Shown: positions 1 to 64,000 of the stretch, piece after piece
Position numbering within the stretch: position 1 is the first letter of the stretch
Layout: every line of letters starts with the position of its first letter
Assembly (NCBI GenBank): GCA_037443945.1
Contig: JBBINH010000001.1
Coordinates: forward strand, 5,965 to 69,964
DNA from: Caldilineales bacterium
Lineage (GTDB): Bacteria; Chloroflexota; Anaerolineae; J102
DNA length: 64,000 bases
Reading direction: 5' to 3'
Program-made: the position numbers and the translations under genes
The notes under the pieces: generated by a model
Seen by the model: only the letters and a program-made list of their open reading frames with translations
Told to the model about the DNA's origin: nothing
Databases searched by the model: none

Positions 1-73
1 GCGGCGAGAGATGAGCCTGCGCCGGGACGATAGGCACCGTTGCCGCCGTTGACATAACCCCTCCCGGCCACTT

Positions 74-102
74 TTGACGAACGTAGCGTTTTGCGTTAGG
101 AT
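74..102 (+). promoter_or_regulatory. sigma70-type promoter TTGACG-N17-TAGGAT
   Basis: TTGACG at 74-79 and TAGGAT at 97-102 with a 17-bp spacer, read directly from the sequence. Confidence 0.6.
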
Positions 103-151
103 GTAAGTATTCTATAACCGCCCGGCCGCGATGCCGTTGTCGGGGAAAGCT

Positions 152-186
152 CCCCAGTCACACGTGATGTGGCTGGGGTTTTTGTT
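152..186 (+). terminator. intrinsic terminator-like hairpin in the leader of the 206-622 gene
   Basis: CCCCAGTCAC (152-161) pairs with GTGGCTGGGG (169-178), followed by TTTTTGTT. Confidence 0.65.
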
Positions 187-205
187 CCCCGTTCGTTTGG
201 CCGTT

Positions 206-622
206 ATGAGTACCCCTACCCTTACCCGCATTCGCATTGCGCCCAACGGCTATGGCCTCAGCCTGATGCGCACCTTCGAACGCCATAGCCCTTTTGCCGC
301 GCCGCTGGCCGCTGCTCTGGCGCGCGAGTGCGAGACGGGCAGTCGTGCCCTCTATCTGGGCCTGTTGGGCGAGCATGGCGAGCTGTTGGCGCGGGCCCGG
401 CTGGTGCTCGATTCCCTCAAGGTCATCCTCGTGGATGAGCTGGAAGCCATGCCGGGTTACGAGGCGCTCTTACCGGAACTGGTCGCCTTTGCCACGGCCG
501 AAGCCATGGCGCGCAACCGGCCGCTGGCTGTGATGGTGGCCGAGGATGATGTGTCGGACTGGGCGGCTCTGGGCTTCGGCGAGACGGGGATGCGCCTTCT
601 CATTCGGCTTCAGAGGACCTGA
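206..622 (+). CDS. hypothetical protein, possibly GNAT-like fold
   Basis: ORF 131..622; ATG 206 chosen because it lies after the terminator. Alternating beta/alpha pattern ending in WAALGF, resembling the GNAT Y/W-x-x-x-G-F motif. Fold is an inference. Confidence 0.5.
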   Translation: MSTPTLTRIRIAPNGYGLSLMRTFERHSPFAAPLAAALARECETGSRALYLGLLGEHGELLARARLVLDSLKVILVDELEAMPGYEALLPELVAFATAEAMARNRPLAVMVAEDDVSDWAALGFGETGMRLLIRLQRT

Positions 623-3174
623 AAACGCGAGCCGCGGCCGGGATGCTTGGCCACGTGGATGCGCACGGGGAACTGCTCCTTGAGTTCGTCGATATGGGTG
701 ACGACGACGATAAGGGCGAATTCATCCTTGAGCATGTGAATCGCTTCGACCAGGTTTTCGCAGCCCTGGGCGTCTTGGGTACCGAATCCCTCATCGATGA
801 ACAGGGTTTGCAGGGCAGCGCCGGCGCGACGCGCGAGCAGTCGGCTCAGGGCAATCCGCAGGGCCAGGTCGGTACGGAAAGCTTCGCCTCCCGAAAACAT
901 CTCGTAGGGACGTTGGCCTAACTCGTCGGCGATGATGATGTCGAGCGTCTCGCGCAGGGCGCCGCTCTTCAGCTCGCGTTGCGTCTGTAAACGCACGCTC
1001 ATCCGGCCGTCGGTGAGGCGGGCCAACAGATAATTGGCCTCGGTTTCCAACTCAGGCAGGGCTGCTTCGATGATCAGGGCCTGGACCCCGCGCGGACCGA
1101 AAGCCTCGTGCAGGCGCTCGTAGCGGTTGACCCTAGCTTTGAGTTCGCCCAGCTCCTTTTCGCGGGCCGCCTTGGTCGTCACCAGGGCCGCACAGGCCTT
1201 CAACCGTTGTTCGGCGGCCACCCGCTGGGCCTGCGCCTTTTCCCAGGCCTGCTGCGCCTCCTCGCAGATCTGCTGTTGCCGATGCAGGCGGGTCTGGAGT
1301 TCGGGCAAGCCGCGTAACGCCTCATCCAACTCCTGCAGCATTTGCTGATCGGCCGCTAGCTGCGCCGCTTCGCGTTGTGCCCGTGCTTGCAGCTGATCGT
1401 ACTGCTCGCTCAGTTCGACGATCTGGCGTTGTGCCGTTTGCAACTCGGCATAGCGGCGTTCCAGACCCTCCAGATCGGAGATGGTGGCGCGGGCGACGGC
1501 ATGGGCTTGCTCATCATACGGGATGGCGGCCAGACGGCTCTCGATGTCGGTCAGCCGTGCCCGCACCTCAGGGGCAAAATCTCCCTGGATCAGCCGTCGC
1601 TCCCCTTCGCGCAGGCGTTCCTCCAGCTCGGGCAGGGCTTGTTGCGCCTGGCGCGCCTGTTGCAACGCCGCCTGCAGTTCGCCCAACAAACGCTCGACCC
1701 CGCTCAGCCGGGCGCTCTCGCGGTCGAGGGCCTTCAGCTCGGTTTGCAGCCGGGCTTCCTCGGCCTGGAGCTGGTTTCGGCGCGCTTTGCTGGCCGCATA
1801 ACGGCGGCGTAGCTCGTCCAGCGAACGGTTGTACTCCTGTTCAAGATGAAGCCGCCCGGTGGCATCCAGAGGCTGCCGACAGACCGGACAGGCATCGGCG
1901 CCACCGGCCTGAAGCAGGGCCAGGCGCTCTTTGAGGCTGCGGGCTTCGGCGTCCAGCGCCTGTTCTTCGGCCAGGCAACGCTCACGCTCGGCCGCCAGCA
2001 TGGCCAGTTGTTGTTGGATCGCCTGGCGTTGGTGGTGGAGTTGTTCCAACCGTTCGGCCTCGACCAGCCGTTGTGCGGTTTTGCTCTCCAGTTCGGGCAG
2101 GCTGCTGCTGCGTCGGAAGGCCTCGTCGCGCTCCCGGCGCAGCAGGCTCAGTTCGGTTTCGAGCCGGCTGCGGGCCCGGTCCAATTCGATCTGGAGACGT
2201 TGCCGCTCCTGTTCCAGGGGACGCCGGGCCTGGGCCTGGCGGGCCCAATACGCCTCCTGGCTGCGCGCCTGTTGCAGATCGGCATAGCCGGTCTCGATGA
2301 CCTGACGTTCGGCCAACAGGGCCTGGAGTTCGGCCAGGCGTTGTTGCACGCTTGCGAGCTGTTGTCGCGTTTCGGCGTGGGCAGCCTGGGCCTGTTGGAG
2401 CCGTTGCGCCAGGTCGCGGCGCCGATCCTGACGCATCAGGAGGGCCTGCTCGGCCGCGCGCAGGCGGGTAAGCTCTTGCTCGGCTTCGCTTTTGGCCAGA
2501 CGGGCCTGGGTCTCGGCCAGATGGGCACGCTCCAGGGCCTGCTCGTACTGCGGCCGCAGAGCCAGTTCCGCCTCCATGGCCCGGATTTCGCCCTCCAACC
2601 GCGCCGCCTCTTGGGCGACGGCGCGGGCCAGCACTTTGGCGCGTTCGGCGTAGGCATCGTAACGGCTCAGGTTGAGAATGCGGGCCAGGATGTCTTTGCG
2701 CTCCCCCGGACTCTTGCGGGTGAACGCATCGGCCTCGCCCTGCCTGAGAAAAGCCGAATGGCAAAAGGTCTCGTAGTCCATGCGCAGGATGGCTTCGATG
2801 CGCTCCTGGGTCTGCCGGATGGACGGTTCGGTGAGGGCCTGCCAAGCTGCCGCGCTGTCATCCCACACGGCCAGCTCCAACTCGCTGCGGCCCCGGCTGC
2901 CGATCAGCCGCTTGCGGATGATGTTATAACGCCGCCCGGCCAGACCGAATTCGAATTCCACCTGCATCTCGGCGGCGCCGGCATGGATGAGCTGGTCATC
3001 CGAGCGGGCGCGTGCTTTGCCCCACAAAGCCCAGGTGATGGCATCGAGCAGGGCCGATTTGCCGTGCCCGTTGTCACCGACCAGACAGACGAGGCGCATG
3101 CCGCGAAAATCGAGCGGCTCTAGGGTGTCGCGATAGCTGAGAAAGTTTTGCAGACGCAACTTGTAGGGTATCAT
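610..3174 (-). CDS. sbcC: SbcC/Rad50-family SMC-like ATPase
   Basis: N-terminal MIPYKLRLQNFLSY, Walker A GDNGHGKS, long coiled coil with CPVC zinc hook, signature FSGGE, Walker B LFIDEGFG. Start moved to ATG 3174. Confidence 0.93.
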   Translation of the reverse strand: MIPYKLRLQNFLSYRDTLEPLDFRGMRLVCLVGDNGHGKSALLDAITWALWGKARARSDDQLIHAGAAEMQVEFEFGLAGRRYNIIRKRLIGSRGRSELELAVWDDSAAAWQALTEPSIRQTQERIEAILRMDYETFCHSAFLRQGEADAFTRKSPGERKDILARILNLSRYDAYAERAKVLARAVAQEAARLEGEIRAMEAELALRPQYEQALERAHLAETQARLAKSEAEQELTRLRAAEQALLMRQDRRRDLAQRLQQAQAAHAETRQQLASVQQRLAELQALLAERQVIETGYADLQQARSQEAYWARQAQARRPLEQERQRLQIELDRARSRLETELSLLRRERDEAFRRSSSLPELESKTAQRLVEAERLEQLHHQRQAIQQQLAMLAAERERCLAEEQALDAEARSLKERLALLQAGGADACPVCRQPLDATGRLHLEQEYNRSLDELRRRYAASKARRNQLQAEEARLQTELKALDRESARLSGVERLLGELQAALQQARQAQQALPELEERLREGERRLIQGDFAPEVRARLTDIESRLAAIPYDEQAHAVARATISDLEGLERRYAELQTAQRQIVELSEQYDQLQARAQREAAQLAADQQMLQELDEALRGLPELQTRLHRQQQICEEAQQAWEKAQAQRVAAEQRLKACAALVTTKAAREKELGELKARVNRYERLHEAFGPRGVQALIIEAALPELETEANYLLARLTDGRMSVRLQTQRELKSGALRETLDIIIADELGQRPYEMFSGGEAFRTDLALRIALSRLLARRAGAALQTLFIDEGFGTQDAQGCENLVEAIHMLKDEFALIVVVTHIDELKEQFPVRIHVAKHPGRGSRFQVL

Positions 3175-3278
3175 TGCTCTGTTCTGTTGCGATCGCAATG
3201 GGACAAGGGGGAGGCAAGGCGCCCTTGTTGGGCCGGCAAAGTGTCTCCCAGTGTACCACACTCTTGAGGAGTCTGACC

Positions 3279-4181
3279 ATGAAGCATGTTGTCAGCATCA
3301 GTCTAGGCAGCAGCACCCGCAACAAAAGCGTGGTCATCACTCTGGATGGCGAGCCGATTCGTATCGAACGCATCGGTACCGACGGCGATGAGGCCAAAGC
3401 GCGGCGGCTCTTCGCCGAACTCGACGGCAAGGTGGATGCTCTGGGGGTGGGCGGGGTGGAGCTGTATCTGCGTCTGGAAGGCCGCGAGTATCCGCTGCGG
3501 TCGGGGCTGAGCCTGGTCAAAGACGTTCGGCAAACGCCCTGTGTGGATGGGCGCGGGCTGAAACACACGTTGGAGCGCCGCGTTTTTGCCCTGGCCGAAC
3601 CGGCACTGGGCTTTCGGCCGCATTATCGCCAGGCGTTTATGACCCTGGGAGTTGACCGTTTCGGGATGGCCCAGGCCGTGGCCGAAGTCTCTGACCGGGT
3701 GGTCTACGGCGATCTCATGTTTGCCCTGGGACTGCCCATCCCCATTACCAGCCTGCGGCAATTGCGCTTCCTGGCGCAACTGTTGTTGCCCGTCATCGGC
3801 CTTTTGCCCGTGTCCATGCTGTATCCGACCGGCGCCAAACAGGAGCACATTGAGCCAAAATATCCCCGCTATTGGGCGGCAGCCGAGCTGATCGCCGGCG
3901 ATTTCCTGTACATCCGCAAACACCTGCCCGACGATCTGCATGGTAAGACGATCCTGACCAACACGACCACCGAGCATGATGTCGAACTGTTGCGACAACG
4001 AGGATTGCGCTGGCTGATCACGACTACGCCGCGCTATGAGGGGCGTTCCTTTGGCACGAACATGATGGAGGCCGCGCTGACGGCCTACGCCGGCAAAGGC
4101 CGGGTCCTCAGCGAGGCCGAGCTTAACGAACTGATCGACCGTCTGCAGCTGCGTCCCAGCGTCCAACGGCTCAACGAGTGA
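3279..4181 (+). CDS. conserved hypothetical protein (family often auto-annotated 'quinate 5-dehydrogenase')
   Basis: MKHVVSISLGSSTRN start with GAGGAG RBS; TTPRYEGRSFGTNMMEA motif typical of this family; function not established. Confidence 0.65.
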   Translation: MKHVVSISLGSSTRNKSVVITLDGEPIRIERIGTDGDEAKARRLFAELDGKVDALGVGGVELYLRLEGREYPLRSGLSLVKDVRQTPCVDGRGLKHTLERRVFALAEPALGFRPHYRQAFMTLGVDRFGMAQAVAEVSDRVVYGDLMFALGLPIPITSLRQLRFLAQLLLPVIGLLPVSMLYPTGAKQEHIEPKYPRYWAAAELIAGDFLYIRKHLPDDLHGKTILTNTTTEHDVELLRQRGLRWLITTTPRYEGRSFGTNMMEAALTAYAGKGRVLSEAELNELIDRLQLRPSVQRLNE

Positions 4182-5818
4182 TGATGCGCACGCGCCGGTT
4201 GGGCCTTCTTTTCGTCGGCTTGCTGCTTCTCGGCGTCAGTTGTACCTGGCCGCCGCCCCCACCGACGACGCCGGATACAGGGGCCGTTACCCCCGAGACG
4301 ATGGCGACGGCGGCGGTTGCCTCCGGCCTCTTCGCCACGACCTGGGACGACCGCACGGTTTTTGCCGCCGATCTGACCCCCGTCGCCCGGGACGTGCTGC
4401 AGAAACGGCCGGGAGCCACTGTGTACCATCTCGATCTGAGCCTATCCGACGATTTGACCCGGTTGACGGGACGGCAAGCGGTGCGTTATACGAACACCGA
4501 AGCAGCGGCGCTGGGCGAGGTGTATTTCCGCCTGTTCCCCAATCTCGCCGACGGCAAAACGACCGTTCACCTCGTCACCGTCGATGGGGTCCCCGTCCGG
4601 CCTCGTTATGCGTTGCAGGATAGCGCGCTGATCGTCCCTCTGGAGCAGCCGTTGTCGCCCGGCCAGGCCGTGGTGATCGGTCTCGATTTTGCCGTTACCG
4701 TGCCGACTCGACCCGGCGGCAACTACGGCACCTTTGCGCTGATGGATGAGGTCCTGGCCCTGGCCCATGCCTATCCCCTCATCCCGGTCTATGACGATGC
4801 GGGGTGGAATGTCGAAATTGCTCCCACCATCGGCGATGTGGTCTACGCCGATGTGAGCTATTACCTGGTGCGCCTCACTGCGCCTGCCGGTCTCGTCATC
4901 GCCACATCCGGGCGCGAGTTGGAGCGGATCGAACAGGGCGATCGCGTGGTCTACACCTTTGCCGCCGGCCCCGTCCGCGATTTTTACCTGGCGGCCAGTC
5001 CCCGTTATCAGCTCAGGAGCACGACGGTGGGCGAGACAACGGTCCGCAGTTGGGCACCGCCCAGGCTGAGCGAGGCCGCCGCCCACGTTTTGGACGCAAC
5101 CGCCAAGGCTCTGGCCCTTTACAACGAGCGCTTCGGTCCCTATCCCTTCACGGAATTGGATGTGGTTGCCACCCCTACCCTGGCCGGTGGCGTTGAATAT
5201 CCCGGCATCATCGCCGTGGCCCAGAGCCTTTACGATCCGAACAACAGCTTTTTGGAGACGGTTGCCGCTCACGAAGTGGCCCATCAGTGGTTTTACAGTC
5301 TCATCGGCAATGACCAGGTGGACGAGCCCTGGCTGGATGAGGCCCTCGCCCAATACGCCACATGGCTCTACTATCGAGACCGTTACGGGGAGGCCAAGGG
5401 CCGGTGGTTCGAGGAGAATCTGCATTTGCGCTGGCAACAGGCGAGCGACCTCGACATGCCCATCGGTTTGCCGGTAGCTGCCTACAACGAACGCGATTAC
5501 AGTGCCATTGTCTACGGTCGCGGGCCGCTGTTTGTGGAGGTCCTGGCCCAAACCCTGGGGGAAGCCTCCTTCACTGCCTTCCTGCAGGATTACTACCGCA
5601 CCTTTCGGTGGGATACGGTCACCACCGCCGACTTCAAACGGCTGCTGGAACGCCATTGCGGCTGCGATTTAGCGCCGTTGTTTGCCGAATGGGTCTATCC
5701 GCGGCCGGAACCGTTGTCGTCAAAGACGCCCATAGCCATGCTTCCTCTGCGGCTGGAGCGATGGACAAGCTTATCATTACGGCAGCCCTCACCGGTTCAC
5801 GGCCGACCAAGGCCATGA
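4178..5818 (+). CDS. M1-family metalloaminopeptidase, lipoprotein
   Basis: Lipobox LLGVSC, GGVEYP (GxMEN-like), HEVAHQW zinc motif with downstream WLDEALA glutamate. Confidence 0.88.
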
Positions 5819-6603
5819 ACCCAGCCGTGCCCTATACGCCCGCCGAGATCGCCGCCGAGGCCGTAGCCTGCGCGCAGGCCGGCGCCGCCGTCGTGCACGT
5901 CCATGTGCGCGATCCCATCACCGGCGCGCCCTCATCCGACCCGGAGCGGTTTGCCGAGGTGGTGGCGCGCATTCGGGCCGAGTGCGATGTGCTCATCAAC
6001 CTGACGACGAGCGGGCTGCACCTCGAAGGAGAGGATATCGTCAGCCGGCGTCTGGCGCCGATAGCGCTGCGGCCGGAGCTGTGTTCGCTCGATATCGGTT
6101 CGGTCAATTTCCGCGATCGGTTGTTTGCCAATCCACCCGACTGGGGCGAGACCGCCGCCCGGGCCATGCAGGCGGCCGGCGTCAAACCCGAAATCGAGGT
6201 CTTTGATGTCGGTCATATCCATCAGGCCCGGCATCTGATCGAACGCGGGCTGATCGACCCGCCGCCCTACTTCCAACTGTGCATGGGCGTCGACTGGGGC
6301 ATTCCGGCTACGGCCGAAAACCTGCTTTTCATGCAGCGTCAGTTGCCGCCGGGCGCCGTCTGGTCGGTACTGGGGGTTGGGCGGACCCAATTGCCCATGA
6401 TCACCCTGGGCATTCTCCTGGGCGGCCATATCCGCGTCGGTTTCGAGGATAACCTCTACCTGCGCAAGGGGGTCTTGGCCCCGAGTAACGCCGCTTTTGT
6501 GGAGATGGCCGTGAACCTGGCCCATCAACTGCAGCGGGAGGTGGCCACACCGGCCGAAGCCCGCGCCATTCTGGGGTTGAATCCCGTTGCCGCAACCGGG
6601 TAA
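5761..6603 (+). CDS. beta-keto acid cleavage enzyme (BKACE / DUF849, Kce-like)
   Basis: [12 protein letters not shown] start, HVHVR metal motif, [17 protein letters not shown]. Confidence 0.92.
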
Positions 6604-6606
6604 ACC

Positions 6607-7218
6607 ATGTCGTCTTCGGCGCCGCCGTTGTTCCTGCGTCGTCTGAGCGTAGCCCTGGCCATGTGGACGGGGGGCCTTGTGCTGCTGCACTACTTTTGGC
6701 CTATCGCTCCGGTGCGGGAAGCGGTACAACCCGTCCTGCGCACGGTGGTCTTGCTGAGCGCCATGGTGCTGGTGTTGGCCGCCGTGCGCCTGGTGAGGCA
6801 TCATGGGCGTCGATGGCGACAGCCGGAAAGTGCGGCTTTCCTGGTGGGAGCCGGTCTGTCTCTGGGGACAGGCCTGTTGCCGGGGGGATACGAGGCCGGA
6901 CCGGGGTGGTGGGTGTATGCCTGGCTGTTGCGGCCGGGCTGGGCTGCCCTCTTGGCCCTGGTGCCCGTGTTCTTGCTGGCGGCTCTATATCGGCGCCTGC
7001 GAATAGACGAGCCGGCGGCGTTGTTGTTCGTGACCGGTCTGGTGCTTATGCTGGCGGCACAAACACCGGCGGTGGTAGCGATCTGGCCGTGGCTGGCCGA
7101 GCTGCGTCATGCTTTGCTAAGCTGGCTGGTGGCCCCCGTCCTGCGTGGGATCCTCATCGGTCTCAGCCTGGGCGTGGTATGGCGCGTGCTAGCGTATCGG
7201 GGAGGGCGCTCCGGATGA
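6607..7218 (+). CDS. uncharacterised multi-pass membrane protein
   Basis: About 5-6 hydrophobic segments, C-terminal LRGILIGLSLG; ATGA overlap with the next gene. Confidence 0.7.
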   Translation: MSSSAPPLFLRRLSVALAMWTGGLVLLHYFWPIAPVREAVQPVLRTVVLLSAMVLVLAAVRLVRHHGRRWRQPESAAFLVGAGLSLGTGLLPGGYEAGPGWWVYAWLLRPGWAALLALVPVFLLAALYRRLRIDEPAALLFVTGLVLMLAAQTPAVVAIWPWLAELRHALLSWLVAPVLRGILIGLSLGVVWRVLAYRGGRSG

Positions 7219-8258
7219 ACCGTTGTCGCTACTGTGGGGCCGAAAATGCCGACGATGCCACCCTCTGTGCGCAGTGTGGCCGTGTTCTGAACGTGCCGCC
7301 TCCGCAGGTGTTGGCCCAGATTCAAGGCGTGTTGCCGGCCGAACCGGTGATCTGCACCGGACATCTGGCGCCTGAGGACCAAGCGCTCTGGCAAGAGCTG
7401 GTGACGACGGTGATGGCGGCGTCGCCGCCGTCACCCCCACCGGCCGCCGTCGGCCCCGCAACGACGGTCGGGCTCGGTCTGCTGATGCTGGGGGTTATCC
7501 TGATGACGGCCGTGCTCACGCCCCCGGGATGGCGCTCCGACCTGTCGAAGGCGCCTCCACGGCCGGGGGTCGTCGCCGCTTATCATCTCATCGCCGTCTT
7601 ACCGTCCACCGCCCGGGTGTTGTTGGCCTGGGATTACGACCCCACCACCCAGGGCGAGATGCAGCTTCTGGCCCAACCGCTGCTGCGGCATTTGCTCGGC
7701 CGGCGGGTTGCCCTGGTCAATGTCAGCCTGCGGCCTTTGGGACCGGCCATGGCAAGGGCCGCCTTTGCCGACCTGGCAATGCCCGTTCCTCTGCTCCAGG
7801 CCCCGGTTGACCTGGGCTTTCTGCCCGGTGAGAGCGCGGCCTTGCAGGCTCTGGCCCTGGCGCCGGCTGGTGTAGTGCCTCTGTCGGGCGCCGCGCGCGA
7901 CCGTTTGGCCCTAGCCGGGGATGAACCCCTCACCGCCTTCGATCTGATCATCGTGTTCGGTGCCGAGACGACGGCCGGCCGGCAATGGATTGAGCAGATC
8001 GCCGCCCGCCAGCCGGTGCCGCTGATCGTGGTCGCTTCGGGTGCCGTGGCGCCGGTCCTTGAACCCTATGCACAGACCGGTCAGATCCTCGCCCTTCTGG
8101 CGGGCTATCCTGATGCCCTGGCCTATGAGGCGTTGTTGGGCATACCGGGAACGGCAACCGCCCGTCAGACGGCCCAAAGCGCCGTTCATGTGCTTGCGTT
8201 GGTCGTTATCCTGGTGGCCGCTCTCGTCCGTTCCCTTCGCCGCCCCCCGTCGTCATGA
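7215..8258 (+). CDS. uncharacterised membrane-anchored protein with N-terminal zinc ribbon
   Basis: CRYC...CAQC zinc ribbon, a TM helix, soluble domain with LLAWDYDPTTQGEM, C-terminal TM. True start at ATG 7215 within ORF 6663..8258. Confidence 0.7.
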   Translation: MNRCRYCGAENADDATLCAQCGRVLNVPPPQVLAQIQGVLPAEPVICTGHLAPEDQALWQELVTTVMAASPPSPPPAAVGPATTVGLGLLMLGVILMTAVLTPPGWRSDLSKAPPRPGVVAAYHLIAVLPSTARVLLAWDYDPTTQGEMQLLAQPLLRHLLGRRVALVNVSLRPLGPAMARAAFADLAMPVPLLQAPVDLGFLPGESAALQALALAPAGVVPLSGAARDRLALAGDEPLTAFDLIIVFGAETTAGRQWIEQIAARQPVPLIVVASGAVAPVLEPYAQTGQILALLAGYPDALAYEALLGIPGTATARQTAQSAVHVLALVVILVAALVRSLRRPPSS

Positions 8259-8938
8259 ACACCTTCGCCGATCTGTTGGGGCTGATCCTGGCTACCGTCT
8301 TGACCTTGCTCATCTTCGCCCGCCTGTGGGGAGCTGTGCGGGTCTTTTATCCGGTAGCCTATCTGCTCCTGGGCCTGTTGGCCGGCTATGTGGCGGTCGT
8401 GAGCCTGCGCCGGGTGCTGATACCGGGCTTGCTGCTGCCTCTGCAGCAGGCGCAGGCATGGCCGACGTTGTTGTTACCGCTGGGCTTGCTCGTTTTGCTG
8501 CTTTTGCGGATGAGTAGGCAACCGCGCCTGTACCACCTCGGTCTGCCGGCCGTAGGCTGGTTGGCCGGAGCGATGGCCGGATTGGCTTTGGCCGGGGCCG
8601 TGCGCGGGACGCTGCTTCCGCAGATGCTGGCCGTCATCGTCCTGACTCCGACCGAGGGGAGACACCCCGGCCTTGACCCGGTGCTAACGTTGCTGAGCGC
8701 GTTTCTGACTTTGGCCGTGTTGACCCAGGCCTGGCACCGCCAGGAGACGAACCCAACGCTACGGACCTGGCTGACCGTGCCGGCTCGCATCGGGAAGCTG
8801 GCCTTGATGGCCGCAGCCGGGGTGTTTCTGGGCAGTCTGCTTACTGCGCGTCTGGCCCTGCCCATCGACCGGGTGTATGAGCTGGTGGAAGCTTGGAGCC
8901 GCATGATAGGGGGAGGTAATTTTTTTATCTCTTTCTAA
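8255..8938 (+). CDS. uncharacterised multi-pass membrane protein
   Basis: About 6 hydrophobic segments; ATGA coupling to the upstream gene. Confidence 0.7.
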   Translation: MNTFADLLGLILATVLTLLIFARLWGAVRVFYPVAYLLLGLLAGYVAVVSLRRVLIPGLLLPLQQAQAWPTLLLPLGLLVLLLLRMSRQPRLYHLGLPAVGWLAGAMAGLALAGAVRGTLLPQMLAVIVLTPTEGRHPGLDPVLTLLSAFLTLAVLTQAWHRQETNPTLRTWLTVPARIGKLALMAAAGVFLGSLLTARLALPIDRVYELVEAWSRMIGGGNFFISF

Positions 8939-8940
8939 AC

Positions 8941-8982
8941 TGTGACCCAGATCATAGGTGTGGCTGAGAGAGAGATTATAAT
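8941..8982 (+). promoter_or_regulatory. CRP/FNR-family box plus -10 element (class II activated promoter) of the multiheme operon
   Basis: TGTGA-CCCAGA-TCATA at 8941-8956 (9/10 match to TGTGA-N6-TCACA); TATAAT at 8977-8982; no consensus -35. Confidence 0.65.
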
Positions 8983-9015
8983 GCGGAGTATCTGCACCGT
9001 TGCTCCTTTGCCGCC

Positions 9016-10752
9016 ATGTTCTCCGCGCGTGGTTTGTCCAAATGGCTGGGATTGCTGGCCGTCATCGGCTTTGCTGTCCTGAGCGTGGGATGTCGCCCAT
9101 CGCCTACGCCCACGCCTACCCCTACGCCGACGCCGTTCATTCCGCCCACACCGCCGCCAACGGCGGCCGATGTGGGGTTGGGACCGGCGCCAGTGACGAG
9201 TTTGGCCGTGGTTCATCAGCCTTTCGGCGATGGGGCCTGTGGGGCCTGTCATGATCTGCGAGGCTCCGACCCCAGGCAGATGTGGGGCGCAATCCAGGAG
9301 GTGTGCCGCCAGTGCCATTGGCAGGATGTGCCCGATCCGGATAGGCCCCTTGCCCATCCGCATGCGCCTTTTGCCCGCGGGGAGTGTCTAACCTGTCATC
9401 TGCCTCATGCCGGTGCCCATCCCAAGCTGCTGGTGGCACCGGTGACGCAGCTCTGTAACGATTGCCATCAAGACCACGGCGGCATCGTGCAGCAGCCCCA
9501 TCCGCAAGTAGCCCAGGGCGAGTGTAATCTCTGTCATCTTGCGCATGGTTCAATGCAGCCGGCCCTGTTGCGCCAACCGCAGAAAGTCCTGTGCGGCGTA
9601 TGCCATCCCGATCCGATCGATCCCCAGCGTAGTTTTGCTGCCCATGCCGAGGCTCCGGAGCTGACGTGTACGAGCTGTCATGCGCCTCATGATCCGGCGG
9701 CGCAACCGGCGCAAGTGACCCGCGCCATCTGTGTGACCTGCCATGCCGATCTGCCTGTGCCGGCGGATTTCCGCTTTCCTCACAAGCCTTTTGCCGAGGA
9801 GCGCTGCGCCGATTGCCATCCGTCGTTTCATCGGGATCCCGATAGACCGCTTCTGGCGGCTACACAGTCCCAATCGTGCAATGCCTGCCATGGCGATCAC
9901 GGCCTGGTGGTGACCCAGACCCATCCGCAGGTGGCCAAAGGCGAATGCCGTCTGTGCCACGATGGTCATGGCAGCAACCACCCCAACCAACTGGTCAGGC
10001 CCGAAATCGATATCTGTCAAAGCTGTCACGGTGAGGTATTCGCTGCGACCGCTTTTGCCGGCCATGCCGTCGCTCAATTGCCGGCCTGTACGAGCTGTCA
10101 TTCGCCCCACGTACCCCAAACGGCCGGTCCGGCCGTGGCCATGGCCTGCGCAACCTGCCATCAGGATATTCTGGCCGGCCGCAGTCAGCACAAGCCCGTG
10201 AGCCAGGGGGAGTGCAAGGCCTGTCACAGCGAGTTTCACGGTCAACAGCCGACACAACTGGCTGCGGTTCAGACGGTCTGCACCGATTGTCATCAGCTCG
10301 AAAAGGGCTCTATTGCGCATCCGCCCTATCAACAGGGCCGCTGTGAGACGTGTCATGTCGTGCACACCAGTCCGCATACGGCCCTGCTCAATCGCGCACC
10401 TACCCAATTGTGCGGCACCTGTCATGTCTCACAAACGGCCGCTTTCGGACGCAGCCGGCATGCCGCTCACCTGACCGCCCAATGCGCGGCCTGCCATCAG
10501 GCTCACGATGGCTCGATCGACAACCTGCTCCATGCCCGCACGAATGCGCTCTGTGATACCTGCCATCGCGATCTGCCGCACGGCTTCCATCCGGTCAGCG
10601 GGGGGCGCGATCCGGTGCGCGGAGGCGAATTGAGCTGTATCAGTTGCCATGCGCCTCATGGCAGCCCGCATCGGGCCGACCTGCGTGCGCCCGGTGACGG
10701 GCTTTGTCTGAGCTGCCATCGTTTCGAGCAGCCTCCTACAGCGCGAAGATAA
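9016..10752 (+). CDS. 22-heme c-type cytochrome lipoprotein (paired-CxxCH, DmsE/MtrA-like repeats)
   Basis: Lipobox LSVGC, PT-rich linker, 22 CxxCH motifs counted, many in doubled CxxCH..H..L..CxxCH units. Confidence 0.93.
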   Translation: MFSARGLSKWLGLLAVIGFAVLSVGCRPSPTPTPTPTPTPFIPPTPPPTAADVGLGPAPVTSLAVVHQPFGDGACGACHDLRGSDPRQMWGAIQEVCRQCHWQDVPDPDRPLAHPHAPFARGECLTCHLPHAGAHPKLLVAPVTQLCNDCHQDHGGIVQQPHPQVAQGECNLCHLAHGSMQPALLRQPQKVLCGVCHPDPIDPQRSFAAHAEAPELTCTSCHAPHDPAAQPAQVTRAICVTCHADLPVPADFRFPHKPFAEERCADCHPSFHRDPDRPLLAATQSQSCNACHGDHGLVVTQTHPQVAKGECRLCHDGHGSNHPNQLVRPEIDICQSCHGEVFAATAFAGHAVAQLPACTSCHSPHVPQTAGPAVAMACATCHQDILAGRSQHKPVSQGECKACHSEFHGQQPTQLAAVQTVCTDCHQLEKGSIAHPPYQQGRCETCHVVHTSPHTALLNRAPTQLCGTCHVSQTAAFGRSRHAAHLTAQCAACHQAHDGSIDNLLHARTNALCDTCHRDLPHGFHPVSGGRDPVRGGELSCISCHAPHGSPHRADLRAPGDGLCLSCHRFEQPPTARR

Positions 10753-10756
10753 GCCG

Positions 10757-13700
10757 ATGAAGCGTCTGTTCCTGCTCTGGATGACATGGGGCCTCCTCCT
10801 GGTGGCCCTGGCAGGGGGTAACCGTTTGGCGCCTATCGTCGCCGAACAAGGTGCGCCGTTCAATCCGCATGGTCGTTACAGCGCGGCAACGAACAGTTGC
10901 ACGGTTTGTCATGTACCGCATAGCCGTACAACCGATCCCGAGGCGGCCTGCCGCAGTTGCCATCCCCGGATCGTCACCCACAGGGAGCAGACCTGCGCCA
11001 CCTGCCATGCTCCCCACGGCAATACGCCCAATGCCGCCCTTATCCAGGCGGTGGTTCGCGGCAAACCCATGCGCTTTGACGGCAAAAACTTCGATGCCGC
11101 TGCCGATTCCATCTGCCGTACCTGTCACACCACCACGGCCTATCACAGCGCCACGGCCCGGAGCAGCCATTACGAGCAACAGCCTTGCACGAATTGCCAT
11201 CCCCACAGCGCCGGCTTTAGTCCCAATCCGGAGAACTGCGGGGCCTGCCACGGTTTTCCGCCTGCCAGTGGCGCCCATAATCGCCATCGCCAGGCCGATA
11301 TCGGTCTGACCGATTGCCAGGCCTGCCATCCGCAGGTGCGGAACTGGCGCGATCCAGGCCATTACAACGGGCGTGTTGATTTCAAGGACCGGGCCGTGCT
11401 GGCCACGACAGGCGTCTGTAATGCCTGTCATGGCAATGCCGCCGGCATCGCCGAAGCCAAGGCCAACTGGAGCCGTGGTCGCCCTCTGCAGGATTGTACC
11501 GGTTGCCACAACAGCACCCAACCAGGACGGCTGCGGGATCGGGTGGCGCCGGCCGTGGATGCGTTTTGGACGGTCAACGGCCATGGGCAGGGCCACGAGC
11601 AAGGCCGCGATCTGGATTGCCAGGCCTGTCACAATCCGCAGGCGCCTCATTTCGACACGGCCGGCAACCCCCGGTTGTGGGATACCCCGGCTGCCTTGTG
11701 CGCCCGTTGCCATCAGGACCCCGCTCGCGCCGGCGCCGATGTGAGCGCTCACGGCAACCAGGGCTACGCTCAGGCCACCCAACGGCCCTTCGGCGAGACC
11801 TGCGATGCGTGTCATAACCCCCATGGCAGCGCCAATCTGGCGGCCGTGCGCGCTGCTATCCGCGGCAAGACGGTGGTTTTCATCGCCCGCACCGGCGCCA
11901 ACAGCTTCGATTCCCCCAACGACGAGAACAGCCGCGATCTCTGCGCCACCTGTCATACCACGACCCGCCACAATCGTACACCCAGCAATCGCAGTCAGAC
12001 GCCCCATTACGAGGGGCAGGATTGTGGGCAGTGTCACAAGCATGAAACAGATGGCGATCCGCGCACGGCCGATGCCTTCATGCCCCAGGGCGGTTGTATG
12101 GCCTGCCATAGCGACCGGGTGGATAACGGCGATAACATTCCACCCGGTGGCCGCCCGGAGGTCGCCACGGACTTTGCCGGCCGCAGTCATCACATCAAGG
12201 GTGACCTGCTCGACGCCCGCTGTGTGGTCTGTCACGATATGGCCACCCACGGCGACGGCTATATTGACCTACGCCATCCCGACGGCGGGCCTGCTTTCCG
12301 TTTCCTCGAGGCCTCGGCTACCGATCTGACGGCTTTCTGCCAGGCTTGCCACGACGGCGACGGCAGCCGCGTGGCCAGGGTGCCCGGCGCGCAACCGGCC
12401 GATCCGTTCAACGAGGGCAGCGATCTGCTGGCCTTGCCGCCTACAAACACCCACAGCAATCGGGATGATGCCGGCCGCCAGGGCGAGGCGTTTAGCACGA
12501 CCTGCAACGAATGCCATGCCGGACACGGCAGCAGCAATCTGGCCCTGGTCCGCACGGCCATCCGTGGGCAGACGATTGTCTTCACCGCCCGCACCGGTGC
12601 GAATAGCTTCGACGACCCGGATAAGGATGACCGCAACGACCTTTGCGCCACCTGCCACATCGGGCGGACCCGTCTGCATCCGGGTGGCGACCATCGGCCG
12701 GCCGGCGACCTGGACCTGCGCGGGACCGATTGCACCACCTGTCACCGCCACGATGCCGATAACAGCCTTGCCACTCGCGATGGGTTTATGCCCTCGTGTG
12801 GGGCCTGCCATGGCAACCCGCCGCCGCCCGCCGGCAGTCCGCTCTACACTCTCAACGAGAACCTAACTCCGCACCGAAAGCATGCCGGCACCGGGCCGGG
12901 TGAATACGGTTTGGCCTGCAGTACCTGCCATAACCGGTTGGTGCCGTCCTACACTGGCCACGTGACCCGGCCGCCCAGCTTCCAGGATGTCTTCTTCGAT
13001 GCTCTGAATCCCATCGGCAGCTACGATCGCCAGACCCGCACCTGTGCTACCCTGGGTTGCCACAGCAATGGCAATCCCACCGGCGGCCAACTCATCTACC
13101 GCAATCCGGTATGGGCCGAAAACAGCCGTTTGGATTGCGCCGGCTGTCACGGCGATCAGGCCACGTTGGCGACCGGCAGCCACGCCGGGCATCTGTTGCC
13201 TTTCTATCGCGATCGTGGGGCCGATGCTATCGGTTGTTTCGAATGCCATGCCCTGACCGCCCAGAACAACGATAACAACGCCCTGGCCGATTTGCGCAAG
13301 CATGTCAACTTGACCAAGGATGTCCAGTTCGATGTGCGCGACTTGTGGGGGCGATCGGATAACGCCGTCTTCGATCCGAATACCCTCACCTGCGCCAATA
13401 GCCTGTGCCATTCGGATGGTGCGGCCAGCCGCGAACAACCCGATGTTCCCGTCTTCAGCACGCCCAAGTGGGGCGATCGGGCCAGCGGGACCTGTGGCAC
13501 CTGTCATAGTATCACGCCGCAGACGATGACCAGCGGCGCCCACGCGCGTCACTTCGATACCTCCAACCAGGGGCCGGGTATCACCTCGTGTAGCGATTGC
13601 CATAGTCCCTACGGCAGCACCCAACACGTCAACGGCAAAGTTGAATTCGCCGACGGCAAAACCCTGGCGCAGACCACGGTGTGCGATGCCTGCCATAGCC

Positions 13701-14506
13701 CCGGTGGCGGTTTCGACGGCGTAGCCGAAGCGCGCGCGAACTGGGCTACAAGCCGTCCGGTCCGGTGCGAAGGCTGCCATGATGCCCAACCCGCTGTGGT
13801 CCGGGGTGTGACCGCCCCCAACGTGGCCGGCGACGGCCGTACGTACGGCTTTGCCCTCGGCGGACATGGGCGTCTCGGCTTTACCTGCGCCACCTGCCAT
13901 GAGAAGGGGCCCAACAGCATTCACTTCGACGGCGTGGCCCGGACCTATACGGCGGCCGCCGACAACCTGGAAGCCGCCAAATGGCTGGGATTGGGTGGCT
14001 TGAAAGTGCCTATTACCGCCGAGGATCCCTACGTTCGGACCCACTACGCCCAGTGCTACGTCTGCCATCTCGAGGCGAACACGGTAGGTTTGGGACCGGG
14101 CTACAGCAATGCGCTGTTCACGCATAGCGTGCCCCCACCGCCGGGCTATCCTCTAATCGTGGATACGGTTGTCACCCGCTTCCGCAACGAACGGCCCGAA
14201 GGCTTCAACTTCGGCAACGTTCCGGCCAACATCCACTGGGACCACCTAGATATGAACATGGTGAACTGGGATAGCGATGGCGATGGCACGATGGACTCCA
14301 AGCCCTCGTGTGTGACCTGTCATGACCCGCACGGGGTCAAATCCTTCGCCGATGGTGTCACCTATCCGGCCATGACGATCGCCGACATGGGTATCGTCCA
14401 CGGCCAGGATGCTATCGGCGCCTACGGCGAGGTAACACAAACGGCCTACAACAACCGCTGTCGCACCTGTCATCCCGCTGCCGGTATCCGCTATTATCGA
14501 CCGTGA
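10757..14506 (+). CDS. giant secreted multiheme cytochrome c (32 CxxCH + 2 CxxxxCH)
   Basis: Sec-type signal peptide; motifs hand-counted; CATLGCH...CAGCH and CANSLCH...CGTCH resemble the Geobacter CxxxxCH...CxxCH domain. Confidence 0.93.
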   Translation: MKRLFLLWMTWGLLLVALAGGNRLAPIVAEQGAPFNPHGRYSAATNSCTVCHVPHSRTTDPEAACRSCHPRIVTHREQTCATCHAPHGNTPNAALIQAVVRGKPMRFDGKNFDAAADSICRTCHTTTAYHSATARSSHYEQQPCTNCHPHSAGFSPNPENCGACHGFPPASGAHNRHRQADIGLTDCQACHPQVRNWRDPGHYNGRVDFKDRAVLATTGVCNACHGNAAGIAEAKANWSRGRPLQDCTGCHNSTQPGRLRDRVAPAVDAFWTVNGHGQGHEQGRDLDCQACHNPQAPHFDTAGNPRLWDTPAALCARCHQDPARAGADVSAHGNQGYAQATQRPFGETCDACHNPHGSANLAAVRAAIRGKTVVFIARTGANSFDSPNDENSRDLCATCHTTTRHNRTPSNRSQTPHYEGQDCGQCHKHETDGDPRTADAFMPQGGCMACHSDRVDNGDNIPPGGRPEVATDFAGRSHHIKGDLLDARCVVCHDMATHGDGYIDLRHPDGGPAFRFLEASATDLTAFCQACHDGDGSRVARVPGAQPADPFNEGSDLLALPPTNTHSNRDDAGRQGEAFSTTCNECHAGHGSSNLALVRTAIRGQTIVFTARTGANSFDDPDKDDRNDLCATCHIGRTRLHPGGDHRPAGDLDLRGTDCTTCHRHDADNSLATRDGFMPSCGACHGNPPPPAGSPLYTLNENLTPHRKHAGTGPGEYGLACSTCHNRLVPSYTGHVTRPPSFQDVFFDALNPIGSYDRQTRTCATLGCHSNGNPTGGQLIYRNPVWAENSRLDCAGCHGDQATLATGSHAGHLLPFYRDRGADAIGCFECHALTAQNNDNNALADLRKHVNLTKDVQFDVRDLWGRSDNAVFDPNTLTCANSLCHSDGAASREQPDVPVFSTPKWGDRASGTCGTCHSITPQTMTSGAHARHFDTSNQGPGITSCSDCHSPYGSTQHVNGKVEFADGKTLAQTTVCDACHSPGGGFDGVAEARANWATSRPVRCEGCHDAQPAVVRGVTAPNVAGDGRTYGFALGGHGRLGFTCATCHEKGPNSIHFDGVARTYTAAADNLEAAKWLGLGGLKVPITAEDPYVRTHYAQCYVCHLEANTVGLGPGYSNALFTHSVPPPPGYPLIVDTVVTRFRNERPEGFNFGNVPANIHWDHLDMNMVNWDSDGDGTMDSKPSCVTCHDPHGVKSFADGVTYPAMTIADMGIVHGQDAIGAYGEVTQTAYNNRCRTCHPAAGIRYYRP

Positions 14507-15636
14507 CCGATCGGGCTTCGTTTCGCATGCGTTGGTATCATCTGTTTTGGATACTGTGGCCGGTGGTCCTGTTGGGGTCGGCGGCCATGGCCCATGCGCA
14601 GGCCGATCCCAATGCTGCCTGTCTGGTCTGTCATAGCGTGCCCGGCCGTGAAGCCCTGCTCGCCAGTGGTGAACATCTGCCGCTCTACGTGAACGGCGAT
14701 GTCTACCGCCTGTCGGTGCACGGGCAAATGCAATTGCCCTGTACGGCCTGTCATACCCGCATTACGGGCTTTCCCCACGATCCGTTGCTCGCTTTCGACC
14801 GCCGCGATTATCAGCTCGACCATTACGGGGTCTGCCGGAATTGTCATCCCGAGGTCTACGAAGCCACCCTGGATTCGATGCACGCGCGGGCCCTGGCTGC
14901 CGGCCGTCGCGAAGCGGCGATTTGTACCGATTGCCACGGTGCTCATGACATCACCTCGCCCCACAGCCCGCGTCAGAAGATTTCGCTGACCTGCAGTAAG
15001 TGCCATGCCTTTATCTTCGAGCAATACAAGGAGAGCGTTCACGGCGCCGCCTTGCTCGAGGAAAGCAACCCGGATGTCCCTACCTGTGTCGATTGCCACG
15101 GCGTTCATAACATCGAGGACCCGACTACGGCGGCTTTTCGGTTGCGCTCGCCCGAAATCTGCGGGGAATGTCACCGCAACGAGGCCCTGATGAGCCAATA
15201 CGGCATCTCGACGGCGGTGTTCAATACCTATGTTGCCGATTTCCATGGGACTACCGTCACGCTGTTCCAACGTCAACACCCCGATCAGCCGACGAACAAG
15301 GCGGTTTGCTTCGATTGCCACGGCATCCATAACATCAAAGCCGTAGATGATCCGGAAGCCACGGTGGTCAAGGAGAATCTGCTGGAGACTTGTCGTAAAT
15401 GCCATCCCGATGCCGATATTAACTTTCCGGCCTCGTGGACCAGCCATTATATCCCCGACCGCAACCGCTACCCTTTGGTGTACTATGTCAATCTGTTCTA
15501 CCGGATCATCATTCCCGGTACCATCGGCTTTATGCTCGGCTTTGTTGTGTTGGATGCTTTTCGGCGTGTGTTGATGCGGACGCGTCGACAACGGGTCGTC
15601 AAACAGGCTTCCGTAGAGGCCGATCATCATGAGTGA
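14503..15636 (+). CDS. nonaheme cytochrome c with C-terminal TM anchor (CbcL/CbcA-like c domain)
   Basis: Signal peptide, 9 CxxCH, C-terminal hydrophobic helix. GTG 14503 overlaps the upstream stop; ATG 14527 is an alternative start. Confidence 0.88.
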   Translation: MTDRASFRMRWYHLFWILWPVVLLGSAAMAHAQADPNAACLVCHSVPGREALLASGEHLPLYVNGDVYRLSVHGQMQLPCTACHTRITGFPHDPLLAFDRRDYQLDHYGVCRNCHPEVYEATLDSMHARALAAGRREAAICTDCHGAHDITSPHSPRQKISLTCSKCHAFIFEQYKESVHGAALLEESNPDVPTCVDCHGVHNIEDPTTAAFRLRSPEICGECHRNEALMSQYGISTAVFNTYVADFHGTTVTLFQRQHPDQPTNKAVCFDCHGIHNIKAVDDPEATVVKENLLETCRKCHPDADINFPASWTSHYIPDRNRYPLVYYVNLFYRIIIPGTIGFMLGFVVLDAFRRVLMRTRRQRVVKQASVEADHHE

Positions 15637-16972
15637 GCAACCCCGACAGGAGTATGTCCGCTTTAGCCGGACCGACCGCATCGAGCATTTTCTGTTGATG
15701 ACATCGTTCACGGTGCTGGTGATCACCGGGCTGCCGCAGAGGTATGTCTCGGCGTCGTGGGCCGAGTTTTTGATCGAGCTGATGGGCGGCATCGAGACGG
15801 TGCGCATCATCCATCGCGTGGCGGCCATCGTGCTCATCCTCGAGAGCATCTTTCATATCATCACCGTTTCCTATAAGCTGTTCGTGCGGCGGGTCTCGCC
15901 GTCCATGTTGCCCACCTTGCAGGACTTCGTGGATTTTCTCGATGCCCTGCGCTATAACCTGGGCCTGGCCAGACGACGACCCCAGTACGACCGTTACAAT
16001 TTCGAGGAAAAAATCGAGTATTGGGCCGTCATCTGGGGCACGGCGGTGATGATCATCACCGGCTTTATGCTGTGGAACCCGATCACCACGACGAAATTTC
16101 TACCGGGTAGCTGGATCCCGGCGGCCAAGGCGGCCCATGGCGGTGAGGCTTTGCTGGCCTTCTTGGCCATTATCGTCTGGCACGTCTATAACGTCCATAT
16201 CAAGACCTTCAACCGGAGCATGTTCACCGGCAAACTCAGCCGGGAGGAGATGCTGCACGAACATCCGAAGGAGTTGGAACGCATCGAATCGGGCAGGGTA
16301 CGGCCCGAGCCGCCGCGCGAGATCATCCGTCGGCGTGAGCGGATTTTCCTTCCTATAGCCGGTCTGTTTGCCGTTTTGGCGTTGGTCGTGATGTACTTTT
16401 TTGTCACCTACGAAGAAACGGCCATTGCCACGGTACCGACCCCGGCCGAGCGAGCTGCCGTCTTTGTTCCGGCTACGCCGGTGCCAACCACCGAAGCGGA
16501 CGTGCGGCTGGCGCTTTCGCGGAGGCAGGCGCAGCCCATCCCTCATGCCATCAGCGCCGGCCGTGAGAACTGTCTGGCCTGTCATGGGCTGGGGACGCTT
16601 TCGCCTTATACGCCTATCCATGCCAATTTGCGGTTGGGCAACGAGACCTGTCTGGGATGTCATCAGCCGATGCCGGGGGCAACCGCATTACCCGACAACA
16701 TCGCCGTGCCGGGCTTCTCGACCGAGATTTTGCCCATCTTGCGGCGTCGTTGTGTGGTTTGCCATAACCCCGCCACGCCGTTGGATCTGACCAGCTATCG
16801 GAGCATCATGCGGGGAGATGGCAAAGGCCCGCTTGTGATTCCCGGCGCCGCCGGGCAGAGTCGGTTGTTGACTCTGGGCGGGCTTCCGGTGGAGGTGCAT
16901 CCCAGTCGGTTTACTCCCGAGGAAATGGCCCGCATCGGTGCCTGGATCGATGCCGGCGCTCCGGAGAACTAA
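15629..16972 (+). CDS. cytochrome b (FdnI/HyaC-type, CbcL/CbcB-like) fused to three c-type heme motifs
   Basis: RFSRTDRIEH, IIHRVAA, YNFEEKIEYWA, AHGGEALLA, WHVY b-heme domain; C-terminal CLACH, CLGCH, CVVCH. Confidence 0.88.
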   Translation: MSEQPRQEYVRFSRTDRIEHFLLMTSFTVLVITGLPQRYVSASWAEFLIELMGGIETVRIIHRVAAIVLILESIFHIITVSYKLFVRRVSPSMLPTLQDFVDFLDALRYNLGLARRRPQYDRYNFEEKIEYWAVIWGTAVMIITGFMLWNPITTTKFLPGSWIPAAKAAHGGEALLAFLAIIVWHVYNVHIKTFNRSMFTGKLSREEMLHEHPKELERIESGRVRPEPPREIIRRRERIFLPIAGLFAVLALVVMYFFVTYEETAIATVPTPAERAAVFVPATPVPTTEADVRLALSRRQAQPIPHAISAGRENCLACHGLGTLSPYTPIHANLRLGNETCLGCHQPMPGATALPDNIAVPGFSTEILPILRRRCVVCHNPATPLDLTSYRSIMRGDGKGPLVIPGAAGQSRLLTLGGLPVEVHPSRFTPEEMARIGAWIDAGAPEN

Positions 16973-16984
16973 TGAGGAGTCACG

Positions 16985-18577
16985 ATGATTCGCCGTTTTC
17001 GCCTCTGGTTTCGCCAACACTGGCAAAAGGCCCTGGGAATCGCTTTTGCCCTCACCGTCCTCGGTTTGGTTGTTTTTGTCATCGGGGTGACAGCTTGGGA
17101 GTACACGAACAGCCCTGAGTTTTGCGGTGCCACCTGTCACACCATGCCCCCGGAGTACATCGCCTATCAGCAATCGCCCCACGCCCGTGTGGCCTGTGTG
17201 GACTGTCATCTGGGGCAGGAGTCGGTGCTCTATGCTATCCCGCGTAAGGCCAGGGAGGTACGTCACGTCGTTTTTGCGCTCACCCAGGATTACGAAATCC
17301 CGATCTATGTCAAAAGCATGCGGCCGGCTCGCGACACGTGCGAGAAATGTCACGACCCGGAGAAATCCTCGCTGGACAGCGTGCGTACCATTACCCGCTA
17401 CGCTACCGATGCGACCAACACCCCGACCGTCATTCATCTGATCCTCAAAACCGGTGGCGGATCGAAACGCGAAGGCCTGGGGCGCGGCATCCACTGGCAT
17501 ACGGTCAATCAGGTTTACTTCCTGACCACCGATCCGCTCAAACAGAACATCCCCTATGTCAAAGAAGTTCGGGATGACGGTTCGGTGGTTGAGTATTTCG
17601 ATCTGGAAAGCGGCATTACACCGGCCGAGGTGGCAGCCCGCAGCAGCGAATTGCACTTGATGGATTGTATCGATTGTCACAATCGGGTTTCCCATCGCTT
17701 CGCCAAGCCCGATATCGCCGTGGACGAGGCCATCACCCGTCGTCTCATCGATGGCTCCCTTCCGCAAATCAAGCAGAAGGCGGTAGAGTTGCTCTCACAA
17801 CCGTCCGGGACGCGTGCCGAGTCGTTGGCCCAGATCGAGGCCCTGGCGGCCTGGTATGAGCAAAACTACCCCGAGGTATATGCGACCCGCCGCGAGGCCA
17901 TCGACCAAGCCATCGCCAGCCTGAAACGCATTTTCGAGTCCATTTACTTCCCCGATATGGCCGTAGGCTGGAGCACGCACCCTGACAACCTGGGCCATCT
18001 CAACTTCCCCGGCTGTTTCCGCTGCCATGACGGCAAACATACCAGTCCCGATGGGCAGACGATTCGGCTGGAGTGCAACATTTGCCATACCATTCCGCGT
18101 GTGACCGGGCCGGGCTTACCGTCCCCTGTGATCAACCTGGTGCCGGCCAACGAACCCGAATCGCACAAAGACAGCAACTGGCTGGCGCGGCATCGCTATG
18201 AGTTCGATGCCACCTGCGCCGGTTGCCATAGCACCTTTAATCGCGGCGGCAGCGATAACAGTTCCTTCTGCGCCAACAGTGCCTGTCACGGCATCCGCTG
18301 GCAATTTGCCGGGTTGGATGCACCGGGTCTGCGGGCCATTTTGCCCCCGCCTGCAACCTCAGAAGACGAAACGGCACCGACGGAGGAAGAGCAACCCGGT
18401 TTTGTACCCCTGATTCCGCATCCCCTTGGTGAGGAACGCATCGGCCAGTGCCGTACCTGCCACGGCCTGCGCGGCCTGAGGCCTTATCCCGAGTATCATG
18501 AGGAGTTTCCCCTTCAGGCCTGCACCGAATGCCACAAGCTGGCACCGATGCTACGAGGACAAACCTCGTTGCGATGA
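16985..18577 (+). CDS. NapC/NirT-family multiheme quinol dehydrogenase (ImcH-like), 10 heme motifs
   Basis: N-terminal TM, YTNSPEFCGATCH, CVDCH, CEKCH, LKTGGG..GIHWH; 8 CxxCH plus CxxxCH and CxxxxCH. Confidence 0.88.
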   Translation: MIRRFRLWFRQHWQKALGIAFALTVLGLVVFVIGVTAWEYTNSPEFCGATCHTMPPEYIAYQQSPHARVACVDCHLGQESVLYAIPRKAREVRHVVFALTQDYEIPIYVKSMRPARDTCEKCHDPEKSSLDSVRTITRYATDATNTPTVIHLILKTGGGSKREGLGRGIHWHTVNQVYFLTTDPLKQNIPYVKEVRDDGSVVEYFDLESGITPAEVAARSSELHLMDCIDCHNRVSHRFAKPDIAVDEAITRRLIDGSLPQIKQKAVELLSQPSGTRAESLAQIEALAAWYEQNYPEVYATRREAIDQAIASLKRIFESIYFPDMAVGWSTHPDNLGHLNFPGCFRCHDGKHTSPDGQTIRLECNICHTIPRVTGPGLPSPVINLVPANEPESHKDSNWLARHRYEFDATCAGCHSTFNRGGSDNSSFCANSACHGIRWQFAGLDAPGLRAILPPPATSEDETAPTEEEQPGFVPLIPHPLGEERIGQCRTCHGLRGLRPYPEYHEEFPLQACTECHKLAPMLRGQTSLR

Positions 18578-18740
18578 AGGCTGCTTTTGCAGTCGGCCGG
18601 AACAGGACAGGCCCATACCGGGCCGGGGCAACAGGGTAAGAGAACATTGGTGCCTTCGGGCCGGGCCGCGGCGAAGCGCGCCTCTGATCCTGCGGTGACT
18701 TTTGCATTTGGAAACCGGCTTGCAGTAAGCCGGCGGGGTA

Positions 18741-18758
18741 TCGTGCTAAACTTCACAA
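18741..18758 (+). promoter_or_regulatory. possible Rex (NADH/NAD+ sensor) operator
   Basis: TCGTGCT-AAAC-TTCACAA versus TTGTGAA-N4-TTCACAA (11/14); overlaps an extended -10-like TGCTAAACT. Confidence 0.35.
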
Positions 18759-18826
18759 ACAGATGGCTTGTATATACGTTGCCAAAGGATACTAAGATGA
18801 GCTCTTGATACCGACCCGGTAAAGCT

Positions 18827-18856
18827 TTGACACATTGTTCGTACACCATGTATAAT
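18827..18856 (+). promoter_or_regulatory. consensus sigma70 promoter of the Rieske/cytochrome b operon
   Basis: TTGACA (18827-18832), 18-bp spacer, TATAAT (18851-18856). Confidence 0.8.
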
Positions 18857-19020
18857 TCGCTCCTGAGTCTCGGTCGATTATGGCCGAGCACGCTCGAGAT
18901 AGATTGCAATCGATGGTCCGGTCTGTAGCGGACGTGAGACAAAAAGGCTAAAGCTTTTGCCTGTCTCACGCCCTTTTGTTTTATTCTACTTTCATCCTCT
19001 GTGGTCAAGGCGTGTAACTT

Positions 19021-19857
19021 ATGGCTGATACCGAGACGAAACCCCCTGTGACAACCGGAAAAGAAGCGTTCGTGGCATCCGCCGAGGGCCGCGTGGCCGA
19101 GCGTCGGCGCGGCGGCGATACCACCGGAGTCTCCGCCGATCGTTCGGATGGTGAAGAAGGCGGCATCAGCGAAGCAGCAAAACGTTTCCAGGCCCTGAAG
19201 CAAGGTCAGGCTTTGAAGCAAAGCCGCAAAGAGCGCGAGGCTGCCCTGTTGCGCCGGGCCGTTGATATCGCTCCACGCGTGAGTGCCGAGAGTTTACCCG
19301 AAGCCCAACCGCAAAAGGCGCCTTCGCTACCTATCAACCGCCGCGAATTCCTGACCTATGCCTGGGGCGGTGCCCTGGCCCTGGTTTTAGCGCAGGGCGG
19401 ACTGGCCACCCTGTGGTTTGCCTATCCGCGCTTTAAGGCGGGTGAATTCGGCGGTGTCTTTACCCTCACGAGTATCCCGGAGCGGGGCGCTAAACCTGTC
19501 GAGAATTTGCAGGGTAAGTTCTGGTGGACGAATGCCGAAGAAGGCGGGATAATAGCGCTGTATAAGGTCTGCACCCATCTGGGTTGTCTGTACGAGTGGA
19601 AAGACCAGACCCGTCGTTTTGAATGTCCTTGTCATGGTTCCAAGTTTAATCAATCCGGTCGCGTCATTCATGGACCGGCGGCTCGTGACTTGGATCAATT
19701 TGTCGTTACCGTCCTGGATAGCAACGGTAACCAGGTCGATCAAACCACACCCGATCACCGTTATGTTCTTGCCGGTGAAGGACTGACTTACAAGATCGAC
19801 ACCGGTCGTAAGATTCAGGGTCGGCCTGCTGACCCTGCTCTGGCTGTGGAGGCATGA
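19021..19857 (+). CDS. petC: Rieske [2Fe-2S] subunit of a Rieske/cytochrome b complex
   Basis: Tat-like NRREFL plus TM, CTHLGC and CPCHGS boxes, GPAARDL. Confidence 0.93.
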   Translation: MADTETKPPVTTGKEAFVASAEGRVAERRRGGDTTGVSADRSDGEEGGISEAAKRFQALKQGQALKQSRKEREAALLRRAVDIAPRVSAESLPEAQPQKAPSLPINRREFLTYAWGGALALVLAQGGLATLWFAYPRFKAGEFGGVFTLTSIPERGAKPVENLQGKFWWTNAEEGGIIALYKVCTHLGCLYEWKDQTRRFECPCHGSKFNQSGRVIHGPAARDLDQFVVTVLDSNGNQVDQTTPDHRYVLAGEGLTYKIDTGRKIQGRPADPALAVEA

Positions 19858-19860
19858 GTT

Positions 19861-21471
19861 ATGGTTGGTCAAGATATTCGCAGCCGTGGACTACGCGGTT
19901 ATCTCGGCGCCAAGGCCGACAGCGTCTTCGAACGCATCACGGCCGGCATTCCCTGGCGCGATTTCCGGAAGATGCTGCGCGGGGATCCCCCCGATCGTCC
20001 GAATCCACGCCTGAAACCCCATTCCGAGTCGTTTTGGCTGCATATCAAGCCCACCTACTATCACGAATCGGTCACGCACTTCACCCATACCTTTCGGTTG
20101 GGATTGCTGAGCACCTATCTGTTCGTGGTGGAGCTGATTACCGGTCTCATTTTGATGATCTGGTACGCGCCCACGCCTGAGCGGGCTTATGCGGATATGA
20201 TACGTTTGCTATCCAATGTGCCGTTTGGGCAATTGATGCGCGATATTCATCGTCTGGGCGCAGAGGCCATGGTGATCGTCGTGGTTCTGCATATGTTTCG
20301 GACCTTCTTAACCGGTTCGTACAAAAAACCGCGACAGTTCACCTGGGTGACCGGGGTGGTGCTGCTCATCGCCACGCTTTTCCTGAGCTTTTCCGGCTAT
20401 CTTCTGCCCTGGGACCAGCTGGCCTTCTGGGCCGTGACCATCGGTACGAGCATGGCCGAGGCCTCGCCGACACCGCCGGGCGCCGGCTGGATCGGCACCA
20501 TGCTGTTCGGTACTTCCGACTGGGTGGGTCAATTCGTCAACCTGTTGTTGCGTGGGGCACCCGACATCGGTGCCGGCGGGTTGCTGCGCTTCTATCTGCT
20601 CCATATCTTCTTCTTGCCGCTGGTTGTTATCTTCTTCTTCTTCTTCCACTACTACAAGGTGGTCCATTTCGGCATTTCCTTGCCGGCGAAGGAGGAAGAA
20701 GTCGGTCAGGATACGGCCAACCGGGTGCCGGCCGATAAACGGCGCTATTACCTGATGGACATCGCCATTGACGAGATAGCCCTGCTTTCGGTGGTCACTT
20801 TCGTTCTGGTAGCGATGTCTGCCTTTTTCTATGATGCCAAGTTGGAACACATTGCCAATCCCCTGAAGACACCACTGCATACGACGGCACCCTGGTATTT
20901 CTACTGGCTCCAGGGTTTGCTCAAGATCGGCAACAAAGTGTTTTGGGGCTTGATTGTGCCCGGGATCATGATTTTCCTCACCTTTGCGCTACCGTATCTC
21001 GATTACAATCCCAGTCGTCGCGGGAAGGACCGTCGTTATGCTCTGGTAGCCGGCTTTCTCTTCGCCTCTTGGATCGTGGTCCTCTCCTTCATGGGCCTGC
21101 CCCTCTATGCCGTGCAATCCCCGCCGGCCGAAGAGGTGGTTCAAGAGTTCATGCCCGAAGAAGGGGTCGGCCCCATCCGTGAGATCCCCTGGTCTGAGCT
21201 GGAAATCGGCGTGTATGACACACGGACCTTTGAAGGGAGTGTGCCCTACTCCGAGTTCGAGCAGGTTATCCTGGACTTCAAGGAGCGCATTGCCCGAGAC
21301 CCCGGTTTGCCCAACGGCAGCGGTATTATCACCGTTGAAGCGGCCGGTCCGGGTTTGAAACGAATCAAGTTCCAGATCGATTACACCGATATCGACGGGA
21401 AGCCGGCTCAGTTTATCAAGACCTTCTATCTGCACGAGAGTTCGCTCTATTGGGAGCAATTCACCTTCTGA
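19861..21471 (+). CDS. petB: cytochrome b subunit (b6 plus subunit IV fused) of a Rieske/cytochrome b complex
   Basis: Heme-b histidines in RDIHR, VLHMFR, LLHIFF, FFHYY; [14 protein letters not shown]; Qo motif APWY. Confidence 0.93.
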
Positions 21472-21486
21472 GGAGGCTCACTCCCG

Positions 21487-22617
21487 ATGTACGGTGTATC
21501 CCGTCTTGTCATTGCGACCATGGCGCTCGTGGGCACTTTTGTCGTCGTGCTGCTGACGGCGGCACAGGAACCGGCTCGCATGGAGCGCTATGCGGCCAAT
21601 TTCCACGGCCGCGAGATGGAAGTGGGTGCCCAGATTTATTTCGAGGCCTGTGCCGTCTGTCATGGTCAACACGGCGAAGGGCTGGTCGGTCCGGCCCTCA
21701 ACTCGGCCGATTTGCTGCTACCCGCGCCCGGACAAACGCGTCCTCCACGCTTGCTGGCTAAGAATTACCTGGGGGACTTGCGCAGCTATCTCGAAGGCAC
21801 TATCACCTACGGTCGGCCCGGCACGGCCATGCCTGCCTGGGGACAGGCGGCGGGCGGACCCTTCCGCCCCGATCAGATTGCCGCTGTAGCGACCTTTATC
21901 ATGAATTGGGGACTCGACCCCGGCAAACAGTGGGGCGGCGCATCCGAGCGCGTGGCCATCGGCGGCGTTGAACCGGTACTCGTGACGCCCGCCGTGTCGA
22001 TGGCAACCCCACCCCCTCGCAATGTCCGCAGTGTGGAGCTGGGTAAGTATCTCTTCAACGGCCCGGCCGGCTGTGCCGAATGCCATACCTTCGACATCGC
22101 CACCGGCAAAACCGGCCCCGACCTGACGAACATCGTCCAAACCAAGGGCCGCGATTATGTGCGCACCTCCATCGTCGACCCCAACGGCATGGTGGCACCT
22201 GACCATGCTCCGAGTGTGATGCCGCAAACCTTTGCCTTTGCTCTGACCGACATCGAGCTGGAGTCCATCATCGATTACCTGGAGAATCCGGCGGCCGCAG
22301 CCCAGGAAGCGACTCCGGCACCGGCAGCACCGCTGGACGGCAAGCAGGTAGCCCAAAGCGCCGGTTGTCTTGCCTGCCATTCGGTGGATGGCTCCGCCCT
22401 GGTCGGACCGACCTGGCAAGGTCTTTTCGGTCACGAGGTCGAGTTGGAAGATGGCAGTAAAGTGATCGCCGACGAGGCGTATTTGCGCGAATCCATCCTC
22501 AATCCTGCAGCCAAGATCGTCAAGGGTTACCAGAATCTGATGCCCGCCAACTACGAGCAACTGCTAACCCCGGAGCAGATCACGGCCATTATCGAGTACA
22601 TCAAGCTTCTGCAATAG
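21487..22617 (+). CDS. membrane-anchored triheme class I cytochrome c
   Basis: N-terminal TM; CAVCH, CAECH and CLACH each in a class I domain; last domain GPTWQGL...YLRESI..P. Confidence 0.9.
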   Translation: MYGVSRLVIATMALVGTFVVVLLTAAQEPARMERYAANFHGREMEVGAQIYFEACAVCHGQHGEGLVGPALNSADLLLPAPGQTRPPRLLAKNYLGDLRSYLEGTITYGRPGTAMPAWGQAAGGPFRPDQIAAVATFIMNWGLDPGKQWGGASERVAIGGVEPVLVTPAVSMATPPPRNVRSVELGKYLFNGPAGCAECHTFDIATGKTGPDLTNIVQTKGRDYVRTSIVDPNGMVAPDHAPSVMPQTFAFALTDIELESIIDYLENPAAAAQEATPAPAAPLDGKQVAQSAGCLACHSVDGSALVGPTWQGLFGHEVELEDGSKVIADEAYLRESILNPAAKIVKGYQNLMPANYEQLLTPEQITAIIEYIKLLQ

Positions 22618-22644
22618 GGTACGAGCCCTTGCCGCCTCTCCGCA

Positions 22645-22679
22645 GCCGCCTATCCGTTCCGGATGGGCGGCTTTTTTTT
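22645..22679 (+). terminator. rho-independent terminator
   Basis: GCCGCCTATCCG-TTC-CGGATGGGCGGC followed by 8 T. Confidence 0.9.
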
Positions 22680-22750
22680 GTGGTTGTTATCGCTGCGGCG
22701 ACTTCTTCAGAGGTCGGCTGTTTGTCTAACCCGTCGTTCTGAAAGTGTAA

Positions 22751-22790
22751 GTGGGATACTGTGGGATAGTGTGGGATAATGTGGGATAAC
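22751..22790. repeat. four tandem 10-bp repeats GTGGGATAnn
   Basis: GTGGGATACT GTGGGATAGT GTGGGATAAT GTGGGATAAC. Confidence 0.9.
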
Positions 22791-22961
22791 CCGAAGTTGA
22801 CGCCGATGTGAAACGACCGGGCAACGCTTGCTGTTGCCGTCCTTAGCCGGTTTGTATCCAATCGCTCTCCCTGAACCATGGGCAAGACGACGCCGCAACC
22901 GTGGCTTCAAAGCAGTTCGGGGGTTGCGGCGTCGGTATATCTGCTTGTGGGGTGAGCGGAC

Positions 22962-23876
22962 TTATCTCGTTGTCTTCAGAAGATAGTCATAAGCCGCCAG
23001 AGCGGCTTTGGCGCCGTCGCCGATGGCGATGAGGACTTGTTCGCCGAAGCTGTCCGTCACATCGCCGGCAGCGAAAATGCCGGGACGCGAGGTGCGGCAA
23101 CAACCATCCACCTTCACATAGCCCTCCGGGTTGAGATCGACCAGATCGCGTACCAGGTCGGATTGGGGTTTTAGACCCAATTCGCCGAAAACGCCCGTAA
23201 CGGGGATATCCTGCTCGTGTCCGTGGGGATCGCGGATGGTGATACCGGTGACATAGCCATCCATGTGAATGCGCACGAGCTGATGGTTTTCCAGAATGGT
23301 GACGTTGGCCATCTGGCTGAGCTTGTCTCTCAGCGGTGCGTCCACCAGCCCTTCAGGGGCAATGAGCACCACCCGACGGGCGATGGTCGCCAGCTCGGCG
23401 GCCGAACGCAGCGCCAGCTCCGTGTTGCCTATCACCGCCGTTTCGCGTCCCCAGAACAAAGGCGCATGGCTGATGGCCGAATAGCTCAACCCGCGCCCCA
23501 GGGCCTGGGTCTCGTTCGGCACATGCAATCGTCGCGGTTCGGCGCCGGTGGCCAGGATGATGCTGCGGCTTGTTAGGGTTTTGCCACTCTCGGTGGTGAC
23601 GACGAACGTTTCCGGCTGACCGGGCTTAACATCCAGGTGGGTGACCCGATCGCGCAAATAGGCAAAATCGAGATATTGGATCTCGCTGCGGAACTTGCGC
23701 ACCACTTCTTCACCGGTAATGTGCTCATAGCCTTCCAATCCGGCCAGATGAACGCGATAGTTGGCCTTGCCCCCTAATTCGGGCGAGATCAACAGCATCT
23801 CCAGGCGTTTGCGCATGCAGTAGGCGGCAGCCGTAAGGCCGGCCGGTCCACCGCCGATGATGATCACATCGTACAT
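22962..23876 (-). CDS. thioredoxin-reductase-like (TrxB/AhpF-C) flavoprotein lacking the CxxC motif
   Basis: MYDVIIIGGGPAG FAD motif, ILATGA, GIFAAGDV; SYSAISH at the position of SYCxxC. Confidence 0.85.
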   Translation of the reverse strand: MYDVIIIGGGPAGLTAAAYCMRKRLEMLLISPELGGKANYRVHLAGLEGYEHITGEEVVRKFRSEIQYLDFAYLRDRVTHLDVKPGQPETFVVTTESGKTLTSRSIILATGAEPRRLHVPNETQALGRGLSYSAISHAPLFWGRETAVIGNTELALRSAAELATIARRVVLIAPEGLVDAPLRDKLSQMANVTILENHQLVRIHMDGYVTGITIRDPHGHEQDIPVTGVFGELGLKPQSDLVRDLVDLNPEGYVKVDGCCRTSRPGIFAAGDVTDSFGEQVLIAIGDGAKAALAAYDYLLKTTR

Positions 23877-23917
23877 GGCTTGTAACTCCCTCCATAGATA
23901 GGGATAGAGCAACGGCT

Positions 23918-25318
23918 CTAGAGGACAGGCGGCGCCGGAATGAAGCCCTGACGCATCATCCACCGGGTCAATTCGCGGGCTTGGGCGATGGTGTCGCTGG
24001 CCTGACGATAGAGGTCTGCGGCCGTGAGGCTCAGCCGCGCCAGCTTTTGTTCTTGGGCTTTCATGCCCACGGCCACCGCCTCGCGGGGGAAGACCTCCCA
24101 ATCATCCATGGTGGGTAGGATGTGATCTTCGTCCAGCCCGCGCTCCAGGGCCATATCGGCCAGGGCCTGCGCGGCGGCAATGCACATTTCGTCGCTGATG
24201 GTGCGTGCACGCACATCGAGCGCCCCGCGAAAGATGCCTGGGAAACCGAGGGAGTTGTTCACCTGATTGGGAAAATCGGAGCGCCCGGTGGCGAAGATGC
24301 GCACACCGGCTGCTTTCGCTTCCCACGGCCACATCTCCGGGACGGGATTGGCCATGGCGAAGACAATGGCATCGTCTGCCATTTCTTTGACCCATTCCGA
24401 TTTCAGCGTCCCCGGACCCGGCGTACTCAGGGCAATGCAGATGTCGGCGCCTTTCAGCGCTTCGGCGATGCCGCCCGTCCGTCCCTCCTTATTGGTGATA
24501 TTCGCTATGCGCCACTTCTCGGCGAACTCCAGCTTTCGCGCCTGTAAGTCCGGGCGATCGGGATGGAGGATGCCGCGACTGTCCACGGCGATGCAATTTT
24601 CGGGTTGGGCTCCGGCCGCAAAGAGCAGACGAGCGCAGGCCACATTGGAGGCGCCGAAACCCTGAAACACGATGCGCACCTGCTCGATGGGTTTGCCGAC
24701 GATGCGCAGCGCGTTGATGACCGCAGCCAGGGTGACCGTGGCCGTGCCTTGCTGATCGTCGTGCCAGACCGGGATCTCGGCCTGTTCGCGCAGGGTGTCG
24801 AGAATACGGAAGCACTTCGGTTGGGAGAGGTCCTCCAGGTTGATGCCGCCGAAGCTCGGCTGCAGCCACAACACCGCCTGGATGATCTCGTCGGGATTTT
24901 TGGTGCCTAGACAAATCGGCACCGTGTCTACTCCGCCCAGGTACTTGAACAGCAATGCCTTGCCCTCCATCACCGGTAAGGCCGCTTTGGGGCCGATATC
25001 GCCCAGACCCAACACGCGGGTGCCGTCAGAGACAACGGCGACGAGATTCCCCTTGTTGGTGTGTTCGTAGACTTGATCGGGGTCGGCATGAATGGCCTTA
25101 CAAGGCGCCGCCACACCGGGTGTGTACCAGATGGCAAAATCGTTGAAATCACGGACGGCGCATTTGGGTACCACCTGGATTTTACCCTTGTAGAACGGAT
25201 GGAGAGTCATGGCATCGGCCGACGGCTTCTGGGCTCGCGCAACCAGGGCCTGGACATCGTCGGCTGTCGGCGTCGCCGGCTCTGCGGTTGTGATGTCATG
25301 GGCAATGCCTGTGGTCAT
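23918..25318 (-). CDS. NAD(P)-dependent malic enzyme
   Basis: YTPGVA, VSDGTRVLGLG, GINLED, WHDDQQGTA, ANPVPE, PNQVNNSLGFPG; RBS GAGGAGG upstream of ATG 25318. Confidence 0.93.
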   Translation of the reverse strand: MTTGIAHDITTAEPATPTADDVQALVARAQKPSADAMTLHPFYKGKIQVVPKCAVRDFNDFAIWYTPGVAAPCKAIHADPDQVYEHTNKGNLVAVVSDGTRVLGLGDIGPKAALPVMEGKALLFKYLGGVDTVPICLGTKNPDEIIQAVLWLQPSFGGINLEDLSQPKCFRILDTLREQAEIPVWHDDQQGTATVTLAAVINALRIVGKPIEQVRIVFQGFGASNVACARLLFAAGAQPENCIAVDSRGILHPDRPDLQARKLEFAEKWRIANITNKEGRTGGIAEALKGADICIALSTPGPGTLKSEWVKEMADDAIVFAMANPVPEMWPWEAKAAGVRIFATGRSDFPNQVNNSLGFPGIFRGALDVRARTISDEMCIAAAQALADMALERGLDEDHILPTMDDWEVFPREAVAVGMKAQEQKLARLSLTAADLYRQASDTIAQARELTRWMMRQGFIPAPPVL

Positions 25319-25766
25319 GAGAGAAAACCTCCTCGGCGAAATGAGGAAACACCACTGCACGTCGATGGAATGGCAACACCCCCACTCCGGTCGGTCGGGC
25401 CCAACCGGATAGGCCTTTCCCTGCTTCCGATGCCTCCTCCGCGACAGCTGTTGTGGTGACCTTTGTGTCCCGGCAGAGGCGAACGTCGCCCATACCGGCT
25501 TCGATCTCAAGCATACCCCTAGTGACGAAGGTCAGACATGATCCAGCTCATCCCTACCGGAACAAATGGCAGGATCGGCTAAAAATAGCTCCTAATGACA
25601 GGTTCTTTTGATCCTCGCCCGGTCAGAGAACACCCAACCCCGGACCGGCGACGCCTGCTGGCTGCCGGTCTTTTCCGCGCCCGCATAAGGCAGCCTGATC
25701 GCCGCCCAACCTCTGGTTTTGTCCGCTCAAGGCTCTGCCATGGACAAACGCATCGCTACCGCGAAC

Positions 25767-26066
25767 TCATTCGAAGCGATGCTCGCCAACACCCTGCAGC
25801 TCGTGGACCAGCCGCGATGTCATCTCCGCTTCGGCCAGGCGCAGCGAAGCATAGCGCGAGGCTTCGGCCATCAGATGCTCGGCCGTCTCTTTGGGTAGCT
25901 TATTGAGTTCGGCCAGGGTATAGCCTCTCTCGCGGAGATAGGCTTCGATGTAGTGCTTTTCCAGTTGGGCATGGATCTCTTCCATGCGGGTTTCCGACGA
26001 TAAGGGAACGCCGGGCTCGTCAATGGGGATAGCCAGGGCGAACATGGTCGCAATCTCCTCGGGCAC
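25767..26066 (-). CDS. small conserved hypothetical protein
   Basis: Protein-like helical composition (LEKHYIEAYLRERGYTL); extended -10 TGCTATACT upstream on the minus strand; start uncertain. Confidence 0.55.
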   Translation of the reverse strand: MPEEIATMFALAIPIDEPGVPLSSETRMEEIHAQLEKHYIEAYLRERGYTLAELNKLPKETAEHLMAEASRYASLRLAEAEMTSRLVHELQGVGEHRFE

Positions 26067-26255
26067 GGGGCTCAGACAAGGAAATGAACCGAACTTTCAA
26101 TTTCAGTATAGCACATCTTCGGCGAAGATTTTCGCCGAGATGCCGGTAAACAATGGCAAACAAATGGGCCGGTCTTCGACCTCATCCCGGAGGTGTCTGC
26201 ATCGCTTTAGATAGGACAAGCGCGGGAAGGCACAAAGCTGGCGCCCACCCTAGTT

Positions 26256-26349
26256 GACTCGGTTCCGGAGTGTGTCGGCGCAAGAGCGGCAGGCAGGCAT
26301 AACGTTCAAACGTTCTAACGTTCTCACCAACAAAAGATAGAACCGAGGC
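26256..26349 (-). mobile_element. MITE-like element, copy B (94 bp)
   Basis: Ends GACTCGGTTC / GAACCGAGGC, flanked by direct repeat CCCTAGTT (26248-26255, 26350-26357); 89/94 nt identical to 54136-54237 in reverse orientation. Confidence 0.85.
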
Positions 26350-26424
26350 CCCTAGTTGGTGTTCTCGTGCCTGTACGGTAAGATGAGAGCGACCCTTGTT
26401 TGTTCCTTTGCCCGGCATCGGACC

Positions 26425-27948
26425 ATGAGCTTGTTTCGCAAAATCCTGGTTGCCAACCGCGGGGAAATCGCCGTGCGCATCATCCGCGCCTGCCAGGAGC
26501 TGGGCATTGCCACCGTGGCGGTCTATTCCGAGGCGGATGCGGCGGCTTTGCACACGAGTCTGGCCGATGAGGCCGTGTGCATCGGGCCGCCACCGCCTCT
26601 GCAATCTTACCTGCAGGCCGAGACCCTGCTGGCCGTGGCCCGTGAACACGGCTGCGACGCTGTGCATCCCGGCTACGGCTTTCTGGCCGAAAACGCCGAT
26701 TTCGCTGCCGCCGTGGCCGCAGTCGGCCTCACCTTTATCGGCCCGTCGGCGGCTGCCATGCGCGCCGTGGGAGGCAAAATCCCCAGTCGACAGGTGATGG
26801 AGGCGGCCGGGGTACCGGTGGTTCCCGGCTATCATCCCGTTGCCGTCGAACCCGCCGAGCAGACGGTTGAGCTGGCCGCAGCGGCAGAGCGCCTGGGTTA
26901 TCCGATCCTGATCAAGGCCACGGCGGGGGGTGGCGGCAAGGGTATGCGCATCGTGACCGATCCCGCTCGCCTGGCGGTCGAGCTGGAATCGGCCCGTCGC
27001 GAGGCGCAGAACGCCTTCGGCGACCCGACGGTGTATCTGGAAAAACTCATCCCTGACCCGCGCCATATCGAATTCCAGATTCTGGCCGACCATTACGGTC
27101 ATGTTATCCATCTCGGCGAGCGCGAATGCAGCATTCAGCGCCGCCACCAGAAGATCATCGAGGAGACGCCCTCCCCGGCCCTCACGCCGGAGTTACGGGC
27201 GCGCATGGGCGCGGCAGCCGTGGCTGCGGCCCAGGCTGTCGGGTACACCAACGCCGGGACGGTGGAGTTCTTGCTGGCACCCGATGGACGCTTCTACTTC
27301 CTGGAGATGAATACCCGCTTACAGGTCGAACACCCCATCACCGAGGCGGTGACGGGTATCGACCTGGTCAAAGCCCAAATCCGCATCGCCGCCGGCCAAC
27401 CTCTGCCTTGGCGCCAGGAGGCGATCACCTGGCGTGGGCATGCTATCGAGGCCCGGATTTACGCCGAAGACCCGGCCAATCAGTTCCTCCCTGCTACCGG
27501 TCGGGTGCTGTTGCTATCTGCGCCGGTCGGGCCGGGGATTCGTGTGGACACGGGGATCATGGCCGGTGATGTCGTCGGATTGTACTACGATCCCATGATA
27601 GCCAAACTTATCTGCTGGGCCGAGAACCGAGATGAGGCCGTGCGCAAGCTTGATTGGGCACTGGCCCACTATCTCATCGCCGGGGTGACGACCAATATCC
27701 CCTATTTGCAGGCCATCGTAAGGCATCCGGCTTATCGCCGGGGCGAGCTAAGCACCGATTTCGTTGCACGCCATCTGGCCGCCTGGCAGCCGCCCTTGGC
27801 CGAGCCGTCGGACGAGGTGCTCGTGGCCGCTGCTGTGGCCGATTTTCAGGGGGATGGTGTGACGCCGATGGCAGGGGCCATTCAACCGGGGGGCGAGCCG
27901 TATAACCCCTGGCGTGTGGCCGATGGTTTTCGTCTGGGAGGCGGTTGA
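26425..27948 (+). CDS. accC: biotin carboxylase subunit of an acyl-CoA carboxylase
   Basis: KILVANRGEIA, HPGYGFLAEN, GGGGKGMR, RECSIQRRHQK, EMNTRLQVEH, YYDPMIAK. Confidence 0.93.
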   Translation: MSLFRKILVANRGEIAVRIIRACQELGIATVAVYSEADAAALHTSLADEAVCIGPPPPLQSYLQAETLLAVAREHGCDAVHPGYGFLAENADFAAAVAAVGLTFIGPSAAAMRAVGGKIPSRQVMEAAGVPVVPGYHPVAVEPAEQTVELAAAAERLGYPILIKATAGGGGKGMRIVTDPARLAVELESARREAQNAFGDPTVYLEKLIPDPRHIEFQILADHYGHVIHLGERECSIQRRHQKIIEETPSPALTPELRARMGAAAVAAAQAVGYTNAGTVEFLLAPDGRFYFLEMNTRLQVEHPITEAVTGIDLVKAQIRIAAGQPLPWRQEAITWRGHAIEARIYAEDPANQFLPATGRVLLLSAPVGPGIRVDTGIMAGDVVGLYYDPMIAKLICWAENRDEAVRKLDWALAHYLIAGVTTNIPYLQAIVRHPAYRRGELSTDFVARHLAAWQPPLAEPSDEVLVAAAVADFQGDGVTPMAGAIQPGGEPYNPWRVADGFRLGGG

Positions 27949-27949
27949 A

Positions 27950-28438
27950 ATGGAATTCCGCTATGCCTGGGGCGATGGCGAGGCGACGGTACAGGTGCAA
28001 GCCGCCGGCGATGGCCTATGGGTTACGATTCGGCGACCCGGCCAGGAGCCGGTCGGTTATCGGGTGATGGTGCTCCGTTGCGAAGCCGAGCGCCTTATCC
28101 TGCGCATGGGCGAACGGCATCTTCTCTTCCACGTGGCCCGCGACGGCAAGGCGCGCGTGGTGGCGCAGGGCGCTCGCGTCTTCCGGCTGGAACCTCCCAC
28201 CCTGCGCGAGGCGCGTCCGCCCGCTGCCGGCGATCTGACGGCCGTGATGCCGGGAAAGGTCCTCGATGTGCTCGTGCAGCCGGGGCAGCGGGTCGATGCC
28301 GGCACCCCCCTGGTCATTCTGGAGGCGATGAAAATGGAGCTGCGGATCACGGCGCCCGGCGACGGCGTGGTGACGGCCGTGTTTGTGCGGGCCGGCGATG
28401 TGGTCAATCCGGGGCAGAAGTTGGTGGAGCTGCATTGA
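27950..28438 (+). CDS. biotin carboxyl carrier protein with N-terminal BT-like domain
   Basis: EAMKME biotinylation motif; GGAGG RBS before ATG 27950. Confidence 0.9.
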   Translation: MEFRYAWGDGEATVQVQAAGDGLWVTIRRPGQEPVGYRVMVLRCEAERLILRMGERHLLFHVARDGKARVVAQGARVFRLEPPTLREARPPAAGDLTAVMPGKVLDVLVQPGQRVDAGTPLVILEAMKMELRITAPGDGVVTAVFVRAGDVVNPGQKLVELH

Positions 28439-28583
28439 GACGTGCGCATCGCCAGCACAAGGCGCAAACCGGGAGGAAAAAACGGCCAGGCCGCCCAACC
28501 TCCTCGCCCTCTGACGGCCGCTTCCTGCGTGCCGGCGATGGCTTCGCCTGTCCGACCCCTGCCCTTTGGTGTACAATGACCCC

Positions 28584-29570
28584 ATGCGCCAAGTGCGTTT
28601 GGTTGCCCGCCTGAGCATCCTCCTGCTGGCTTTGGGCTTCATGGGCTGGTGGCTTTACGGCCGCTGGGACGAGCTGCGTCAGTATTCCTGGCGGTGGCAG
28701 CCCCTGTGGCTGCTGCCGACCGTTCTCTTGATTCTGGTCAGCTGGTTGTTGGAAGTGGCCGTCTGGCGGCGTTTACTGGCCTCGCTTGGCGGCTTGATCG
28801 GATATGGTATCGGTTTGCGTATCTGGTTTATCAGCGCCGTTTTGCGCTATATCCCCGGCAATGTCTGGCAGCCCCTGAGCATGACCGTGTTGTGTCGGCA
28901 ACAGGGAATACGCCCGGAGATGACAGTAGCAGGTGTGGCGCTGTATCAGGCCGTCAATGTGCTGGCAGCGGCGCTCATTGCGGCGCTGTACTTTCCCCTG
29001 ACGGGCAATCTGGGCCTGTTGGCCTTGTGGCTGCCATCGGCCACGGCGCGCTGGCTGTGGGTGTTGGTCGTGCCGGTGGTCGTGTTCGGTTGGCGTCCCT
29101 GGTGGCTTGTCGGCTTGCTGAACTACGGTCTGCGGTGGCTCCGACGCCCGCCTCTGCCGGCGACGCTGGATGTCGGCATCTTGGCCTGGGCGCTGATCGG
29201 CGAACTGGCAGCTTGGCTGGCCCTGGGTTTGGGCTTTGCCACCCTGACGCTGGCGTTGGCCGGGGGCTTGCAGTCGGGCCTGGGGGGGCAGCTTGTTCAT
29301 CTGGTGGCGGATTACCCGCTTGCCTATGTCATCGGCTTTCTCAGTTTTGTGACACCCAGCGGCCTGGCCGTGCGTGAGGCAACGCTCTACATGCTGGCAG
29401 CGCCGGTGGTGGGTGGTGGGTTGATCACGGTGGTGGCGTTGGCCATGCGCATCCTGCTGATGGTAGGGGAGGCCGTGGTGGCCGGGTGGGCGCTGCTGAC
29501 CTGGCCGGGACTCCTGCCCCTTCGCCGTGTCCGCCCCCTTCGCTCAGGAGCAGGACAAGACCATGGCTAA
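28584..29570 (+). CDS. lysylphosphatidylglycerol-synthase-TM / UPF0104 flippase-like membrane protein
   Basis: LRYIPGNVW and FVTPSGLAVREA motifs; about 8 TM. Confidence 0.8.
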   Translation: MRQVRLVARLSILLLALGFMGWWLYGRWDELRQYSWRWQPLWLLPTVLLILVSWLLEVAVWRRLLASLGGLIGYGIGLRIWFISAVLRYIPGNVWQPLSMTVLCRQQGIRPEMTVAGVALYQAVNVLAAALIAALYFPLTGNLGLLALWLPSATARWLWVLVVPVVVFGWRPWWLVGLLNYGLRWLRRPPLPATLDVGILAWALIGELAAWLALGLGFATLTLALAGGLQSGLGGQLVHLVADYPLAYVIGFLSFVTPSGLAVREATLYMLAAPVVGGGLITVVALAMRILLMVGEAVVAGWALLTWPGLLPLRRVRPLRSGAGQDHG

Positions 29571-32046
29571 ACCAAGCGCGCGCAAGGAGTGGGCTCCCTA
29601 TCTGGTTCTCCTGGTGCTGGCCCTGGTTTATGGGCTTCTGTTCACCCATTTGGCCTTCGCCCAACATGCCGGTATGCGCACCCATAAGGCCGATCTAGGA
29701 CAGATCGATCAGGCCATTTGGAACACCAGCCGCGGGCGTCTGCTGGAGTTTAGCGAGGGGAGCCGACAATCGGTCCGGTTGACCGATCACGTCGAGCCTA
29801 TTTTTGTCCTGATCGGCCCGATTTTTTGGCTGTGGGATGACGTCCGGGCGTTGTTGCTGTTGCAGGTGCTCTTCGCCGTTGTGGGGGTGTGGCCGCTGTA
29901 TGCCCTGGCGCGGCGACGCCTGCCGCCCTGGCCGGCGCTGGCTCCGGCTGCGGCCTATTTGCTGGCACCGCCGTTGCAATCGGCGTTGTTGAGCGAGTTT
30001 CACGCCATTCCCCTGGTTGTGCCCCTGGTCCTGTGGGCATTGTGGGCCGTAGAAGCAGGACACCGGCGCCACTTTCTCCTGGCGACGCTATTGGTGGCCG
30101 TCGTCAAAGAGGAGTCGGCCTTGTTGGCGGCGGGATTGGGTTTGTGGGCGGTCTGGCAGGCCCGACTGCGACCGGCCGGAAGCGCCGAAAGACGGCGGTG
30201 GCTGGCGGCAGGCCTGGTCATGCTCCTGTTGGGGATGGTTTGGTTTGCCGTCGCCACCTTTATCATCATCCCACCGTATGCTGCCCAAGTCTACAGGAAA
30301 GAACGGTCGGTCTATTTCCAACGCTATGGCGCCCTGGGCGATGGTCTTCTGGATATCCTCGGCACACTTTTGACCCGACCCGGTCTGGTGTGGGATATCC
30401 TCACCGAGCCGGCCCGGTTGCGGTATCTGTTTGGGCTATTGGCACCCTTTGGCCTGCTCAGCCTGGCTGGGCTCGACGTTGTCTTACTGGCCCTGCCGCT
30501 TCTGCTGGCCAATCTGCTCAGTGCCTACCCGGCCCAGTACTACGGCGAGTTTCACTACAGCGCGCCGCTCGTGCCCTATCTGGCGGCGGCGGCGGTGTAC
30601 GGCCTCGCTCGGATTCGGGATCGGTTTCCGCCGTCCGGACCGCGCGCACAGGTAACGCTACTGTTGGGGCTGTGGATGCTGGGCTGGGCTATCGCTTGGT
30701 ATGTCCTCATGGGACGCGGGCCGGGTGGAGGTCGTTTTGATCCCACACCGATCACAGAGCATCATCGTCTGCTTCCCCGTTTCGTGGCGCAGATTCCGGC
30801 CGAGGCCGCCGTGACCGCCACGGCCGCCGTGCATCCTCATATCAGCCATCGTCGCTATGCCTATCAATTTCCGGAGGGCCTAACGGGTCCGGCGCCGGCC
30901 GATTATGCCTTGATCGATGTCCTGACGAATACCGATATGGCGCCGGGCGCGGTCCGCGCCCAGGTAGAAGCCATGCTGGCCGGCGATTGGGGGGTTGTGG
31001 ATGCGAACGATGGCTTTTTGCTCTTACGGCGCGGGGCAACGACCAAAACGATTCCGGCAGCGTTCTACCGGTTCGTACGCGGACCGGCTACCGCTCCTGT
31101 TCCGGAAGCCGCTTTGCGTTGGCAAGGTGTCGCCGTGGTCGATCGACCTTTCTGGCGTCAGACCCAGGTGGTAACGTATTGGCAGGTTGGCGCTGCCTTC
31201 GCGCCGGCCACGGTCCGTCCCTGGCTGGAACTGCGCACACCGGCCGGTGAGTTGGTCTACACCTGGGATAGCCTGGCGCCGCCGGCCCTGATCTGGTATC
31301 CCCCTACCCTCTGGCAACCGGGGGAGGTGATCACGATCACGACGGTGCCGTTGCCGTTGCCGCGCGATTGGGGTGCCATCATCGGCGTTGTCCATGGTCC
31401 CAATCCGTTTGCGGCCGGCGATCGGTTGCCGATAGAGCAGGTCGTGGCCGATGCGGCGCCGTTGCGTTCGTCTGATGGAACATTGGCTCTGGTCGCTGCC
31501 TATACCCGTCGAGAGGATGGCACCCTGGCACCGTTGCCCCTCGGTTCCGGAAGAACACCGGAAGCCTTTTTGTCCGGCCCCCTGCAGACGGTGGCGGCCA
31601 CCTTTGTGGCCTCCCATGGCGGTCTGTTTCCCTTGCAGGCGGCTTTTGCGCGGCGTCGGCTCTGGCCCGGTGCTGTGCTCGATCTGGTTCTGATCTGGCC
31701 CGATGGTTTGCCCCCCGGTCATGTGGTCTTTGTCCATCTCCGTCAGGAGGGGGTCAACATCGCCCAGGCCGATGGTCCCCCGCGGTTTTTCCTGCCCCCC
31801 GGCGAAGCAACGACGCCCGTTGACCGGCGCCAGGTGCTCATCCCGGCCAACGTTCGTACCGGCGCTCTCCTCGATCTCGTCGTCGGGCTTTATCATGCCG
31901 AGACCGGTGTCCGCCTGCCCATCCGGGATGTCTCCGGTCAGGACATGGGAAACGAGCTGGTCGTGGGGCGATTTCGCCTGGGCCAACCTGCCGTGCCCGA
32001 CCAGGCCTGTGCCCTGGTGCCGGCAACCTGCCCCGCGCAGCCCTAG
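29563..32046 (+). CDS. DUF2079-family membrane protein (putative GT-C glycosyltransferase) with C-terminal extracellular domains
   Basis: ADLGQIDQAIWN, DHVEPI, EFHAIPL, VKEE, YSAPLVP. Confidence 0.82.
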   Translation: MAKPSARKEWAPYLVLLVLALVYGLLFTHLAFAQHAGMRTHKADLGQIDQAIWNTSRGRLLEFSEGSRQSVRLTDHVEPIFVLIGPIFWLWDDVRALLLLQVLFAVVGVWPLYALARRRLPPWPALAPAAAYLLAPPLQSALLSEFHAIPLVVPLVLWALWAVEAGHRRHFLLATLLVAVVKEESALLAAGLGLWAVWQARLRPAGSAERRRWLAAGLVMLLLGMVWFAVATFIIIPPYAAQVYRKERSVYFQRYGALGDGLLDILGTLLTRPGLVWDILTEPARLRYLFGLLAPFGLLSLAGLDVVLLALPLLLANLLSAYPAQYYGEFHYSAPLVPYLAAAAVYGLARIRDRFPPSGPRAQVTLLLGLWMLGWAIAWYVLMGRGPGGGRFDPTPITEHHRLLPRFVAQIPAEAAVTATAAVHPHISHRRYAYQFPEGLTGPAPADYALIDVLTNTDMAPGAVRAQVEAMLAGDWGVVDANDGFLLLRRGATTKTIPAAFYRFVRGPATAPVPEAALRWQGVAVVDRPFWRQTQVVTYWQVGAAFAPATVRPWLELRTPAGELVYTWDSLAPPALIWYPPTLWQPGEVITITTVPLPLPRDWGAIIGVVHGPNPFAAGDRLPIEQVVADAAPLRSSDGTLALVAAYTRREDGTLAPLPLGSGRTPEAFLSGPLQTVAATFVASHGGLFPLQAAFARRRLWPGAVLDLVLIWPDGLPPGHVVFVHLRQEGVNIAQADGPPRFFLPPGEATTPVDRRQVLIPANVRTGALLDLVVGLYHAETGVRLPIRDVSGQDMGNELVVGRFRLGQPAVPDQACALVPATCPAQP

Positions 32047-32168
32047 GCCGTGCTTTCCCCTATCAACCGGGAGACGGCTCGCAAAGGCCGGTCTTCGCTT
32101 CCCTGTTGATTGAAAAGGGATCGATCATGCCCTATAATGAGGGCACTTGCCATCCGAGAGCGACGACG

Positions 32169-33083
32169 ATGAGCAAAAGCGCCGACATCGGCAGCAAACG
32201 TCTGATCGGCCTGGCTCCTACGGCCTGGTTGCGTTGGTTACTCAACGATGAGACCGTTGAGGTGTTAGCGCTGTTGGCTGCCGATTTTCAATGGGTCGGT
32301 CGCGAGACCGATATGGTGCTCCGGGCTCGCAGCCCCTTGTACGGTGAGTTCCTTGTCATCAACGAGATGCAGCTCCGACCCGATCCGGCGATGCCGCGAC
32401 GTCTCACCGCCTACACGGCTTTGGCCCGTGAGCGCTATGCCCTACCGGTCTATCCGGTGGTCATCAACATTCTTATCGGTCCCGGTGTAGCCCCGTCGCC
32501 ACCCCGGTTTGAATCGGAGTTCCTCGGCCTGATAGCCCGCCAGGATTTTCACCAAGTCAATCTGTGGGAGCTCGATGCCCGCCCCATTCTGCAGACACCC
32601 GTCTTGCCTCTTTTGCCTTTTGTCCCGATCATGCAGGGTGGTGGCGAAGCCGAGGCTCTGGAGAAGGCGCTTCGGCTCTTGCGCGCCGATCCCAATTTGG
32701 CCGAAATGGAGACCTTGCTGGCCTTTTTCGCCAGTTTTGTCTTTCCAACCGAACTTATCCGCCGTATGATGAGGTGGGATATGACCGTTCTACGTGAATC
32801 GCCCTGGTATCAAGAAATTTTCAGCGAGGGCCTGGAGCAGGGCTTACAACAGGGCCTGCAACAGGGCCTGCAACAGGGCCTGGAAAAAGGACGTGCCGAG
32901 GCCTTGATCGCAACGCTATTGGGCATTTTACGGCATCGTTTTGGCGATGTGCCGGATGATCTGGTTGCCATGCTGGGTCGGCTTCCGGCTGCGCAATTGA
33001 GCGATCTGGTCAACCCGGCGCTTGATGTCCCCACGTTGGCGGAGTTCTACGCGCTGATTCCCGACGATGCCGACCCGCATTGA
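32169..33083 (+). CDS. Rpn/YhgA-like PD-(D/E)xK nuclease-family protein ('putative transposase')
   Basis: SKSADIGSKRL, ETDMVL, INEMQLR, LRESPWYQEI, GLQQ repeats, short C-terminal helical domain. Confidence 0.82.
   Translation: MSKSADIGSKRLIGLAPTAWLRWLLNDETVEVLALLAADFQWVGRETDMVLRARSPLYGEFLVINEMQLRPDPAMPRRLTAYTALARERYALPVYPVVINILIGPGVAPSPPRFESEFLGLIARQDFHQVNLWELDARPILQTPVLPLLPFVPIMQGGGEAEALEKALRLLRADPNLAEMETLLAFFASFVFPTELIRRMMRWDMTVLRESPWYQEIFSEGLEQGLQQGLQQGLQQGLEKGRAEALIATLLGILRHRFGDVPDDLVAMLGRLPAAQLSDLVNPALDVPTLAEFYALIPDDADPH
32828..32887 (+). repeat. five in-frame 12-bp tandem repeats (GLxQ) in the Rpn gene
   Basis: gggcctggagca gggcttacaaca gggcctgcaaca gggcctgcaaca gggcctggaaaa. Confidence 0.9.
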
Positions 33084-33209
33084 CCGTTCCCAGAAGCCAC
33101 GCCATCGGCAGATCCGGCTTTGCTCCCCCAGGGGACAAAGCAAGCCAGGGGTTGAAAGGGGACAACAACGGTCTTTGCCGACAGCATGGCCGTTCAGGAA
33201 GCCTGAATC

Positions 33210-33542
33210 ATGAGCCTATCTCTCAACGAGTATCAACATCTGGCCTTGCGCACGGCCGGAAAGCACGGCGATGGGGAACGTACCCTCATCTACACGACCC
33301 TGGGATTGAACGGCGAGGCCGGCGAGGTGGCCGAGCTGGTGAAAAAGGCCTTCTTCCACGGCCATGAGCTGCCGCGCGAACAGCTAAAGCATGAACTGGG
33401 TGACGTGTTGTGGTACGTCGCCGTTCTGGCCTGGACCATGGGATGGGAACTGGATGAGGTGGCCCGGGACAACATCGCCAAACTGGCCCGGCGCTATCCT
33501 GAGGGTTTTTCCGACGAACGTTCGCGACACCGGACCGAGTAG
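33210..33542 (+). CDS. MazG-like NTP pyrophosphohydrolase
   Basis: LNEYQ, GLNGEAGEVAELVKK, ELGDVLWY, NIAKLARRYP. Confidence 0.9.
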   Translation: MSLSLNEYQHLALRTAGKHGDGERTLIYTTLGLNGEAGEVAELVKKAFFHGHELPREQLKHELGDVLWYVAVLAWTMGWELDEVARDNIAKLARRYPEGFSDERSRHRTE

Positions 33543-33547
33543 CGGCC

Positions 33548-35419
33548 ATGGCGGGGCGGTTGACCTACCGATCAGGTCTGGTGGTCCTCGTGCTCCTGGC
33601 CTGCGGATTGCGCCTGTATCGTCTCGATGTCCAGAGCCTGTGGTATGACGAAGGCGTAACCGCCCAGGTAGCCCGCCTGGACATCCCTGAGTTGGTCCGT
33701 TGGACGGCTAACGACATCCAGCCGCCGCTCTATTACGTGCTGGTGGCGGGCTGGTTATGGGTCATGGACCCGTGGGCCGGTTCGCTGGCCTATACCTTGC
33801 GCTGGCTTTCGGCAGCCTGGGGCGTGCTGCTCGTGCCGCTGGTGGCGGCGCTGGCCCGACGTCTGTGGGACGACCGGGCTGCCCTGGGAGCGGCCTGGAT
33901 AACGGCTACGGCGCCGACCATGGTCTACTACGGCCAGGAAGCGCGCATGTACACGCTGCTGATGCTATGGGTAACCGGCATCGCCTATGCCCTGGTCCGA
34001 TGGCATCAGGCCAGGCCGAGCGGATTGCGGCCGATGGCGGCTTATATCGTCGTCGCCCTGGCCGCCCTCTATACCCACTACTTCGCCGGTTTTGCCCTGT
34101 TGGCGTTGGCATTACCCTGGTTATGGGCCTGGTGGCAGAACGGCCGCCCATCGCGCGCGCTGGTCCGTTTTCTGGCAGCCAACGCCCTTGTCCTGGCCGG
34201 CTTTGCGGCCTGGCTCCCGGCCATGCTCCGGCGCCTGCAGGTGGATAGCAGCTATTGGCCGGGGACCCTCAAAGTGGGTGAAGCCCTGTGGGATGTCATC
34301 ATCCATACCATGACCGGCGCCACCGAGCTCATGCGCGAAGACCAGGCCCGTATCGCCGTCATAATCCTGGTGCCGGCCGCGTTACTCTGGCTGGTCGCCC
34401 TGAGACGCTATCCGGCGGCACCTCATACCGGTCTCCTGCTGGCGGCGTGGGGTCTGTTGCCGACCGTCCTTATCCTGGCCCTGGCCTATCGTATACCCAA
34501 ATTCAACCCGCGCTATCTGCTCATCATCTGGCCCGTCTGGGCGTTATTCGTCGGCGGCGGGCTGGCAGCCCTGAGGCCGGACCGCCTGCGCCTGCCCTCT
34601 AGCCTGATACGGTCGGCTTTTGCCGTGACCCTGGGGATCGTTCTGGCCGTTCATGCTTTTGGCCTGTTCAACTGGTTCACCCATCCGGCTTTTGCCAAAA
34701 CCGACTGGCGCGATGCCATTGCCTACATGTACACCCATCGCCAGCCGGATGAAGCCGTCCTGCTTGTCTCCGGCCATGCCTATCCCGTCTTCGATGCCTA
34801 CGTGCCGGCAGCCTTGGGCGTGACCCGTTATCGCCTGCCCGCAATCGCCATCCTCGATGTGCGTCAGGTGCTCGGTTGGGAAGAAACGGCTCGGCATCTC
34901 AACCGTGACCTGGCCGGATGGGGCGGTGTGTGGCTGTTTTTGTGGCAGGATGATGTGGTCGATCCGGCCGGTGTCGTTACGACGTTGCTCGACCGTTACG
35001 CCATCCCGCAACCGACCCCGACCTTTCCCTTTCTCGGCCTGCGTCACTATCGGCTCGATCCGAACCGGGCTTTTCCCGAGCAACCCCCTATGACCCACCC
35101 CGGCACCGTTTTTGCCGATCGGCTGCGTCTGGTCGGAGCGGAATTCACCACCGAGGCCATCTGGCTCTACTGGCAGGCCTTGCAACCCGATCTCCCCGAC
35201 CTGCAGGTGGCCCTGACCTGGCGCGACGCTGCCGGTCAGGTCGTGAAGCAGGAGATCATCCGTCCTGTAGGCTACGATTTCCCCACCACGCGCTGGCAGG
35301 TCGGCGAAACCTATCCCGTCCGGTTGGAGCTCCCGGCGGCAGCCGTCACGTTGGAACTGACCGTGTTCATCGCCGAGGAGGCCGTGCCGTTGGGATCGTG
35401 GCAGCTCACACGGCCATAA
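33548..35419 (+). CDS. GT-C / PMT_2 (family 39-like) membrane glycosyltransferase
   Basis: SLWYDEG, DIQPPLYY, QEARMY, LYTHYF, PRYLL, DWRDA. Confidence 0.85.
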   Translation: MAGRLTYRSGLVVLVLLACGLRLYRLDVQSLWYDEGVTAQVARLDIPELVRWTANDIQPPLYYVLVAGWLWVMDPWAGSLAYTLRWLSAAWGVLLVPLVAALARRLWDDRAALGAAWITATAPTMVYYGQEARMYTLLMLWVTGIAYALVRWHQARPSGLRPMAAYIVVALAALYTHYFAGFALLALALPWLWAWWQNGRPSRALVRFLAANALVLAGFAAWLPAMLRRLQVDSSYWPGTLKVGEALWDVIIHTMTGATELMREDQARIAVIILVPAALLWLVALRRYPAAPHTGLLLAAWGLLPTVLILALAYRIPKFNPRYLLIIWPVWALFVGGGLAALRPDRLRLPSSLIRSAFAVTLGIVLAVHAFGLFNWFTHPAFAKTDWRDAIAYMYTHRQPDEAVLLVSGHAYPVFDAYVPAALGVTRYRLPAIAILDVRQVLGWEETARHLNRDLAGWGGVWLFLWQDDVVDPAGVVTTLLDRYAIPQPTPTFPFLGLRHYRLDPNRAFPEQPPMTHPGTVFADRLRLVGAEFTTEAIWLYWQALQPDLPDLQVALTWRDAAGQVVKQEIIRPVGYDFPTTRWQVGETYPVRLELPAAAVTLELTVFIAEEAVPLGSWQLTRP

Positions 35420-35470
35420 AGCGCCCGCCGAGAGCACAACCGCACTGACCGGGCGTTTGGGCGGATCTGG

Positions 35471-36805
35471 CTAGGGTGTCTTCAGCTTGCGATCGAGGGT
35501 TCGTCTGACGATATCCACATCCGCCGGCAGATAAATGGGGGGATTGGCATAGTGGGCTTCGACCCCCTCCAGTTTATCGTCGTGATAGCCCACCTTGAAC
35601 TGGGTGAACTTGAGACCGTGCGCCGTGGCGATCACGACGACGCGCTCTTGGGACCGGATGATGCCCTTCTTGACTAACTTGATCAGCACGGCCAGCGCCA
35701 CACCCGTGTGCGGGCAGGTGTAAAGCCCGGTGCGATCGGCCATGGCCGCAGCATCGGCCAGTTCGTGCTCGCTGGCCTCTTCGACTACGCCGTTGAAGGC
35801 GCGGATGGTGGCCACGGCTTTTTCGTAACTCACGGGATCGCCGATCTGGATGGCCGAGGCCAGGGTGGTGCTGGCCTTGAGGCGGACCTTCTCGCGAAAG
35901 CCGTTGAGATAGGACTGATAGAAGGGATTGGCGTTGGCGGCCTGGGCGGCGGCCAGGCGCGGCAGGCGGTCGATGAGACCCAGCTCCTTCATCTGCAAGA
36001 GCCCTTTACCCAGGGCGCTGATATTGCCGAGATTGCCGACGGGGATGACAAACCAATCGGGCACCTCCCAATCGAACTGCTGTACGACCTCGATGCCGAC
36101 CGTTTTCTGGCCTTCGATACGCAGCGAGTTCATGGAATTGGCCAGGTAAATGGTGTTGTCTTTGGTCACCTCTTTGACGATGGTCATACAGCCGTCGAAA
36201 TCGGTATCGAGGGCCAGCACGGTGGCGCCGTTGGCAATGGGCTGGATGAGCTGCGCCCGGCTGACCTTGCCCTGGGGAAGAAAGACGATGGTGGGGATGC
36301 CGGCCGTGGCGCCGTAGGCTGCCAATGAGGCCGAGGTGTCGCCGGTCGAGGCGCAGGCAATGGCGCGGATGGGCTTGCCCTGGCGGATCATCTGTTTGAC
36401 GACGCTGACCAACACCGTCATCCCCAAATCTTTGAACGAGCCGGTATGGCTGTTGCCCGATTGTTTGACCCACAGATCGGGCACCCCGATCTGCTCGCCC
36501 AGGCGCGTGGCCCGGAAGAGGTTCGTATTGCCCTCGAAGGTGCTGACGATGTTGTCGTCGTCGAGGCTGGGGACCACCCATTCCTTGTAACGCCACACCC
36601 CGGAGCCAAAAGGCCAGACGGTCGTACCGGCGCGGTCTTCAAACAGCCGCATCCAGGCCGAGCCGGAACGCTTGCGCAAGGCCTCGGTATCGTGGGCTAC
36701 CTCCAAGAGACCGCCGCAGTGGGGACATGTGTAGATGATTTCGTATAATGACCATTGTCCCGGACAACCGCGAAAACAACGAAAATAAGCGGAATAAGCA
36801 CTCAT
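35471..36805 (-). CDS. thrC: threonine synthase
   Basis: [13 protein letters not shown] lysine, [28 protein letters not shown]. Confidence 0.93.
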
Positions 36806-36945
36806 GGCATGAAACGACTATTACACGAATCTTGTAGATTATAAGCAATGGACTTGATTCTTGGTGTTATATGTGATTTTTTGGTATTTAGATCGGATCT
36901 TGGCGAAGTTGTGATCTGCAGCGATGCCAATCCGGGCAACGACGG

Positions 36946-38349
36946 CTAAAACTTATCGGCGCCGAGGAGGGCGCGGGCCTGACCGATCTGCGCCAGGACG
37001 GCGGCGCGGGCCGTGCCGCCCGGTGCCGTCCGCTGTTCGACCGAACGCTCGAAGTCCCATACCTGCAACGCTTCCGCATCAAAGGCGGGATGGATGCGCT
37101 GTAGCGTGGCCAGATCGAGGTCCCGCAGCGAGCATTGGCGGAATTCGGCTTCGCGCACGACTTCGCCGACGATGGCATGGCTCTGGCGGAAGGGAATGCC
37201 GCGCCGGACCAACCAATCGGCCAGATCGGTGGCCAGCATGTCGTCGCGCAAGGCCGCCGCCATGCGTTCGGGTTGGGGCTGCATCGTCGCCAGGGCGCCG
37301 GTCAAGACCGGTAAGGTCAATTGCAAGGTGTCCACGGCGTCGAACAACCGCTCCTTATCCTCTTGCAGGTCCTTGTTATAGCCGGCTGGCAAGCCCTTGA
37401 GCGTGGTCAGCAGCCCGGTCAGATGACCGATGAGCCTACCGCTTTTGCCGCGGGCCAGCTCGAAGGCATCGGGGTTCTTCTTCTGCGGCATCAGGCTGGA
37501 GCCGGTCGTATAGGCATCGGCGAGGACGACAAAGCCCAGGCTGGGATTCGAGAAGAGGATCAGGTCCTCGCTTAGTCGGCTGAGATGGACCCCCAACAAC
37601 GCCGCCCAAAACAAAAACTCGGCCACGAAGTCGCGGTCGCCGACGGCGTCGATGCTGTTGGGGCTGATCTGGCTAAAGCCCAATCGTTCGGCCAGCTTAT
37701 GACGATCGATTGGCAGCGGTGTCCCGGCCAGCGCGCCTGCACCCAACGGCAACACATCCAGCCGCCGTCTCAGATCGGCCAGCCGATCCCAATCGCGCTG
37801 TAACATCCAGAAATAGCTGAGCAACCAGTGGCTAAAGCGGACGGGTTGCGCCGGCTGGAAGTGGGTATAGCCGGGCATGATCAGGTCGATGTAGTGCTCG
37901 GCCAGATCGACCAGGGTCATCTGCATCGCATTGAGCTGCTCTTCCAGCTCGTGGATGACCTGGCGCAGATAGAGGCGCAGATCGGTGGCGACCTGGTCGT
38001 TGCGACTGCGACCGGTGTGCAGTTTACCGGCTATCGGCCCGATCAGCTCGTGGAGTCGTCGCTCCACGGCCGTATGGATGTCCTCGTCGTCGGGTTTGAT
38101 CTCGAAACGACCGCTCATCCATTCCTCCAGCACCCGGTCCAAACCCCAGACGATTCGGCGCAACTCGTCGGCCGTAAGGATGCCGGCTTCGAACAGGGCT
38201 TCGGCGTAGGCCTGGGAGCCGAGGATATCGGCCTGGCACAGACGTTTGTCAAAGCCGATGGAGTTGTTGAATTGGGCCATGAGGGGGTCAGTATCGCCGC
38301 GAAAGCGACCGCCCCAGAGTCTACCGCTCACGGTTGTATCACCTCGCAC
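36946..38349 (-). CDS. argH: argininosuccinate lyase
   Basis: LWGGRF, HTGRSRNDQVATD, PGYTH, GSSLMPQKKNPD; start could be GTG 38331. Confidence 0.95.
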   Translation of the reverse strand: MRGDTTVSGRLWGGRFRGDTDPLMAQFNNSIGFDKRLCQADILGSQAYAEALFEAGILTADELRRIVWGLDRVLEEWMSGRFEIKPDDEDIHTAVERRLHELIGPIAGKLHTGRSRNDQVATDLRLYLRQVIHELEEQLNAMQMTLVDLAEHYIDLIMPGYTHFQPAQPVRFSHWLLSYFWMLQRDWDRLADLRRRLDVLPLGAGALAGTPLPIDRHKLAERLGFSQISPNSIDAVGDRDFVAEFLFWAALLGVHLSRLSEDLILFSNPSLGFVVLADAYTTGSSLMPQKKNPDAFELARGKSGRLIGHLTGLLTTLKGLPAGYNKDLQEDKERLFDAVDTLQLTLPVLTGALATMQPQPERMAAALRDDMLATDLADWLVRRGIPFRQSHAIVGEVVREAEFRQCSLRDLDLATLQRIHPAFDAEALQVWDFERSVEQRTAPGGTARAAVLAQIGQARALLGADKF

Positions 38350-38411
38350 AGGGGGATAGCCGATCGGTCAGGTCTTGAGCACGTCGGATGGTCATAGGAG
38401 GGCCGGGATGT

Positions 38412-39374
<963 letters not shown>

Positions 39375-39587
39375 GGCGGTCTCCTCGACGGAAACGAAAG
39401 GCGGTAACGGCTTCTCCGCAACGCGAGTCGTTACCGCACCGGGGTGATGCACAGCACGGTTGACCTATTCTAGCACACGTTTCCGCCCAGGGCGCAGATC
39501 CATCCCCCTCTTATAGGCCACGGATCGGGTAGATTGCCCTAAGTTGATGCGATAGATGAGATTCCGCTTGAATTCAAGCAAACGATG

Positions 39588-41237
39588 TTATTCGAGTTTT
39601 TGTGTCTTTTCGCCCAATGAGCGACTCCTTTTTTGCCATAAACGCTTGATCTGTTCCCAGGCGTGCCGGGCGCGTTCGGCCTCCACCTCATCGACCGGCT
39701 GCAAACCGTAGCGGGCATGGAGAAAACTTGTCGTCAGTTCGTGCAGGTCGGCTTCGACCTGGGGCCAATGTCGGCGCAGGGTTTGCTCGTATTCGAGCGG
39801 CGTCTGATGGGGCCGCCGCGCGGTTCCCAACTCGCCTGCCCGTTTGACCGCCCGCAGATAAAAGTAGCGCGTGCGATTGGTGGGCGAAAGCCCGCGCAAC
39901 CGGATGTAGCGCCAAACGGCCGTCGTTGTCGTGCTTATCGGCCTCGGTTGGCGGCGGTCTCGCCGGGGTCGACGGCCTCGGATGTTGCGCAGGGGAATCC
40001 GGGGTAGCCGTAGTCGCCTCCACCAGGCCCAACGCGGCCCAAAATCCGCACCCCAACGGCGGGCATAGATGAGCAGAAAATAGCCCGTGGTCAGCAGCAA
40101 CAGGAGCCAGAAGAAGCCGACTCCGATCCAGGCCGGCATCCTAGCCCAGGTGAAGGCCGGCGGCGATACGGCGGCATCTAAGGGGTGTAACTCGGGTGGA
40201 GGCACCGGCGTGGTTTCCGGTGAGAACAGGTTGAGGACCAGCGCTATCAGCAGGGCCATCAGGCCCACAACCAGGGTAACCAGCAGGATGGCGACCCGGA
40301 TCAGGGCCAGGAGCACGGCGGCCAACCCGAAGGTGGAGCCGAGGGGCAACAGCAAGGCCAGGATGACCACCACCAGGATGACGGCAGTGGCATAGCGATG
40401 CCAGCGGGCCACCACCCGGTCACCGCCCGGCACGCCTTCGTAGTGCCAGCGCGCCCGTAACAGGGCCAGTCGTCCTTGGCTGAAGAGGAGCAGCCCTGTC
40501 AGCACATAGCCCACCAGCGCCAGCACCGCCGTGGGTGTCAGGTCTTGCCCATGCCGGCGCCACCATCCGGGTTCGCCCATCCGCTCCGCGCCTCGGCTCA
40601 AGGCTACGCAGATGAGCACGACCACGCCGCCCAGCATCCAGGTTTCGCCGAAGGCCTCCAGCAGGGCCTGGCGATCGGGCGGCGATGCCTGCACCCAACC
40701 GCGCACCTGACCAAGCCGGTCGTAAGCGACCAGCTCGTCCGGCCGCAAGCCCAGGTCCAGAACGTTCGTGGCCGCAGCGGTAGCAAAGCGCCAGACGATG
40801 ACCAGCATCAACCCGCCAAGGACGAAGGGCAGGTCAAAAAAGGTGAAGGGATTCAGAAACCAGGCCTGCCAGGTGGCGGCATCGAGGCGTTGGTCGAAGA
40901 CGAACCAGCTCAACAGGCGCCACGCGACCAGCGCCACCACCGGCTCGCTGACCTCCAGGCTCCAGCGGCGCCATGGGCGTCGCCGGGGGTGGGCCAGCCA
41001 GTACCGGGTATAGACCCCCTGCACCACCGTCAGGATCCCCAACGGCCACAGCCAGAGCAAACGACGGTCGTCCAGCAAGGCGAGCAGAAGCTCACCCATC
41101 CCCTGCCACAAACAGAGGGCCAGAACGATGATCAACACAGGCCGACCGATAGCCTGTCGCCAGGCCTCATCATGCCGGTCTGCCGCTGCGTGGAGGGTTG
41201 CGGGTTGCGAAGGGGAAGCGGATGGGCTCATGGTCAA
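39588..41237 (-). CDS. DUF4129-domain membrane protein
   Basis: Multiple TM helices; C-terminal RYFYL..TPLEY..LTTSFLHARYG. Confidence 0.8.
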   Translation of the reverse strand: MTMSPSASPSQPATLHAAADRHDEAWRQAIGRPVLIIVLALCLWQGMGELLLALLDDRRLLWLWPLGILTVVQGVYTRYWLAHPRRRPWRRWSLEVSEPVVALVAWRLLSWFVFDQRLDAATWQAWFLNPFTFFDLPFVLGGLMLVIVWRFATAAATNVLDLGLRPDELVAYDRLGQVRGWVQASPPDRQALLEAFGETWMLGGVVVLICVALSRGAERMGEPGWWRRHGQDLTPTAVLALVGYVLTGLLLFSQGRLALLRARWHYEGVPGGDRVVARWHRYATAVILVVVILALLLPLGSTFGLAAVLLALIRVAILLVTLVVGLMALLIALVLNLFSPETTPVPPPELHPLDAAVSPPAFTWARMPAWIGVGFFWLLLLLTTGYFLLIYARRWGADFGPRWAWWRRLRLPRIPLRNIRGRRPRRDRRQPRPISTTTTAVWRYIRLRGLSPTNRTRYFYLRAVKRAGELGTARRPHQTPLEYEQTLRRHWPQVEADLHELTTSFLHARYGLQPVDEVEAERARHAWEQIKRLWQKRSRSLGEKTQKLE

Positions 41238-41304
41238 GGCTGCAAGAGCGTGTGTTGGACAGCCGGTTTCATCATAGGGCAGCAGGTGGCGCCTGTCAAC
41301 GCCG

Positions 41305-41351
41305 GGGCGGCCGGGCGGCCCCCTCGACCGGCCGGGGCCGCCCGGCCGCCC
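41305..41351. repeat. perfect 18-bp GC-rich inverted repeat
   Basis: GGGCGGCCGGGCGGCCCC (41305-41322) / GGGGCCGCCCGGCCGCCC (41334-41351). Confidence 0.85.
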
Positions 41352-41561
41352 TTTGTCCCACCGCCTGGCGACAGCCTCCGCTTGTTCTTGAGACCCTTTT
41401 GACGCAACGCGTCATTGCTGCTAAAATAGCCTTGATCCGGCGACGGCATGACCGCCGGGTCCGACCGGATCGAGGATCGATGTGATTCCGCAACTGCCGG
41501 ATGACGAGCGGCCGCTTTGGGTTATCGTCCCGGCGCCCTGCTTTTCCCTGAGGCGTCGACT

Positions 41562-42695
41562 ATGCTCAACTTCATGCTTTCGCCCGAACAAAAGATGCTG
41601 CGCGAGCTGGCGCACGAATTCGCCGAGAAGGAAATCAAACCGGTGGCCGAATACTACGACCGCCACGATGAATTCCCCTGGCCCGTTATCTGGAAAGCCC
41701 AGGAAAACGGACTCTTCAGTGTCAACATCCCCGAGGCGTACGGCGGCCCCGGTATGAGCCTGCTGGAGGAGTGTATCCTGAACGAAGAGCTGGCCTGGGC
41801 CTGTTCGGGGATTCAGACCTCGCTCATGCTCAACTCGCTGGCCGCCTTGCCCATTCTCATCGCCGGCAACGAAGACCAGAAGCGCAGGTACCTCACCCGT
41901 ATGGCGGCCGGCACCATGGCGGCGTATTGTGTTACAGAACCGGGCGCCGGCTCGGATGTGGCCGGGATCAAGACCTTTGCCGAACGCCGTGGGGATCGCT
42001 ATATCCTCAACGGCACCAAGACCTGGATTACGAACGGGCCCGTAGCCGATATCTTTGTCGTCTTTGCCAAAACCGATCGGGAGGCGCGCCACGAGGGCAT
42101 CAGCGCTTTCATCGTCGAGCGAGCATGGGGGGTCAAAACGGGGAAGCCGCTGCCCAAGATGGGCCAACATGCCTCCAAGACAAGCGAGGTCTTTTTCGAA
42201 GACGTCGAAGTGCCCGTCGAAAACCGTCTCGGCCCGGAGGGATCCGGTTTTCTGACGGCGATGAAAGTCTTCGATAGCTCGCGACCGGCCGTGGCCGCCG
42301 CCGCGGTGGGTGTGGCGCGGCGGGCCTTCGAAGAAGCGACGGCCTATGCCAAGACACGCATGGCCTACGGCAAGCCGATCATCGCCCAGCAGGGTGTCAG
42401 CTTTATGCTGGCCGATATGGCCATGAACATCGAGGCCGGCCGCTTGTTGGCCTATCAGGCCGCCTGGCTCCTCGACAACGGCTATCCCAACACGATGCAG
42501 GCTGCTTATGCCAAAGCCTTCTGCGCCGACATGTGCATGAAGGTGACGACCGACGCCGTGCAGGTCTTCGGTGGCTACGGCTATAGCCAGGAATATCCGG
42601 TGGAAAAGCTGATGCGCGATGCCAAGATTTACCAGATTTACGAGGGTACCAGCCAGGTGATGCGCCACATCATCGCCCGCGAACTGTCGCGCTAG
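41562..42695 (+). CDS. acyl-CoA dehydrogenase
   Basis: AYCVTEPGAGSD, GTKTWITNG, QVFGGYGY, RDAKIYQIYEGT. Confidence 0.95.
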   Translation: MLNFMLSPEQKMLRELAHEFAEKEIKPVAEYYDRHDEFPWPVIWKAQENGLFSVNIPEAYGGPGMSLLEECILNEELAWACSGIQTSLMLNSLAALPILIAGNEDQKRRYLTRMAAGTMAAYCVTEPGAGSDVAGIKTFAERRGDRYILNGTKTWITNGPVADIFVVFAKTDREARHEGISAFIVERAWGVKTGKPLPKMGQHASKTSEVFFEDVEVPVENRLGPEGSGFLTAMKVFDSSRPAVAAAAVGVARRAFEEATAYAKTRMAYGKPIIAQQGVSFMLADMAMNIEAGRLLAYQAAWLLDNGYPNTMQAAYAKAFCADMCMKVTTDAVQVFGGYGYSQEYPVEKLMRDAKIYQIYEGTSQVMRHIIARELSR

Positions 42696-42995
42696 ATCGG
42701 GCGCCCCGGATCGGCAGGTCATCGGCCGCACCGGTTCCGCATCGACGAACACAGGGCAGGCTTTTGGCCGCAATCTCCCCAGAGCCTGCCCTCCTTGTGT
42801 GGCCGCGGGCGACGACGGCCGGATGGGGTTGTCCGTTTGGTGCCAGCGCATCGTATCCATACAATACCGGTACCTATCCGCTTCAGGCCCCGTTGAGTCG
42901 GGCGCGATTTGGCGATCCCGCCTTCGGGTTCGGATGGGTCTGGCTGCGGATTCCGGCATGGATTCGTTACGATTTCGCGCTTTGTCAGTGTTCTC

Positions 42996-43691
42996 GTGAT
43001 TCCTCTGCAAGACACCGTCCGCTCGCGTTCGTTGCCCCTGGTCAATTGGGCGTTGATCGCGGCCAACATTGTCGTTTTCTTTTTGATGGTCTCGGCTGGC
43101 CGTGGGGCCGAACGACTCACTATGGCTTTGGGCATTGTACCGGCGCGCTTATTGGCCGGCGACGAGCCTTGGGGCTGGCTGACCCTGGTCACCTCAATGT
43201 TTCTGCATGGCGGATGGGCCCATTTGTTCAGCAACGTTCTGGCCCTGTACATCTTCGGCGATAACGTCGAGGACCGACTGGGTAGTGGTCGGTATGTGGT
43301 GCTGTATTTGATGTCCGGCCTGGCGGCAGGCATCGTCCACATCGCTTTCAATCCCAACTCGACCATCCCGGCCATCGGTGCCAGCGGAGCCATTAGCGGG
43401 GTATTGGCGGCCTATTTCCTCTTCTTTCCCACGGCCCGTGTGATCACCCTGGTGCCGTTGTTCTTCTTGCCCTGGTTTGTGGAGATCCCGGCCGTCCTTT
43501 ATCTGGGTTTTTGGTTCGTTTCGCAATTGCTCAACGGCGTCCTCAGCATCGTCGTCGATGCCCAGGCTCTGGGCGGCGTTGCCTGGTGGGCCCATGTGGG
43601 CGGTTTTGCGGCCGGACTCGTCCTGGCGCCAATCCTCAAACGCCGCCGCTACATCCGCCGCGTCTACCTCGACGAGTATTTCCCCTGGTGA
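42996..43691 (+). CDS. rhomboid intramembrane serine protease
   Basis: MFLHGGWAH, GASG catalytic Ser, WAHVGGF catalytic His; GTG start inferred. Confidence 0.92.
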   Translation: MIPLQDTVRSRSLPLVNWALIAANIVVFFLMVSAGRGAERLTMALGIVPARLLAGDEPWGWLTLVTSMFLHGGWAHLFSNVLALYIFGDNVEDRLGSGRYVVLYLMSGLAAGIVHIAFNPNSTIPAIGASGAISGVLAAYFLFFPTARVITLVPLFFLPWFVEIPAVLYLGFWFVSQLLNGVLSIVVDAQALGGVAWWAHVGGFAAGLVLAPILKRRRYIRRVYLDEYFPW

Positions 43692-43742
43692 GGGGAACGT
43701 TGGCACATGCAAACGTTCTGACTTTCAACGTTTTGATGTTCT

Positions 43743-44585
43743 ATGGACTTTTTCGCCCTTATCTGGTTGTTTTTCATCATATCGTCCCTGCAGCCGATCA
43801 TCCAGCAGAAGATGCTGGAAATGGAGCGCTTGCGCCTTTTGGAGCGCCTGGAGAAACGACGCAATAGCCGTGTGATCGTGCTCATTCACCGCCAGGAAAC
43901 CCTGAGCCTGCTGGGCTTTCCGCTGGTGCGCTATATCACCATCGAGGACTCCGAGGCCGTGCTGCGGGCGATCAAGATGACCGACAAAGACATCCCCATC
44001 GACCTGGTCCTGCATACGCCCGGTGGGCTTGTCCTGGCATCCGAACAGATCGCCCACGCCCTCCGGCGCCATCCGGCCAAGGTCACCGTGTTCGTTCCGC
44101 ATTACGCCATGTCGGGCGGCACCCTCATCGCCCTGGCTGCCGACGAGATCGTCATGGACGAAAACGCCGTTCTGGGGCCGGTCGATCCGCAGTTGGGCCA
44201 GCACCCGGCGGCCTCTGTGCTCAAGGTGTTGGAGCGTAAGCCTATCCATGAGATCGACGATGAGACGATCATCATGGCCGACATTGCCGAAAAAGCCCTG
44301 CGGCAGGTCAAGGCCACGGTGAGCGAGCTGCTGCAGGACAAAATGACCGCCGAGCAGGCCGAGAGGGTGGCAACGATGCTGGTCACAGGCACCTGGACCC
44401 ACGATTATCCCATCACGGTGGCGGAAGCCCGTGCTCTCGGTTTGACCGTCAGCACCGATATGCCGGAGGAAATCTACCGGTTGATGGCGCTCTATCCGCA
44501 AACGGCGCAACGCCGGCCCTCGGTCGAATACATCCCCTTGCCGCGCTCGCGCGAACCGGAACCGGGCCGCCGTGCTCGTCCCTGA
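43743..44585 (+). CDS. SDH_sah / ClpP-crotonase-like serine protease (DUF114)
   Basis: [36 protein letters not shown]. Confidence 0.88.
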
Positions 44586-44602
44586 AGGGCCAAGGTCACT
44601 CC

Positions 44603-45439
44603 ATGCCAACCATTGGCCATGCCCAGCCTATGACCGGCATCACTCCGCTTGCTTCCACATTTGCCCGTGCTAAGGCCGAAGGCCGGGCCGCCTTCATGCC
44701 GTATTGGCCGGTAGGTTACCCTGATCTGGACACGAGTCGGGCCATTTTCGCCGATCTGGTCGCGGCTGGCGCCGACCTGATCGAGGTCGGCATCCCCTTT
44801 TCCGACCCTCTGGCCGACGGTCCTACCATCCAGGCGGCCACGCAGCAGGCCCTGGCCCATGGGGTAACCCCGGCCGTATGTCTGGAGACCGTGCGCAACC
44901 TGCGCGAACGCGGGGTGACGGTGCCCCTGGTGCTCATGGGCTATCTCAACCCCATCCTGGCCTACGGTAGCGCGCGGTTTGTGGCCGCGGCGGCTGCCGC
45001 CGGCGCCGATGGCCTGATCATCCCCGATCTCCCTCCCGACGAGGCGGCCGCGATCGAGACCGCCTGCGCCGAACACGACCTGGCCTTTATCTGCCTGGTC
45101 GCACCCACCAGCACCCCCGAACGCATCGCCCTTGCTGCCGCCCACAGTCGCGGTTTTCTGTATCTGGTCAGTGTCACCGGCATCACCGGCGCCCGCGCCG
45201 AGTTGCCGCCGCATCTGACCGAGTTCGTAGGCCGTGTTCGGCAGCATACCGATCTGCCCCTGGCCGTCGGTTTCGGCATCAGCACCCCGGCTCAGGCGGC
45301 TGCCGTGGCAGCCCTTGCCGACGGCGTCATCGTGGGCAGCGCGCTCATCCGTCAGGCCAACGGCCCTGACCCACGGTCGGCCGTGGCGGCATTGGCAACG
45401 TCCCTGGCCCAGGCCGTCCATCGCCCGCGTCATGCCTGA
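44603..45439 (+). CDS. trpA: tryptophan synthase alpha chain
   Basis: [46 protein letters not shown]; start may be ATG 44630. Confidence 0.95.
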
Positions 45440-46220
45440 GCGCCTTGCCCTGCGCCCGCCGCTGAAATGGGCCGGCGGCAAGCGCTGGCTCGTGCCTCAT
45501 CTGCAGCCGCTGTGGCAGCCCCATCGACACCGCCGCTTGGTCGAGCCCTTTTGCGGCGGGCTGGCCGTGACCCTGGGCCTGCTTCCGGAGCGGGCTTTGC
45601 TTAACGACGCCAATCCCCATCTCATCAACTTTTATCGCTGGCTGCAACGGGGCCTGGTCATCACCTGGGCGATGCGCAACGAGCGCGAGGACTATTACAA
45701 CGCCCGGGCGCGTTTCAATCAGCTCATCCGGGAGGGACAATGGCAAAGCGCCGAAGCCGCCGGTCTGTTTTACTACCTGAACCGCACAGGCTATAACGGC
45801 CTGTGTCGCTTCAATCAGGCCGGTTTTTTCAACGTGCCCTTTGGTCGTTACCGCACCATTGCCTACGAATACGATTTCCGGACCTATCAACCGCTGCTCG
45901 GCCGCTGGGAGTTCACCGCCGTGCGTTTTACCGAGCTGCCGGTGGTCGCCGATGATTTCATCTATGCCGACCCTCCCTACGACGTGGAATTCACCCAGTA
46001 TGCCGCCGGTGGTTTTGGCTGGAACGACCAGGTCGAGCTGGCCGAATGGCTGGCCCGGCATCCGGGGCCGGTGGTCGCCTCGAATCAGGCCACGGAGCGG
46101 ATCGTCCGGTTGTACGAGAGCCTGGGTTTTACCCTGCAGTTCTTGACCGCACCCCGGCGGATCAGTTGCACCGGTGAGCGCCGTCCGGCGCAGGAGATGC
46201 TGGCCTGGCGAGGGTTATGA
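45432..46220 (+). CDS. dam: Dam-family DNA adenine methyltransferase (orphan)
   Basis: [34 protein letters not shown]. Confidence 0.9.
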
Positions 46221-46244
46221 GGCAGCCCGTCCGGCTTGTGGTCT

Positions 46245-48305
46245 TCAGGGCGCTGCCGGCGGGGGCTGATCGACCTTGAAGACCTCCAGGCGGCGGTGGG
46301 GACATTCCGGTGTGGCCAGGGTGCCCGTATCGGCGCAAATCTCCAGCTCGACCACATCGGCCGGTCGCCTAAACGGGACCACCGGCAGGCCCTCGTGGGC
46401 GCGGCGCATGAACTGATGCCAGATGGGGGCGGCCACCACAGCCCCGCTCGCCTCTGCTTGCATGGGCGTGTTGTCGGGGTTGCCCACCCAGACACCGGCC
46501 ACCAGGGTGGGCGTATAGCCCACGGCCCAGGCGTCGCGAAAGTCGTCGGTCGTGCCTGTTTTGATGGCGGACGGCCGATCGGGCAGTTCCATCCAGCGGG
46601 CGACACCGGCGAAAGCCGGCCTGCGCGCCTCCGGGTCGCTGAGGATGGAGGTGATCAGATAAGCATGGGCCGGCGCCATCACCGGTTGTCGGAACGGTTG
46701 GCTTTCATCGATCAGCAGATTCCCGTCTGCATCGCGCACTCGTAGCAGCGGATGGGGTTGTACCCGCAAACCGCCGTTGGCAAAGGCGGCAAAGGCTGCC
46801 GTCATCTCCAACAGACTCACCTCACCGCCGCCCAGGGTCAGGGCCAGGCCATAATCGGGCCGCGTGAGCGTGGTAATCCCCAGCCGGGCGGCAACCTCCA
46901 CCAGAGCCGGGACGCCCACGTGTTGCAGCGCCTTGACGGCCGGGATGTTGTAGCTGTTGGCCAGGGCCGAACGCACGCTGACGGGACCGTGAAAGCGACC
47001 GTCGTAATTGCGGGGGCGGTAGGGAGGACGGCCGGGCCCGTCCGGGAAGACGGTCGGCTCGTCCACAAGGATGGTCGCCGGCGTCCAATAGTCGGGATGC
47101 TCAAAGGTCGCCAGGTAGGTCAGCGGTTTGATGGTGCTGCCCGTCTGGCGGGGGACGATGGCCATATTGACCTGCCCGCTTGCGGCGGCAAAATCGGGTG
47201 AGCCGACCATGGCCAGGATCTCGCCGGAATGGGGATCCAACGCCACCAACGCCAACCCTTCGACGCCGACGCCTCGCTCTCGCAAGAGGGCCGCTCCGGC
47301 CGCAACCGCCTGTTCCGCCAGCCGTTGCAAACGGCCGTCCAGCGTGGTTTGCACCTGCAAACCGCCTTTACTGACGATTTCGGGACCGAATTGCTCTTCC
47401 AGAACCTGCCGTACATAAAGCACGAAATGCGGCGCCGGCAAATCCTCCCGGCGTTGCGCCAGGATGGTCGCCGGAGGGCGGCCTTCCCATTCCTGCCAGG
47501 CTGCCGTGGCCTCCTGCGGACTTAGGAAGCCGTGTTCGACCATGAGACGCAGCACGTCGGCCTGTCGGGCCCGGGCGTCTTCCCAGCGCGTGTAGGGGTC
47601 ATACAGGGCCGGATATTGGGCAATGCCGGCGATAAGCGCTGCTTCGGCCAGGGTTAGATCGGCCGCCGCTTTGTTGAAATACGTCCGGGCCGCGGCCTCG
47701 GCCCCATAGGCCAGGTTGCCGTAGAAAATGTGATTGAGATAGATCTCGAGAATGGTATCCTTGTCGTAGCGTCGGCTGATCTCGATGGCCAGAATGGCTT
47801 CCTTGAGTTTGCGGCTCAGGGTTTTGTCGGCACCGAGATAAGTCAATTTGACCAGTTGCTGGGGGATGCCACTCCCGCCCGGCAACCGCGTATCGCGGCG
47901 CAGGGCGTAGTAGAGGGCTCGGACGACCCCCACCGGATCCACGCCGGCATGACGATAGAAATTGGGGTCTTCCGTCGCCAGCGTGGCATTGATGAGATAG
48001 GGACTGATGCTGCCCAAGGGGACCACCATGCGACGGCCGGCATCGCGCGGAAAAATTTCGTAGAGAAGGTAGCCATCCCGATCGTAAATCGCCGTGGATT
48101 TGAACGTATTGGCGCGATCGCGTAACTCTTGAGGCGAAGGCAGGGTCGCTGCCACCTGAGCATAGCCCCAGGCGATCAGACCGAGACCGGCAGACAACAG
48201 ACCGGCGCTCAGCAGCGTAGCCGCCACGAGGACGCGCAGGAGGTCGGCGACGGGCGAAGGCCTCGTCACCATCATGCCAGAGGATACACGCGTTGCGTTG
48301 GTCAT
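46245..48305 (-). CDS. class A penicillin-binding protein (transglycosylase/transpeptidase)
   Basis: TM anchor, EDPNFYRHAG, RKLKE, STIK, SYN and KTGT motifs. Confidence 0.92.
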   Translation of the reverse strand: MTNATRVSSGMMVTRPSPVADLLRVLVAATLLSAGLLSAGLGLIAWGYAQVAATLPSPQELRDRANTFKSTAIYDRDGYLLYEIFPRDAGRRMVVPLGSISPYLINATLATEDPNFYRHAGVDPVGVVRALYYALRRDTRLPGGSGIPQQLVKLTYLGADKTLSRKLKEAILAIEISRRYDKDTILEIYLNHIFYGNLAYGAEAAARTYFNKAAADLTLAEAALIAGIAQYPALYDPYTRWEDARARQADVLRLMVEHGFLSPQEATAAWQEWEGRPPATILAQRREDLPAPHFVLYVRQVLEEQFGPEIVSKGGLQVQTTLDGRLQRLAEQAVAAGAALLRERGVGVEGLALVALDPHSGEILAMVGSPDFAAASGQVNMAIVPRQTGSTIKPLTYLATFEHPDYWTPATILVDEPTVFPDGPGRPPYRPRNYDGRFHGPVSVRSALANSYNIPAVKALQHVGVPALVEVAARLGITTLTRPDYGLALTLGGGEVSLLEMTAAFAAFANGGLRVQPHPLLRVRDADGNLLIDESQPFRQPVMAPAHAYLITSILSDPEARRPAFAGVARWMELPDRPSAIKTGTTDDFRDAWAVGYTPTLVAGVWVGNPDNTPMQAEASGAVVAAPIWHQFMRRAHEGLPVVPFRRPADVVELEICADTGTLATPECPHRRLEVFKVDQPPPAAP

Positions 48306-49015
48306 TCTGAGCTCTTTGGAACGGCGGGTCGGGATGTGATGGCGAAGGGATTGCCGTGGTCTTGGGCGGCCCTCCACAGTTGGGCTAAAGCCATCTGGAT
48401 AGCAGCGTGGGCTTGGGGGTCGCGGGTGGTCAGTGCCAGCGCCTGATACTCGGCCTCATCCAACAGCCGGGGCGCACCGTGCGCCGGTATCCACAGGTCC
48501 AGGGCCACATCCCGCCAGATCAGACGCGGCGGTTCGATCTGAACGTCAACAGGATAGGTAAAGTTGACATAATAGCCCTTGCAGACACAGGCCAAACCGG
48601 CCTCGCGGCAAAACGAGATGGGGATATCGGCCACGCGCAGCCGCCGATGCAGACGCAGCCAGCGCGTTATCGGTTCCAGCGGAGACCATGACAGGGGCAG
48701 ATGGCTGCCGTCGTAGAGGGCGAAGATGTTGTAGTAGCGGTGCCGATAAAAGGTCTCGAACAAGAGGTCGCCCTGGCTAAATGTGACATACGGCATGACC
48801 AATGTCGGCCTGGTCCAGCGGGCCAACACGACCACGGCCGCATCGACGGCCAATAGCCAACCCTCATAGCTCGTCACGATGTGGCCCTCGATATCGGCCT
48901 TATGAACGGTTATCGCCTGGGCAACCGGTGACAGGTCGACTTCCTCGGCGGCAGGGTCATTTGGGAAATCGGCGTCGGGCTTGGGAAATTTGGGTAAGCC
49001 ATTTGACACGAACAT
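48302..49015 (-). CDS. DUF402-family protein
   Basis: FYRHRYYNIF, YYVNF, RDVALDLW, LLDEAEY; stop overlaps the PBP start. The true start is probably downstream of 49015, which lies in the lexA promoter. Confidence 0.75.
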   Translation of the reverse strand: MFVSNGLPKFPKPDADFPNDPAAEEVDLSPVAQAITVHKADIEGHIVTSYEGWLLAVDAAVVVLARWTRPTLVMPYVTFSQGDLLFETFYRHRYYNIFALYDGSHLPLSWSPLEPITRWLRLHRRLRVADIPISFCREAGLACVCKGYYVNFTYPVDVQIEPPRLIWRDVALDLWIPAHGAPRLLDEAEYQALALTTRDPQAHAAIQMALAQLWRAAQDHGNPFAITSRPAVPKSSE

Positions 49016-49054
49016 TTGTTCCGGTTATACTGGGTTCGACTCGAACAAAATTTC
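49003..49054 (+). promoter_or_regulatory. lexA promoter with two SOS boxes
   Basis: TTGACA (49003-08)-N17-TATACT (49026-31); GAAC-ATTT-GTTC (49010-21) in the spacer; GAAC-AAAA-TTTC (49043-54). Confidence 0.88.
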
Positions 49055-49076
49055 TGTTTTTGTCCAGAGAGTGGCC

Positions 49077-49760
49077 ATGAAACTCCGACCCCGCCAACAA
49101 CACATGCTTGATTTTATCCGACGCTACTGGAAAGAGCACGGTTATCCGCCGACCCTGCGCGAGATCGGCGCCGCCGTGGGCATCTCCTCGACCTCGGTGG
49201 TCAATTACAACCTCGAACGGTTGGAGGCCATGGGCTTTCTCGTGCGCCATCGCGAGACCTCGCGCGGCTTGCGTCTGATCGAAGGGGAGCCAGAGGAGAA
49301 CAGGGCTGCGCCAGAACCCGCGGTATCGGATGCGGGGGCTGCAGTTCGCGCCGTTCCGTTTTATGGCGCCATTGCCGCCGGTCTGCCCATCGCCGTACCC
49401 GATGATCCCACCGCCGTGGTGGAGACGGTGATGGTGCCGGAAATGCTTTTGCCGCGCAGCGGTGAGGCCTTTGCCCTGCGGGTGCGAGGCCATTCGATGG
49501 TGGATGCTCTGGTGGATGACGGGGATATCATCCTTGTGCGCAGTCAGCCTCGGGTCGAACCCGGTGAAATGGCCGTAGTCGAGATCCTGGAACCACCGGA
49601 GCAGGCCGGCGCTACCCTCAAGCGCTTTTACGAGCGCAACGGCTATGTCGAACTGCGGGCAGCCAGCCCCGATCCGGCCTACAAAACCCCCTTTGTCTTG
49701 CGGTCCGACCAGGTGCGCGTGCACGGTAAGGTGGTAGGAGTTTTGCGCCGCTACGATTAG
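49077..49760 (+). CDS. lexA: SOS repressor LexA
   Basis: GYPPTLREIG HTH, IAAG cleavage site, GHSM Ser, TLKRF Lys. Confidence 0.96.
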   Translation: MKLRPRQQHMLDFIRRYWKEHGYPPTLREIGAAVGISSTSVVNYNLERLEAMGFLVRHRETSRGLRLIEGEPEENRAAPEPAVSDAGAAVRAVPFYGAIAAGLPIAVPDDPTAVVETVMVPEMLLPRSGEAFALRVRGHSMVDALVDDGDIILVRSQPRVEPGEMAVVEILEPPEQAGATLKRFYERNGYVELRAASPDPAYKTPFVLRSDQVRVHGKVVGVLRRYD

Positions 49761-49830
49761 GCCGACGAGGGCATCCTTTGGGCTTGAGAGCGCCGACCGA
49801 GGATGATCGGCGAGGGCAACCCAAGCCCGT

Positions 49831-50229
49831 TTACTCCTCAAACGTGTCGTCACCGGCGGTCGTTTCACCGGCCAGTGCCGGCATTTCCTTTTCGATTTCT
49901 TCCGGCGATTGTCCGGATTCCAGCCTGTCAATGACCTCGTCGAACTCCGGGTCCATCTCTTCGCCCAGTTCGTCACTCATCCTCCGCATCAGCCGCGCCA
50001 GGGCGCGCGGGTCCTCCTCATCCAGTCCGTCCAAGAGCGAGGGGTCGGTCATCGCCTCCAGTCGCGCCTCTTCCGAACGTACGACCGCCACGCGCGAGAC
50101 CAGCCGGCGCAGGTCCTGATGGCCGCAGCGCGGACAGGTCGGTGTTGTTGCGGCCGCCAGCGCAAACGTGCGATAGAATAGGCTGACACGGCGACGACAA
50201 TGCGAGCAGTAATAGTCGTAGATCGGCAT
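49831..50229 (-). CDS. FmdB-family zinc-ribbon protein
   Basis: MPIYDYYCSHC...CPRCG...RLVS; acidic C-terminal domain. Confidence 0.85.
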   Translation of the reverse strand: MPIYDYYCSHCRRRVSLFYRTFALAAATTPTCPRCGHQDLRRLVSRVAVVRSEEARLEAMTDPSLLDGLDEEDPRALARLMRRMSDELGEEMDPEFDEVIDRLESGQSPEEIEKEMPALAGETTAGDDTFEE

Positions 50230-50310
50230 GCGGTTTTCTCCTCGGCAAGGAATGGTTCGTTCGCTTAGTATATCCGGACCCTGCAAGCGCTCGAAATCCC
50301 AAACAAAGCC

Positions 50311-50949
50311 ATGAATCCCCCGGTGTCTTCCGACCATTTCGGTGTTCCCGACGAACCACGGCCCGTCGTCATGATCCTGTCCGGGCCATCGGGCGTCGGC
50401 AAAGACGCCGCTCTGGATGCCCTGCGTCAGCTCGGCGTCGATTTTCACCGCGTGGTGACCGTCACCACGCGACCACCGCGGCCCAATGAGGTGAACGGCC
50501 GCGATTATTACTTTGTCAGCCTGGGGACGTTTGCCACCATGATCGAAAACGGCGAGTTGCTCGAATACGCCCAGGTCTATGGCGATTACAAGGGCGTGCC
50601 GAAAAGCGAGATCGCCGCTCCTTTGGCCGCAGGCCGGGATGTCATTATGCGCCTCGATGTTCAGGGCGCGGCGACGATGGCGGCCAAATTGCCCGGTGTC
50701 GTCACCGTCTTCATGACGACGGCGACCGAGGCCGAGATGGTGGAACGTTTGCGCCGTCGGCGCACCGATTCCGAAGAACAGATTGCCATTCGCGTGGCCC
50801 ACGCCCGCCGCGAGCTGGCGGAATTACCCAAGTTCGACTATGCCGTGGTCAATCGCCAGGACCGCATCGAAGAGACGGCGCGCATCCTCTGGGCCATTCT
50901 CACCGCCACACGCGTGAGCACACGCTACCGCCGTGTTGTCGTCCCTTGA
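50311..50949 (+). CDS. gmk: guanylate kinase
   Basis: SGPSGVGKD, TTRPPRPNEVNGRDYYF, LEYAQVYGDYKG. Confidence 0.93.
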   Translation: MNPPVSSDHFGVPDEPRPVVMILSGPSGVGKDAALDALRQLGVDFHRVVTVTTRPPRPNEVNGRDYYFVSLGTFATMIENGELLEYAQVYGDYKGVPKSEIAAPLAAGRDVIMRLDVQGAATMAAKLPGVVTVFMTTATEAEMVERLRRRRTDSEEQIAIRVAHARRELAELPKFDYAVVNRQDRIEETARILWAILTATRVSTRYRRVVVP

Positions 50950-53725
50950 GCGGCAAAGTCCGCCGGCTGCCACCGACGCCTTCCGACTGCGTTATGCCCG
51001 GGTGGCCGTGCTGTTGCCCATTGACTACCGCCTGGCCGCCACCCGTGAGGGGCCGCAGACGTTGGTCGCGGTCGGGAACGAGGCCCAGACCTTTACCTAC
51101 GGCATTCCTCCTGAACAGCGCGGGCTCATCCAGCCCGGTCAGGTCGTGTGGGTGCCTTTTGGCCGCGGGCGGCAGCAAGGGGTGGTCATGGCCCTGAGCG
51201 CCGAAGCCGAGACCCCTCCCGGTATCGACATCAAACCCATAGACGAGCCGGTCAGCCTTCAGCCTCTGCTGACGCCGGTGCACATGGAGCTGGCCCTCTG
51301 GATGAGCCGGCATTATCTGGCACCCTTGAGCGAGTGTTTGCGGCTTCTGTTGCCACCGGGTCTCGGTGCCCGCAGTCAAATCGTCGTCGAGTACGTCAAA
51401 GGCGCGCCCATCCATCCCGACGATCTGACCCCCATCCAACAGGCCCTGCTGTTGCGACTCCGCCGGGGGCCGATGCGGTTGAGCGAGTTGCGTCGTCAGG
51501 ATCGACGCCTGCTCGGCGCCGATGTGCTGGGTGTGTTGCTGGCCAAGGGCTTGGCGCGCTGGCGGGATGTGACGACCGGCCGCGTACCCAAACCCCAAAC
51601 CGAGCGTCGTGTTCGTCTGCTCATCTCGCCTACCACCATCCCGCAAGCCCTGATGGGTCTGGGCCGACCTTCCAAACAGGCAGAAGCCCTCCTATGGCTA
51701 CGTGACCATCCCGAAGTGCGCCTTACTCCCGCCGAGTTGGCTGCCACCGTCGGCGCCACCCCGACCGTAGTCCGGCAGTTGGTGGAAAAAGGGCTGGTGA
51801 CACGCAACGAGACGGGCCACGTCCGGTTGGCTTTATCTGTCGAGGCCGTGCCCGCCGCCGTTGTGACCCTGCGCGGGGCCGAGCGATACCGTCGCGTGGC
51901 AGAGTTCCTGGCACAGGCCGGAGGCGCGGCCGTTTCGCTAAGCCAGGTGTATGCCGAAACCGGGGTCGATGCCGCCACCTTGCGCAAGTTGGCTGCGGCC
52001 GGGATCGTCGGCTTCGAGGAGGTCGAGCTCTGGCGCGACCCCCTGGCCGGCCGGTCCTTTGCGCCGGATACGCCACCCGTGCTGACCGCCGATCAGCAGG
52101 CGGCCTGGGACGTGATCGCCGCCGGCTTGGAGACCTGTCTGCAGGCCCCCGTCCCGGTCTCCGACCCGCCGGTCTATCTCCTGCACGGCGTTACCGGTAG
52201 CGGCAAGACCGAACTCTATCTGCGGGCGCTGGAGCGGGCCCTGGCCGCCGGTCGCCAGGGCATCGTGCTGGTGCCGGAGATCAGCCTGACCCCCCAGACC
52301 ATTCGCCGTTTTGCTGCCCGCTTTCCGGGCCGGGTGGGGGTGTGGCATTCAGGGCTCTCGGAGGGCGAGCGTTTTGATACCTGGCAGCGGGCCCGAGAAG
52401 GCGAACTGAGTATCATCATCGGCTCACGTTCGGCCTTGTTTGTGCCGTTGCCGCAACCCGGCGTTATCGTCCTCGACGAGGAACATGACGCCGCCTATAA
52501 GCAGGAACGAACGCCTCGCTACCATGCCCGCGAGACGGCCATTGCCCTGGCGCGGCTGGTGGGGGCGGTGGTGCTGTTGGGATCGGCAACACCCTCCCTG
52601 GAAAGCATGTTTCAGGCGCGGCGGGGGGCATACCGGCTGGTCTCACTGCCGCGACGGGTCCTGGGGTTCACCTCAACCGCAGAGACCGGCACGATGATGG
52701 CCGAGCTACCGCCAGTACAGATCGTGGATATGCGTGAGGAACTGCGCGCGGGCAATCGTTCGCTGTTCTCGCGACCCCTGGCGACGGCCTTGCAAGCGGT
52801 GCTGAGTCGAGGTGAACAGGCCATCCTGTTCCTCAACCGGCGCGGAGGGGCCAGCTTCGTGCTCTGTCGTGATTGCGGGCATGTGCGGCATTGCCTGCGC
52901 TGTGCTGTGCCCCTAACCCAGCATGGCGACCGTCTGGTCTGCCATCATTGTTACTACACCGAAGCCATGCCGGCGCGCTGTCCCACCTGCGGCAGCCTGC
53001 GCTTCAAGGCGTTCGGCGCCGGTACCGAACGCTTGTTAGAAGCTCTCCAGAGCGAGTTTCCGACGGCGCGGCCCCTGCGCTGGGATCGCGATACCACCGC
53101 CGGCGGTCACGAGCACGAAACCCTCCTGCAGGATTTTCTCGACCATAAGGCCGATGTCCTTGTCGGCACGCAGATGATCGCCAAAGGTCTCGATTTGCCC
53201 CTGGTGACATTGGTAGGGGTGATCAGCGCCGATGTGGGGCTGTTTTTGCCCGATGTGCGTGCGGCCGAGCGCACGTTCCAGGTGTTGACCCAGGTGGCCG
53301 GCCGGGCCGGTCGTTCGGCGCGCGGGGGCCAGGTTATCGTTCAAACCTACCATCCCCGTCATTATGCCATCCTGGCCGCAGCCCGGCACGATTACGAGAC
53401 ATTTTACCGTCAGGAGATGCGCTTTCGTCAGGAGCACGGTTATCCGCCTTATCGGCGTCTCACCCGGTTGCTCTATCTGGATACGAATCCGGAACGCTGC
53501 CAGAAGGAGACAAGACGGGTGGCGGTGCTGTTGGCAGCGCGGGCCCGCGAACTGGGTTTGGAGGATTTCGGTTTGATCGGCCCGGCTCCGGCCTTCTTTG
53601 CCCGCGAGCGCAACCAGTGGCGCTGGCATTTGCTGATTCGCTGCCAGGACCCGGCGACCTTGCTGGCCGGCCTGCGTCTGACTCCCAATTGGCGGATCGA
53701 TGTGGATCCGTTGGATCTGTTATAG
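50933..53725 (+). CDS. priA: primosomal protein N'
   Basis: HGVTGSGKTE, LVPEISLTPQ, DEEHD, GSATPS, FLNRRG, two CxxC pairs, GTQMIAKGLD, QVAGRAGR. Confidence 0.96.
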   Translation: MLSSLERQSPPAATDAFRLRYARVAVLLPIDYRLAATREGPQTLVAVGNEAQTFTYGIPPEQRGLIQPGQVVWVPFGRGRQQGVVMALSAEAETPPGIDIKPIDEPVSLQPLLTPVHMELALWMSRHYLAPLSECLRLLLPPGLGARSQIVVEYVKGAPIHPDDLTPIQQALLLRLRRGPMRLSELRRQDRRLLGADVLGVLLAKGLARWRDVTTGRVPKPQTERRVRLLISPTTIPQALMGLGRPSKQAEALLWLRDHPEVRLTPAELAATVGATPTVVRQLVEKGLVTRNETGHVRLALSVEAVPAAVVTLRGAERYRRVAEFLAQAGGAAVSLSQVYAETGVDAATLRKLAAAGIVGFEEVELWRDPLAGRSFAPDTPPVLTADQQAAWDVIAAGLETCLQAPVPVSDPPVYLLHGVTGSGKTELYLRALERALAAGRQGIVLVPEISLTPQTIRRFAARFPGRVGVWHSGLSEGERFDTWQRAREGELSIIIGSRSALFVPLPQPGVIVLDEEHDAAYKQERTPRYHARETAIALARLVGAVVLLGSATPSLESMFQARRGAYRLVSLPRRVLGFTSTAETGTMMAELPPVQIVDMREELRAGNRSLFSRPLATALQAVLSRGEQAILFLNRRGGASFVLCRDCGHVRHCLRCAVPLTQHGDRLVCHHCYYTEAMPARCPTCGSLRFKAFGAGTERLLEALQSEFPTARPLRWDRDTTAGGHEHETLLQDFLDHKADVLVGTQMIAKGLDLPLVTLVGVISADVGLFLPDVRAAERTFQVLTQVAGRAGRSARGGQVIVQTYHPRHYAILAAARHDYETFYRQEMRFRQEHGYPPYRRLTRLLYLDTNPERCQKETRRVAVLLAARARELGLEDFGLIGPAPAFFARERNQWRWHLLIRCQDPATLLAGLRLTPNWRIDVDPLDLL

Positions 53726-54135
53726 CCGGTAAGCGGTTTTTGCGATAGGTGCGCTCCGGCGTTGTGGGTCCTGCTGCGCGTGACGCCGTTGGTCCTTTCG
53801 GCCGATCGCGCGACTCCAGGTGCGGCCGGCGGCCCCCAGGGCCGCCGGCCGCACCCGCGCGACGCGTGGCGATCCCTCCCAGGGTCGGCGCCGGACCCCG
53901 CCTGCGCCCCCCACGCATGCCGCCGATCGGCGAGGAAAGCGCCTCACCGCGCCGGTTTCCCTCGCCCAGGCTCCGATCTACCCCCCATCCACCACCGGCA
54001 CCGAGGGACCATCGCCCTCCCATGGCACGTCATGCCGGGCGGTCCTTTCCGTCAGCGCGCCCACAGGCCGGTTATCGCTCCGGATGCCGGAGTCGCCGGG
54101 GCATATGGTCTGGACCATGACAATGCGCAACGATT

Positions 54136-54237
54136 GACTCGGTCCTCTCTTTTGTTGGTGAGAACGTTTGAACGTTAGAACGTTTGAACGTTATGCCTGC
54201 CTGCCCCTCTTGCGCCAACACACTCCGGAACCGAGTC
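54136..54237 (+). mobile_element. MITE-like element, copy A (102 bp)
   Basis: Ends GACTCGGTCC / GGAACCGAGTC, flanked by direct repeat CAACGATT (54128-54135, 54238-54245); one more 8-bp internal repeat unit than copy B. Confidence 0.85.
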
Positions 54238-54244
54238 CAACGAT

Positions 54245-54273
54245 TTGACAATGGCCGGCGCTTCTGTTACATT
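54245..54273 (+). promoter_or_regulatory. sigma70 promoter of the cobalamin operon
   Basis: TTGACA (54245-50)-N17-TACATT (54268-73) with a TGn extension. Confidence 0.75.
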
Positions 54274-54298
54274 TCCGACGCTCAACCGATATCTCCCG

Positions 54299-54420
54299 TT
54301 GGCGACTTACATCGCTCCGACGATGGCCGGGGAAGTCCGGTGCGGCCCATCAAGCCAAGGCCGGCGCTGTCCCGCAACTGTAAGGGCTTCGGCCCAAGCC
54401 ACGATACCCGGTGTCGCCAA
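54299..54420 (+). promoter_or_regulatory. cobalamin (B12) riboswitch aptamer
   Basis: GGGAAGTCCGGTG, CCGGCGCTGTCCCGCAACTGTAA, AAGCCACGATACC; closing helix TTGGCGAC/GTCGCCAA. Confidence 0.92.
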
Positions 54421-54472
54421 CGCCACCACCTGCGCGGACAGGCTCGGTGGTTGCAAGGCCTGCAGTCCATGC

Positions 54473-54502
54473 AACCCTCGCCGCCGACGGTGAGGGTTTT
54501 TT
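54473..54502 (+). terminator. riboswitch expression-platform terminator
   Basis: AACCCTCGCCG-CCGA-CGGTGAGGGTT plus T tract; GGTTGC (54449-54) can sequester the 5' arm as an antiterminator. Confidence 0.8.
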
Positions 54503-54549
54503 GTGCCTTCCCCGCCGCATCCTGTCTCGCACGTTCTCCGGAGGCTCCG

Positions 54550-55611
54550 ATGCGGCGATTTGTTTTTCGCTTTCTCCTGTTCCTTTGGCTCCTCAGTTTC
54601 GGTGCAGCGGTCCGTGCCGATGCCGACAGCAGTCTGCCGGTGCGGCGGAACGCCGTCGAGGCGGCCGTTGCCTGGCTACGAACCCTACAGCGACCCGATG
54701 GCAGCGTGGGATCGTTGGGCACCTCGTGCGATGTGGCCTGGCTGGTGGCCCTGGCCGGCCAGAATCCCGATGGACCGGAATGGACGCCGGGCAGCCGTAG
54801 CCTGATGGCGGCCTGTGCCGACGAAGCGCCGACCTTTCTCGCCCGCCGGGATGTCGGTCGCCTGGCCAAGGTCCTGCGCGCCGTGGTGGCGGCGCGGGCG
54901 GTGGGCGCCAACCGCTTTGACCCCCGCGCCTTTGCCGGTATCGACCTGACCGCCGAATTGGAGGCCCGCTACAACCCGGCCACCGGTCTCTACGATGCCA
55001 ACTTCTTCTTCCGCCACTGTCTGGCCGTCCTGGCCCTGGTCGAGGCCGGTCGCCCTCTCCCTCCGGGTGTTGTGAACGGCATCCTGGCCCAACAACGCCC
55101 CGACGGAAGCTGGGGTTGGGCTGTGGACCCCGATCCGAGCGATGGATTCGCCACGCCGGGCGATATTGACACCACCGGTCGCAGCCTGCAAGCCCTGCGC
55201 CGCGCCGGCTTGCCCCTCTACCACCCGGCCTATACCCGGGCGTTGACCTATATCCAAAACCGACAGCATGAGGATGGCGGCTGGGGCCTTATGGACGGTC
55301 CTACGAACACCAACTCGACCGCCGTGGCCGTCGACACCATCATCGCGGCCGGCTGGGACCCGGAGGGGCCGCGCTTCCTTCGCCACGGCAGGACCCCGGT
55401 TGCGGTGCTCCTGAGCATGCAAGAGGCGAGTGGCGCCTTCATCTATCGGCCCGGTGCCGAAGAAAGTCGCCTGTTGGCCACTTATGATGCCATCCCGGCC
55501 CTACTTCAGCCTTATCCCGGCGATGATGAGCTGCCCTTGCGGCTCTATACGCCTCTCATGCGTCTCTCCCATTCCCCCTCTTCCGTGTTCTCCGCAGGAG
55601 GTATCCCATGA
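54550..55611 (+). CDS. secreted prenyltransferase/squalene-cyclase-repeat alpha-barrel protein (transcobalamin alpha-domain-like)
   Basis: Signal peptide MRRFVFRFLL..AVRA; QW-type repeats LQRPDGS, QQRPDGSWG, RQHEDGGWG, MQEASGAF. Confidence 0.8.
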   Translation: MRRFVFRFLLFLWLLSFGAAVRADADSSLPVRRNAVEAAVAWLRTLQRPDGSVGSLGTSCDVAWLVALAGQNPDGPEWTPGSRSLMAACADEAPTFLARRDVGRLAKVLRAVVAARAVGANRFDPRAFAGIDLTAELEARYNPATGLYDANFFFRHCLAVLALVEAGRPLPPGVVNGILAQQRPDGSWGWAVDPDPSDGFATPGDIDTTGRSLQALRRAGLPLYHPAYTRALTYIQNRQHEDGGWGLMDGPTNTNSTAVAVDTIIAAGWDPEGPRFLRHGRTPVAVLLSMQEASGAFIYRPGAEESRLLATYDAIPALLQPYPGDDELPLRLYTPLMRLSHSPSSVFSAGGIP

Positions 55612-56108
55612 TCCGACGTCGTTTCCTTGCTCTGCTGCTCTCGTTTGTACTTCTGGCGCTGATCGCGGCCGCAGCATGGGCCCAGGAGACCACCAAGCGC
55701 GTGGCCTTGGTGATCCAGCTCCCCGACTACGTCTACTCCGAAATCGTCACCGTACCGGTTGAGGCTACCACGGCCGACGTGCTGGAGGCAGCCCTCATCC
55801 CGGTGGGCATGGCCGAGTTTAGCTGGGGTAAGGCCGTTTGCAACCTCGGCGGCGTTGGTAATCCGGTGGACAATTGTTTCGCCGATCCCAACAATTTCTG
55901 GGCCTACTACCATCTTGTGGATAAGGCCTGGGTGGCTTCCAATGTCGGTGTCAGCAACTTTATCCCTGCCGATCAGGCCGTTGAGGGCTTTGCCTGGTCG
56001 GGTTTTGACGCCGATTTCAATCCCACGGTCCGGCCACCGGTGATGACGTTTGCCCAGGTCGAGAGGGAACAATTTGTACCCATTTTCCTCCCCTACGTCC
56101 GGCGCTGA
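55608..56108 (+). CDS. secreted DUF4430 / transcobalamin beta-domain-like protein
   Basis: Signal peptide; SWGKAVCNLGG..FWAYY..SNVGVSNFIP.D..VEGFAW pattern. Confidence 0.72.
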   Translation: MIRRRFLALLLSFVLLALIAAAAWAQETTKRVALVIQLPDYVYSEIVTVPVEATTADVLEAALIPVGMAEFSWGKAVCNLGGVGNPVDNCFADPNNFWAYYHLVDKAWVASNVGVSNFIPADQAVEGFAWSGFDADFNPTVRPPVMTFAQVEREQFVPIFLPYVRR

Positions 56109-56157
56109 GGCAGCCGAACCCAAGAAGCCACCACGGCCATCGGCGGCAACCCCGGCC

Positions 56158-57483
56158 ATGGGACGACGGCTGGCTCTGCTTCTGATCGGTCTGGTGTTGG
56201 TGGCGGCTCTTGGCCGCTCACCGGGACGCGCCCAAGGCCCAAATCGAGCCGGCCTGGTCGTCCGTTTCGGCAACGGGAATGCCCTGGCCCAGTGTGTCGC
56301 TTTCGACGAGCAGCGCATCACCGGGTGGGATTTGTTGCAGCGTTCGGGACTGTCCGTCATCGGCGAACCGGGAATGATGGGCGTGGCCGTCTGCAAAATC
56401 GGCGATCCCTACAACCAGGATGGCTGTGATTTCCCCCGCGAAGACTGTTTCTGTCAGTGCCTGACGCCCGGAAGCGGTCCTTGCCGTTACTGGGCCTATT
56501 ACCAACTGGTCGACGGGCGCTGGCAATATTCCAATGTGGGCGCGGCGGGCCGCATCATCACCCACGGCGCCGTGGACGGCTGGGCCTGGGGCCTGGGCGA
56601 AGTCAACGGTTCGACCGTTGAACCGCCTTTGCTGAGCTTCGAGCAGATTTGCCCGGTCGAACAGCCGCCCACGGCCACGCCTTCGCCGACGCCGACCGCA
56701 TCGCCGACCCCCACCATGACGGCCACGCCCACCCCAGGCACGGCGACGCCGACTCCCACGAGCACGGCCACACCGACGCGGACGGCAACGCCCACGCTCA
56801 CCCCAACCGGCACGGCCACGCCCACATCGATTGTTTCCCCCACGACGGCTCCCACCGTCCCCACGGCAACGCTTGTTCCTACGACCACACCCACGCCCAC
56901 CCCTGCCGCCATCCGCATGACCCTCTCGCTGCGCCCCGAACGCATCGTGGCCGGCGAATGTGCCACGCTGAGCTGGCAGGTCGTGGGCGCCGACGCCGTC
57001 TTTTTGCAGATAGGCGAGGCTGCCGAACAACCCGTGTCGCCTTCCTCGGCACTGAGTGTCTGTCCGGTGGTCGAGACTCTCTATAGCCTGCGCGCCGTGG
57101 CCGCCGAGCAGCAGGATCGTCGCACGGCCATCCTGGAGGTGGTGGAACCGGAACCCACGCCCGCTTCTACCCCGACACCCCCAACGGCTCCTTCGACGGA
57201 AGAGACTCCCATCCCAACGCCGACGTCGGCGGTGACGGCGACGCCGACAATGTCGGTTGTGGCCGTTTTGACGACGCCCACGGCGCCGGTCATAACCACT
57301 TCGGCGACACCGACGGCCGGTATCATCGCCCGGCCGGGGCCCCTCTTCACGCCGGCGGTTCCGGCGGCGAGCACCGGCAATCCGGCGCGGTTGTTCGTCA
57401 GCCTCGGCCTTTTTGCCCTTGTCCTGGCCGGTCTGTTGGCCGCAGGGGCATGGGCTCTGCGACGCCAGCGTCAACTCCGATAA
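56158..57483 (+). CDS. membrane-anchored DUF4430-like protein with PT-rich stalk and Ig-like domain
   Basis: Signal peptide; paralogous beta domain (GVAVCKIG..YWAYYQLVDGRWQYSNVG..AVDGWAW); TPT repeats; C-terminal TM plus RRQRQLR. Confidence 0.75.
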   Translation: MGRRLALLLIGLVLVAALGRSPGRAQGPNRAGLVVRFGNGNALAQCVAFDEQRITGWDLLQRSGLSVIGEPGMMGVAVCKIGDPYNQDGCDFPREDCFCQCLTPGSGPCRYWAYYQLVDGRWQYSNVGAAGRIITHGAVDGWAWGLGEVNGSTVEPPLLSFEQICPVEQPPTATPSPTPTASPTPTMTATPTPGTATPTPTSTATPTRTATPTLTPTGTATPTSIVSPTTAPTVPTATLVPTTTPTPTPAAIRMTLSLRPERIVAGECATLSWQVVGADAVFLQIGEAAEQPVSPSSALSVCPVVETLYSLRAVAAEQQDRRTAILEVVEPEPTPASTPTPPTAPSTEETPIPTPTSAVTATPTMSVVAVLTTPTAPVITTSATPTAGIIARPGPLFTPAVPAASTGNPARLFVSLGLFALVLAGLLAAGAWALRRQRQLR

Positions 57484-57503
57484 GGGGCCGATTGGCAGCG
57501 ACC

Positions 57504-58595
57504 ATGACGGCGGGTTATCATCCTCTGAGCTGGGTGGCCTGGCTGATGGCAGGGTTGACGGCAGCCCTGCTGACGCGCAATCCCTTTTATCTGCTCATCG
57601 TTTGCGCCGCCGCTGCCTTTGTTTTTGGCGTGCTGCTCCAACATCACGCCGGTCACACCGAACCCACCGCCGCCGCGGCCCGTCCGCAGGCCTGGCGGCC
57701 GGTGGTCCGGTTGGCGCTGTTTCTGGGGTTGTTTACGGTGCTGTTCAATTTCCTCACCTCGCATTACGGCCGTGTGGTCCTGGTCCGCTTGCCCGTCGCT
57801 TGGCCTTTGCTCGGTGGCCCCCTCACCCTGGAGGCCCTTTTGTACGGTCTGAGCACGGCTCTGAGTTTTCTGGCCTTGCTCTTGGTCTTCACCGTGTTCA
57901 ACGGCGCCGTAGGCCCTCATGATGTCTTGCGGCTGTTGCCGACGTTTGCCTATCAGGCCGGAGTGGCGCTCACGATTGCCGTTTCCTTCGTGCCCCAGAC
58001 GGTGGTCGCCTGGCAAGAGCTGCAGGAGGCCCACCGCTTGCGTGGGTACCATCGGCGCCGTCTGCGCGATTGGCAACCGCTTTTCGTGGCGCTGTTGGCG
58101 AACGGGTTGGATCGGGCCGTGCAACTGGCCGAGTCCATGGAGGCGCGCGGTTTCGGCGCCGCCACAGCAGCCCTGACGCCGAGACAGACGCGGTTGTGGC
58201 GGACCGGGGCCATCATCGGCCTGGTGGCTTTGCTGATGGGCCTGCTGGTGCGCGCGTTTTGGCCGGCTGCCGAGAGGCCGGGTCTGTTGGTCATGGCCGT
58301 GGGTGCATTGCTGGTTGTGGGGGTCCTCATGCGCCAGGGCCGCGCCATCCGCCGATCCCGCTATCGCCGTTGGCTGTGGCGGCGGCGAGATACGGCCGTG
58401 ACCGTCACGGCGCTGGTCGTGATGGCCGGCATGCTCGCCATGACGCGGGTTGGGGAGGACCTGCTTTTTTACTATCCGTACCCACCTTATGACTGGATGC
58501 CACCGTTTCATCCCGTGCCGGGTTTGTTGGCGGCTTTGTTGCTCATGCCGGCCCTGCTCATGCCGCCCGCTTCGCCGGTTCTCGGTGAGGGGTAA
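57504..58595 (+). CDS. ECF transporter T component
   Basis: HPLSW, TRNP, LDRAVQLAESMEARGF conserved ARG motif. Confidence 0.9.
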   Translation: MTAGYHPLSWVAWLMAGLTAALLTRNPFYLLIVCAAAAFVFGVLLQHHAGHTEPTAAAARPQAWRPVVRLALFLGLFTVLFNFLTSHYGRVVLVRLPVAWPLLGGPLTLEALLYGLSTALSFLALLLVFTVFNGAVGPHDVLRLLPTFAYQAGVALTIAVSFVPQTVVAWQELQEAHRLRGYHRRRLRDWQPLFVALLANGLDRAVQLAESMEARGFGAATAALTPRQTRLWRTGAIIGLVALLMGLLVRAFWPAAERPGLLVMAVGALLVVGVLMRQGRAIRRSRYRRWLWRRRDTAVTVTALVVMAGMLAMTRVGEDLLFYYPYPPYDWMPPFHPVPGLLAALLLMPALLMPPASPVLGEG

Positions 58596-58600
58596 AGCCC

Positions 58601-60247
58601 ATGATCGCCCTTGACCGTTTCAGCTTTCGCTATGCCGGGGCAGCCGAACCCACCTTGCATGGGGTTTCCCTGCGGTTGCCGCAGGGGGCGTTTGTGCTGG
58701 TCATCGGACCGTCGGGGTCGGGCAAATCCACGTTTCTGCGCACGCTCAACGGCCTGGTCCCCCATTTCTACGGAGGGCATCTCAGCGGTTGCGTGCGCGT
58801 GGACGGTCGCGACCCGGTGCAGGCGGCGCCGAAAGGAATGGCGGACCTGGTGGGGATGGTCTTTCAGGATCCCGAATCCGGTTTTGTCGTCGACCGGGTT
58901 GAGGACGAGCTGGCCTTCGCGCTGGAGAATTGGGCACTGCCCCAGGATGTGATGCGCAAACGGGTGGAAGAAGTGCTGGATCAGTTGCGCATCGCCCATC
59001 TGCGCCATCGGCCGGTCAGCACGCTTTCCGGCGGCGAGAAACAGCGGGTGGCCATTGCGGCGGTGCTGACGCTCCATCCTCAGGTGCTTTTGCTGGATGA
59101 GCCGACTTCTCAGCTCGATCCGCAGGCCGCCGAGGAGGTGTTGCTGGCCTTACGCCAACTCAATGAGGACCTGGGGCTGACCGTGGTCCTTTCCGAGCAT
59201 CGCCTGGAGCGGGTGGTGCAGTATGCCGATTTGGTTTTGTATTGGCCGGGTCATGGTCAACCGCCCCTGCTCGGTACACCGACCGAGGTGCTGCGCCGGG
59301 TGCCGCTGACGCCTCCGCTGATCACGCTGGGCAAGACCCTGGGCTGGGAACCCCTGCCCCTGACCATCAAAGAGGGACGTCGCTTCGCTCAGGCCCTAAA
59401 AGAGCATCTGCATTTGCCGACGGTACCGCCGGAAACGCCGCCGCCAGCCAACGGCCGTGAGGCCGTGGTGGTCGTCGAGAAGCTGTGGTATCGCTATACA
59501 AGCGGGGGCCGCGGGCCCGGCATCGAGGCCCTGACCGGGGTCAGTTTGCGGGTGCATCAGGGCGAGTTTGTGGCGCTCATGGGACGCAACGGCAGCGGCA
59601 AGACCACCCTGCTCAAGCATCTCATCGGTTTGTTGCAGCCCACCCAGGGCCATGTGCGCGTCGTGGGCTATGAGACAGGCCGCGTCTCTACCGAAACCCT
59701 GGCCCGGCGTGTGGCCTATGTCCCCCAAAACCCGGAGCGACTGCTCTTTGCCGAAACCGTGGCCGAGGAGTTGGCCCTCAGCCGTCGTGCCCATGGTCTG
59801 CCGCCCGATCCGGAGGCCGACCGGGCGCTATTGGCACGGTTGGGGCTCGACCATTGCCGGGACAGCCATCCGCACGATTTATCGGTGGGGGAGAAGCAAC
59901 GTCTGGCTCTGGCCGCCGTGCTCGTGCCCGATCCGGAGCTGATCCTGCTCGACGAGCCTACCCGTGGGCTTGATTACGTGCAAAAACACATCCTGGCCGG
60001 GCTGCTGCATGAGCTGCGCCAGACGGGCAAGACGGTGATCATGGCTACCCACGATGTCGAGCTGGCAGCGGCCACGGCCGACCGCGTTGTGCTCATGGCC
60101 GAAGGTCAGATCGTGGTGGACGGCCCGGCGCGACGGGTGATGGCCGAATCGCTTGTCTTTGCCAGTCAGGTCAATAAGCTGTTTCGCGATCCGCGTTTGC
60201 TCACGCCGGAGGACGTGCTGGCCGGGCTGGAGGAGGCCAGGCGATGA
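58601..60247 (+). CDS. ECF transporter ATPase, duplicated ABC domains
   Basis: GPSGSGKST/LSGGEKQR/LDEP and GRNGSGKTT/LSVGEKQR/LDEP. Confidence 0.93.
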   Translation: MIALDRFSFRYAGAAEPTLHGVSLRLPQGAFVLVIGPSGSGKSTFLRTLNGLVPHFYGGHLSGCVRVDGRDPVQAAPKGMADLVGMVFQDPESGFVVDRVEDELAFALENWALPQDVMRKRVEEVLDQLRIAHLRHRPVSTLSGGEKQRVAIAAVLTLHPQVLLLDEPTSQLDPQAAEEVLLALRQLNEDLGLTVVLSEHRLERVVQYADLVLYWPGHGQPPLLGTPTEVLRRVPLTPPLITLGKTLGWEPLPLTIKEGRRFAQALKEHLHLPTVPPETPPPANGREAVVVVEKLWYRYTSGGRGPGIEALTGVSLRVHQGEFVALMGRNGSGKTTLLKHLIGLLQPTQGHVRVVGYETGRVSTETLARRVAYVPQNPERLLFAETVAEELALSRRAHGLPPDPEADRALLARLGLDHCRDSHPHDLSVGEKQRLALAAVLVPDPELILLDEPTRGLDYVQKHILAGLLHELRQTGKTVIMATHDVELAAATADRVVLMAEGQIVVDGPARRVMAESLVFASQVNKLFRDPRLLTPEDVLAGLEEARR

Positions 60248-61035
60248 AGCCGCGCGTTTCGGCATCGGCGCTTATTCTGGTGTTGGCCAGTCTGGTAGGG
60301 ATGGCGGCGTTTCTTGCGCCCTTTTTCAGCCCCAACGTGCGCCAGAGCGAGACCATGGTCATGGCCCACAGCCAGGATGCTCCTTTCGTCTTGATGGTGT
60401 TGACACTGCTGGCCCTGGCCGCTTTGTTTGCCCATCTGCGGCAGGGCCAGATGTCGGCCAAGACGCTGGCGCTGCTGGGGGCTTTGGCAGCCGTGGGCGC
60501 CGTGTTGCGCTTCGTGCCCGGTCCGGCCGGATTTTCGGCCGTCTTCTTCCTGCCGATTCTGGCCGGCTATGCTTTCGGCGCCCAGTTCGGCTTTCTTCTC
60601 GGCGTGTTGACTTTGCTGGTCTCGGCCTTTATGACCGGTGGGGTCGGCCCCTGGTTGCCTTATCAGATGTTTGCTTCGGGTTGGGTAGCGGCCATCGCCG
60701 GGCTGTTGCCGCATCCCCGACCTCATGCACGAGCCGAGATCCTCCTGCTGGCAGCGGCGGGCTTTGTGCTGGGGCTGTTCTACGGCGCCGTGATGAATCT
60801 GTGGTTCTGGCCTTTTGTCACGCAACCGGCCCAGGCGCATCTCTATTGGCAGCCGGGTCAGGGTATGGCCGCCGTCTTGCGGAGCTATGCCTTGTTTTAC
60901 ATGGCCACGTCGTTCTTTTGGGACCTGTGGCGCAGTGTGGGCAATGCCGCGCTTATCGGGCTTTTCGGTGCTCCGGTTTTGCGTGTGCTGCGCCGCTACG
61001 AGCAACGGTTCCATTTTGTTATAGAGCCGGCTTGA
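60244..61035 (+). CDS. cbrT: ECF S component, CbrT-like (cobalamin)
   Basis: FGAQFGFLLG, GGVGPWLPYQMFASGW, FFWDLWRSVGN; B12 riboswitch context. Confidence 0.8.
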   Translation: MKPRVSASALILVLASLVGMAAFLAPFFSPNVRQSETMVMAHSQDAPFVLMVLTLLALAALFAHLRQGQMSAKTLALLGALAAVGAVLRFVPGPAGFSAVFFLPILAGYAFGAQFGFLLGVLTLLVSAFMTGGVGPWLPYQMFASGWVAAIAGLLPHPRPHARAEILLLAAAGFVLGLFYGAVMNLWFWPFVTQPAQAHLYWQPGQGMAAVLRSYALFYMATSFFWDLWRSVGNAALIGLFGAPVLRVLRRYEQRFHFVIEPA

Positions 61036-61149
61036 CCGGAGGCGTCTGCAAGCCGTGCACGCGCCGGCATTGGCAAAAGCCGGAATAGCGCCGTTGGTTT
61101 CGGATGGGGGCCTCCTGTGATACAATGGACGCCATCCTCCTGCAGCCCG

Positions 61150-62100
61150 ATGGTGTTGTTCTTGCACGCCTTCCTTATCCACAACCCTGTCGCCGGTCAT
61201 CCTGCCCGTCATACTGCCCTGGGGCAGGCCATTGCTGCCTTACGCGCGGCCGGCTGGCAGGTCGAAGTGCGCGAAACGGTCCGCCGTAACCATGTCCGCG
61301 AACTGGCCGCCGAGGCCGCCAGGGCCGGTTATCATCCTATCATCGTCGCCGGTGGGGATGGCTCGATCGGTCAGGCGGCCCACGGCATCATCGCCGCCGG
61401 TGCTACCGACGTGGCTTTGGGCATTATTCCCCTGGGCAGTGGCAACGTTTTCGCCCGCGATGTCGGATTACCCCACCCTGACCACAGCCTCGGCGATGCC
61501 GTGCTGGCGGCCGTGCCAATTATCCTGGCCGGCGAAGCCGTTCCCCTGGATGTCGGTTTGGTCAACGGGACGGCTTTTATGTGCTGGGTCGGTTGCGGTC
61601 TCGATGCCGCCATTACCGTTCGGGTCGAAAACCAACTCGCCAGCAAGCGGCGGGCGCCGGTGATGACCTACCTGACCGAGTTTCTTCGCTATCTCCCTCG
61701 CCATCGTGCTGCACAAACGACCCTGCTGGTGGACGACCGGGAACGGCTCGAAAGCCGTTACACCCTCACCATCGTCAGCAACATCGGCCTTTATGCCCGT
61801 TACCTGTGGGTGACGCCCCAGGCCCAATTGAACGATGGTTTTTTCGACCTGCTCGCTGTCGCCGAAGAACATCCCCTCCGTTTCTTGCTGCTGGCGCTCA
61901 AGCTTTTGATCTACCCTCGTAGCACCGATCCCCGTCTGATCCGACGTCGGTTACACCGCCTTGAGGTGACAACCGATCCGCCGCAGATGTACCACCTCGA
62001 CGGAGACCCGACCGACCGGACGCCGTTCACCGTCAGCTTGCTTCCCCGGCGTCTACCGGTCTATCTCGATCGGCGCCGCTCCGGCCATCGCCTTGTCTGA
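61150..62100 (+). CDS. diacylglycerol kinase family lipid kinase (YegS/BmrU-like)
   Basis: HNPVAG, GGDGSIG, PLGSGNVFA, HLDGDP; start uncertain. Confidence 0.88.
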   Translation: MVLFLHAFLIHNPVAGHPARHTALGQAIAALRAAGWQVEVRETVRRNHVRELAAEAARAGYHPIIVAGGDGSIGQAAHGIIAAGATDVALGIIPLGSGNVFARDVGLPHPDHSLGDAVLAAVPIILAGEAVPLDVGLVNGTAFMCWVGCGLDAAITVRVENQLASKRRAPVMTYLTEFLRYLPRHRAAQTTLLVDDRERLESRYTLTIVSNIGLYARYLWVTPQAQLNDGFFDLLAVAEEHPLRFLLLALKLLIYPRSTDPRLIRRRLHRLEVTTDPPQMYHLDGDPTDRTPFTVSLLPRRLPVYLDRRRSGHRLV

Positions 62101-62118
62101 AAGGGACCGGAACTCGCT

Positions 62119-63321
62119 ATGGCCTTTGTGTTCACCGTTGCCGAGTTGGCCGCCTACCTCACCGAGCGGCTGCGCGAGGATGAGACGCTCCTCGACCTGA
62201 GCGTCGTCGGCGAGATCGGGCAGCTTTCGCAGCCGAACTCCGGCCATGTCTACTTCACGTTGAAAGACGAAGGCGCCGTGCTGCAGGCGGTGATGTGGCG
62301 CAGCGTCGTGCGGTATCTGGGCTGTTTGCCCGCCGTCGGTCAGACCGTCATTGCCCATGGCCGTCTCGAGTTCTATCCGCCGCGAGGGGAGCTGCGGCTT
62401 ATCGCCGACGATCTCCAACCCGAAGGCGGGGTGGGTGAGCTGTACCGCCGCTTCGAGCAGACCAAAACACGGCTGCAGGCCGAAGGTTTGTTCGACACGG
62501 CCCGGAAGCGACCGCTACCCCCCTGTCCGCGGCGCATCGGTCTGGTCACATCGCCCACGGGGGCGGCCGTCCACGATTTCCTGCGTGTGTTGGCCGAACG
62601 CTGGCCTTTGGCCGATGTCCTGCTGGTGCCGAGTCTGGTGCAAGGGGATCAGGCCCCGGCCTCACTGCGGGCAGCTCTGGCGGCGCTCTACCACCGGCAG
62701 GATATCGACGTGATCGTCCTAGCCCGCGGGGGTGGATCCATCGAAGACCTCTGGGCGTTCAACGATGAGGACCTGGCCCGCTTCATCGCCCGCTCGCCTG
62801 TGCCGGTGATCACCGCCATCGGCCATGAGACCGATTTTACCATCGCCGATTTTGTCGCCGACTACCGCGCCCCGACGCCCACGGCGGCCGCCCATGCCGT
62901 TGTGGCCATCGACGCGACTACCTATCGCCGGCAACTGAGTCAGACGATGGTCCGTCTGACCGATCTCGCCCGTCATCATGTGACCCGCCGGCGGCTGCAG
63001 GTGGAGCAAACCGAAGCCGCCTTGCGGCGGTTGTCGCCCCGTTATCGTATCGAGCAACAGCGACAGTACCTGGATGAGCTGGACCGGCGACTGACCCGCA
63101 GCTGGGAGCAAGCGTTCCAGCGACGGCGTCTGCTGGTGAACGGCCTGGAGCAACGTTTGGCGGCGCTCAATCCTCTGGCCGTCTTGAGCCGCGGGTATGC
63201 CCTCGTGCGCGATGCCGACGGCCGCGTGGTGCGGTCGGTCGCCCAGGCCGTACCAGGGCGGCGGCTGCACGTCCATGTGGCCGATGGCCGGTTCCGTGTT
63301 GTCGTTTCTAACGGGGGATAA
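62119..63321 (+). CDS. xseA: exodeoxyribonuclease VII large subunit
   Basis: SGHVYFTLKD, VTSPTGAAVHD, RGGGSIEDLWAFN, IGHETD, PTPTAAA, LSRGYA. Confidence 0.96.
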   Translation: MAFVFTVAELAAYLTERLREDETLLDLSVVGEIGQLSQPNSGHVYFTLKDEGAVLQAVMWRSVVRYLGCLPAVGQTVIAHGRLEFYPPRGELRLIADDLQPEGGVGELYRRFEQTKTRLQAEGLFDTARKRPLPPCPRRIGLVTSPTGAAVHDFLRVLAERWPLADVLLVPSLVQGDQAPASLRAALAALYHRQDIDVIVLARGGGSIEDLWAFNDEDLARFIARSPVPVITAIGHETDFTIADFVADYRAPTPTAAAHAVVAIDATTYRRQLSQTMVRLTDLARHHVTRRRLQVEQTEAALRRLSPRYRIEQQRQYLDELDRRLTRSWEQAFQRRRLLVNGLEQRLAALNPLAVLSRGYALVRDADGRVVRSVAQAVPGRRLHVHVADGRFRVVVSNGG

Positions 63322-63324
63322 ACG

Positions 63325-63615
63325 ATGGAGGACCTGTCCCATCTCACTTTTGAGCAAGCCCTGGCCGAGTTGCAGCGCGCCGTGGCGGCGCTGGAAGCAG
63401 GCAGCGGCGATCTGGAGGCCGATCTCGCCCACTACGAGCGCGGCATGGCGCTGATTCGGCATTGCCATCACCTGCTCGATCGGGCCGAACTGCGCGTGCG
63501 GCTGCTGATGCCGACGGGCGAAGAGATGGCCCTCTCGGCGGGCGGTCATGGGGTCCCCGAAGCGCTTTCTGAGGAAAGGACCTTCGACCTCGATAGCGAG
63601 CGCGAGCCGTTTTGA
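63325..63615 (+). CDS. xseB: exodeoxyribonuclease VII small subunit
   Basis: TFEQALAEL..LE.G..LE..L..YERG..L..C..LL..AE. Confidence 0.93.
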   Translation: MEDLSHLTFEQALAELQRAVAALEAGSGDLEADLAHYERGMALIRHCHHLLDRAELRVRLLMPTGEEMALSAGGHGVPEALSEERTFDLDSEREPF

Positions 63616-63624
63616 GGAGGGCCT

Positions 63625-64000
63625 GTGTTTCCTGTAGCGTGGACCGGCCTGGATTACCTGAGCCTGGTTGTGTTGCTGGTGTTGGCGGTGTTTGTCCGTC
63701 TGGCCCGCCGTTCGGCCACGGCGGCAGTGGTGCCTGCTTCTCCGGACGATCTGGCCGATCTCGACCGTGGCGACCTCGGCGCCGGAGCGATGGTGCCTAT
63801 GGTAACCGTTTTGACAGCGCCCGCGCGCCCCGAGCGACTCGTGGCCGATCTCCCGGTTTTGCCTGCGGTTCTCGCTCCCACAACCGAACGGCGCAGCGCC
63901 GACCCGGCCGCATTGGCCGTCTTAGCCTGGCTGACCGACGAGGCCATCGATGGCGAGGAGTCCCAGGCGTCGCCCGTCGCTCCTGAGGCCATGACGGCGA
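63625..64000 (+). CDS. partial hypothetical membrane-anchored protein (runs off the window end)
   Basis: GAGGAGG RBS, GTG 63625, N-terminal hydrophobic helix, frame open to the end; absent from the ORF track because no stop is in the window. Confidence 0.6.
   Translation, partial: MFPVAWTGLDYLSLVVLLVLAVFVRLARRSATAAVVPASPDDLADLDRGDLGAGAMVPMVTVLTAPARPERLVADLPVLPAVLAPTTERRSADPAALAVLAWLTDEAIDGEESQASPVAPEAMTA

Follow-up and report, generated by a model that had tools for sequence, protein, structure and literature searches.

MITEs derived from DDE transposons are known from several bacteria, among them the Correia elements of Neisseria, Nezha of cyanobacteria and RUP of Streptococcus pneumoniae. 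The repeat described here resembles these bacterial MITEs in being about 100 bp long and non-coding, with terminal inverted repeats (TIRs), a target duplication of fixed length and a high copy number, as well as in its intergenic location, its potential to form a hairpin and its ends, which it has in common with an autonomous insertion sequence (IS). It differs from MITEs of the Correia/Nezha/RUP type in its apparent parent, which is Mutator/IS256-like and not of the IS630, IS5 or IS1 type, in the 8-bp length of its duplication, in a variable internal array of 8-bp AACGTT units and in its host, a Caldilineales-like member of the Chloroflexota. Being short and non-coding, with TIRs, a fixed duplication, dispersed copies, empty sites and ends shared with an IS, it has features by which a MITE is recognised, and no earlier description of it was found in the literature searched.

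The Mutator-like transposases of prokaryotes, to which the parent of this MITE appears to be related, possess a D, D, E triad in which a long helical insert separates the second aspartate (D2) from the glutamate, the D2–E spacing being 99–138, and a C/D(2)H motif located 11–19 aa after D2 (PMC3942029). Their relations to the target are diverse. Insertion of IS256 is essentially random, ISH6 has the target consensus AANATNTT, and TnGBS with its related IS (p-MULT 3) and the ISKra4-like elements (part of p-MULT 4) insert 15–17 bp upstream of the sigma-A -35 box (PMC3942029).

The host is called Caldilineales-like because relatives of the window proteins, exact or at least 90% identical, bear the names Caldilineales bacterium or Anaerolineae bacterium. 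The window, that is, the whole stretch of 64 kb that was analysed (G+C about 63%), contains two copies of the element, designated A and B, with the following features.

26256–26349, minus strand: MITE copy A, 94 bp, with three GAACGTTN units (from the sequence)
26256–26280: IRL-like end of copy A
26325–26349: IRR-like end of copy A, its terminal pattern mutated to GCCTCGG
26248–26255, no strand: left duplication of copy A, CCCTAGTT (exact repeat)
26350–26357, no strand: right duplication of copy A, CCCTAGTT (exact repeat)
26300–26323, minus strand: internal array of copy A, three units of GAACGTTN, each with the palindrome AACGTT
54136–54237, plus strand: MITE copy B, 102 bp, with four GAACGTTN units (from the sequence)
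54136–54160: IRR-like end of copy B
54213–54237: IRL-like end of copy B
54128–54135, no strand: left duplication of copy B, CAACGATT (exact repeat)
54238–54245, no strand: right duplication of copy B, CAACGATT (exact repeat)
54162–54192, plus strand: internal tandem array of copy B, 3.9 units of GAACGTTT/A (TRF)

Copies A and B agree at 89 of 94 aligned nt, with five mismatches, and copy B has one 8-bp GAACGTTN unit more than copy A. An earlier note on this DNA had reported both copies, their match, the different perfect 8-bp direct repeats that flank each of them and the difference of one internal GAACGTT(T/A) unit; all of this was reproduced, the repeats being exact and the units numbering three in A and 3.9 in B by TRF. 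For a 20-mer of the element, 0.01 occurrences in the window are expected and two were observed, and no copy beyond A and B was found within the 64 kb. The termini read GACTCGGT(T/C)C, one end of copy A being mutated to GCCTCGGTTC, and the inverted-repeat ends of the family, taken as a pair, are GACTCGGTTCC...GGAACCGAGTC. The imperfect terminal inverted repeats of the earlier note are present; the extent given for them was too short, since they cover about 25 nt and are bipartite, with a terminal GACTCGGTYC and an internal TGTTGG(T/C)G about 18 nt in. In copy B, 16 of the 25 inverted-repeat positions are complementary, and folding of this copy gives a stable hairpin (z = -4.6). Sequence scans reported no promoter-like or terminator-like sites inside copy A or B, and by eye no outward-facing promoter was seen within the element. 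As for the AACGTT array, its interpretation as a LexA box was rejected because GAAC-N4-GTTC is absent.

Two related NCBI MAG contigs, 99.5–99.7% identical to the window, contain a third copy (C), situated 5.6 kb beyond the left edge of the window (L026, positions 1056–1141, equivalent to L027, positions 276–361). With its two array units this copy measures 86 bp, and it is bounded by a perfect 8-bp duplication, GTGCGTTT. The target duplications are thus perfect, 8 bp long and mutually different in three of three copies (CCCTAGTT, CAACGATT and GTGCGTTT), and the known copies, of 86, 94 and 102 bp, are too short to encode a transposase.

Copy number was estimated from the word depth of Logan contigs in X1–X4, four runs of one subsurface-metagenome study that contain the window DNA; the contigs were aligned to each copy and its flanks, and values for the element were taken over its best-conserved 14 nt. 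Depth increases from 24 in the flanks to 4389 in the element in X1, from 66.5 (flank range 66.5–71) to 12344 in X2, and from 8 to 1382 in X3, giving element/flank ratios of 183, 186 and 170, respectively. The rise starts and stops exactly at the inverted-repeat ends, and many contigs with differing flanks start or stop at 26256, 26347–26349, 54136 and 54237. Because the ratio remains steady while the depth of the host varies 9-fold across runs, nearly all copies reside in one population, at roughly 170–190 per genome, a figure that rests on summed assembler word depth in metagenomes rather than on a closed genome. A total of about 180 in a genome of a few Mb agrees with the two copies seen in 64 kb. 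At the position that separates A from B, G and C are each found in about half of the copies. Further copies had been predicted, and the depths of 170–186 times the flanks in three runs, together with a third copy that has its own 8-bp duplication, bear this out.

The fourth run presents a different picture. In X4, the depth at the element ends (about 5) equals that of the flanks; a higher value, about 55, is reached in the array core alone and comes from contigs that belong to a diverged subfamily, so that the slightly diverged relative in this run holds about one copy-equivalent of the window subfamily and about ten of the diverged one. Since the end depth there is the flank depth, the expansion to about 180 copies appears to be specific to the lineage of the window. 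Variation at the ends was observed as well: at the place corresponding to 54233 and 26345, a subfamily of copies in X1–X3 ends in ...GGAACCG-TCTC and not in ...GGAACCGAGTC, X4 has a further subfamily (…CTCGCACCAACACACTTTGGAAC), and the loose-end consensus of several contigs is mixed, with an agreement of 0.57–0.67. Regarding the array, one X1 contig that corresponds to 54162–54192 carries two partial GAACGTT arrays with 40 unrelated nt between them, and other X1 contigs match the element up to the array and then diverge; the AACGTT array may occur outside the MITE as well.

Related strains possess empty sites for both copies, each with a single 8-mer. Copy A is precisely absent in X4, where a 2.6-kb contig skips 26248–26349, a length of 102 nt that equals the 94 of the element plus the 8 of one duplication. 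This contig comes from a slightly diverged strain, with five differences in 248 nt, and its joint fits either side over 9 nt. Copy A is present in X1–X3 and in MAG locus L029. Copy B, in turn, is precisely absent in X2, X3 and X4, where 110 nt (102 + 8) are skipped, and of the four runs X1 alone has a strain type in which it is present. In X2 and X3 it is the dominant strain that lacks copy B; that of X2, which is near-identical, is represented by a 42.3-kb contig with a depth of 66.5; its empty allele (L021), read directly, runs ...GACAATGCG-CAGCGATT-TGACAATGG..., with one 8-mer and no element. The empty allele of X4 has a single CAACGATT, and its joint fits over 8 nt. Given this distribution, copy B is the younger insertion of the two, and since insertions are polymorphic among near-identical strains, the amplification is recent or continuing. 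The earlier note had set against its own reading the case in which relatives always carry the element and no further copies exist; both empty sites and more copies were found.

It had also suggested looking for a transposase-bearing IS with the same termini and 8-bp duplications, and such an IS was found in soil metagenomes. A scan of the JGI metagenomes with the terminal 19-mer pattern led to contigs from soil and rhizosphere, with about 70% G+C, that carry the IS; the same scan gave no host copies. In the GTDB representative genomes, among which the host genome is not included, the terminal 19-mer gave mostly chance matches and one related MITE (L002). Complete copies of the soil IS are 1513–1542 bp long (L014, L015, L023, L024 and L025) and have a single 430-aa ORF, whose sequence begins MNIVERGRAFLQ... 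and which starts about 105 nt inside the IS end. The soil IS loci begin with GACTCGGTTCCGGAGTGTGTTGGTG, identical at 23 of 23 nt to the IRL end of the MITE, and their far end, GACTCGGTTC(C/T)ATCTCCTGTTGGTGAGAAAC, matches the MITE end GACTCGGT(C/T)CT(C/A)TCTTTTGTTGGTGAGAAC, with about 26 of 30 positions in agreement at IRR. This end-for-end correspondence means that the MITE retains both ends of the soil IS family. Its core of about 45 nt, comprising the AACGTT array and GCCTGCCTGCC, has no soil-IS counterpart, with the exception of the first GAGAACG, which resembles GAGAAACG of the IS. A perfect 8-bp duplication, GAAAACTC, surrounds the L024 copy, which is inserted in an IS4-like transposase gene; no target duplication was seen in the other four of the five full-length copies.

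Two of these loci deserve separate mention. In L024 (1950–4432 and 1–909), the IS is nested in the IS4-like (DDE_Tnp_1) gene, and 2 kb upstream there is another transposase gene of the Mutator type, so that this is an IS-rich region of a soil bacterium. L002 (604–744, the same as L009), in the Anaerolineae MAG contig JAGHDT010000172.1, is a MITE of 139 bp that shares both ends with the present one but has an unrelated core, and no target duplication is clearly recognisable around it; given the shared ends and the other core, the IS family has yielded MITEs more than once in Anaerolineae.

The transposase of the soil IS combines an N-terminal four-cysteine zinc ribbon with a predicted DDE domain of the Mutator/IS256 type. 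It matches PF00872 (Mutator family) at 26.2 bits, with a cut-off of 21, over residues 204–265 only; PF00872 is precomputed for most of its homologues. The NCBIfam models for IS256 and ISH6 are matched by 14 of 14 tested homologues, always far below the cut-offs, with 32–34 bits against 150 for IS256 and about 30 bits against 240 for ISH6, the latter being the second-best model in all 14; several of these homologues also match IS256-type and IS1/IS1595-type N-terminal zinc-binding domains. In an alignment of homologues from this family, the candidate triad residues D172 and D234 do not vary and E356 hardly does. Their spacings are 62 and 122 aa, the second of which falls inside the published range of 99–138, and the motif C255-x2-H258 is placed 21 aa after D2, where the published distance is 11–19. 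The family comprises at least 1351 relatives, nearly all on metagenome contigs of about 1.5–2 kb. A tblastn search with the transposase against the 72,556 plasmids of PLSDB gave no match, and its profile matched no PDB sequence, hence no solved relative. One member, P0032 (L023), has Ala at the putative catalytic Glu, E356, and its element is without target duplication; this may be an inactive copy.

Among the families that the earlier note had offered as candidates (IS256, ISL3 and IS4-like), the IS256 or Mutator-type group fits, as indicated by the PF00872 and IS256 model matches. Like members of the IS256 family (p-MULT 1; Guerillot et al. 2014, PMC3942029), the soil IS is about 1.5 kb long, with a single ORF, imperfect inverted repeats and an 8-bp duplication, and it falls with that group in size and duplication (1.2–1.5 kb, single ORF, 8–9 bp). 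Its transposase resembles those of IS256 in the PF00872 match and apparently also in the C-x2-H after D2 and the D2–E insert of 122 aa. In contrast to IS256, it reaches about 33 bits where NCBIfam sets 150, and its N terminus is a four-cysteine zinc ribbon. With scores so far under the cut-offs, the transposase of the parent IS is, as judged from these profiles, an outlier of the IS256/Mutator-like superfamily and not IS256 proper. The ISH6 family (p-MULT 2) is similar in its 8-bp duplication and in its size of about 1.45 kb (PMC3942029), although the ISH6 consensus AANATNTT is absent from CCCTAGTT, CAACGATT, GTGCGTTT and GAAAACTC.

Partners for the MITE were sought in the host material. In agreement with the earlier note, which had seen no transposase in the window, the 64 kb contain no homologue of the soil-IS transposase. 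In X1–X4, no sequence of at least 80% nucleotide identity to the soil IS (L014) was present, only short spurious matches, and no contig joined a MITE end (terminal 50 nt) to a non-MITE interior; alignments of this kind evidently do not pick up a match as short as 23 nt. Because the searches of X1–X4 were carried out at the DNA level and would miss a partner diverged in DNA, mobilisation of the MITE in trans by a transposase of this family is inferred.

Taken at a probability of about 0.88, the reading that we favour is that the repeat is a MITE derived from an IS256/Mutator-like IS of about 1.5 kb, amplified in a Caldilineales-like bacterium and moved in trans with 8-bp duplication of the target. 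The MITE would be an 86–102-bp non-coding derivative that kept only the two ends of the IS. The terminal GACTCGGTYC would act as the cleavage end and the TGTTGG(T/C)G located about 18 nt in as the putative binding site of the transposase, roles assigned here from their position. A family transposase acting in trans would bind these ends and make an 8-bp staggered cut, the target being duplicated in the process, while slippage in the GAACGTTN array would generate variants with two, three and four units. The characterised insertions would lie immediately before the -35 box of promoters that already existed.

Other explanations have to be weighed against this one. A different transposase encoded by the host might move the element, the similarity of its ends to the soil IS being ancestral only; this would agree with the fact that a homologue of the soil transposase was detected neither in the window nor in X1–X4, and that the MITE core, with its AACGTT array and GCCTGCCTGCC, is foreign to the soil IS. 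However, the matches are end-specific, with 23 of 23 nt at IRL and about 26 of 30 at IRR, and the IS and the MITE both make duplications of 8 bp. Since a transposase acts on the ends of its own element, movement by an unrelated enzyme is unlikely, and we regard this explanation as improbable. A further possibility concerns the REP/BIME sequences moved by RAYT, palindromes of 20–40 bp that depend on a Y1 transposase and produce no target duplication. A host-selected extragenic repeat of this kind, or a cluster of AACGTT protein-binding sites, could have been spread by recombination or by a RAYT-type enzyme and not by a DDE transposase. Every copy seen is intergenic and beside a promoter, the hairpin is stable (z = -4.6 for B) and the array is built of AACGTT palindromes, all of which would suit such a repeat. 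It is nevertheless highly improbable, given that three of three copies have differing perfect 8-bp duplications and the empty alleles a single 8-mer, which REP/RAYT do not give, and that the ends, unlike those of REP/BIME, are homologous to a DDE insertion sequence.

Assembly artefacts, either repeat-induced chimeras or collapsed contigs, would have to account for both the copies and the empty sites, and the chance that they do is almost negligible. Many Logan contigs, and the MAG contig L030, break inside the element, as would be expected of such artefacts, but assemblies that are independent of one another (the window, L029, L026 and L027) contain filled alleles, the empty allele of B lies in a 42-kb contig with a depth of 66.5 and occurs again in two further runs, and an 8-bp repeat is too short for a false join at k = 31.

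Under the favoured reading of a MITE moved by an IS256/Mutator-like transposase, the earlier description of a recently active, non-autonomous element, dependent on an IS that makes 8-bp duplications, holds well: the repeat with its duplications and copy number, the empty sites, the homologous IS ends and the 8-bp duplication made by the IS are observed, and movement in trans would follow from them. The case would represent natural MITE amplification in progress, with about 180 copies in the lineage of the window and insertions that differ between near-identical strains of one study. The element also explains why short-read assemblies of the host fragment into pieces of about 30 kb, and it is linked to a large, almost metagenome-only transposase family at the edge of the IS256/ISH6 group. 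Copy number, polymorphism among near-identical strains and candidate promoter targeting are the aspects that may make it notable.

The last of these aspects arises from the genomic context. Copy A is located in a divergent intergenic region of about 360 nt, between a small minus-strand ORF ending at 25767 and a biotin carboxylase gene with its ATG at 26425, and copy B lies between priA (end at 53725) and a cobalamin riboswitch. The features next to the two copies are as follows.

26356–26384, plus strand: weak promoter-like motif TTGGTG-17-TAAGAT, ending 41 nt before the biotin carboxylase ATG (looser scan only)
54245–54273, plus strand: sigma-70-like promoter TTGACA-17-TACATT, 10/12 matches, with TG before the -10 (standard scan)
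54289–54429, plus strand: cobalamin riboswitch aptamer (RF00174, 48.5 bits against a cut-off of 31.5)
54473–54498: terminator-like hairpin of the riboswitch (sequence scan)

The promoter at copy B, which is the predicted promoter of the cobalamin riboswitch operon, begins with the final base of the duplication. The empty allele L021 carries it unchanged, and it is therefore older than the insertion. At copy A, the standard promoter scan found none, and the motif listed above came from a looser scan (TTG, 16–18 nt, nAnnnT, at least 7/12 matches). The earlier statement that both copies lie in promoter regions is accordingly clear for B, with its 10/12 site, and weak for A. With the looser scan, a TTGnnn-17-TAnnnT motif was found on one side of three of three complete copies, starting at base 7–8 of the duplication, and the junctions compare as follows.

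Copy A junction: TTGGTG-17-TAAGAT, starting at duplication base 7 (looser scan)
Copy B junction: TTGACA-17-TACATT, starting at duplication base 8 (looser scan)
Copy C junction: TTGTGT-17-TAACAT, starting at duplication base 8 (looser scan)
Further host junction, single contig: TTGACA-18-TATACT, starting at duplication base 5
Soil IS junction L016: TTGCGT-17-TATCTT, starting at duplication base 8

The -35 hexamer thus begins 5–8 nt from the inverted-repeat end in the three complete copies and the two single junctions, and most soil IS junctions lack a promoter-like motif. In the window, the looser motif has a frequency of 5.8e-4 per position, or 1.8e-3 where G+C is at most 55%, and the chance of finding it in three of three copies at offsets 7–8 is about 1e-8 to 4e-7, a value estimated after the pattern was seen. 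From this pattern it may be proposed, tentatively and with more doubt than confidence, that the MITE and the zinc-ribbon Mutator-like family target DNA just upstream of sigma-70-type promoters, with the cut abutting the -35 box.

Adjacency to promoters separates the MITE copies from IS256, with its random insertion, and brings them closer to TnGBS and the ISKra4-like elements, with which they would share a Mutator-like DDE transposase, a near-fixed short distance upstream of the -35 and insertion in either orientation where the inverted repeats are similar. The 15–17-bp spacing of those elements is not found in the MITE; here the -35 starts 5–8 nt from the inverted-repeat end and overlaps the duplication, a spacing about 9 bp shorter, and the soil-IS transposase matches the IS256 and ISH6 models instead. 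If the adjacency were genome-wide, promoter-targeted transposition of the Mutator-like kind would have a second class of spacing, and expression would be affected directly, the cobalamin-riboswitch transport operon beside copy B being an example. About 180 recent insertions would in that case have placed one and the same sequence of about 100 bp next to the -35 box in a large fraction of the host's promoters.

Several further observations concern the window and its relatives. Within window positions 1–14159, a total of 44 substitutions and a single indel of 22 nt in 14 kb distinguish the MAG GCA_037441015.1 (L026) from the window, and 47 substitutions distinguish the MAG GCA_034433475.1 from it, from which it follows that at least three closely related genomes of the species have been assembled. 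The operon behind the riboswitch (54550–61035) encodes a prenyltransferase/squalene-cyclase-like protein, two SCO2322/DUF4430-like proteins, CbiQ, a double ABC ATPase and an ECF component, and is probably a corrinoid uptake system. The second SCO2322-like protein includes a Thr/Pro-rich low-complexity repeat at 56650–57270, with units of the ACGCC/CCCAC type, and a related stretch is located at 9093–9167. Finally, repeated units coding for CxxCH (TGY...TGCCAY) occur at 9380–10660 and 14916–15337 and in L026 at 17501–20903, the latter in an ORF of 1249 aa. These CxxCH-rich ORFs would encode multihaem cytochromes of very large size, whose haem motifs are MtrC/MtrF-like and of the Geobacter type, and this suggests extracellular electron transfer.

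Follow-up and report, generated by a model that had tools for sequence, protein, structure and literature searches.

Within a 64 kb window (the whole stretch of DNA analysed), six + strand genes lie 3' of a cobalamin riboswitch leader in the order alpha-beta-C-T-AA-S, and we read this operon, with a probability of roughly 0.6, as a B12-repressed corrinoid-scavenging system of an uncultured Chloroflexota (Caldilineales/Anaerolineae-like) bacterium. A corrinoid role is proposed because the riboswitch is conserved among relatives, cob-like genes adjoin the cluster, ECF importer parts and export signals are encoded, and the folds of alpha and beta, as well as domain fusions in related proteins, point the same way. 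When cobalamin is plentiful, the aptamer would bind it and the downstream hairpin would terminate transcription; when cobalamin is scarce, all six genes would be made. T, the fused A-A' ATPase and S would form a dedicated importer of the group I type, and the three exported proteins, a free toroid (alpha), a small free SLBB protein (beta) and a stalked second SLBB domain (C), would extend its reach beyond the membrane. By analogy with transcobalamin (TC), the SLBB domain may grip a corrinoid, either cobalamin itself or an incomplete precursor, for instance cobinamide, and the toroid would probably close it off. Alpha and beta would accordingly form a complex, from which the corrinoid may pass to the S component, to be imported at the expense of ATP. 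The features are as follows.

54245..54273, + strand: sigma-70-like promoter candidate (TTGACA, 17 nt spacer, TACATT, with a TG extension)
54289..54429, + strand: cobalamin riboswitch aptamer (RF00174)
54473..54505, + strand: expression platform, an intrinsic terminator hairpin (54473-54498) and U-tract
54550..55611, + strand: alpha, secreted alpha/alpha-toroid protein, 353 aa, SCO2321-like
55608..56108, + strand: beta, secreted beta-grasp protein (SLBB, transcobalamin-like clade), 166 aa, SCO2322/PF28005 type
56158..57483, + strand: C, stalked, C-terminally membrane-anchored beta paralogue, 441 aa
57504..58595, + strand: EcfT (CbiQ family)
58601..60247, + strand: fused EcfA-EcfA' ATPase, 548 aa
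60244..61035, + strand: ECF S component, 263 aa

The riboswitch leader and the importer genes

The aptamer matched the full-length RF00174 model at 48.5 bits (gathering score 31.5, E 4.6e-9) and was the sole Rfam match within the window. Since the match starts at 54289, the aptamer begins 10 nt ahead of position 54299, where the earlier note had opened the operon. The promoter candidate, a consensus match only (10/12 in the scan), lies 16 nt upstream of the aptamer. The terminator hairpin has an 11-bp stem with seven GC pairs and a 4-nt loop, is followed by TTTTTGTG, and was also found in the MFE and centroid folds of 54420-54552 (leader z = -2.9). The riboswitch and terminator that the earlier note had seen ahead of the operon were therefore confirmed.

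The proposed ECF T, A-A and S genes were likewise recovered, all of them above curated Pfam or NCBIfam cut-offs. EcfT matched PF02361 at 30.9 bits (cut-off 25); its start at 57504 was taken from the gene call on a near-identical contig (L001), the ORF being open from 57450. It has eight hydrophobic segments in all, including the extra ones in a C-terminal extension of ~120 aa. In the fused ATPase, residues 2-233 matched TIGR04520 (ECF_ATPase_1) at 366 bits (cut-off 315) and residues 292-517 matched TIGR04521 (ECF_ATPase_2) at 338.8 bits (cut-off 330). The S gene overlaps the ATPase gene at ATGA, and its product matched PF12822 at 42 bits (cut-off 30.7). No Pfam or NCBIfam family beyond PF12822 was matched by S, no PDB chain was matched by sequence, though a crystal structure of ECF-CbrT is published, and the homologues of S carry just the name 'ECF transporter S component'. 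Judged from these searches, S appears to be a generic PF12822 protein for which homology makes no substrate call, and the earlier identification with CbrT is not demonstrable. Furthermore, CbrT had been called a group I system, but ECF-CbrT, as characterised, belongs to group II.

The three exported proteins

The alpha gene has a GGAGG ribosome-binding site, and its product carries a signal peptide, with a hydrophobic segment at residues 3-21 followed by AVRADA. Alpha matched Pfam SQHop_cyclase_C/N above cut-off, and its AF2 model (pLDDT 89.5) is an all-helical toroid for which small single-domain terpene cyclases and prenyltransferases lead the Foldseek list. In addition, the alpha family profile matched squalene-hopene cyclase (SHC) at E 3e-28. 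No transcobalamin chain was found in the Foldseek top 50 or, at E <= 10, in the family profile search, and PF01122 was not matched in the Pfam search. By sequence and fold, alpha groups with squalene-hopene-type cyclases and prenyltransferase beta subunits, not with transcobalamin. The claim of a secreted alpha-barrel protein with prenyltransferase-type affinity thus stands on the signal peptide, the toroid and these matches. Its proposed standing as a counterpart of the transcobalamin alpha domain, which is an alpha/alpha toroid of the same fold class (PMC1796856), holds for the fold but not for the nearest relatives.

Beta also carries a signal peptide, and the start of its gene overlaps the alpha gene by 4 nt (ATGA). 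Its AF2 model (pLDDT 90.5) runs strand, strand, helix, beta-hairpin, three strands, and so has the hairpin after the helix that defines the transcobalamin-like SLBB clade (PMC1796856). When this model was compared with the PDB using Foldseek, ranks 1-16 were all beta domains of transcobalamin, haptocorrin (HC) or intrinsic factor (IF), with 5no0 as the best match (E 6e-6, TM 0.75 on target); the next was the bacterial protein 3u7z, which shares this fold and is deposited as 'putative metal binding protein'. The top 16 include 5np4, the isolated human TC beta domain crystallised with cyanocobalamin. The reading of the 166-aa protein as a transcobalamin-type beta domain was therefore upheld at the level of fold. 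However, identity to the TC/HC/IF beta domains was 14-18% in structural alignment, and neither the single sequence nor two family profiles matched TC, IF or HC in the PDB, so that the intrinsic-factor sequence pattern noted previously was not borne out. The DUF4430-type (PF14478) assignment also failed: PF14478 was matched in 0/39 homologues, and no sequence link between it and the PF28005 family, recorded on beta homologues, was detected. That beta cannot be linked by sequence to TC/IF or PF14478 counts against the corrinoid reading.

C aligned with beta at 35% identity over 108 aa (BLASTP, E 3e-16). Its signal peptide is followed by a beta domain (28-166), a Pro/Thr linker (167-250), a middle domain (251-335), a second Pro/Thr linker (336-405), a transmembrane helix (412-430) and a basic RRQRQLR tail; the PTSA fractions of the linkers are 0.85 and 0.73. 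C is thus the stalked, membrane-anchored beta paralogue that had been described. The further suggestion that these two beta-type proteins might differ in cobamide selectivity is speculation. Homologous beta proteins have PEP-CTERM, LPQTG or transmembrane anchors, which argues that they are surface proteins.

Related loci and alternative readings

The order alpha-beta-C-T-AA-S was found in ~20 independent Chloroflexota MAG loci (38-86% identity), and it is therefore not a chance arrangement. RF00174 lies ahead of the homologous cluster in 32/33 related Chloroflexota loci, even where gene content varies. In one locus (L018), a single riboswitch is followed by cobO-, cobT-, cobS- and cobU-like genes and then by alpha-beta-C-T-AA-S, and in another (L044) the riboswitch operon consists of a cobQ-like gene and then alpha; these cob names are a reading of ORF translations, not of family searches. 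Fusions join the toroid to beta (P0283, 44% identical to alpha in its toroid part) and beta to the toroid (P0290, P0291, P0318, P0343, P0397, P0399 and P0419), and their occurrence in both orders argues that the two domains act together. An S-to-toroid fusion (P0147 in L040) stands under a riboswitch and adjoins a PF14478 protein, CbiQ and a fused ATPase, while in P0152 and P0154 the source name 'ECF S component' goes together with toroid Pfam families, P0154 also having PF12822. At the level of sequence comparison, riboswitch conservation, cob neighbours and fusions strengthen the corrinoid role.

In a sister clade (L036, L038/L039), the operon is riboswitch-beta-C-T-AA and the cluster lacks both alpha and S, which counts against the corrinoid reading and indicates that beta does not always require an adjacent alpha. 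In the same MAGs, the orthologue of S (67-68% identical) stands by itself on a separate contig (L080 with L005, L082 with L039), and no alpha adjoins it. The proposed alpha-beta clamp is accordingly favoured by the fusions, but it is weakened as an obligate arrangement. One alternative is built on this separation: beta and C would bind the corrinoid alone and travel with the T-AA motor, and the toroid would partner S as a cap or docking platform that needs no pairing with beta. In keeping with it, S follows AA in every close alpha-bearing locus where the region past AA is visible (~19 loci), toroid and S are joined in P0147 and in the naming of P0152 and P0154, and the human TC beta domain was crystallised with its ligand in isolation. 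However, toroid-beta fusions in both orders are frequent, alpha stands beside a C-like protein and T in L046 and L047, with no S after AA in L046, and alpha is alone after cobQ in L044; moreover, the alpha-less genomes that could be read through the cluster end number two independent cases. We consider this alternative unlikely, though it deserves weight.

It is improbable that the substrate is another tetrapyrrole or a metal, namely haem or cobalt. For the one relative of this system type with genetic tests, Lactobacillus sakei lsa1836-1840, the reported cargo is haem rather than B12 (labelled haem uptake was 5- to 8-fold lower in the deletion mutant), cobalt ECF transporters too are known to lie under B12 riboswitches, and both facts count against the corrinoid reading; the deposited description of 3u7z, the closest bacterial structure to beta, also suggests a metal. 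Nevertheless, a B12 riboswitch precedes nearly all of the related loci, the cluster adjoins cobU/T/S/O-like cobinamide-salvage genes, for which a corrinoid, and not cobalt or haem, has to be imported, S matched PF12822 and no CbiM, CbiN or other family, and the fold of beta matches proteins that grip the whole cobalamin molecule. In the literature, no report of ligand or corrinoid binding by a bacterial family member was found, which also counts against the corrinoid reading. Less credible still is an enzymatic role for alpha: as a secreted protein, either like a class II terpene cyclase or prenyl-binding, it would modify a lipid of the envelope, and its position among these genes would be incidental. 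Besides the SHC profile match and the small cyclases that top Foldseek, D205-x-D207 aligns with the SHC DxDD acid motif (SHC D374, D376), D205 being kept in 30/31 homologues and D207 in 27/31; this motif and the closeness to terpene cyclases rather than transcobalamin count against the corrinoid reading. However, Thr replaces the third Asp of DxDD in 24/31 homologues, the signal peptide looks cleavable, no membrane-insertion surface was identified in alpha, the 4-nt overlap with beta fits translational coupling, alpha is syntenic with ECF genes under a B12 riboswitch in ~20 loci, and its relatives are fused to SLBB or S domains.

Comparison with known systems

Systems of the kind favoured here, a transcobalamin-like capture apparatus beside an ECF importer, have already been described: they were predicted in 2007 (PMC1796856) and seen in Lactobacillus in 2019 (bioRxiv 10.1101/864751). 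Burroughs, Balaji, Iyer and Aravind (2007, Biol Direct 2:4) found bacterial transcobalamin-like SLBB proteins with toroids in CbiO/CbiQ operons and predicted a role in scavenging B12 or its precursors. As in those systems, a secreted or anchored beta-grasp protein has the hairpin after the helix, the toroid is fused or adjacent, and genes for an ECF-type ATPase and CbiQ adjoin. In contrast, beta here belongs to the SCO2322/PF28005 family and not to PF14478, the host phylum is Chloroflexota, relatives have PEP-CTERM anchors, and the riboswitch, absent from the text of that paper, is documented across loci. On the basis of mutant data, Verplaetse et al. (2019) linked the split alpha/beta and ECF genes of L. 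sakei to haem uptake, and the model they proposed, capture followed by hand-over, is the same as here. By description, lsa1836-1840 is likewise one transcription unit with S, fused A-A', T and separate exported TC-beta-fold and alpha-toroid proteins, but it encodes a single beta protein where there are two here, its order is S-AA-T-beta-alpha by locus-tag numbering, and a riboswitch is not mentioned in its text.

The Streptomyces SCO2321 and SCO2322 families (NCBIfam NF053823, NF040672; Pfam PF28005 with SCO2322) were matched by alpha (SCO2321_fam, E 7e-21, score 74.6 against a cut-off of 300) and by beta and C (SCO2322_fam, E 1.7e-6 and 5e-8, scores 28 and 33 against 85). Because these scores fall far short of the curated cut-offs, alpha, beta and C count as relatives rather than equivalogs; for neither SCO2321 nor SCO2322 was a functional study found in the literature. 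Animal transcobalamin, intrinsic factor and haptocorrin share the beta-domain fold (TM 0.75 for an isolated domain) and an alpha/alpha toroid partner, but they are single chains, alpha then beta, whereas the genes are separate here, sequence similarity is undetectable, PF01122 and PF14478 are unmatched and the toroid is nearer to terpene cyclases. ECF-CbrT of Lactobacillus delbrueckii, which as an ECF-type system imports cobalamin and cobinamide (Santos et al. 2018, eLife 7:e35828, PMC5997447), has homologous motor parts T, A and A'. Its group II ECF module also serves other S components, and CbrT works without extracellular helpers, whereas the S component here is encoded with its own motor.

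Riboswitch, operon layout and related loci

A covariance-model search of the whole 64-kb window matched a single Rfam family, the cobalamin riboswitch aptamer RF00174, in an alignment that spans model positions 1-189. Downstream of it lie six + strand genes separated by short gaps or by 4-nt ATGA overlaps. The earlier note had described a riboswitch with a terminator and these six genes, the stalked paralogue of beta among them, all of which was accurate; only the start of the aptamer had to be moved, by 10 nt upstream. The features are as follows:

54245-54273, + strand: sigma-70-like site (sequence match)
54289-54429, + strand: cobalamin riboswitch aptamer, RF00174 (48.5 bits against a gathering score of 31.5, E 4.6e-9)
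54473-54498, + strand: terminator-like hairpin, 11 bp, GC-rich, then TTTTTGTG
54550-55611, + strand: alpha, exported toroid protein, 353 aa
55608-56108, + strand: beta, exported SLBB (beta-grasp) protein, 166 aa
56158-57483, + strand: C, stalked and membrane-anchored beta paralogue, 441 aa
57504-58595, + strand: EcfT, 363 aa (ORF open from 57450)
58601-60247, + strand: fused EcfA-A', 548 aa
60244-61035, + strand: S component, 263 aa

The predicted leader fold is dominated by the 54473-54498 hairpin, and aptamer, hairpin and TTTTTGTG stand in the usual arrangement of a predicted transcriptional off switch. Signal-peptide-like segments were found at the N-termini of alpha, beta and C. On the near-identical contig L001, the public gene call at 7321-7944 (window ~53870-54493) is a 207-aa ORF that runs across riboswitch and terminator and has no Pfam match. 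Its frame is open only from 54245 in the window, and the call is probably spurious, in GC-rich non-coding sequence.

A scan for relatives of beta, using one genome per species, gave 33 loci, all from Chloroflexota MAGs (Caldilineales, Anaerolineae and Chloroflexia). The order alpha-beta-C-EcfT-EcfA-A'-S was repeated in approximately 20 loci, with alpha identities of 38-79%, and RF00174 was found upstream of the cluster in 32 of the 33; the sequence of the exception (L028) includes a run of 100 N. In one locus (L018) predicted cobO, cobT, cobS and cobU stand between the riboswitch and the six-gene cluster, and in another (L044) the riboswitch operon consists of a predicted cobQ-like gene and alpha alone, these cob names being taken from ORF translations only. 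Such neighbours point to corrinoid salvage, possibly of incomplete corrinoids, over cobalt or haem. Copy number also varies, with three beta-type genes in L016 and two alpha genes in L045. A metagenome scan with a narrower alpha alignment returned 39 loci, of which about 7 are true relatives; the remainder share a single QW-type repeat.

Elsewhere in the window, a run of multihaem c-type cytochrome genes was observed at 9016-22617 (+). It encodes a 578-aa protein with six paired-CXXCH stretches, a 1249-aa protein with MtrC/MtrF-like domains and a 377-aa multihaem protein, and goes on with a cytochrome b561-like membrane protein, a NapC/NirT-like protein, a cytochrome b and a dihaem cytochrome c. 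Its make-up suggests that this Chloroflexota genome encodes a module for extracellular or periplasmic electron transfer.

Fold and sequence of the three exported proteins

With 39 homologues as input, AlphaFold2 modelled beta confidently (pLDDT 90.5). When this model was compared with the PDB using Foldseek, ranks 1-16 were all beta domains of transcobalamin (TC), haptocorrin (HC) or intrinsic factor (IF), and the best match was the isolated human beta domain 5no0 (E 6.4e-6; TM 0.75 on target; rmsd 3.2 A over 114 columns). Rank 17 was 3u7z, a Ruminococcus gnavus protein, beyond which the list consists of generic ubiquitin-like beta-grasp domains. DSSP assigned strands 29-37 and 42-50, a helix at 55-61, a hairpin of strands 66-71 and 74-80, and strands 97-104, 107-110 and 124-131. 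Residues W98-A-Y100, V125-E-G-F-A-W-S131 and the pair C78/C90 are invariant. A hairpin after the helix is the defining feature of the transcobalamin-like SLBB clade (PMC1796856), and in the beta model the hairpin follows the helix directly; the predicted fold is thus that of the clade. The context is also the clade's, with signal peptides, the paralogue C, the toroid alpha and the EcfT and EcfA-A' genes.

At the sequence level the picture was different. No TC, IF or HC chain was recovered from all PDB chains by phmmer with beta, by the full-length family profile or by the trimmed domain profile, which gave chance matches only (DEPDC5, a snake phospholipase homologue), and identity in the structural alignments was 14-18%. 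The resemblance of beta to TC, HC and IF, as judged from the model, is therefore structural only; thus the fold is evidence, and the intrinsic-factor sequence pattern that had been proposed for beta is not. The assignment of beta to DUF4430 (PF14478) also failed: none of the 39 homologues matched in a Pfam scan at E <= 10, and hhalign of beta against the PF14478 protein of L040, a more distant locus, gave a probability of 0.3%.

NCBI and Pfam hold name-only families for these proteins, SCO2321 for alpha and SCO2322/PF28005 for beta, with the window proteins well under the cut-offs. Beta and C scored 28.4 and 33.4 bits against SCO2322_fam (NF040672), which has a cut-off of 85, and PF28005 on contig L001 was recorded only as 'faint' or 'weak'. 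The domain-only beta profile recovered 2560 proteins at E <= 1e-3 and 1303 at E <= 1e-10 among 1.84 billion cluster representatives (50% identity level). Because of this recovery, the kinship of the window proteins with SCO2322 is real and the beta family is large; in Chloroflexota it is also consistently B12-regulated.

The paralogy of C and beta shows in 35% identity (E 3e-16). In C, a Pro/Thr linker comes after the beta domain, then a domain of ~85 aa, another linker, a single transmembrane helix and a basic tail. Against PDB sequences C gave only low-complexity chance matches, and no match that would assign its middle domain (251-335).

Alpha was modelled as an all-helical toroid (pLDDT 89.5). 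Its nearest structures by Foldseek were small single-domain squalene-hopene cyclase (SHC)-type cyclases (8pak, E 1e-8), MstE, drimenyl-diphosphate synthases and prenyltransferase beta subunits, with no TC chain among the top 50. Furthermore, the alpha family profile found squalene-hopene cyclase in the PDB at E 3e-28 and no TC, IF or HC chain at E <= 10, and alpha had no PF01122 match in Pfam at E <= 1. Since neither the Foldseek top 50 nor the family profile recovers TC, a kinship of alpha with the TC alpha domain, as the earlier note had it, is unsupported. Model and profile searches indicate a protein of the same fold class, but placed by sequence among the terpene-cyclase/prenyltransferase toroids.

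Within alpha, D205-I-D207-T208-T209 (window 55162-55176) aligns to D374-V-D376-D377-T378 of SHC. D205 is kept in 30 of 31 homologues and D207 in 27; the third Asp position of DxDD is Thr in 24 of the 31, and the DxDD motif of class II terpene cyclases is not present in alpha. The DxDD-like Asp pair is thus conserved although alpha is secreted and encoded in a transport operon.

Most alpha homologues in two alignments (A1, A2) end in [FY]LP, 3-4 hydrophobic residues and 1-3 more (FYLPAILSP, LYLPLVLRQG). Beta proteins of the window clade end likewise (FVPIFLPYVRR, 56070-56105), at a position where other beta homologues carry a PEP-CTERM, LPQTG or plain transmembrane tail. At the C-terminus of the window alpha (55560-55608) the motif is degenerate and extended, LYTPLMRLSHSPSSVFSAGGIP. 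This motif may represent a sorting or docking signal not recognised before. In a distant 537-aa alpha homologue (L046, 4585-6198) the toroid is followed by a C-terminal extension in which 'FGYPL...YFERARFE'-type segments recur, and which looks like a cell-wall-binding repeat.

The ECF importer and its proposed partners

EcfT, two EcfA domains and S lie contiguously on one strand, the layout of a dedicated (group I) ECF system. EcfT matched PF02361 (CbiQ) with 30.9 bits (cut-off 25), the two halves of EcfA-A' matched TIGR04520 (ECF_ATPase_1) with 366 (cut-off 315) and TIGR04521 (ECF_ATPase_2) with 338.8 (cut-off 330), and S matched PF12822 (ECF_trnsprt) with 42 bits (cut-off 30.7). The generic PF12822 was the only Pfam or NCBIfam match of S, and phmmer of S against all PDB chains (E <= 10) gave chance matches only. 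The crystal structure of ECF-CbrT from L. delbrueckii has been published (PMC5997447). Because S resembles no solved chain in sequence, the 'ECF-CbrT' label is unjustified, and the PDB, Pfam and NCBIfam searches rule out S as CbrT at the sequence level. The CbiQ model covers residues 29-237 of the 381-aa reading from 57450, or about 11-219 of the 363-aa EcfT, which carries a C-terminal extension of ~100-120 aa beyond it (58220-58595, residues ~240-363). This extension contains three or four additional hydrophobic segments and is mostly covered by tblastn matches in related loci.

Fusions provide the strongest evidence available for joint action of toroid, SLBB domain and S. In P0283, a toroid 44% identical to alpha precedes a beta domain, the order seen in transcobalamin, and in seven proteins (P0290, P0291, P0318, P0343, P0397, P0399 and P0419) a beta domain precedes one or more toroids. 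The riboswitch-controlled cluster of L040 encodes a PF14478 protein, CbiQ, a fused ATPase and P0147, which joins an S component (34% identical to the window S) to a toroid with 32% identity to alpha. Joint action of alpha and beta is supported by these relatives; their obligate pairing, also claimed before, is weakened by a sister clade with no alpha in the cluster.

This sister clade comprises ~10 loci, with a beta that is 61-70% identical and has a PEP-CTERM tail, and with the riboswitch directly before beta. On contigs that are long enough (L036, L038/L039), the operon is beta-C-EcfT-EcfA-A' and ends there, with neither alpha nor S within 10 kb. In two sister-clade MAGs, S orthologues (67-68% identical) are solitary on other contigs with no adjoining alpha, and no riboswitch was found upstream of them (L080, L082) at the gathering score. 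A glycine riboswitch (L005, 4557-4659, -) and the glycine-cleavage genes gcvT, gcvH and gcvP (L038, 1-4439) lie a few kb from the B12-regulated cluster in this clade. Such a riboswitch usually accompanies glycine-cleavage genes, and both are unrelated to the B12 operon.

A toroid that is primarily the partner of S would fit these arrangements, as in close relatives the cluster has both alpha and S or neither of them, and beta and C remain beside the motor. However, only two genomes were read through, and L046 encodes alpha, a C-like protein, EcfT and EcfA-A' with no S, which rules out strict co-inheritance of alpha and S. For these two reasons, we keep the pairing as a rival or refinement. The main reading remains that of an ECF importer under B12 control whose exported proteins are of the TC domain types. 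This part of the original interpretation stood; several of its details were wrong or unsupported, among them the cobamide selectivity of the two beta proteins, which is conjectural.

In the usual description, ECF importers operate with no extracytoplasmic binding protein. A tentative extension, which we consider less likely than not, is that the toroid caps S, sometimes as a fusion, and closes round a corrinoid that SLBB shuttles, either free or tethered by a stalk, bring to it, so that the ECF rule would be broken in a modular way. A transient two-chain transcobalamin would then form at the transporter mouth. If this were true, (beta, C, EcfT, EcfA-A') and (alpha, S) would be separable modules, and the system would be a candidate for the prokaryotic ancestry of B12 carriers in animals.

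Significance and comparison with known systems

Corrinoids are traded among microbes, and to our knowledge their capture at low concentration by bacteria without an outer membrane is poorly understood. If corrinoid binding and ECF feeding were shown, these would be the first substrate-capture proteins for ECF transporters. The window itself contributes a clean riboswitch-linked example and no new principle; what makes it valuable is the comparative support for a corrinoid role, together with signs that alpha and S may form a module.

The concept has a precedent. In 2007, Burroughs, Balaji, Iyer and Aravind reported transcobalamin-like SLBB proteins from bacteria, which are secreted or anchored, can be fused on either side to alpha/alpha toroids, and are encoded in operons with another SLBB paralogue and adjoining CbiO/CbiQ genes. 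The role predicted for them was scavenging of B12 or its precursors, and the authors also proposed that animal B12 carriers were acquired from bacteria (PMC1796856). The window is thus a well-documented further example of what was predicted nearly twenty years ago. In the literature we came across no biochemical work on bacterial members of the family, and corrinoid binding with ECF feeding, if shown, would test the proposed bacterial origin.

ECF-CbrT, the characterised cobalamin transporter, is a group II system without helper proteins (PMC5997447). The window S, encoded beside three exported proteins, is dissimilar in sequence to every solved chain. A further parallel is lsa1836-1840 of L. 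sakei, an ECF system with separate beta-like and alpha-like exported proteins (Verplaetse et al., 2019; bioRxiv 10.1101/864751). Hand-over to S was proposed there as here, but the mutant data there concern haem; corrinoid binding and ECF feeding, if shown here, would help to settle whether that system truly imports haem. Compared with animal TC, IF and HC, the beta fold is alike but neither PF01122 nor PF14478 is matched by sequence, and alpha and beta are two genes in the window, with single-chain fusions in relatives only.
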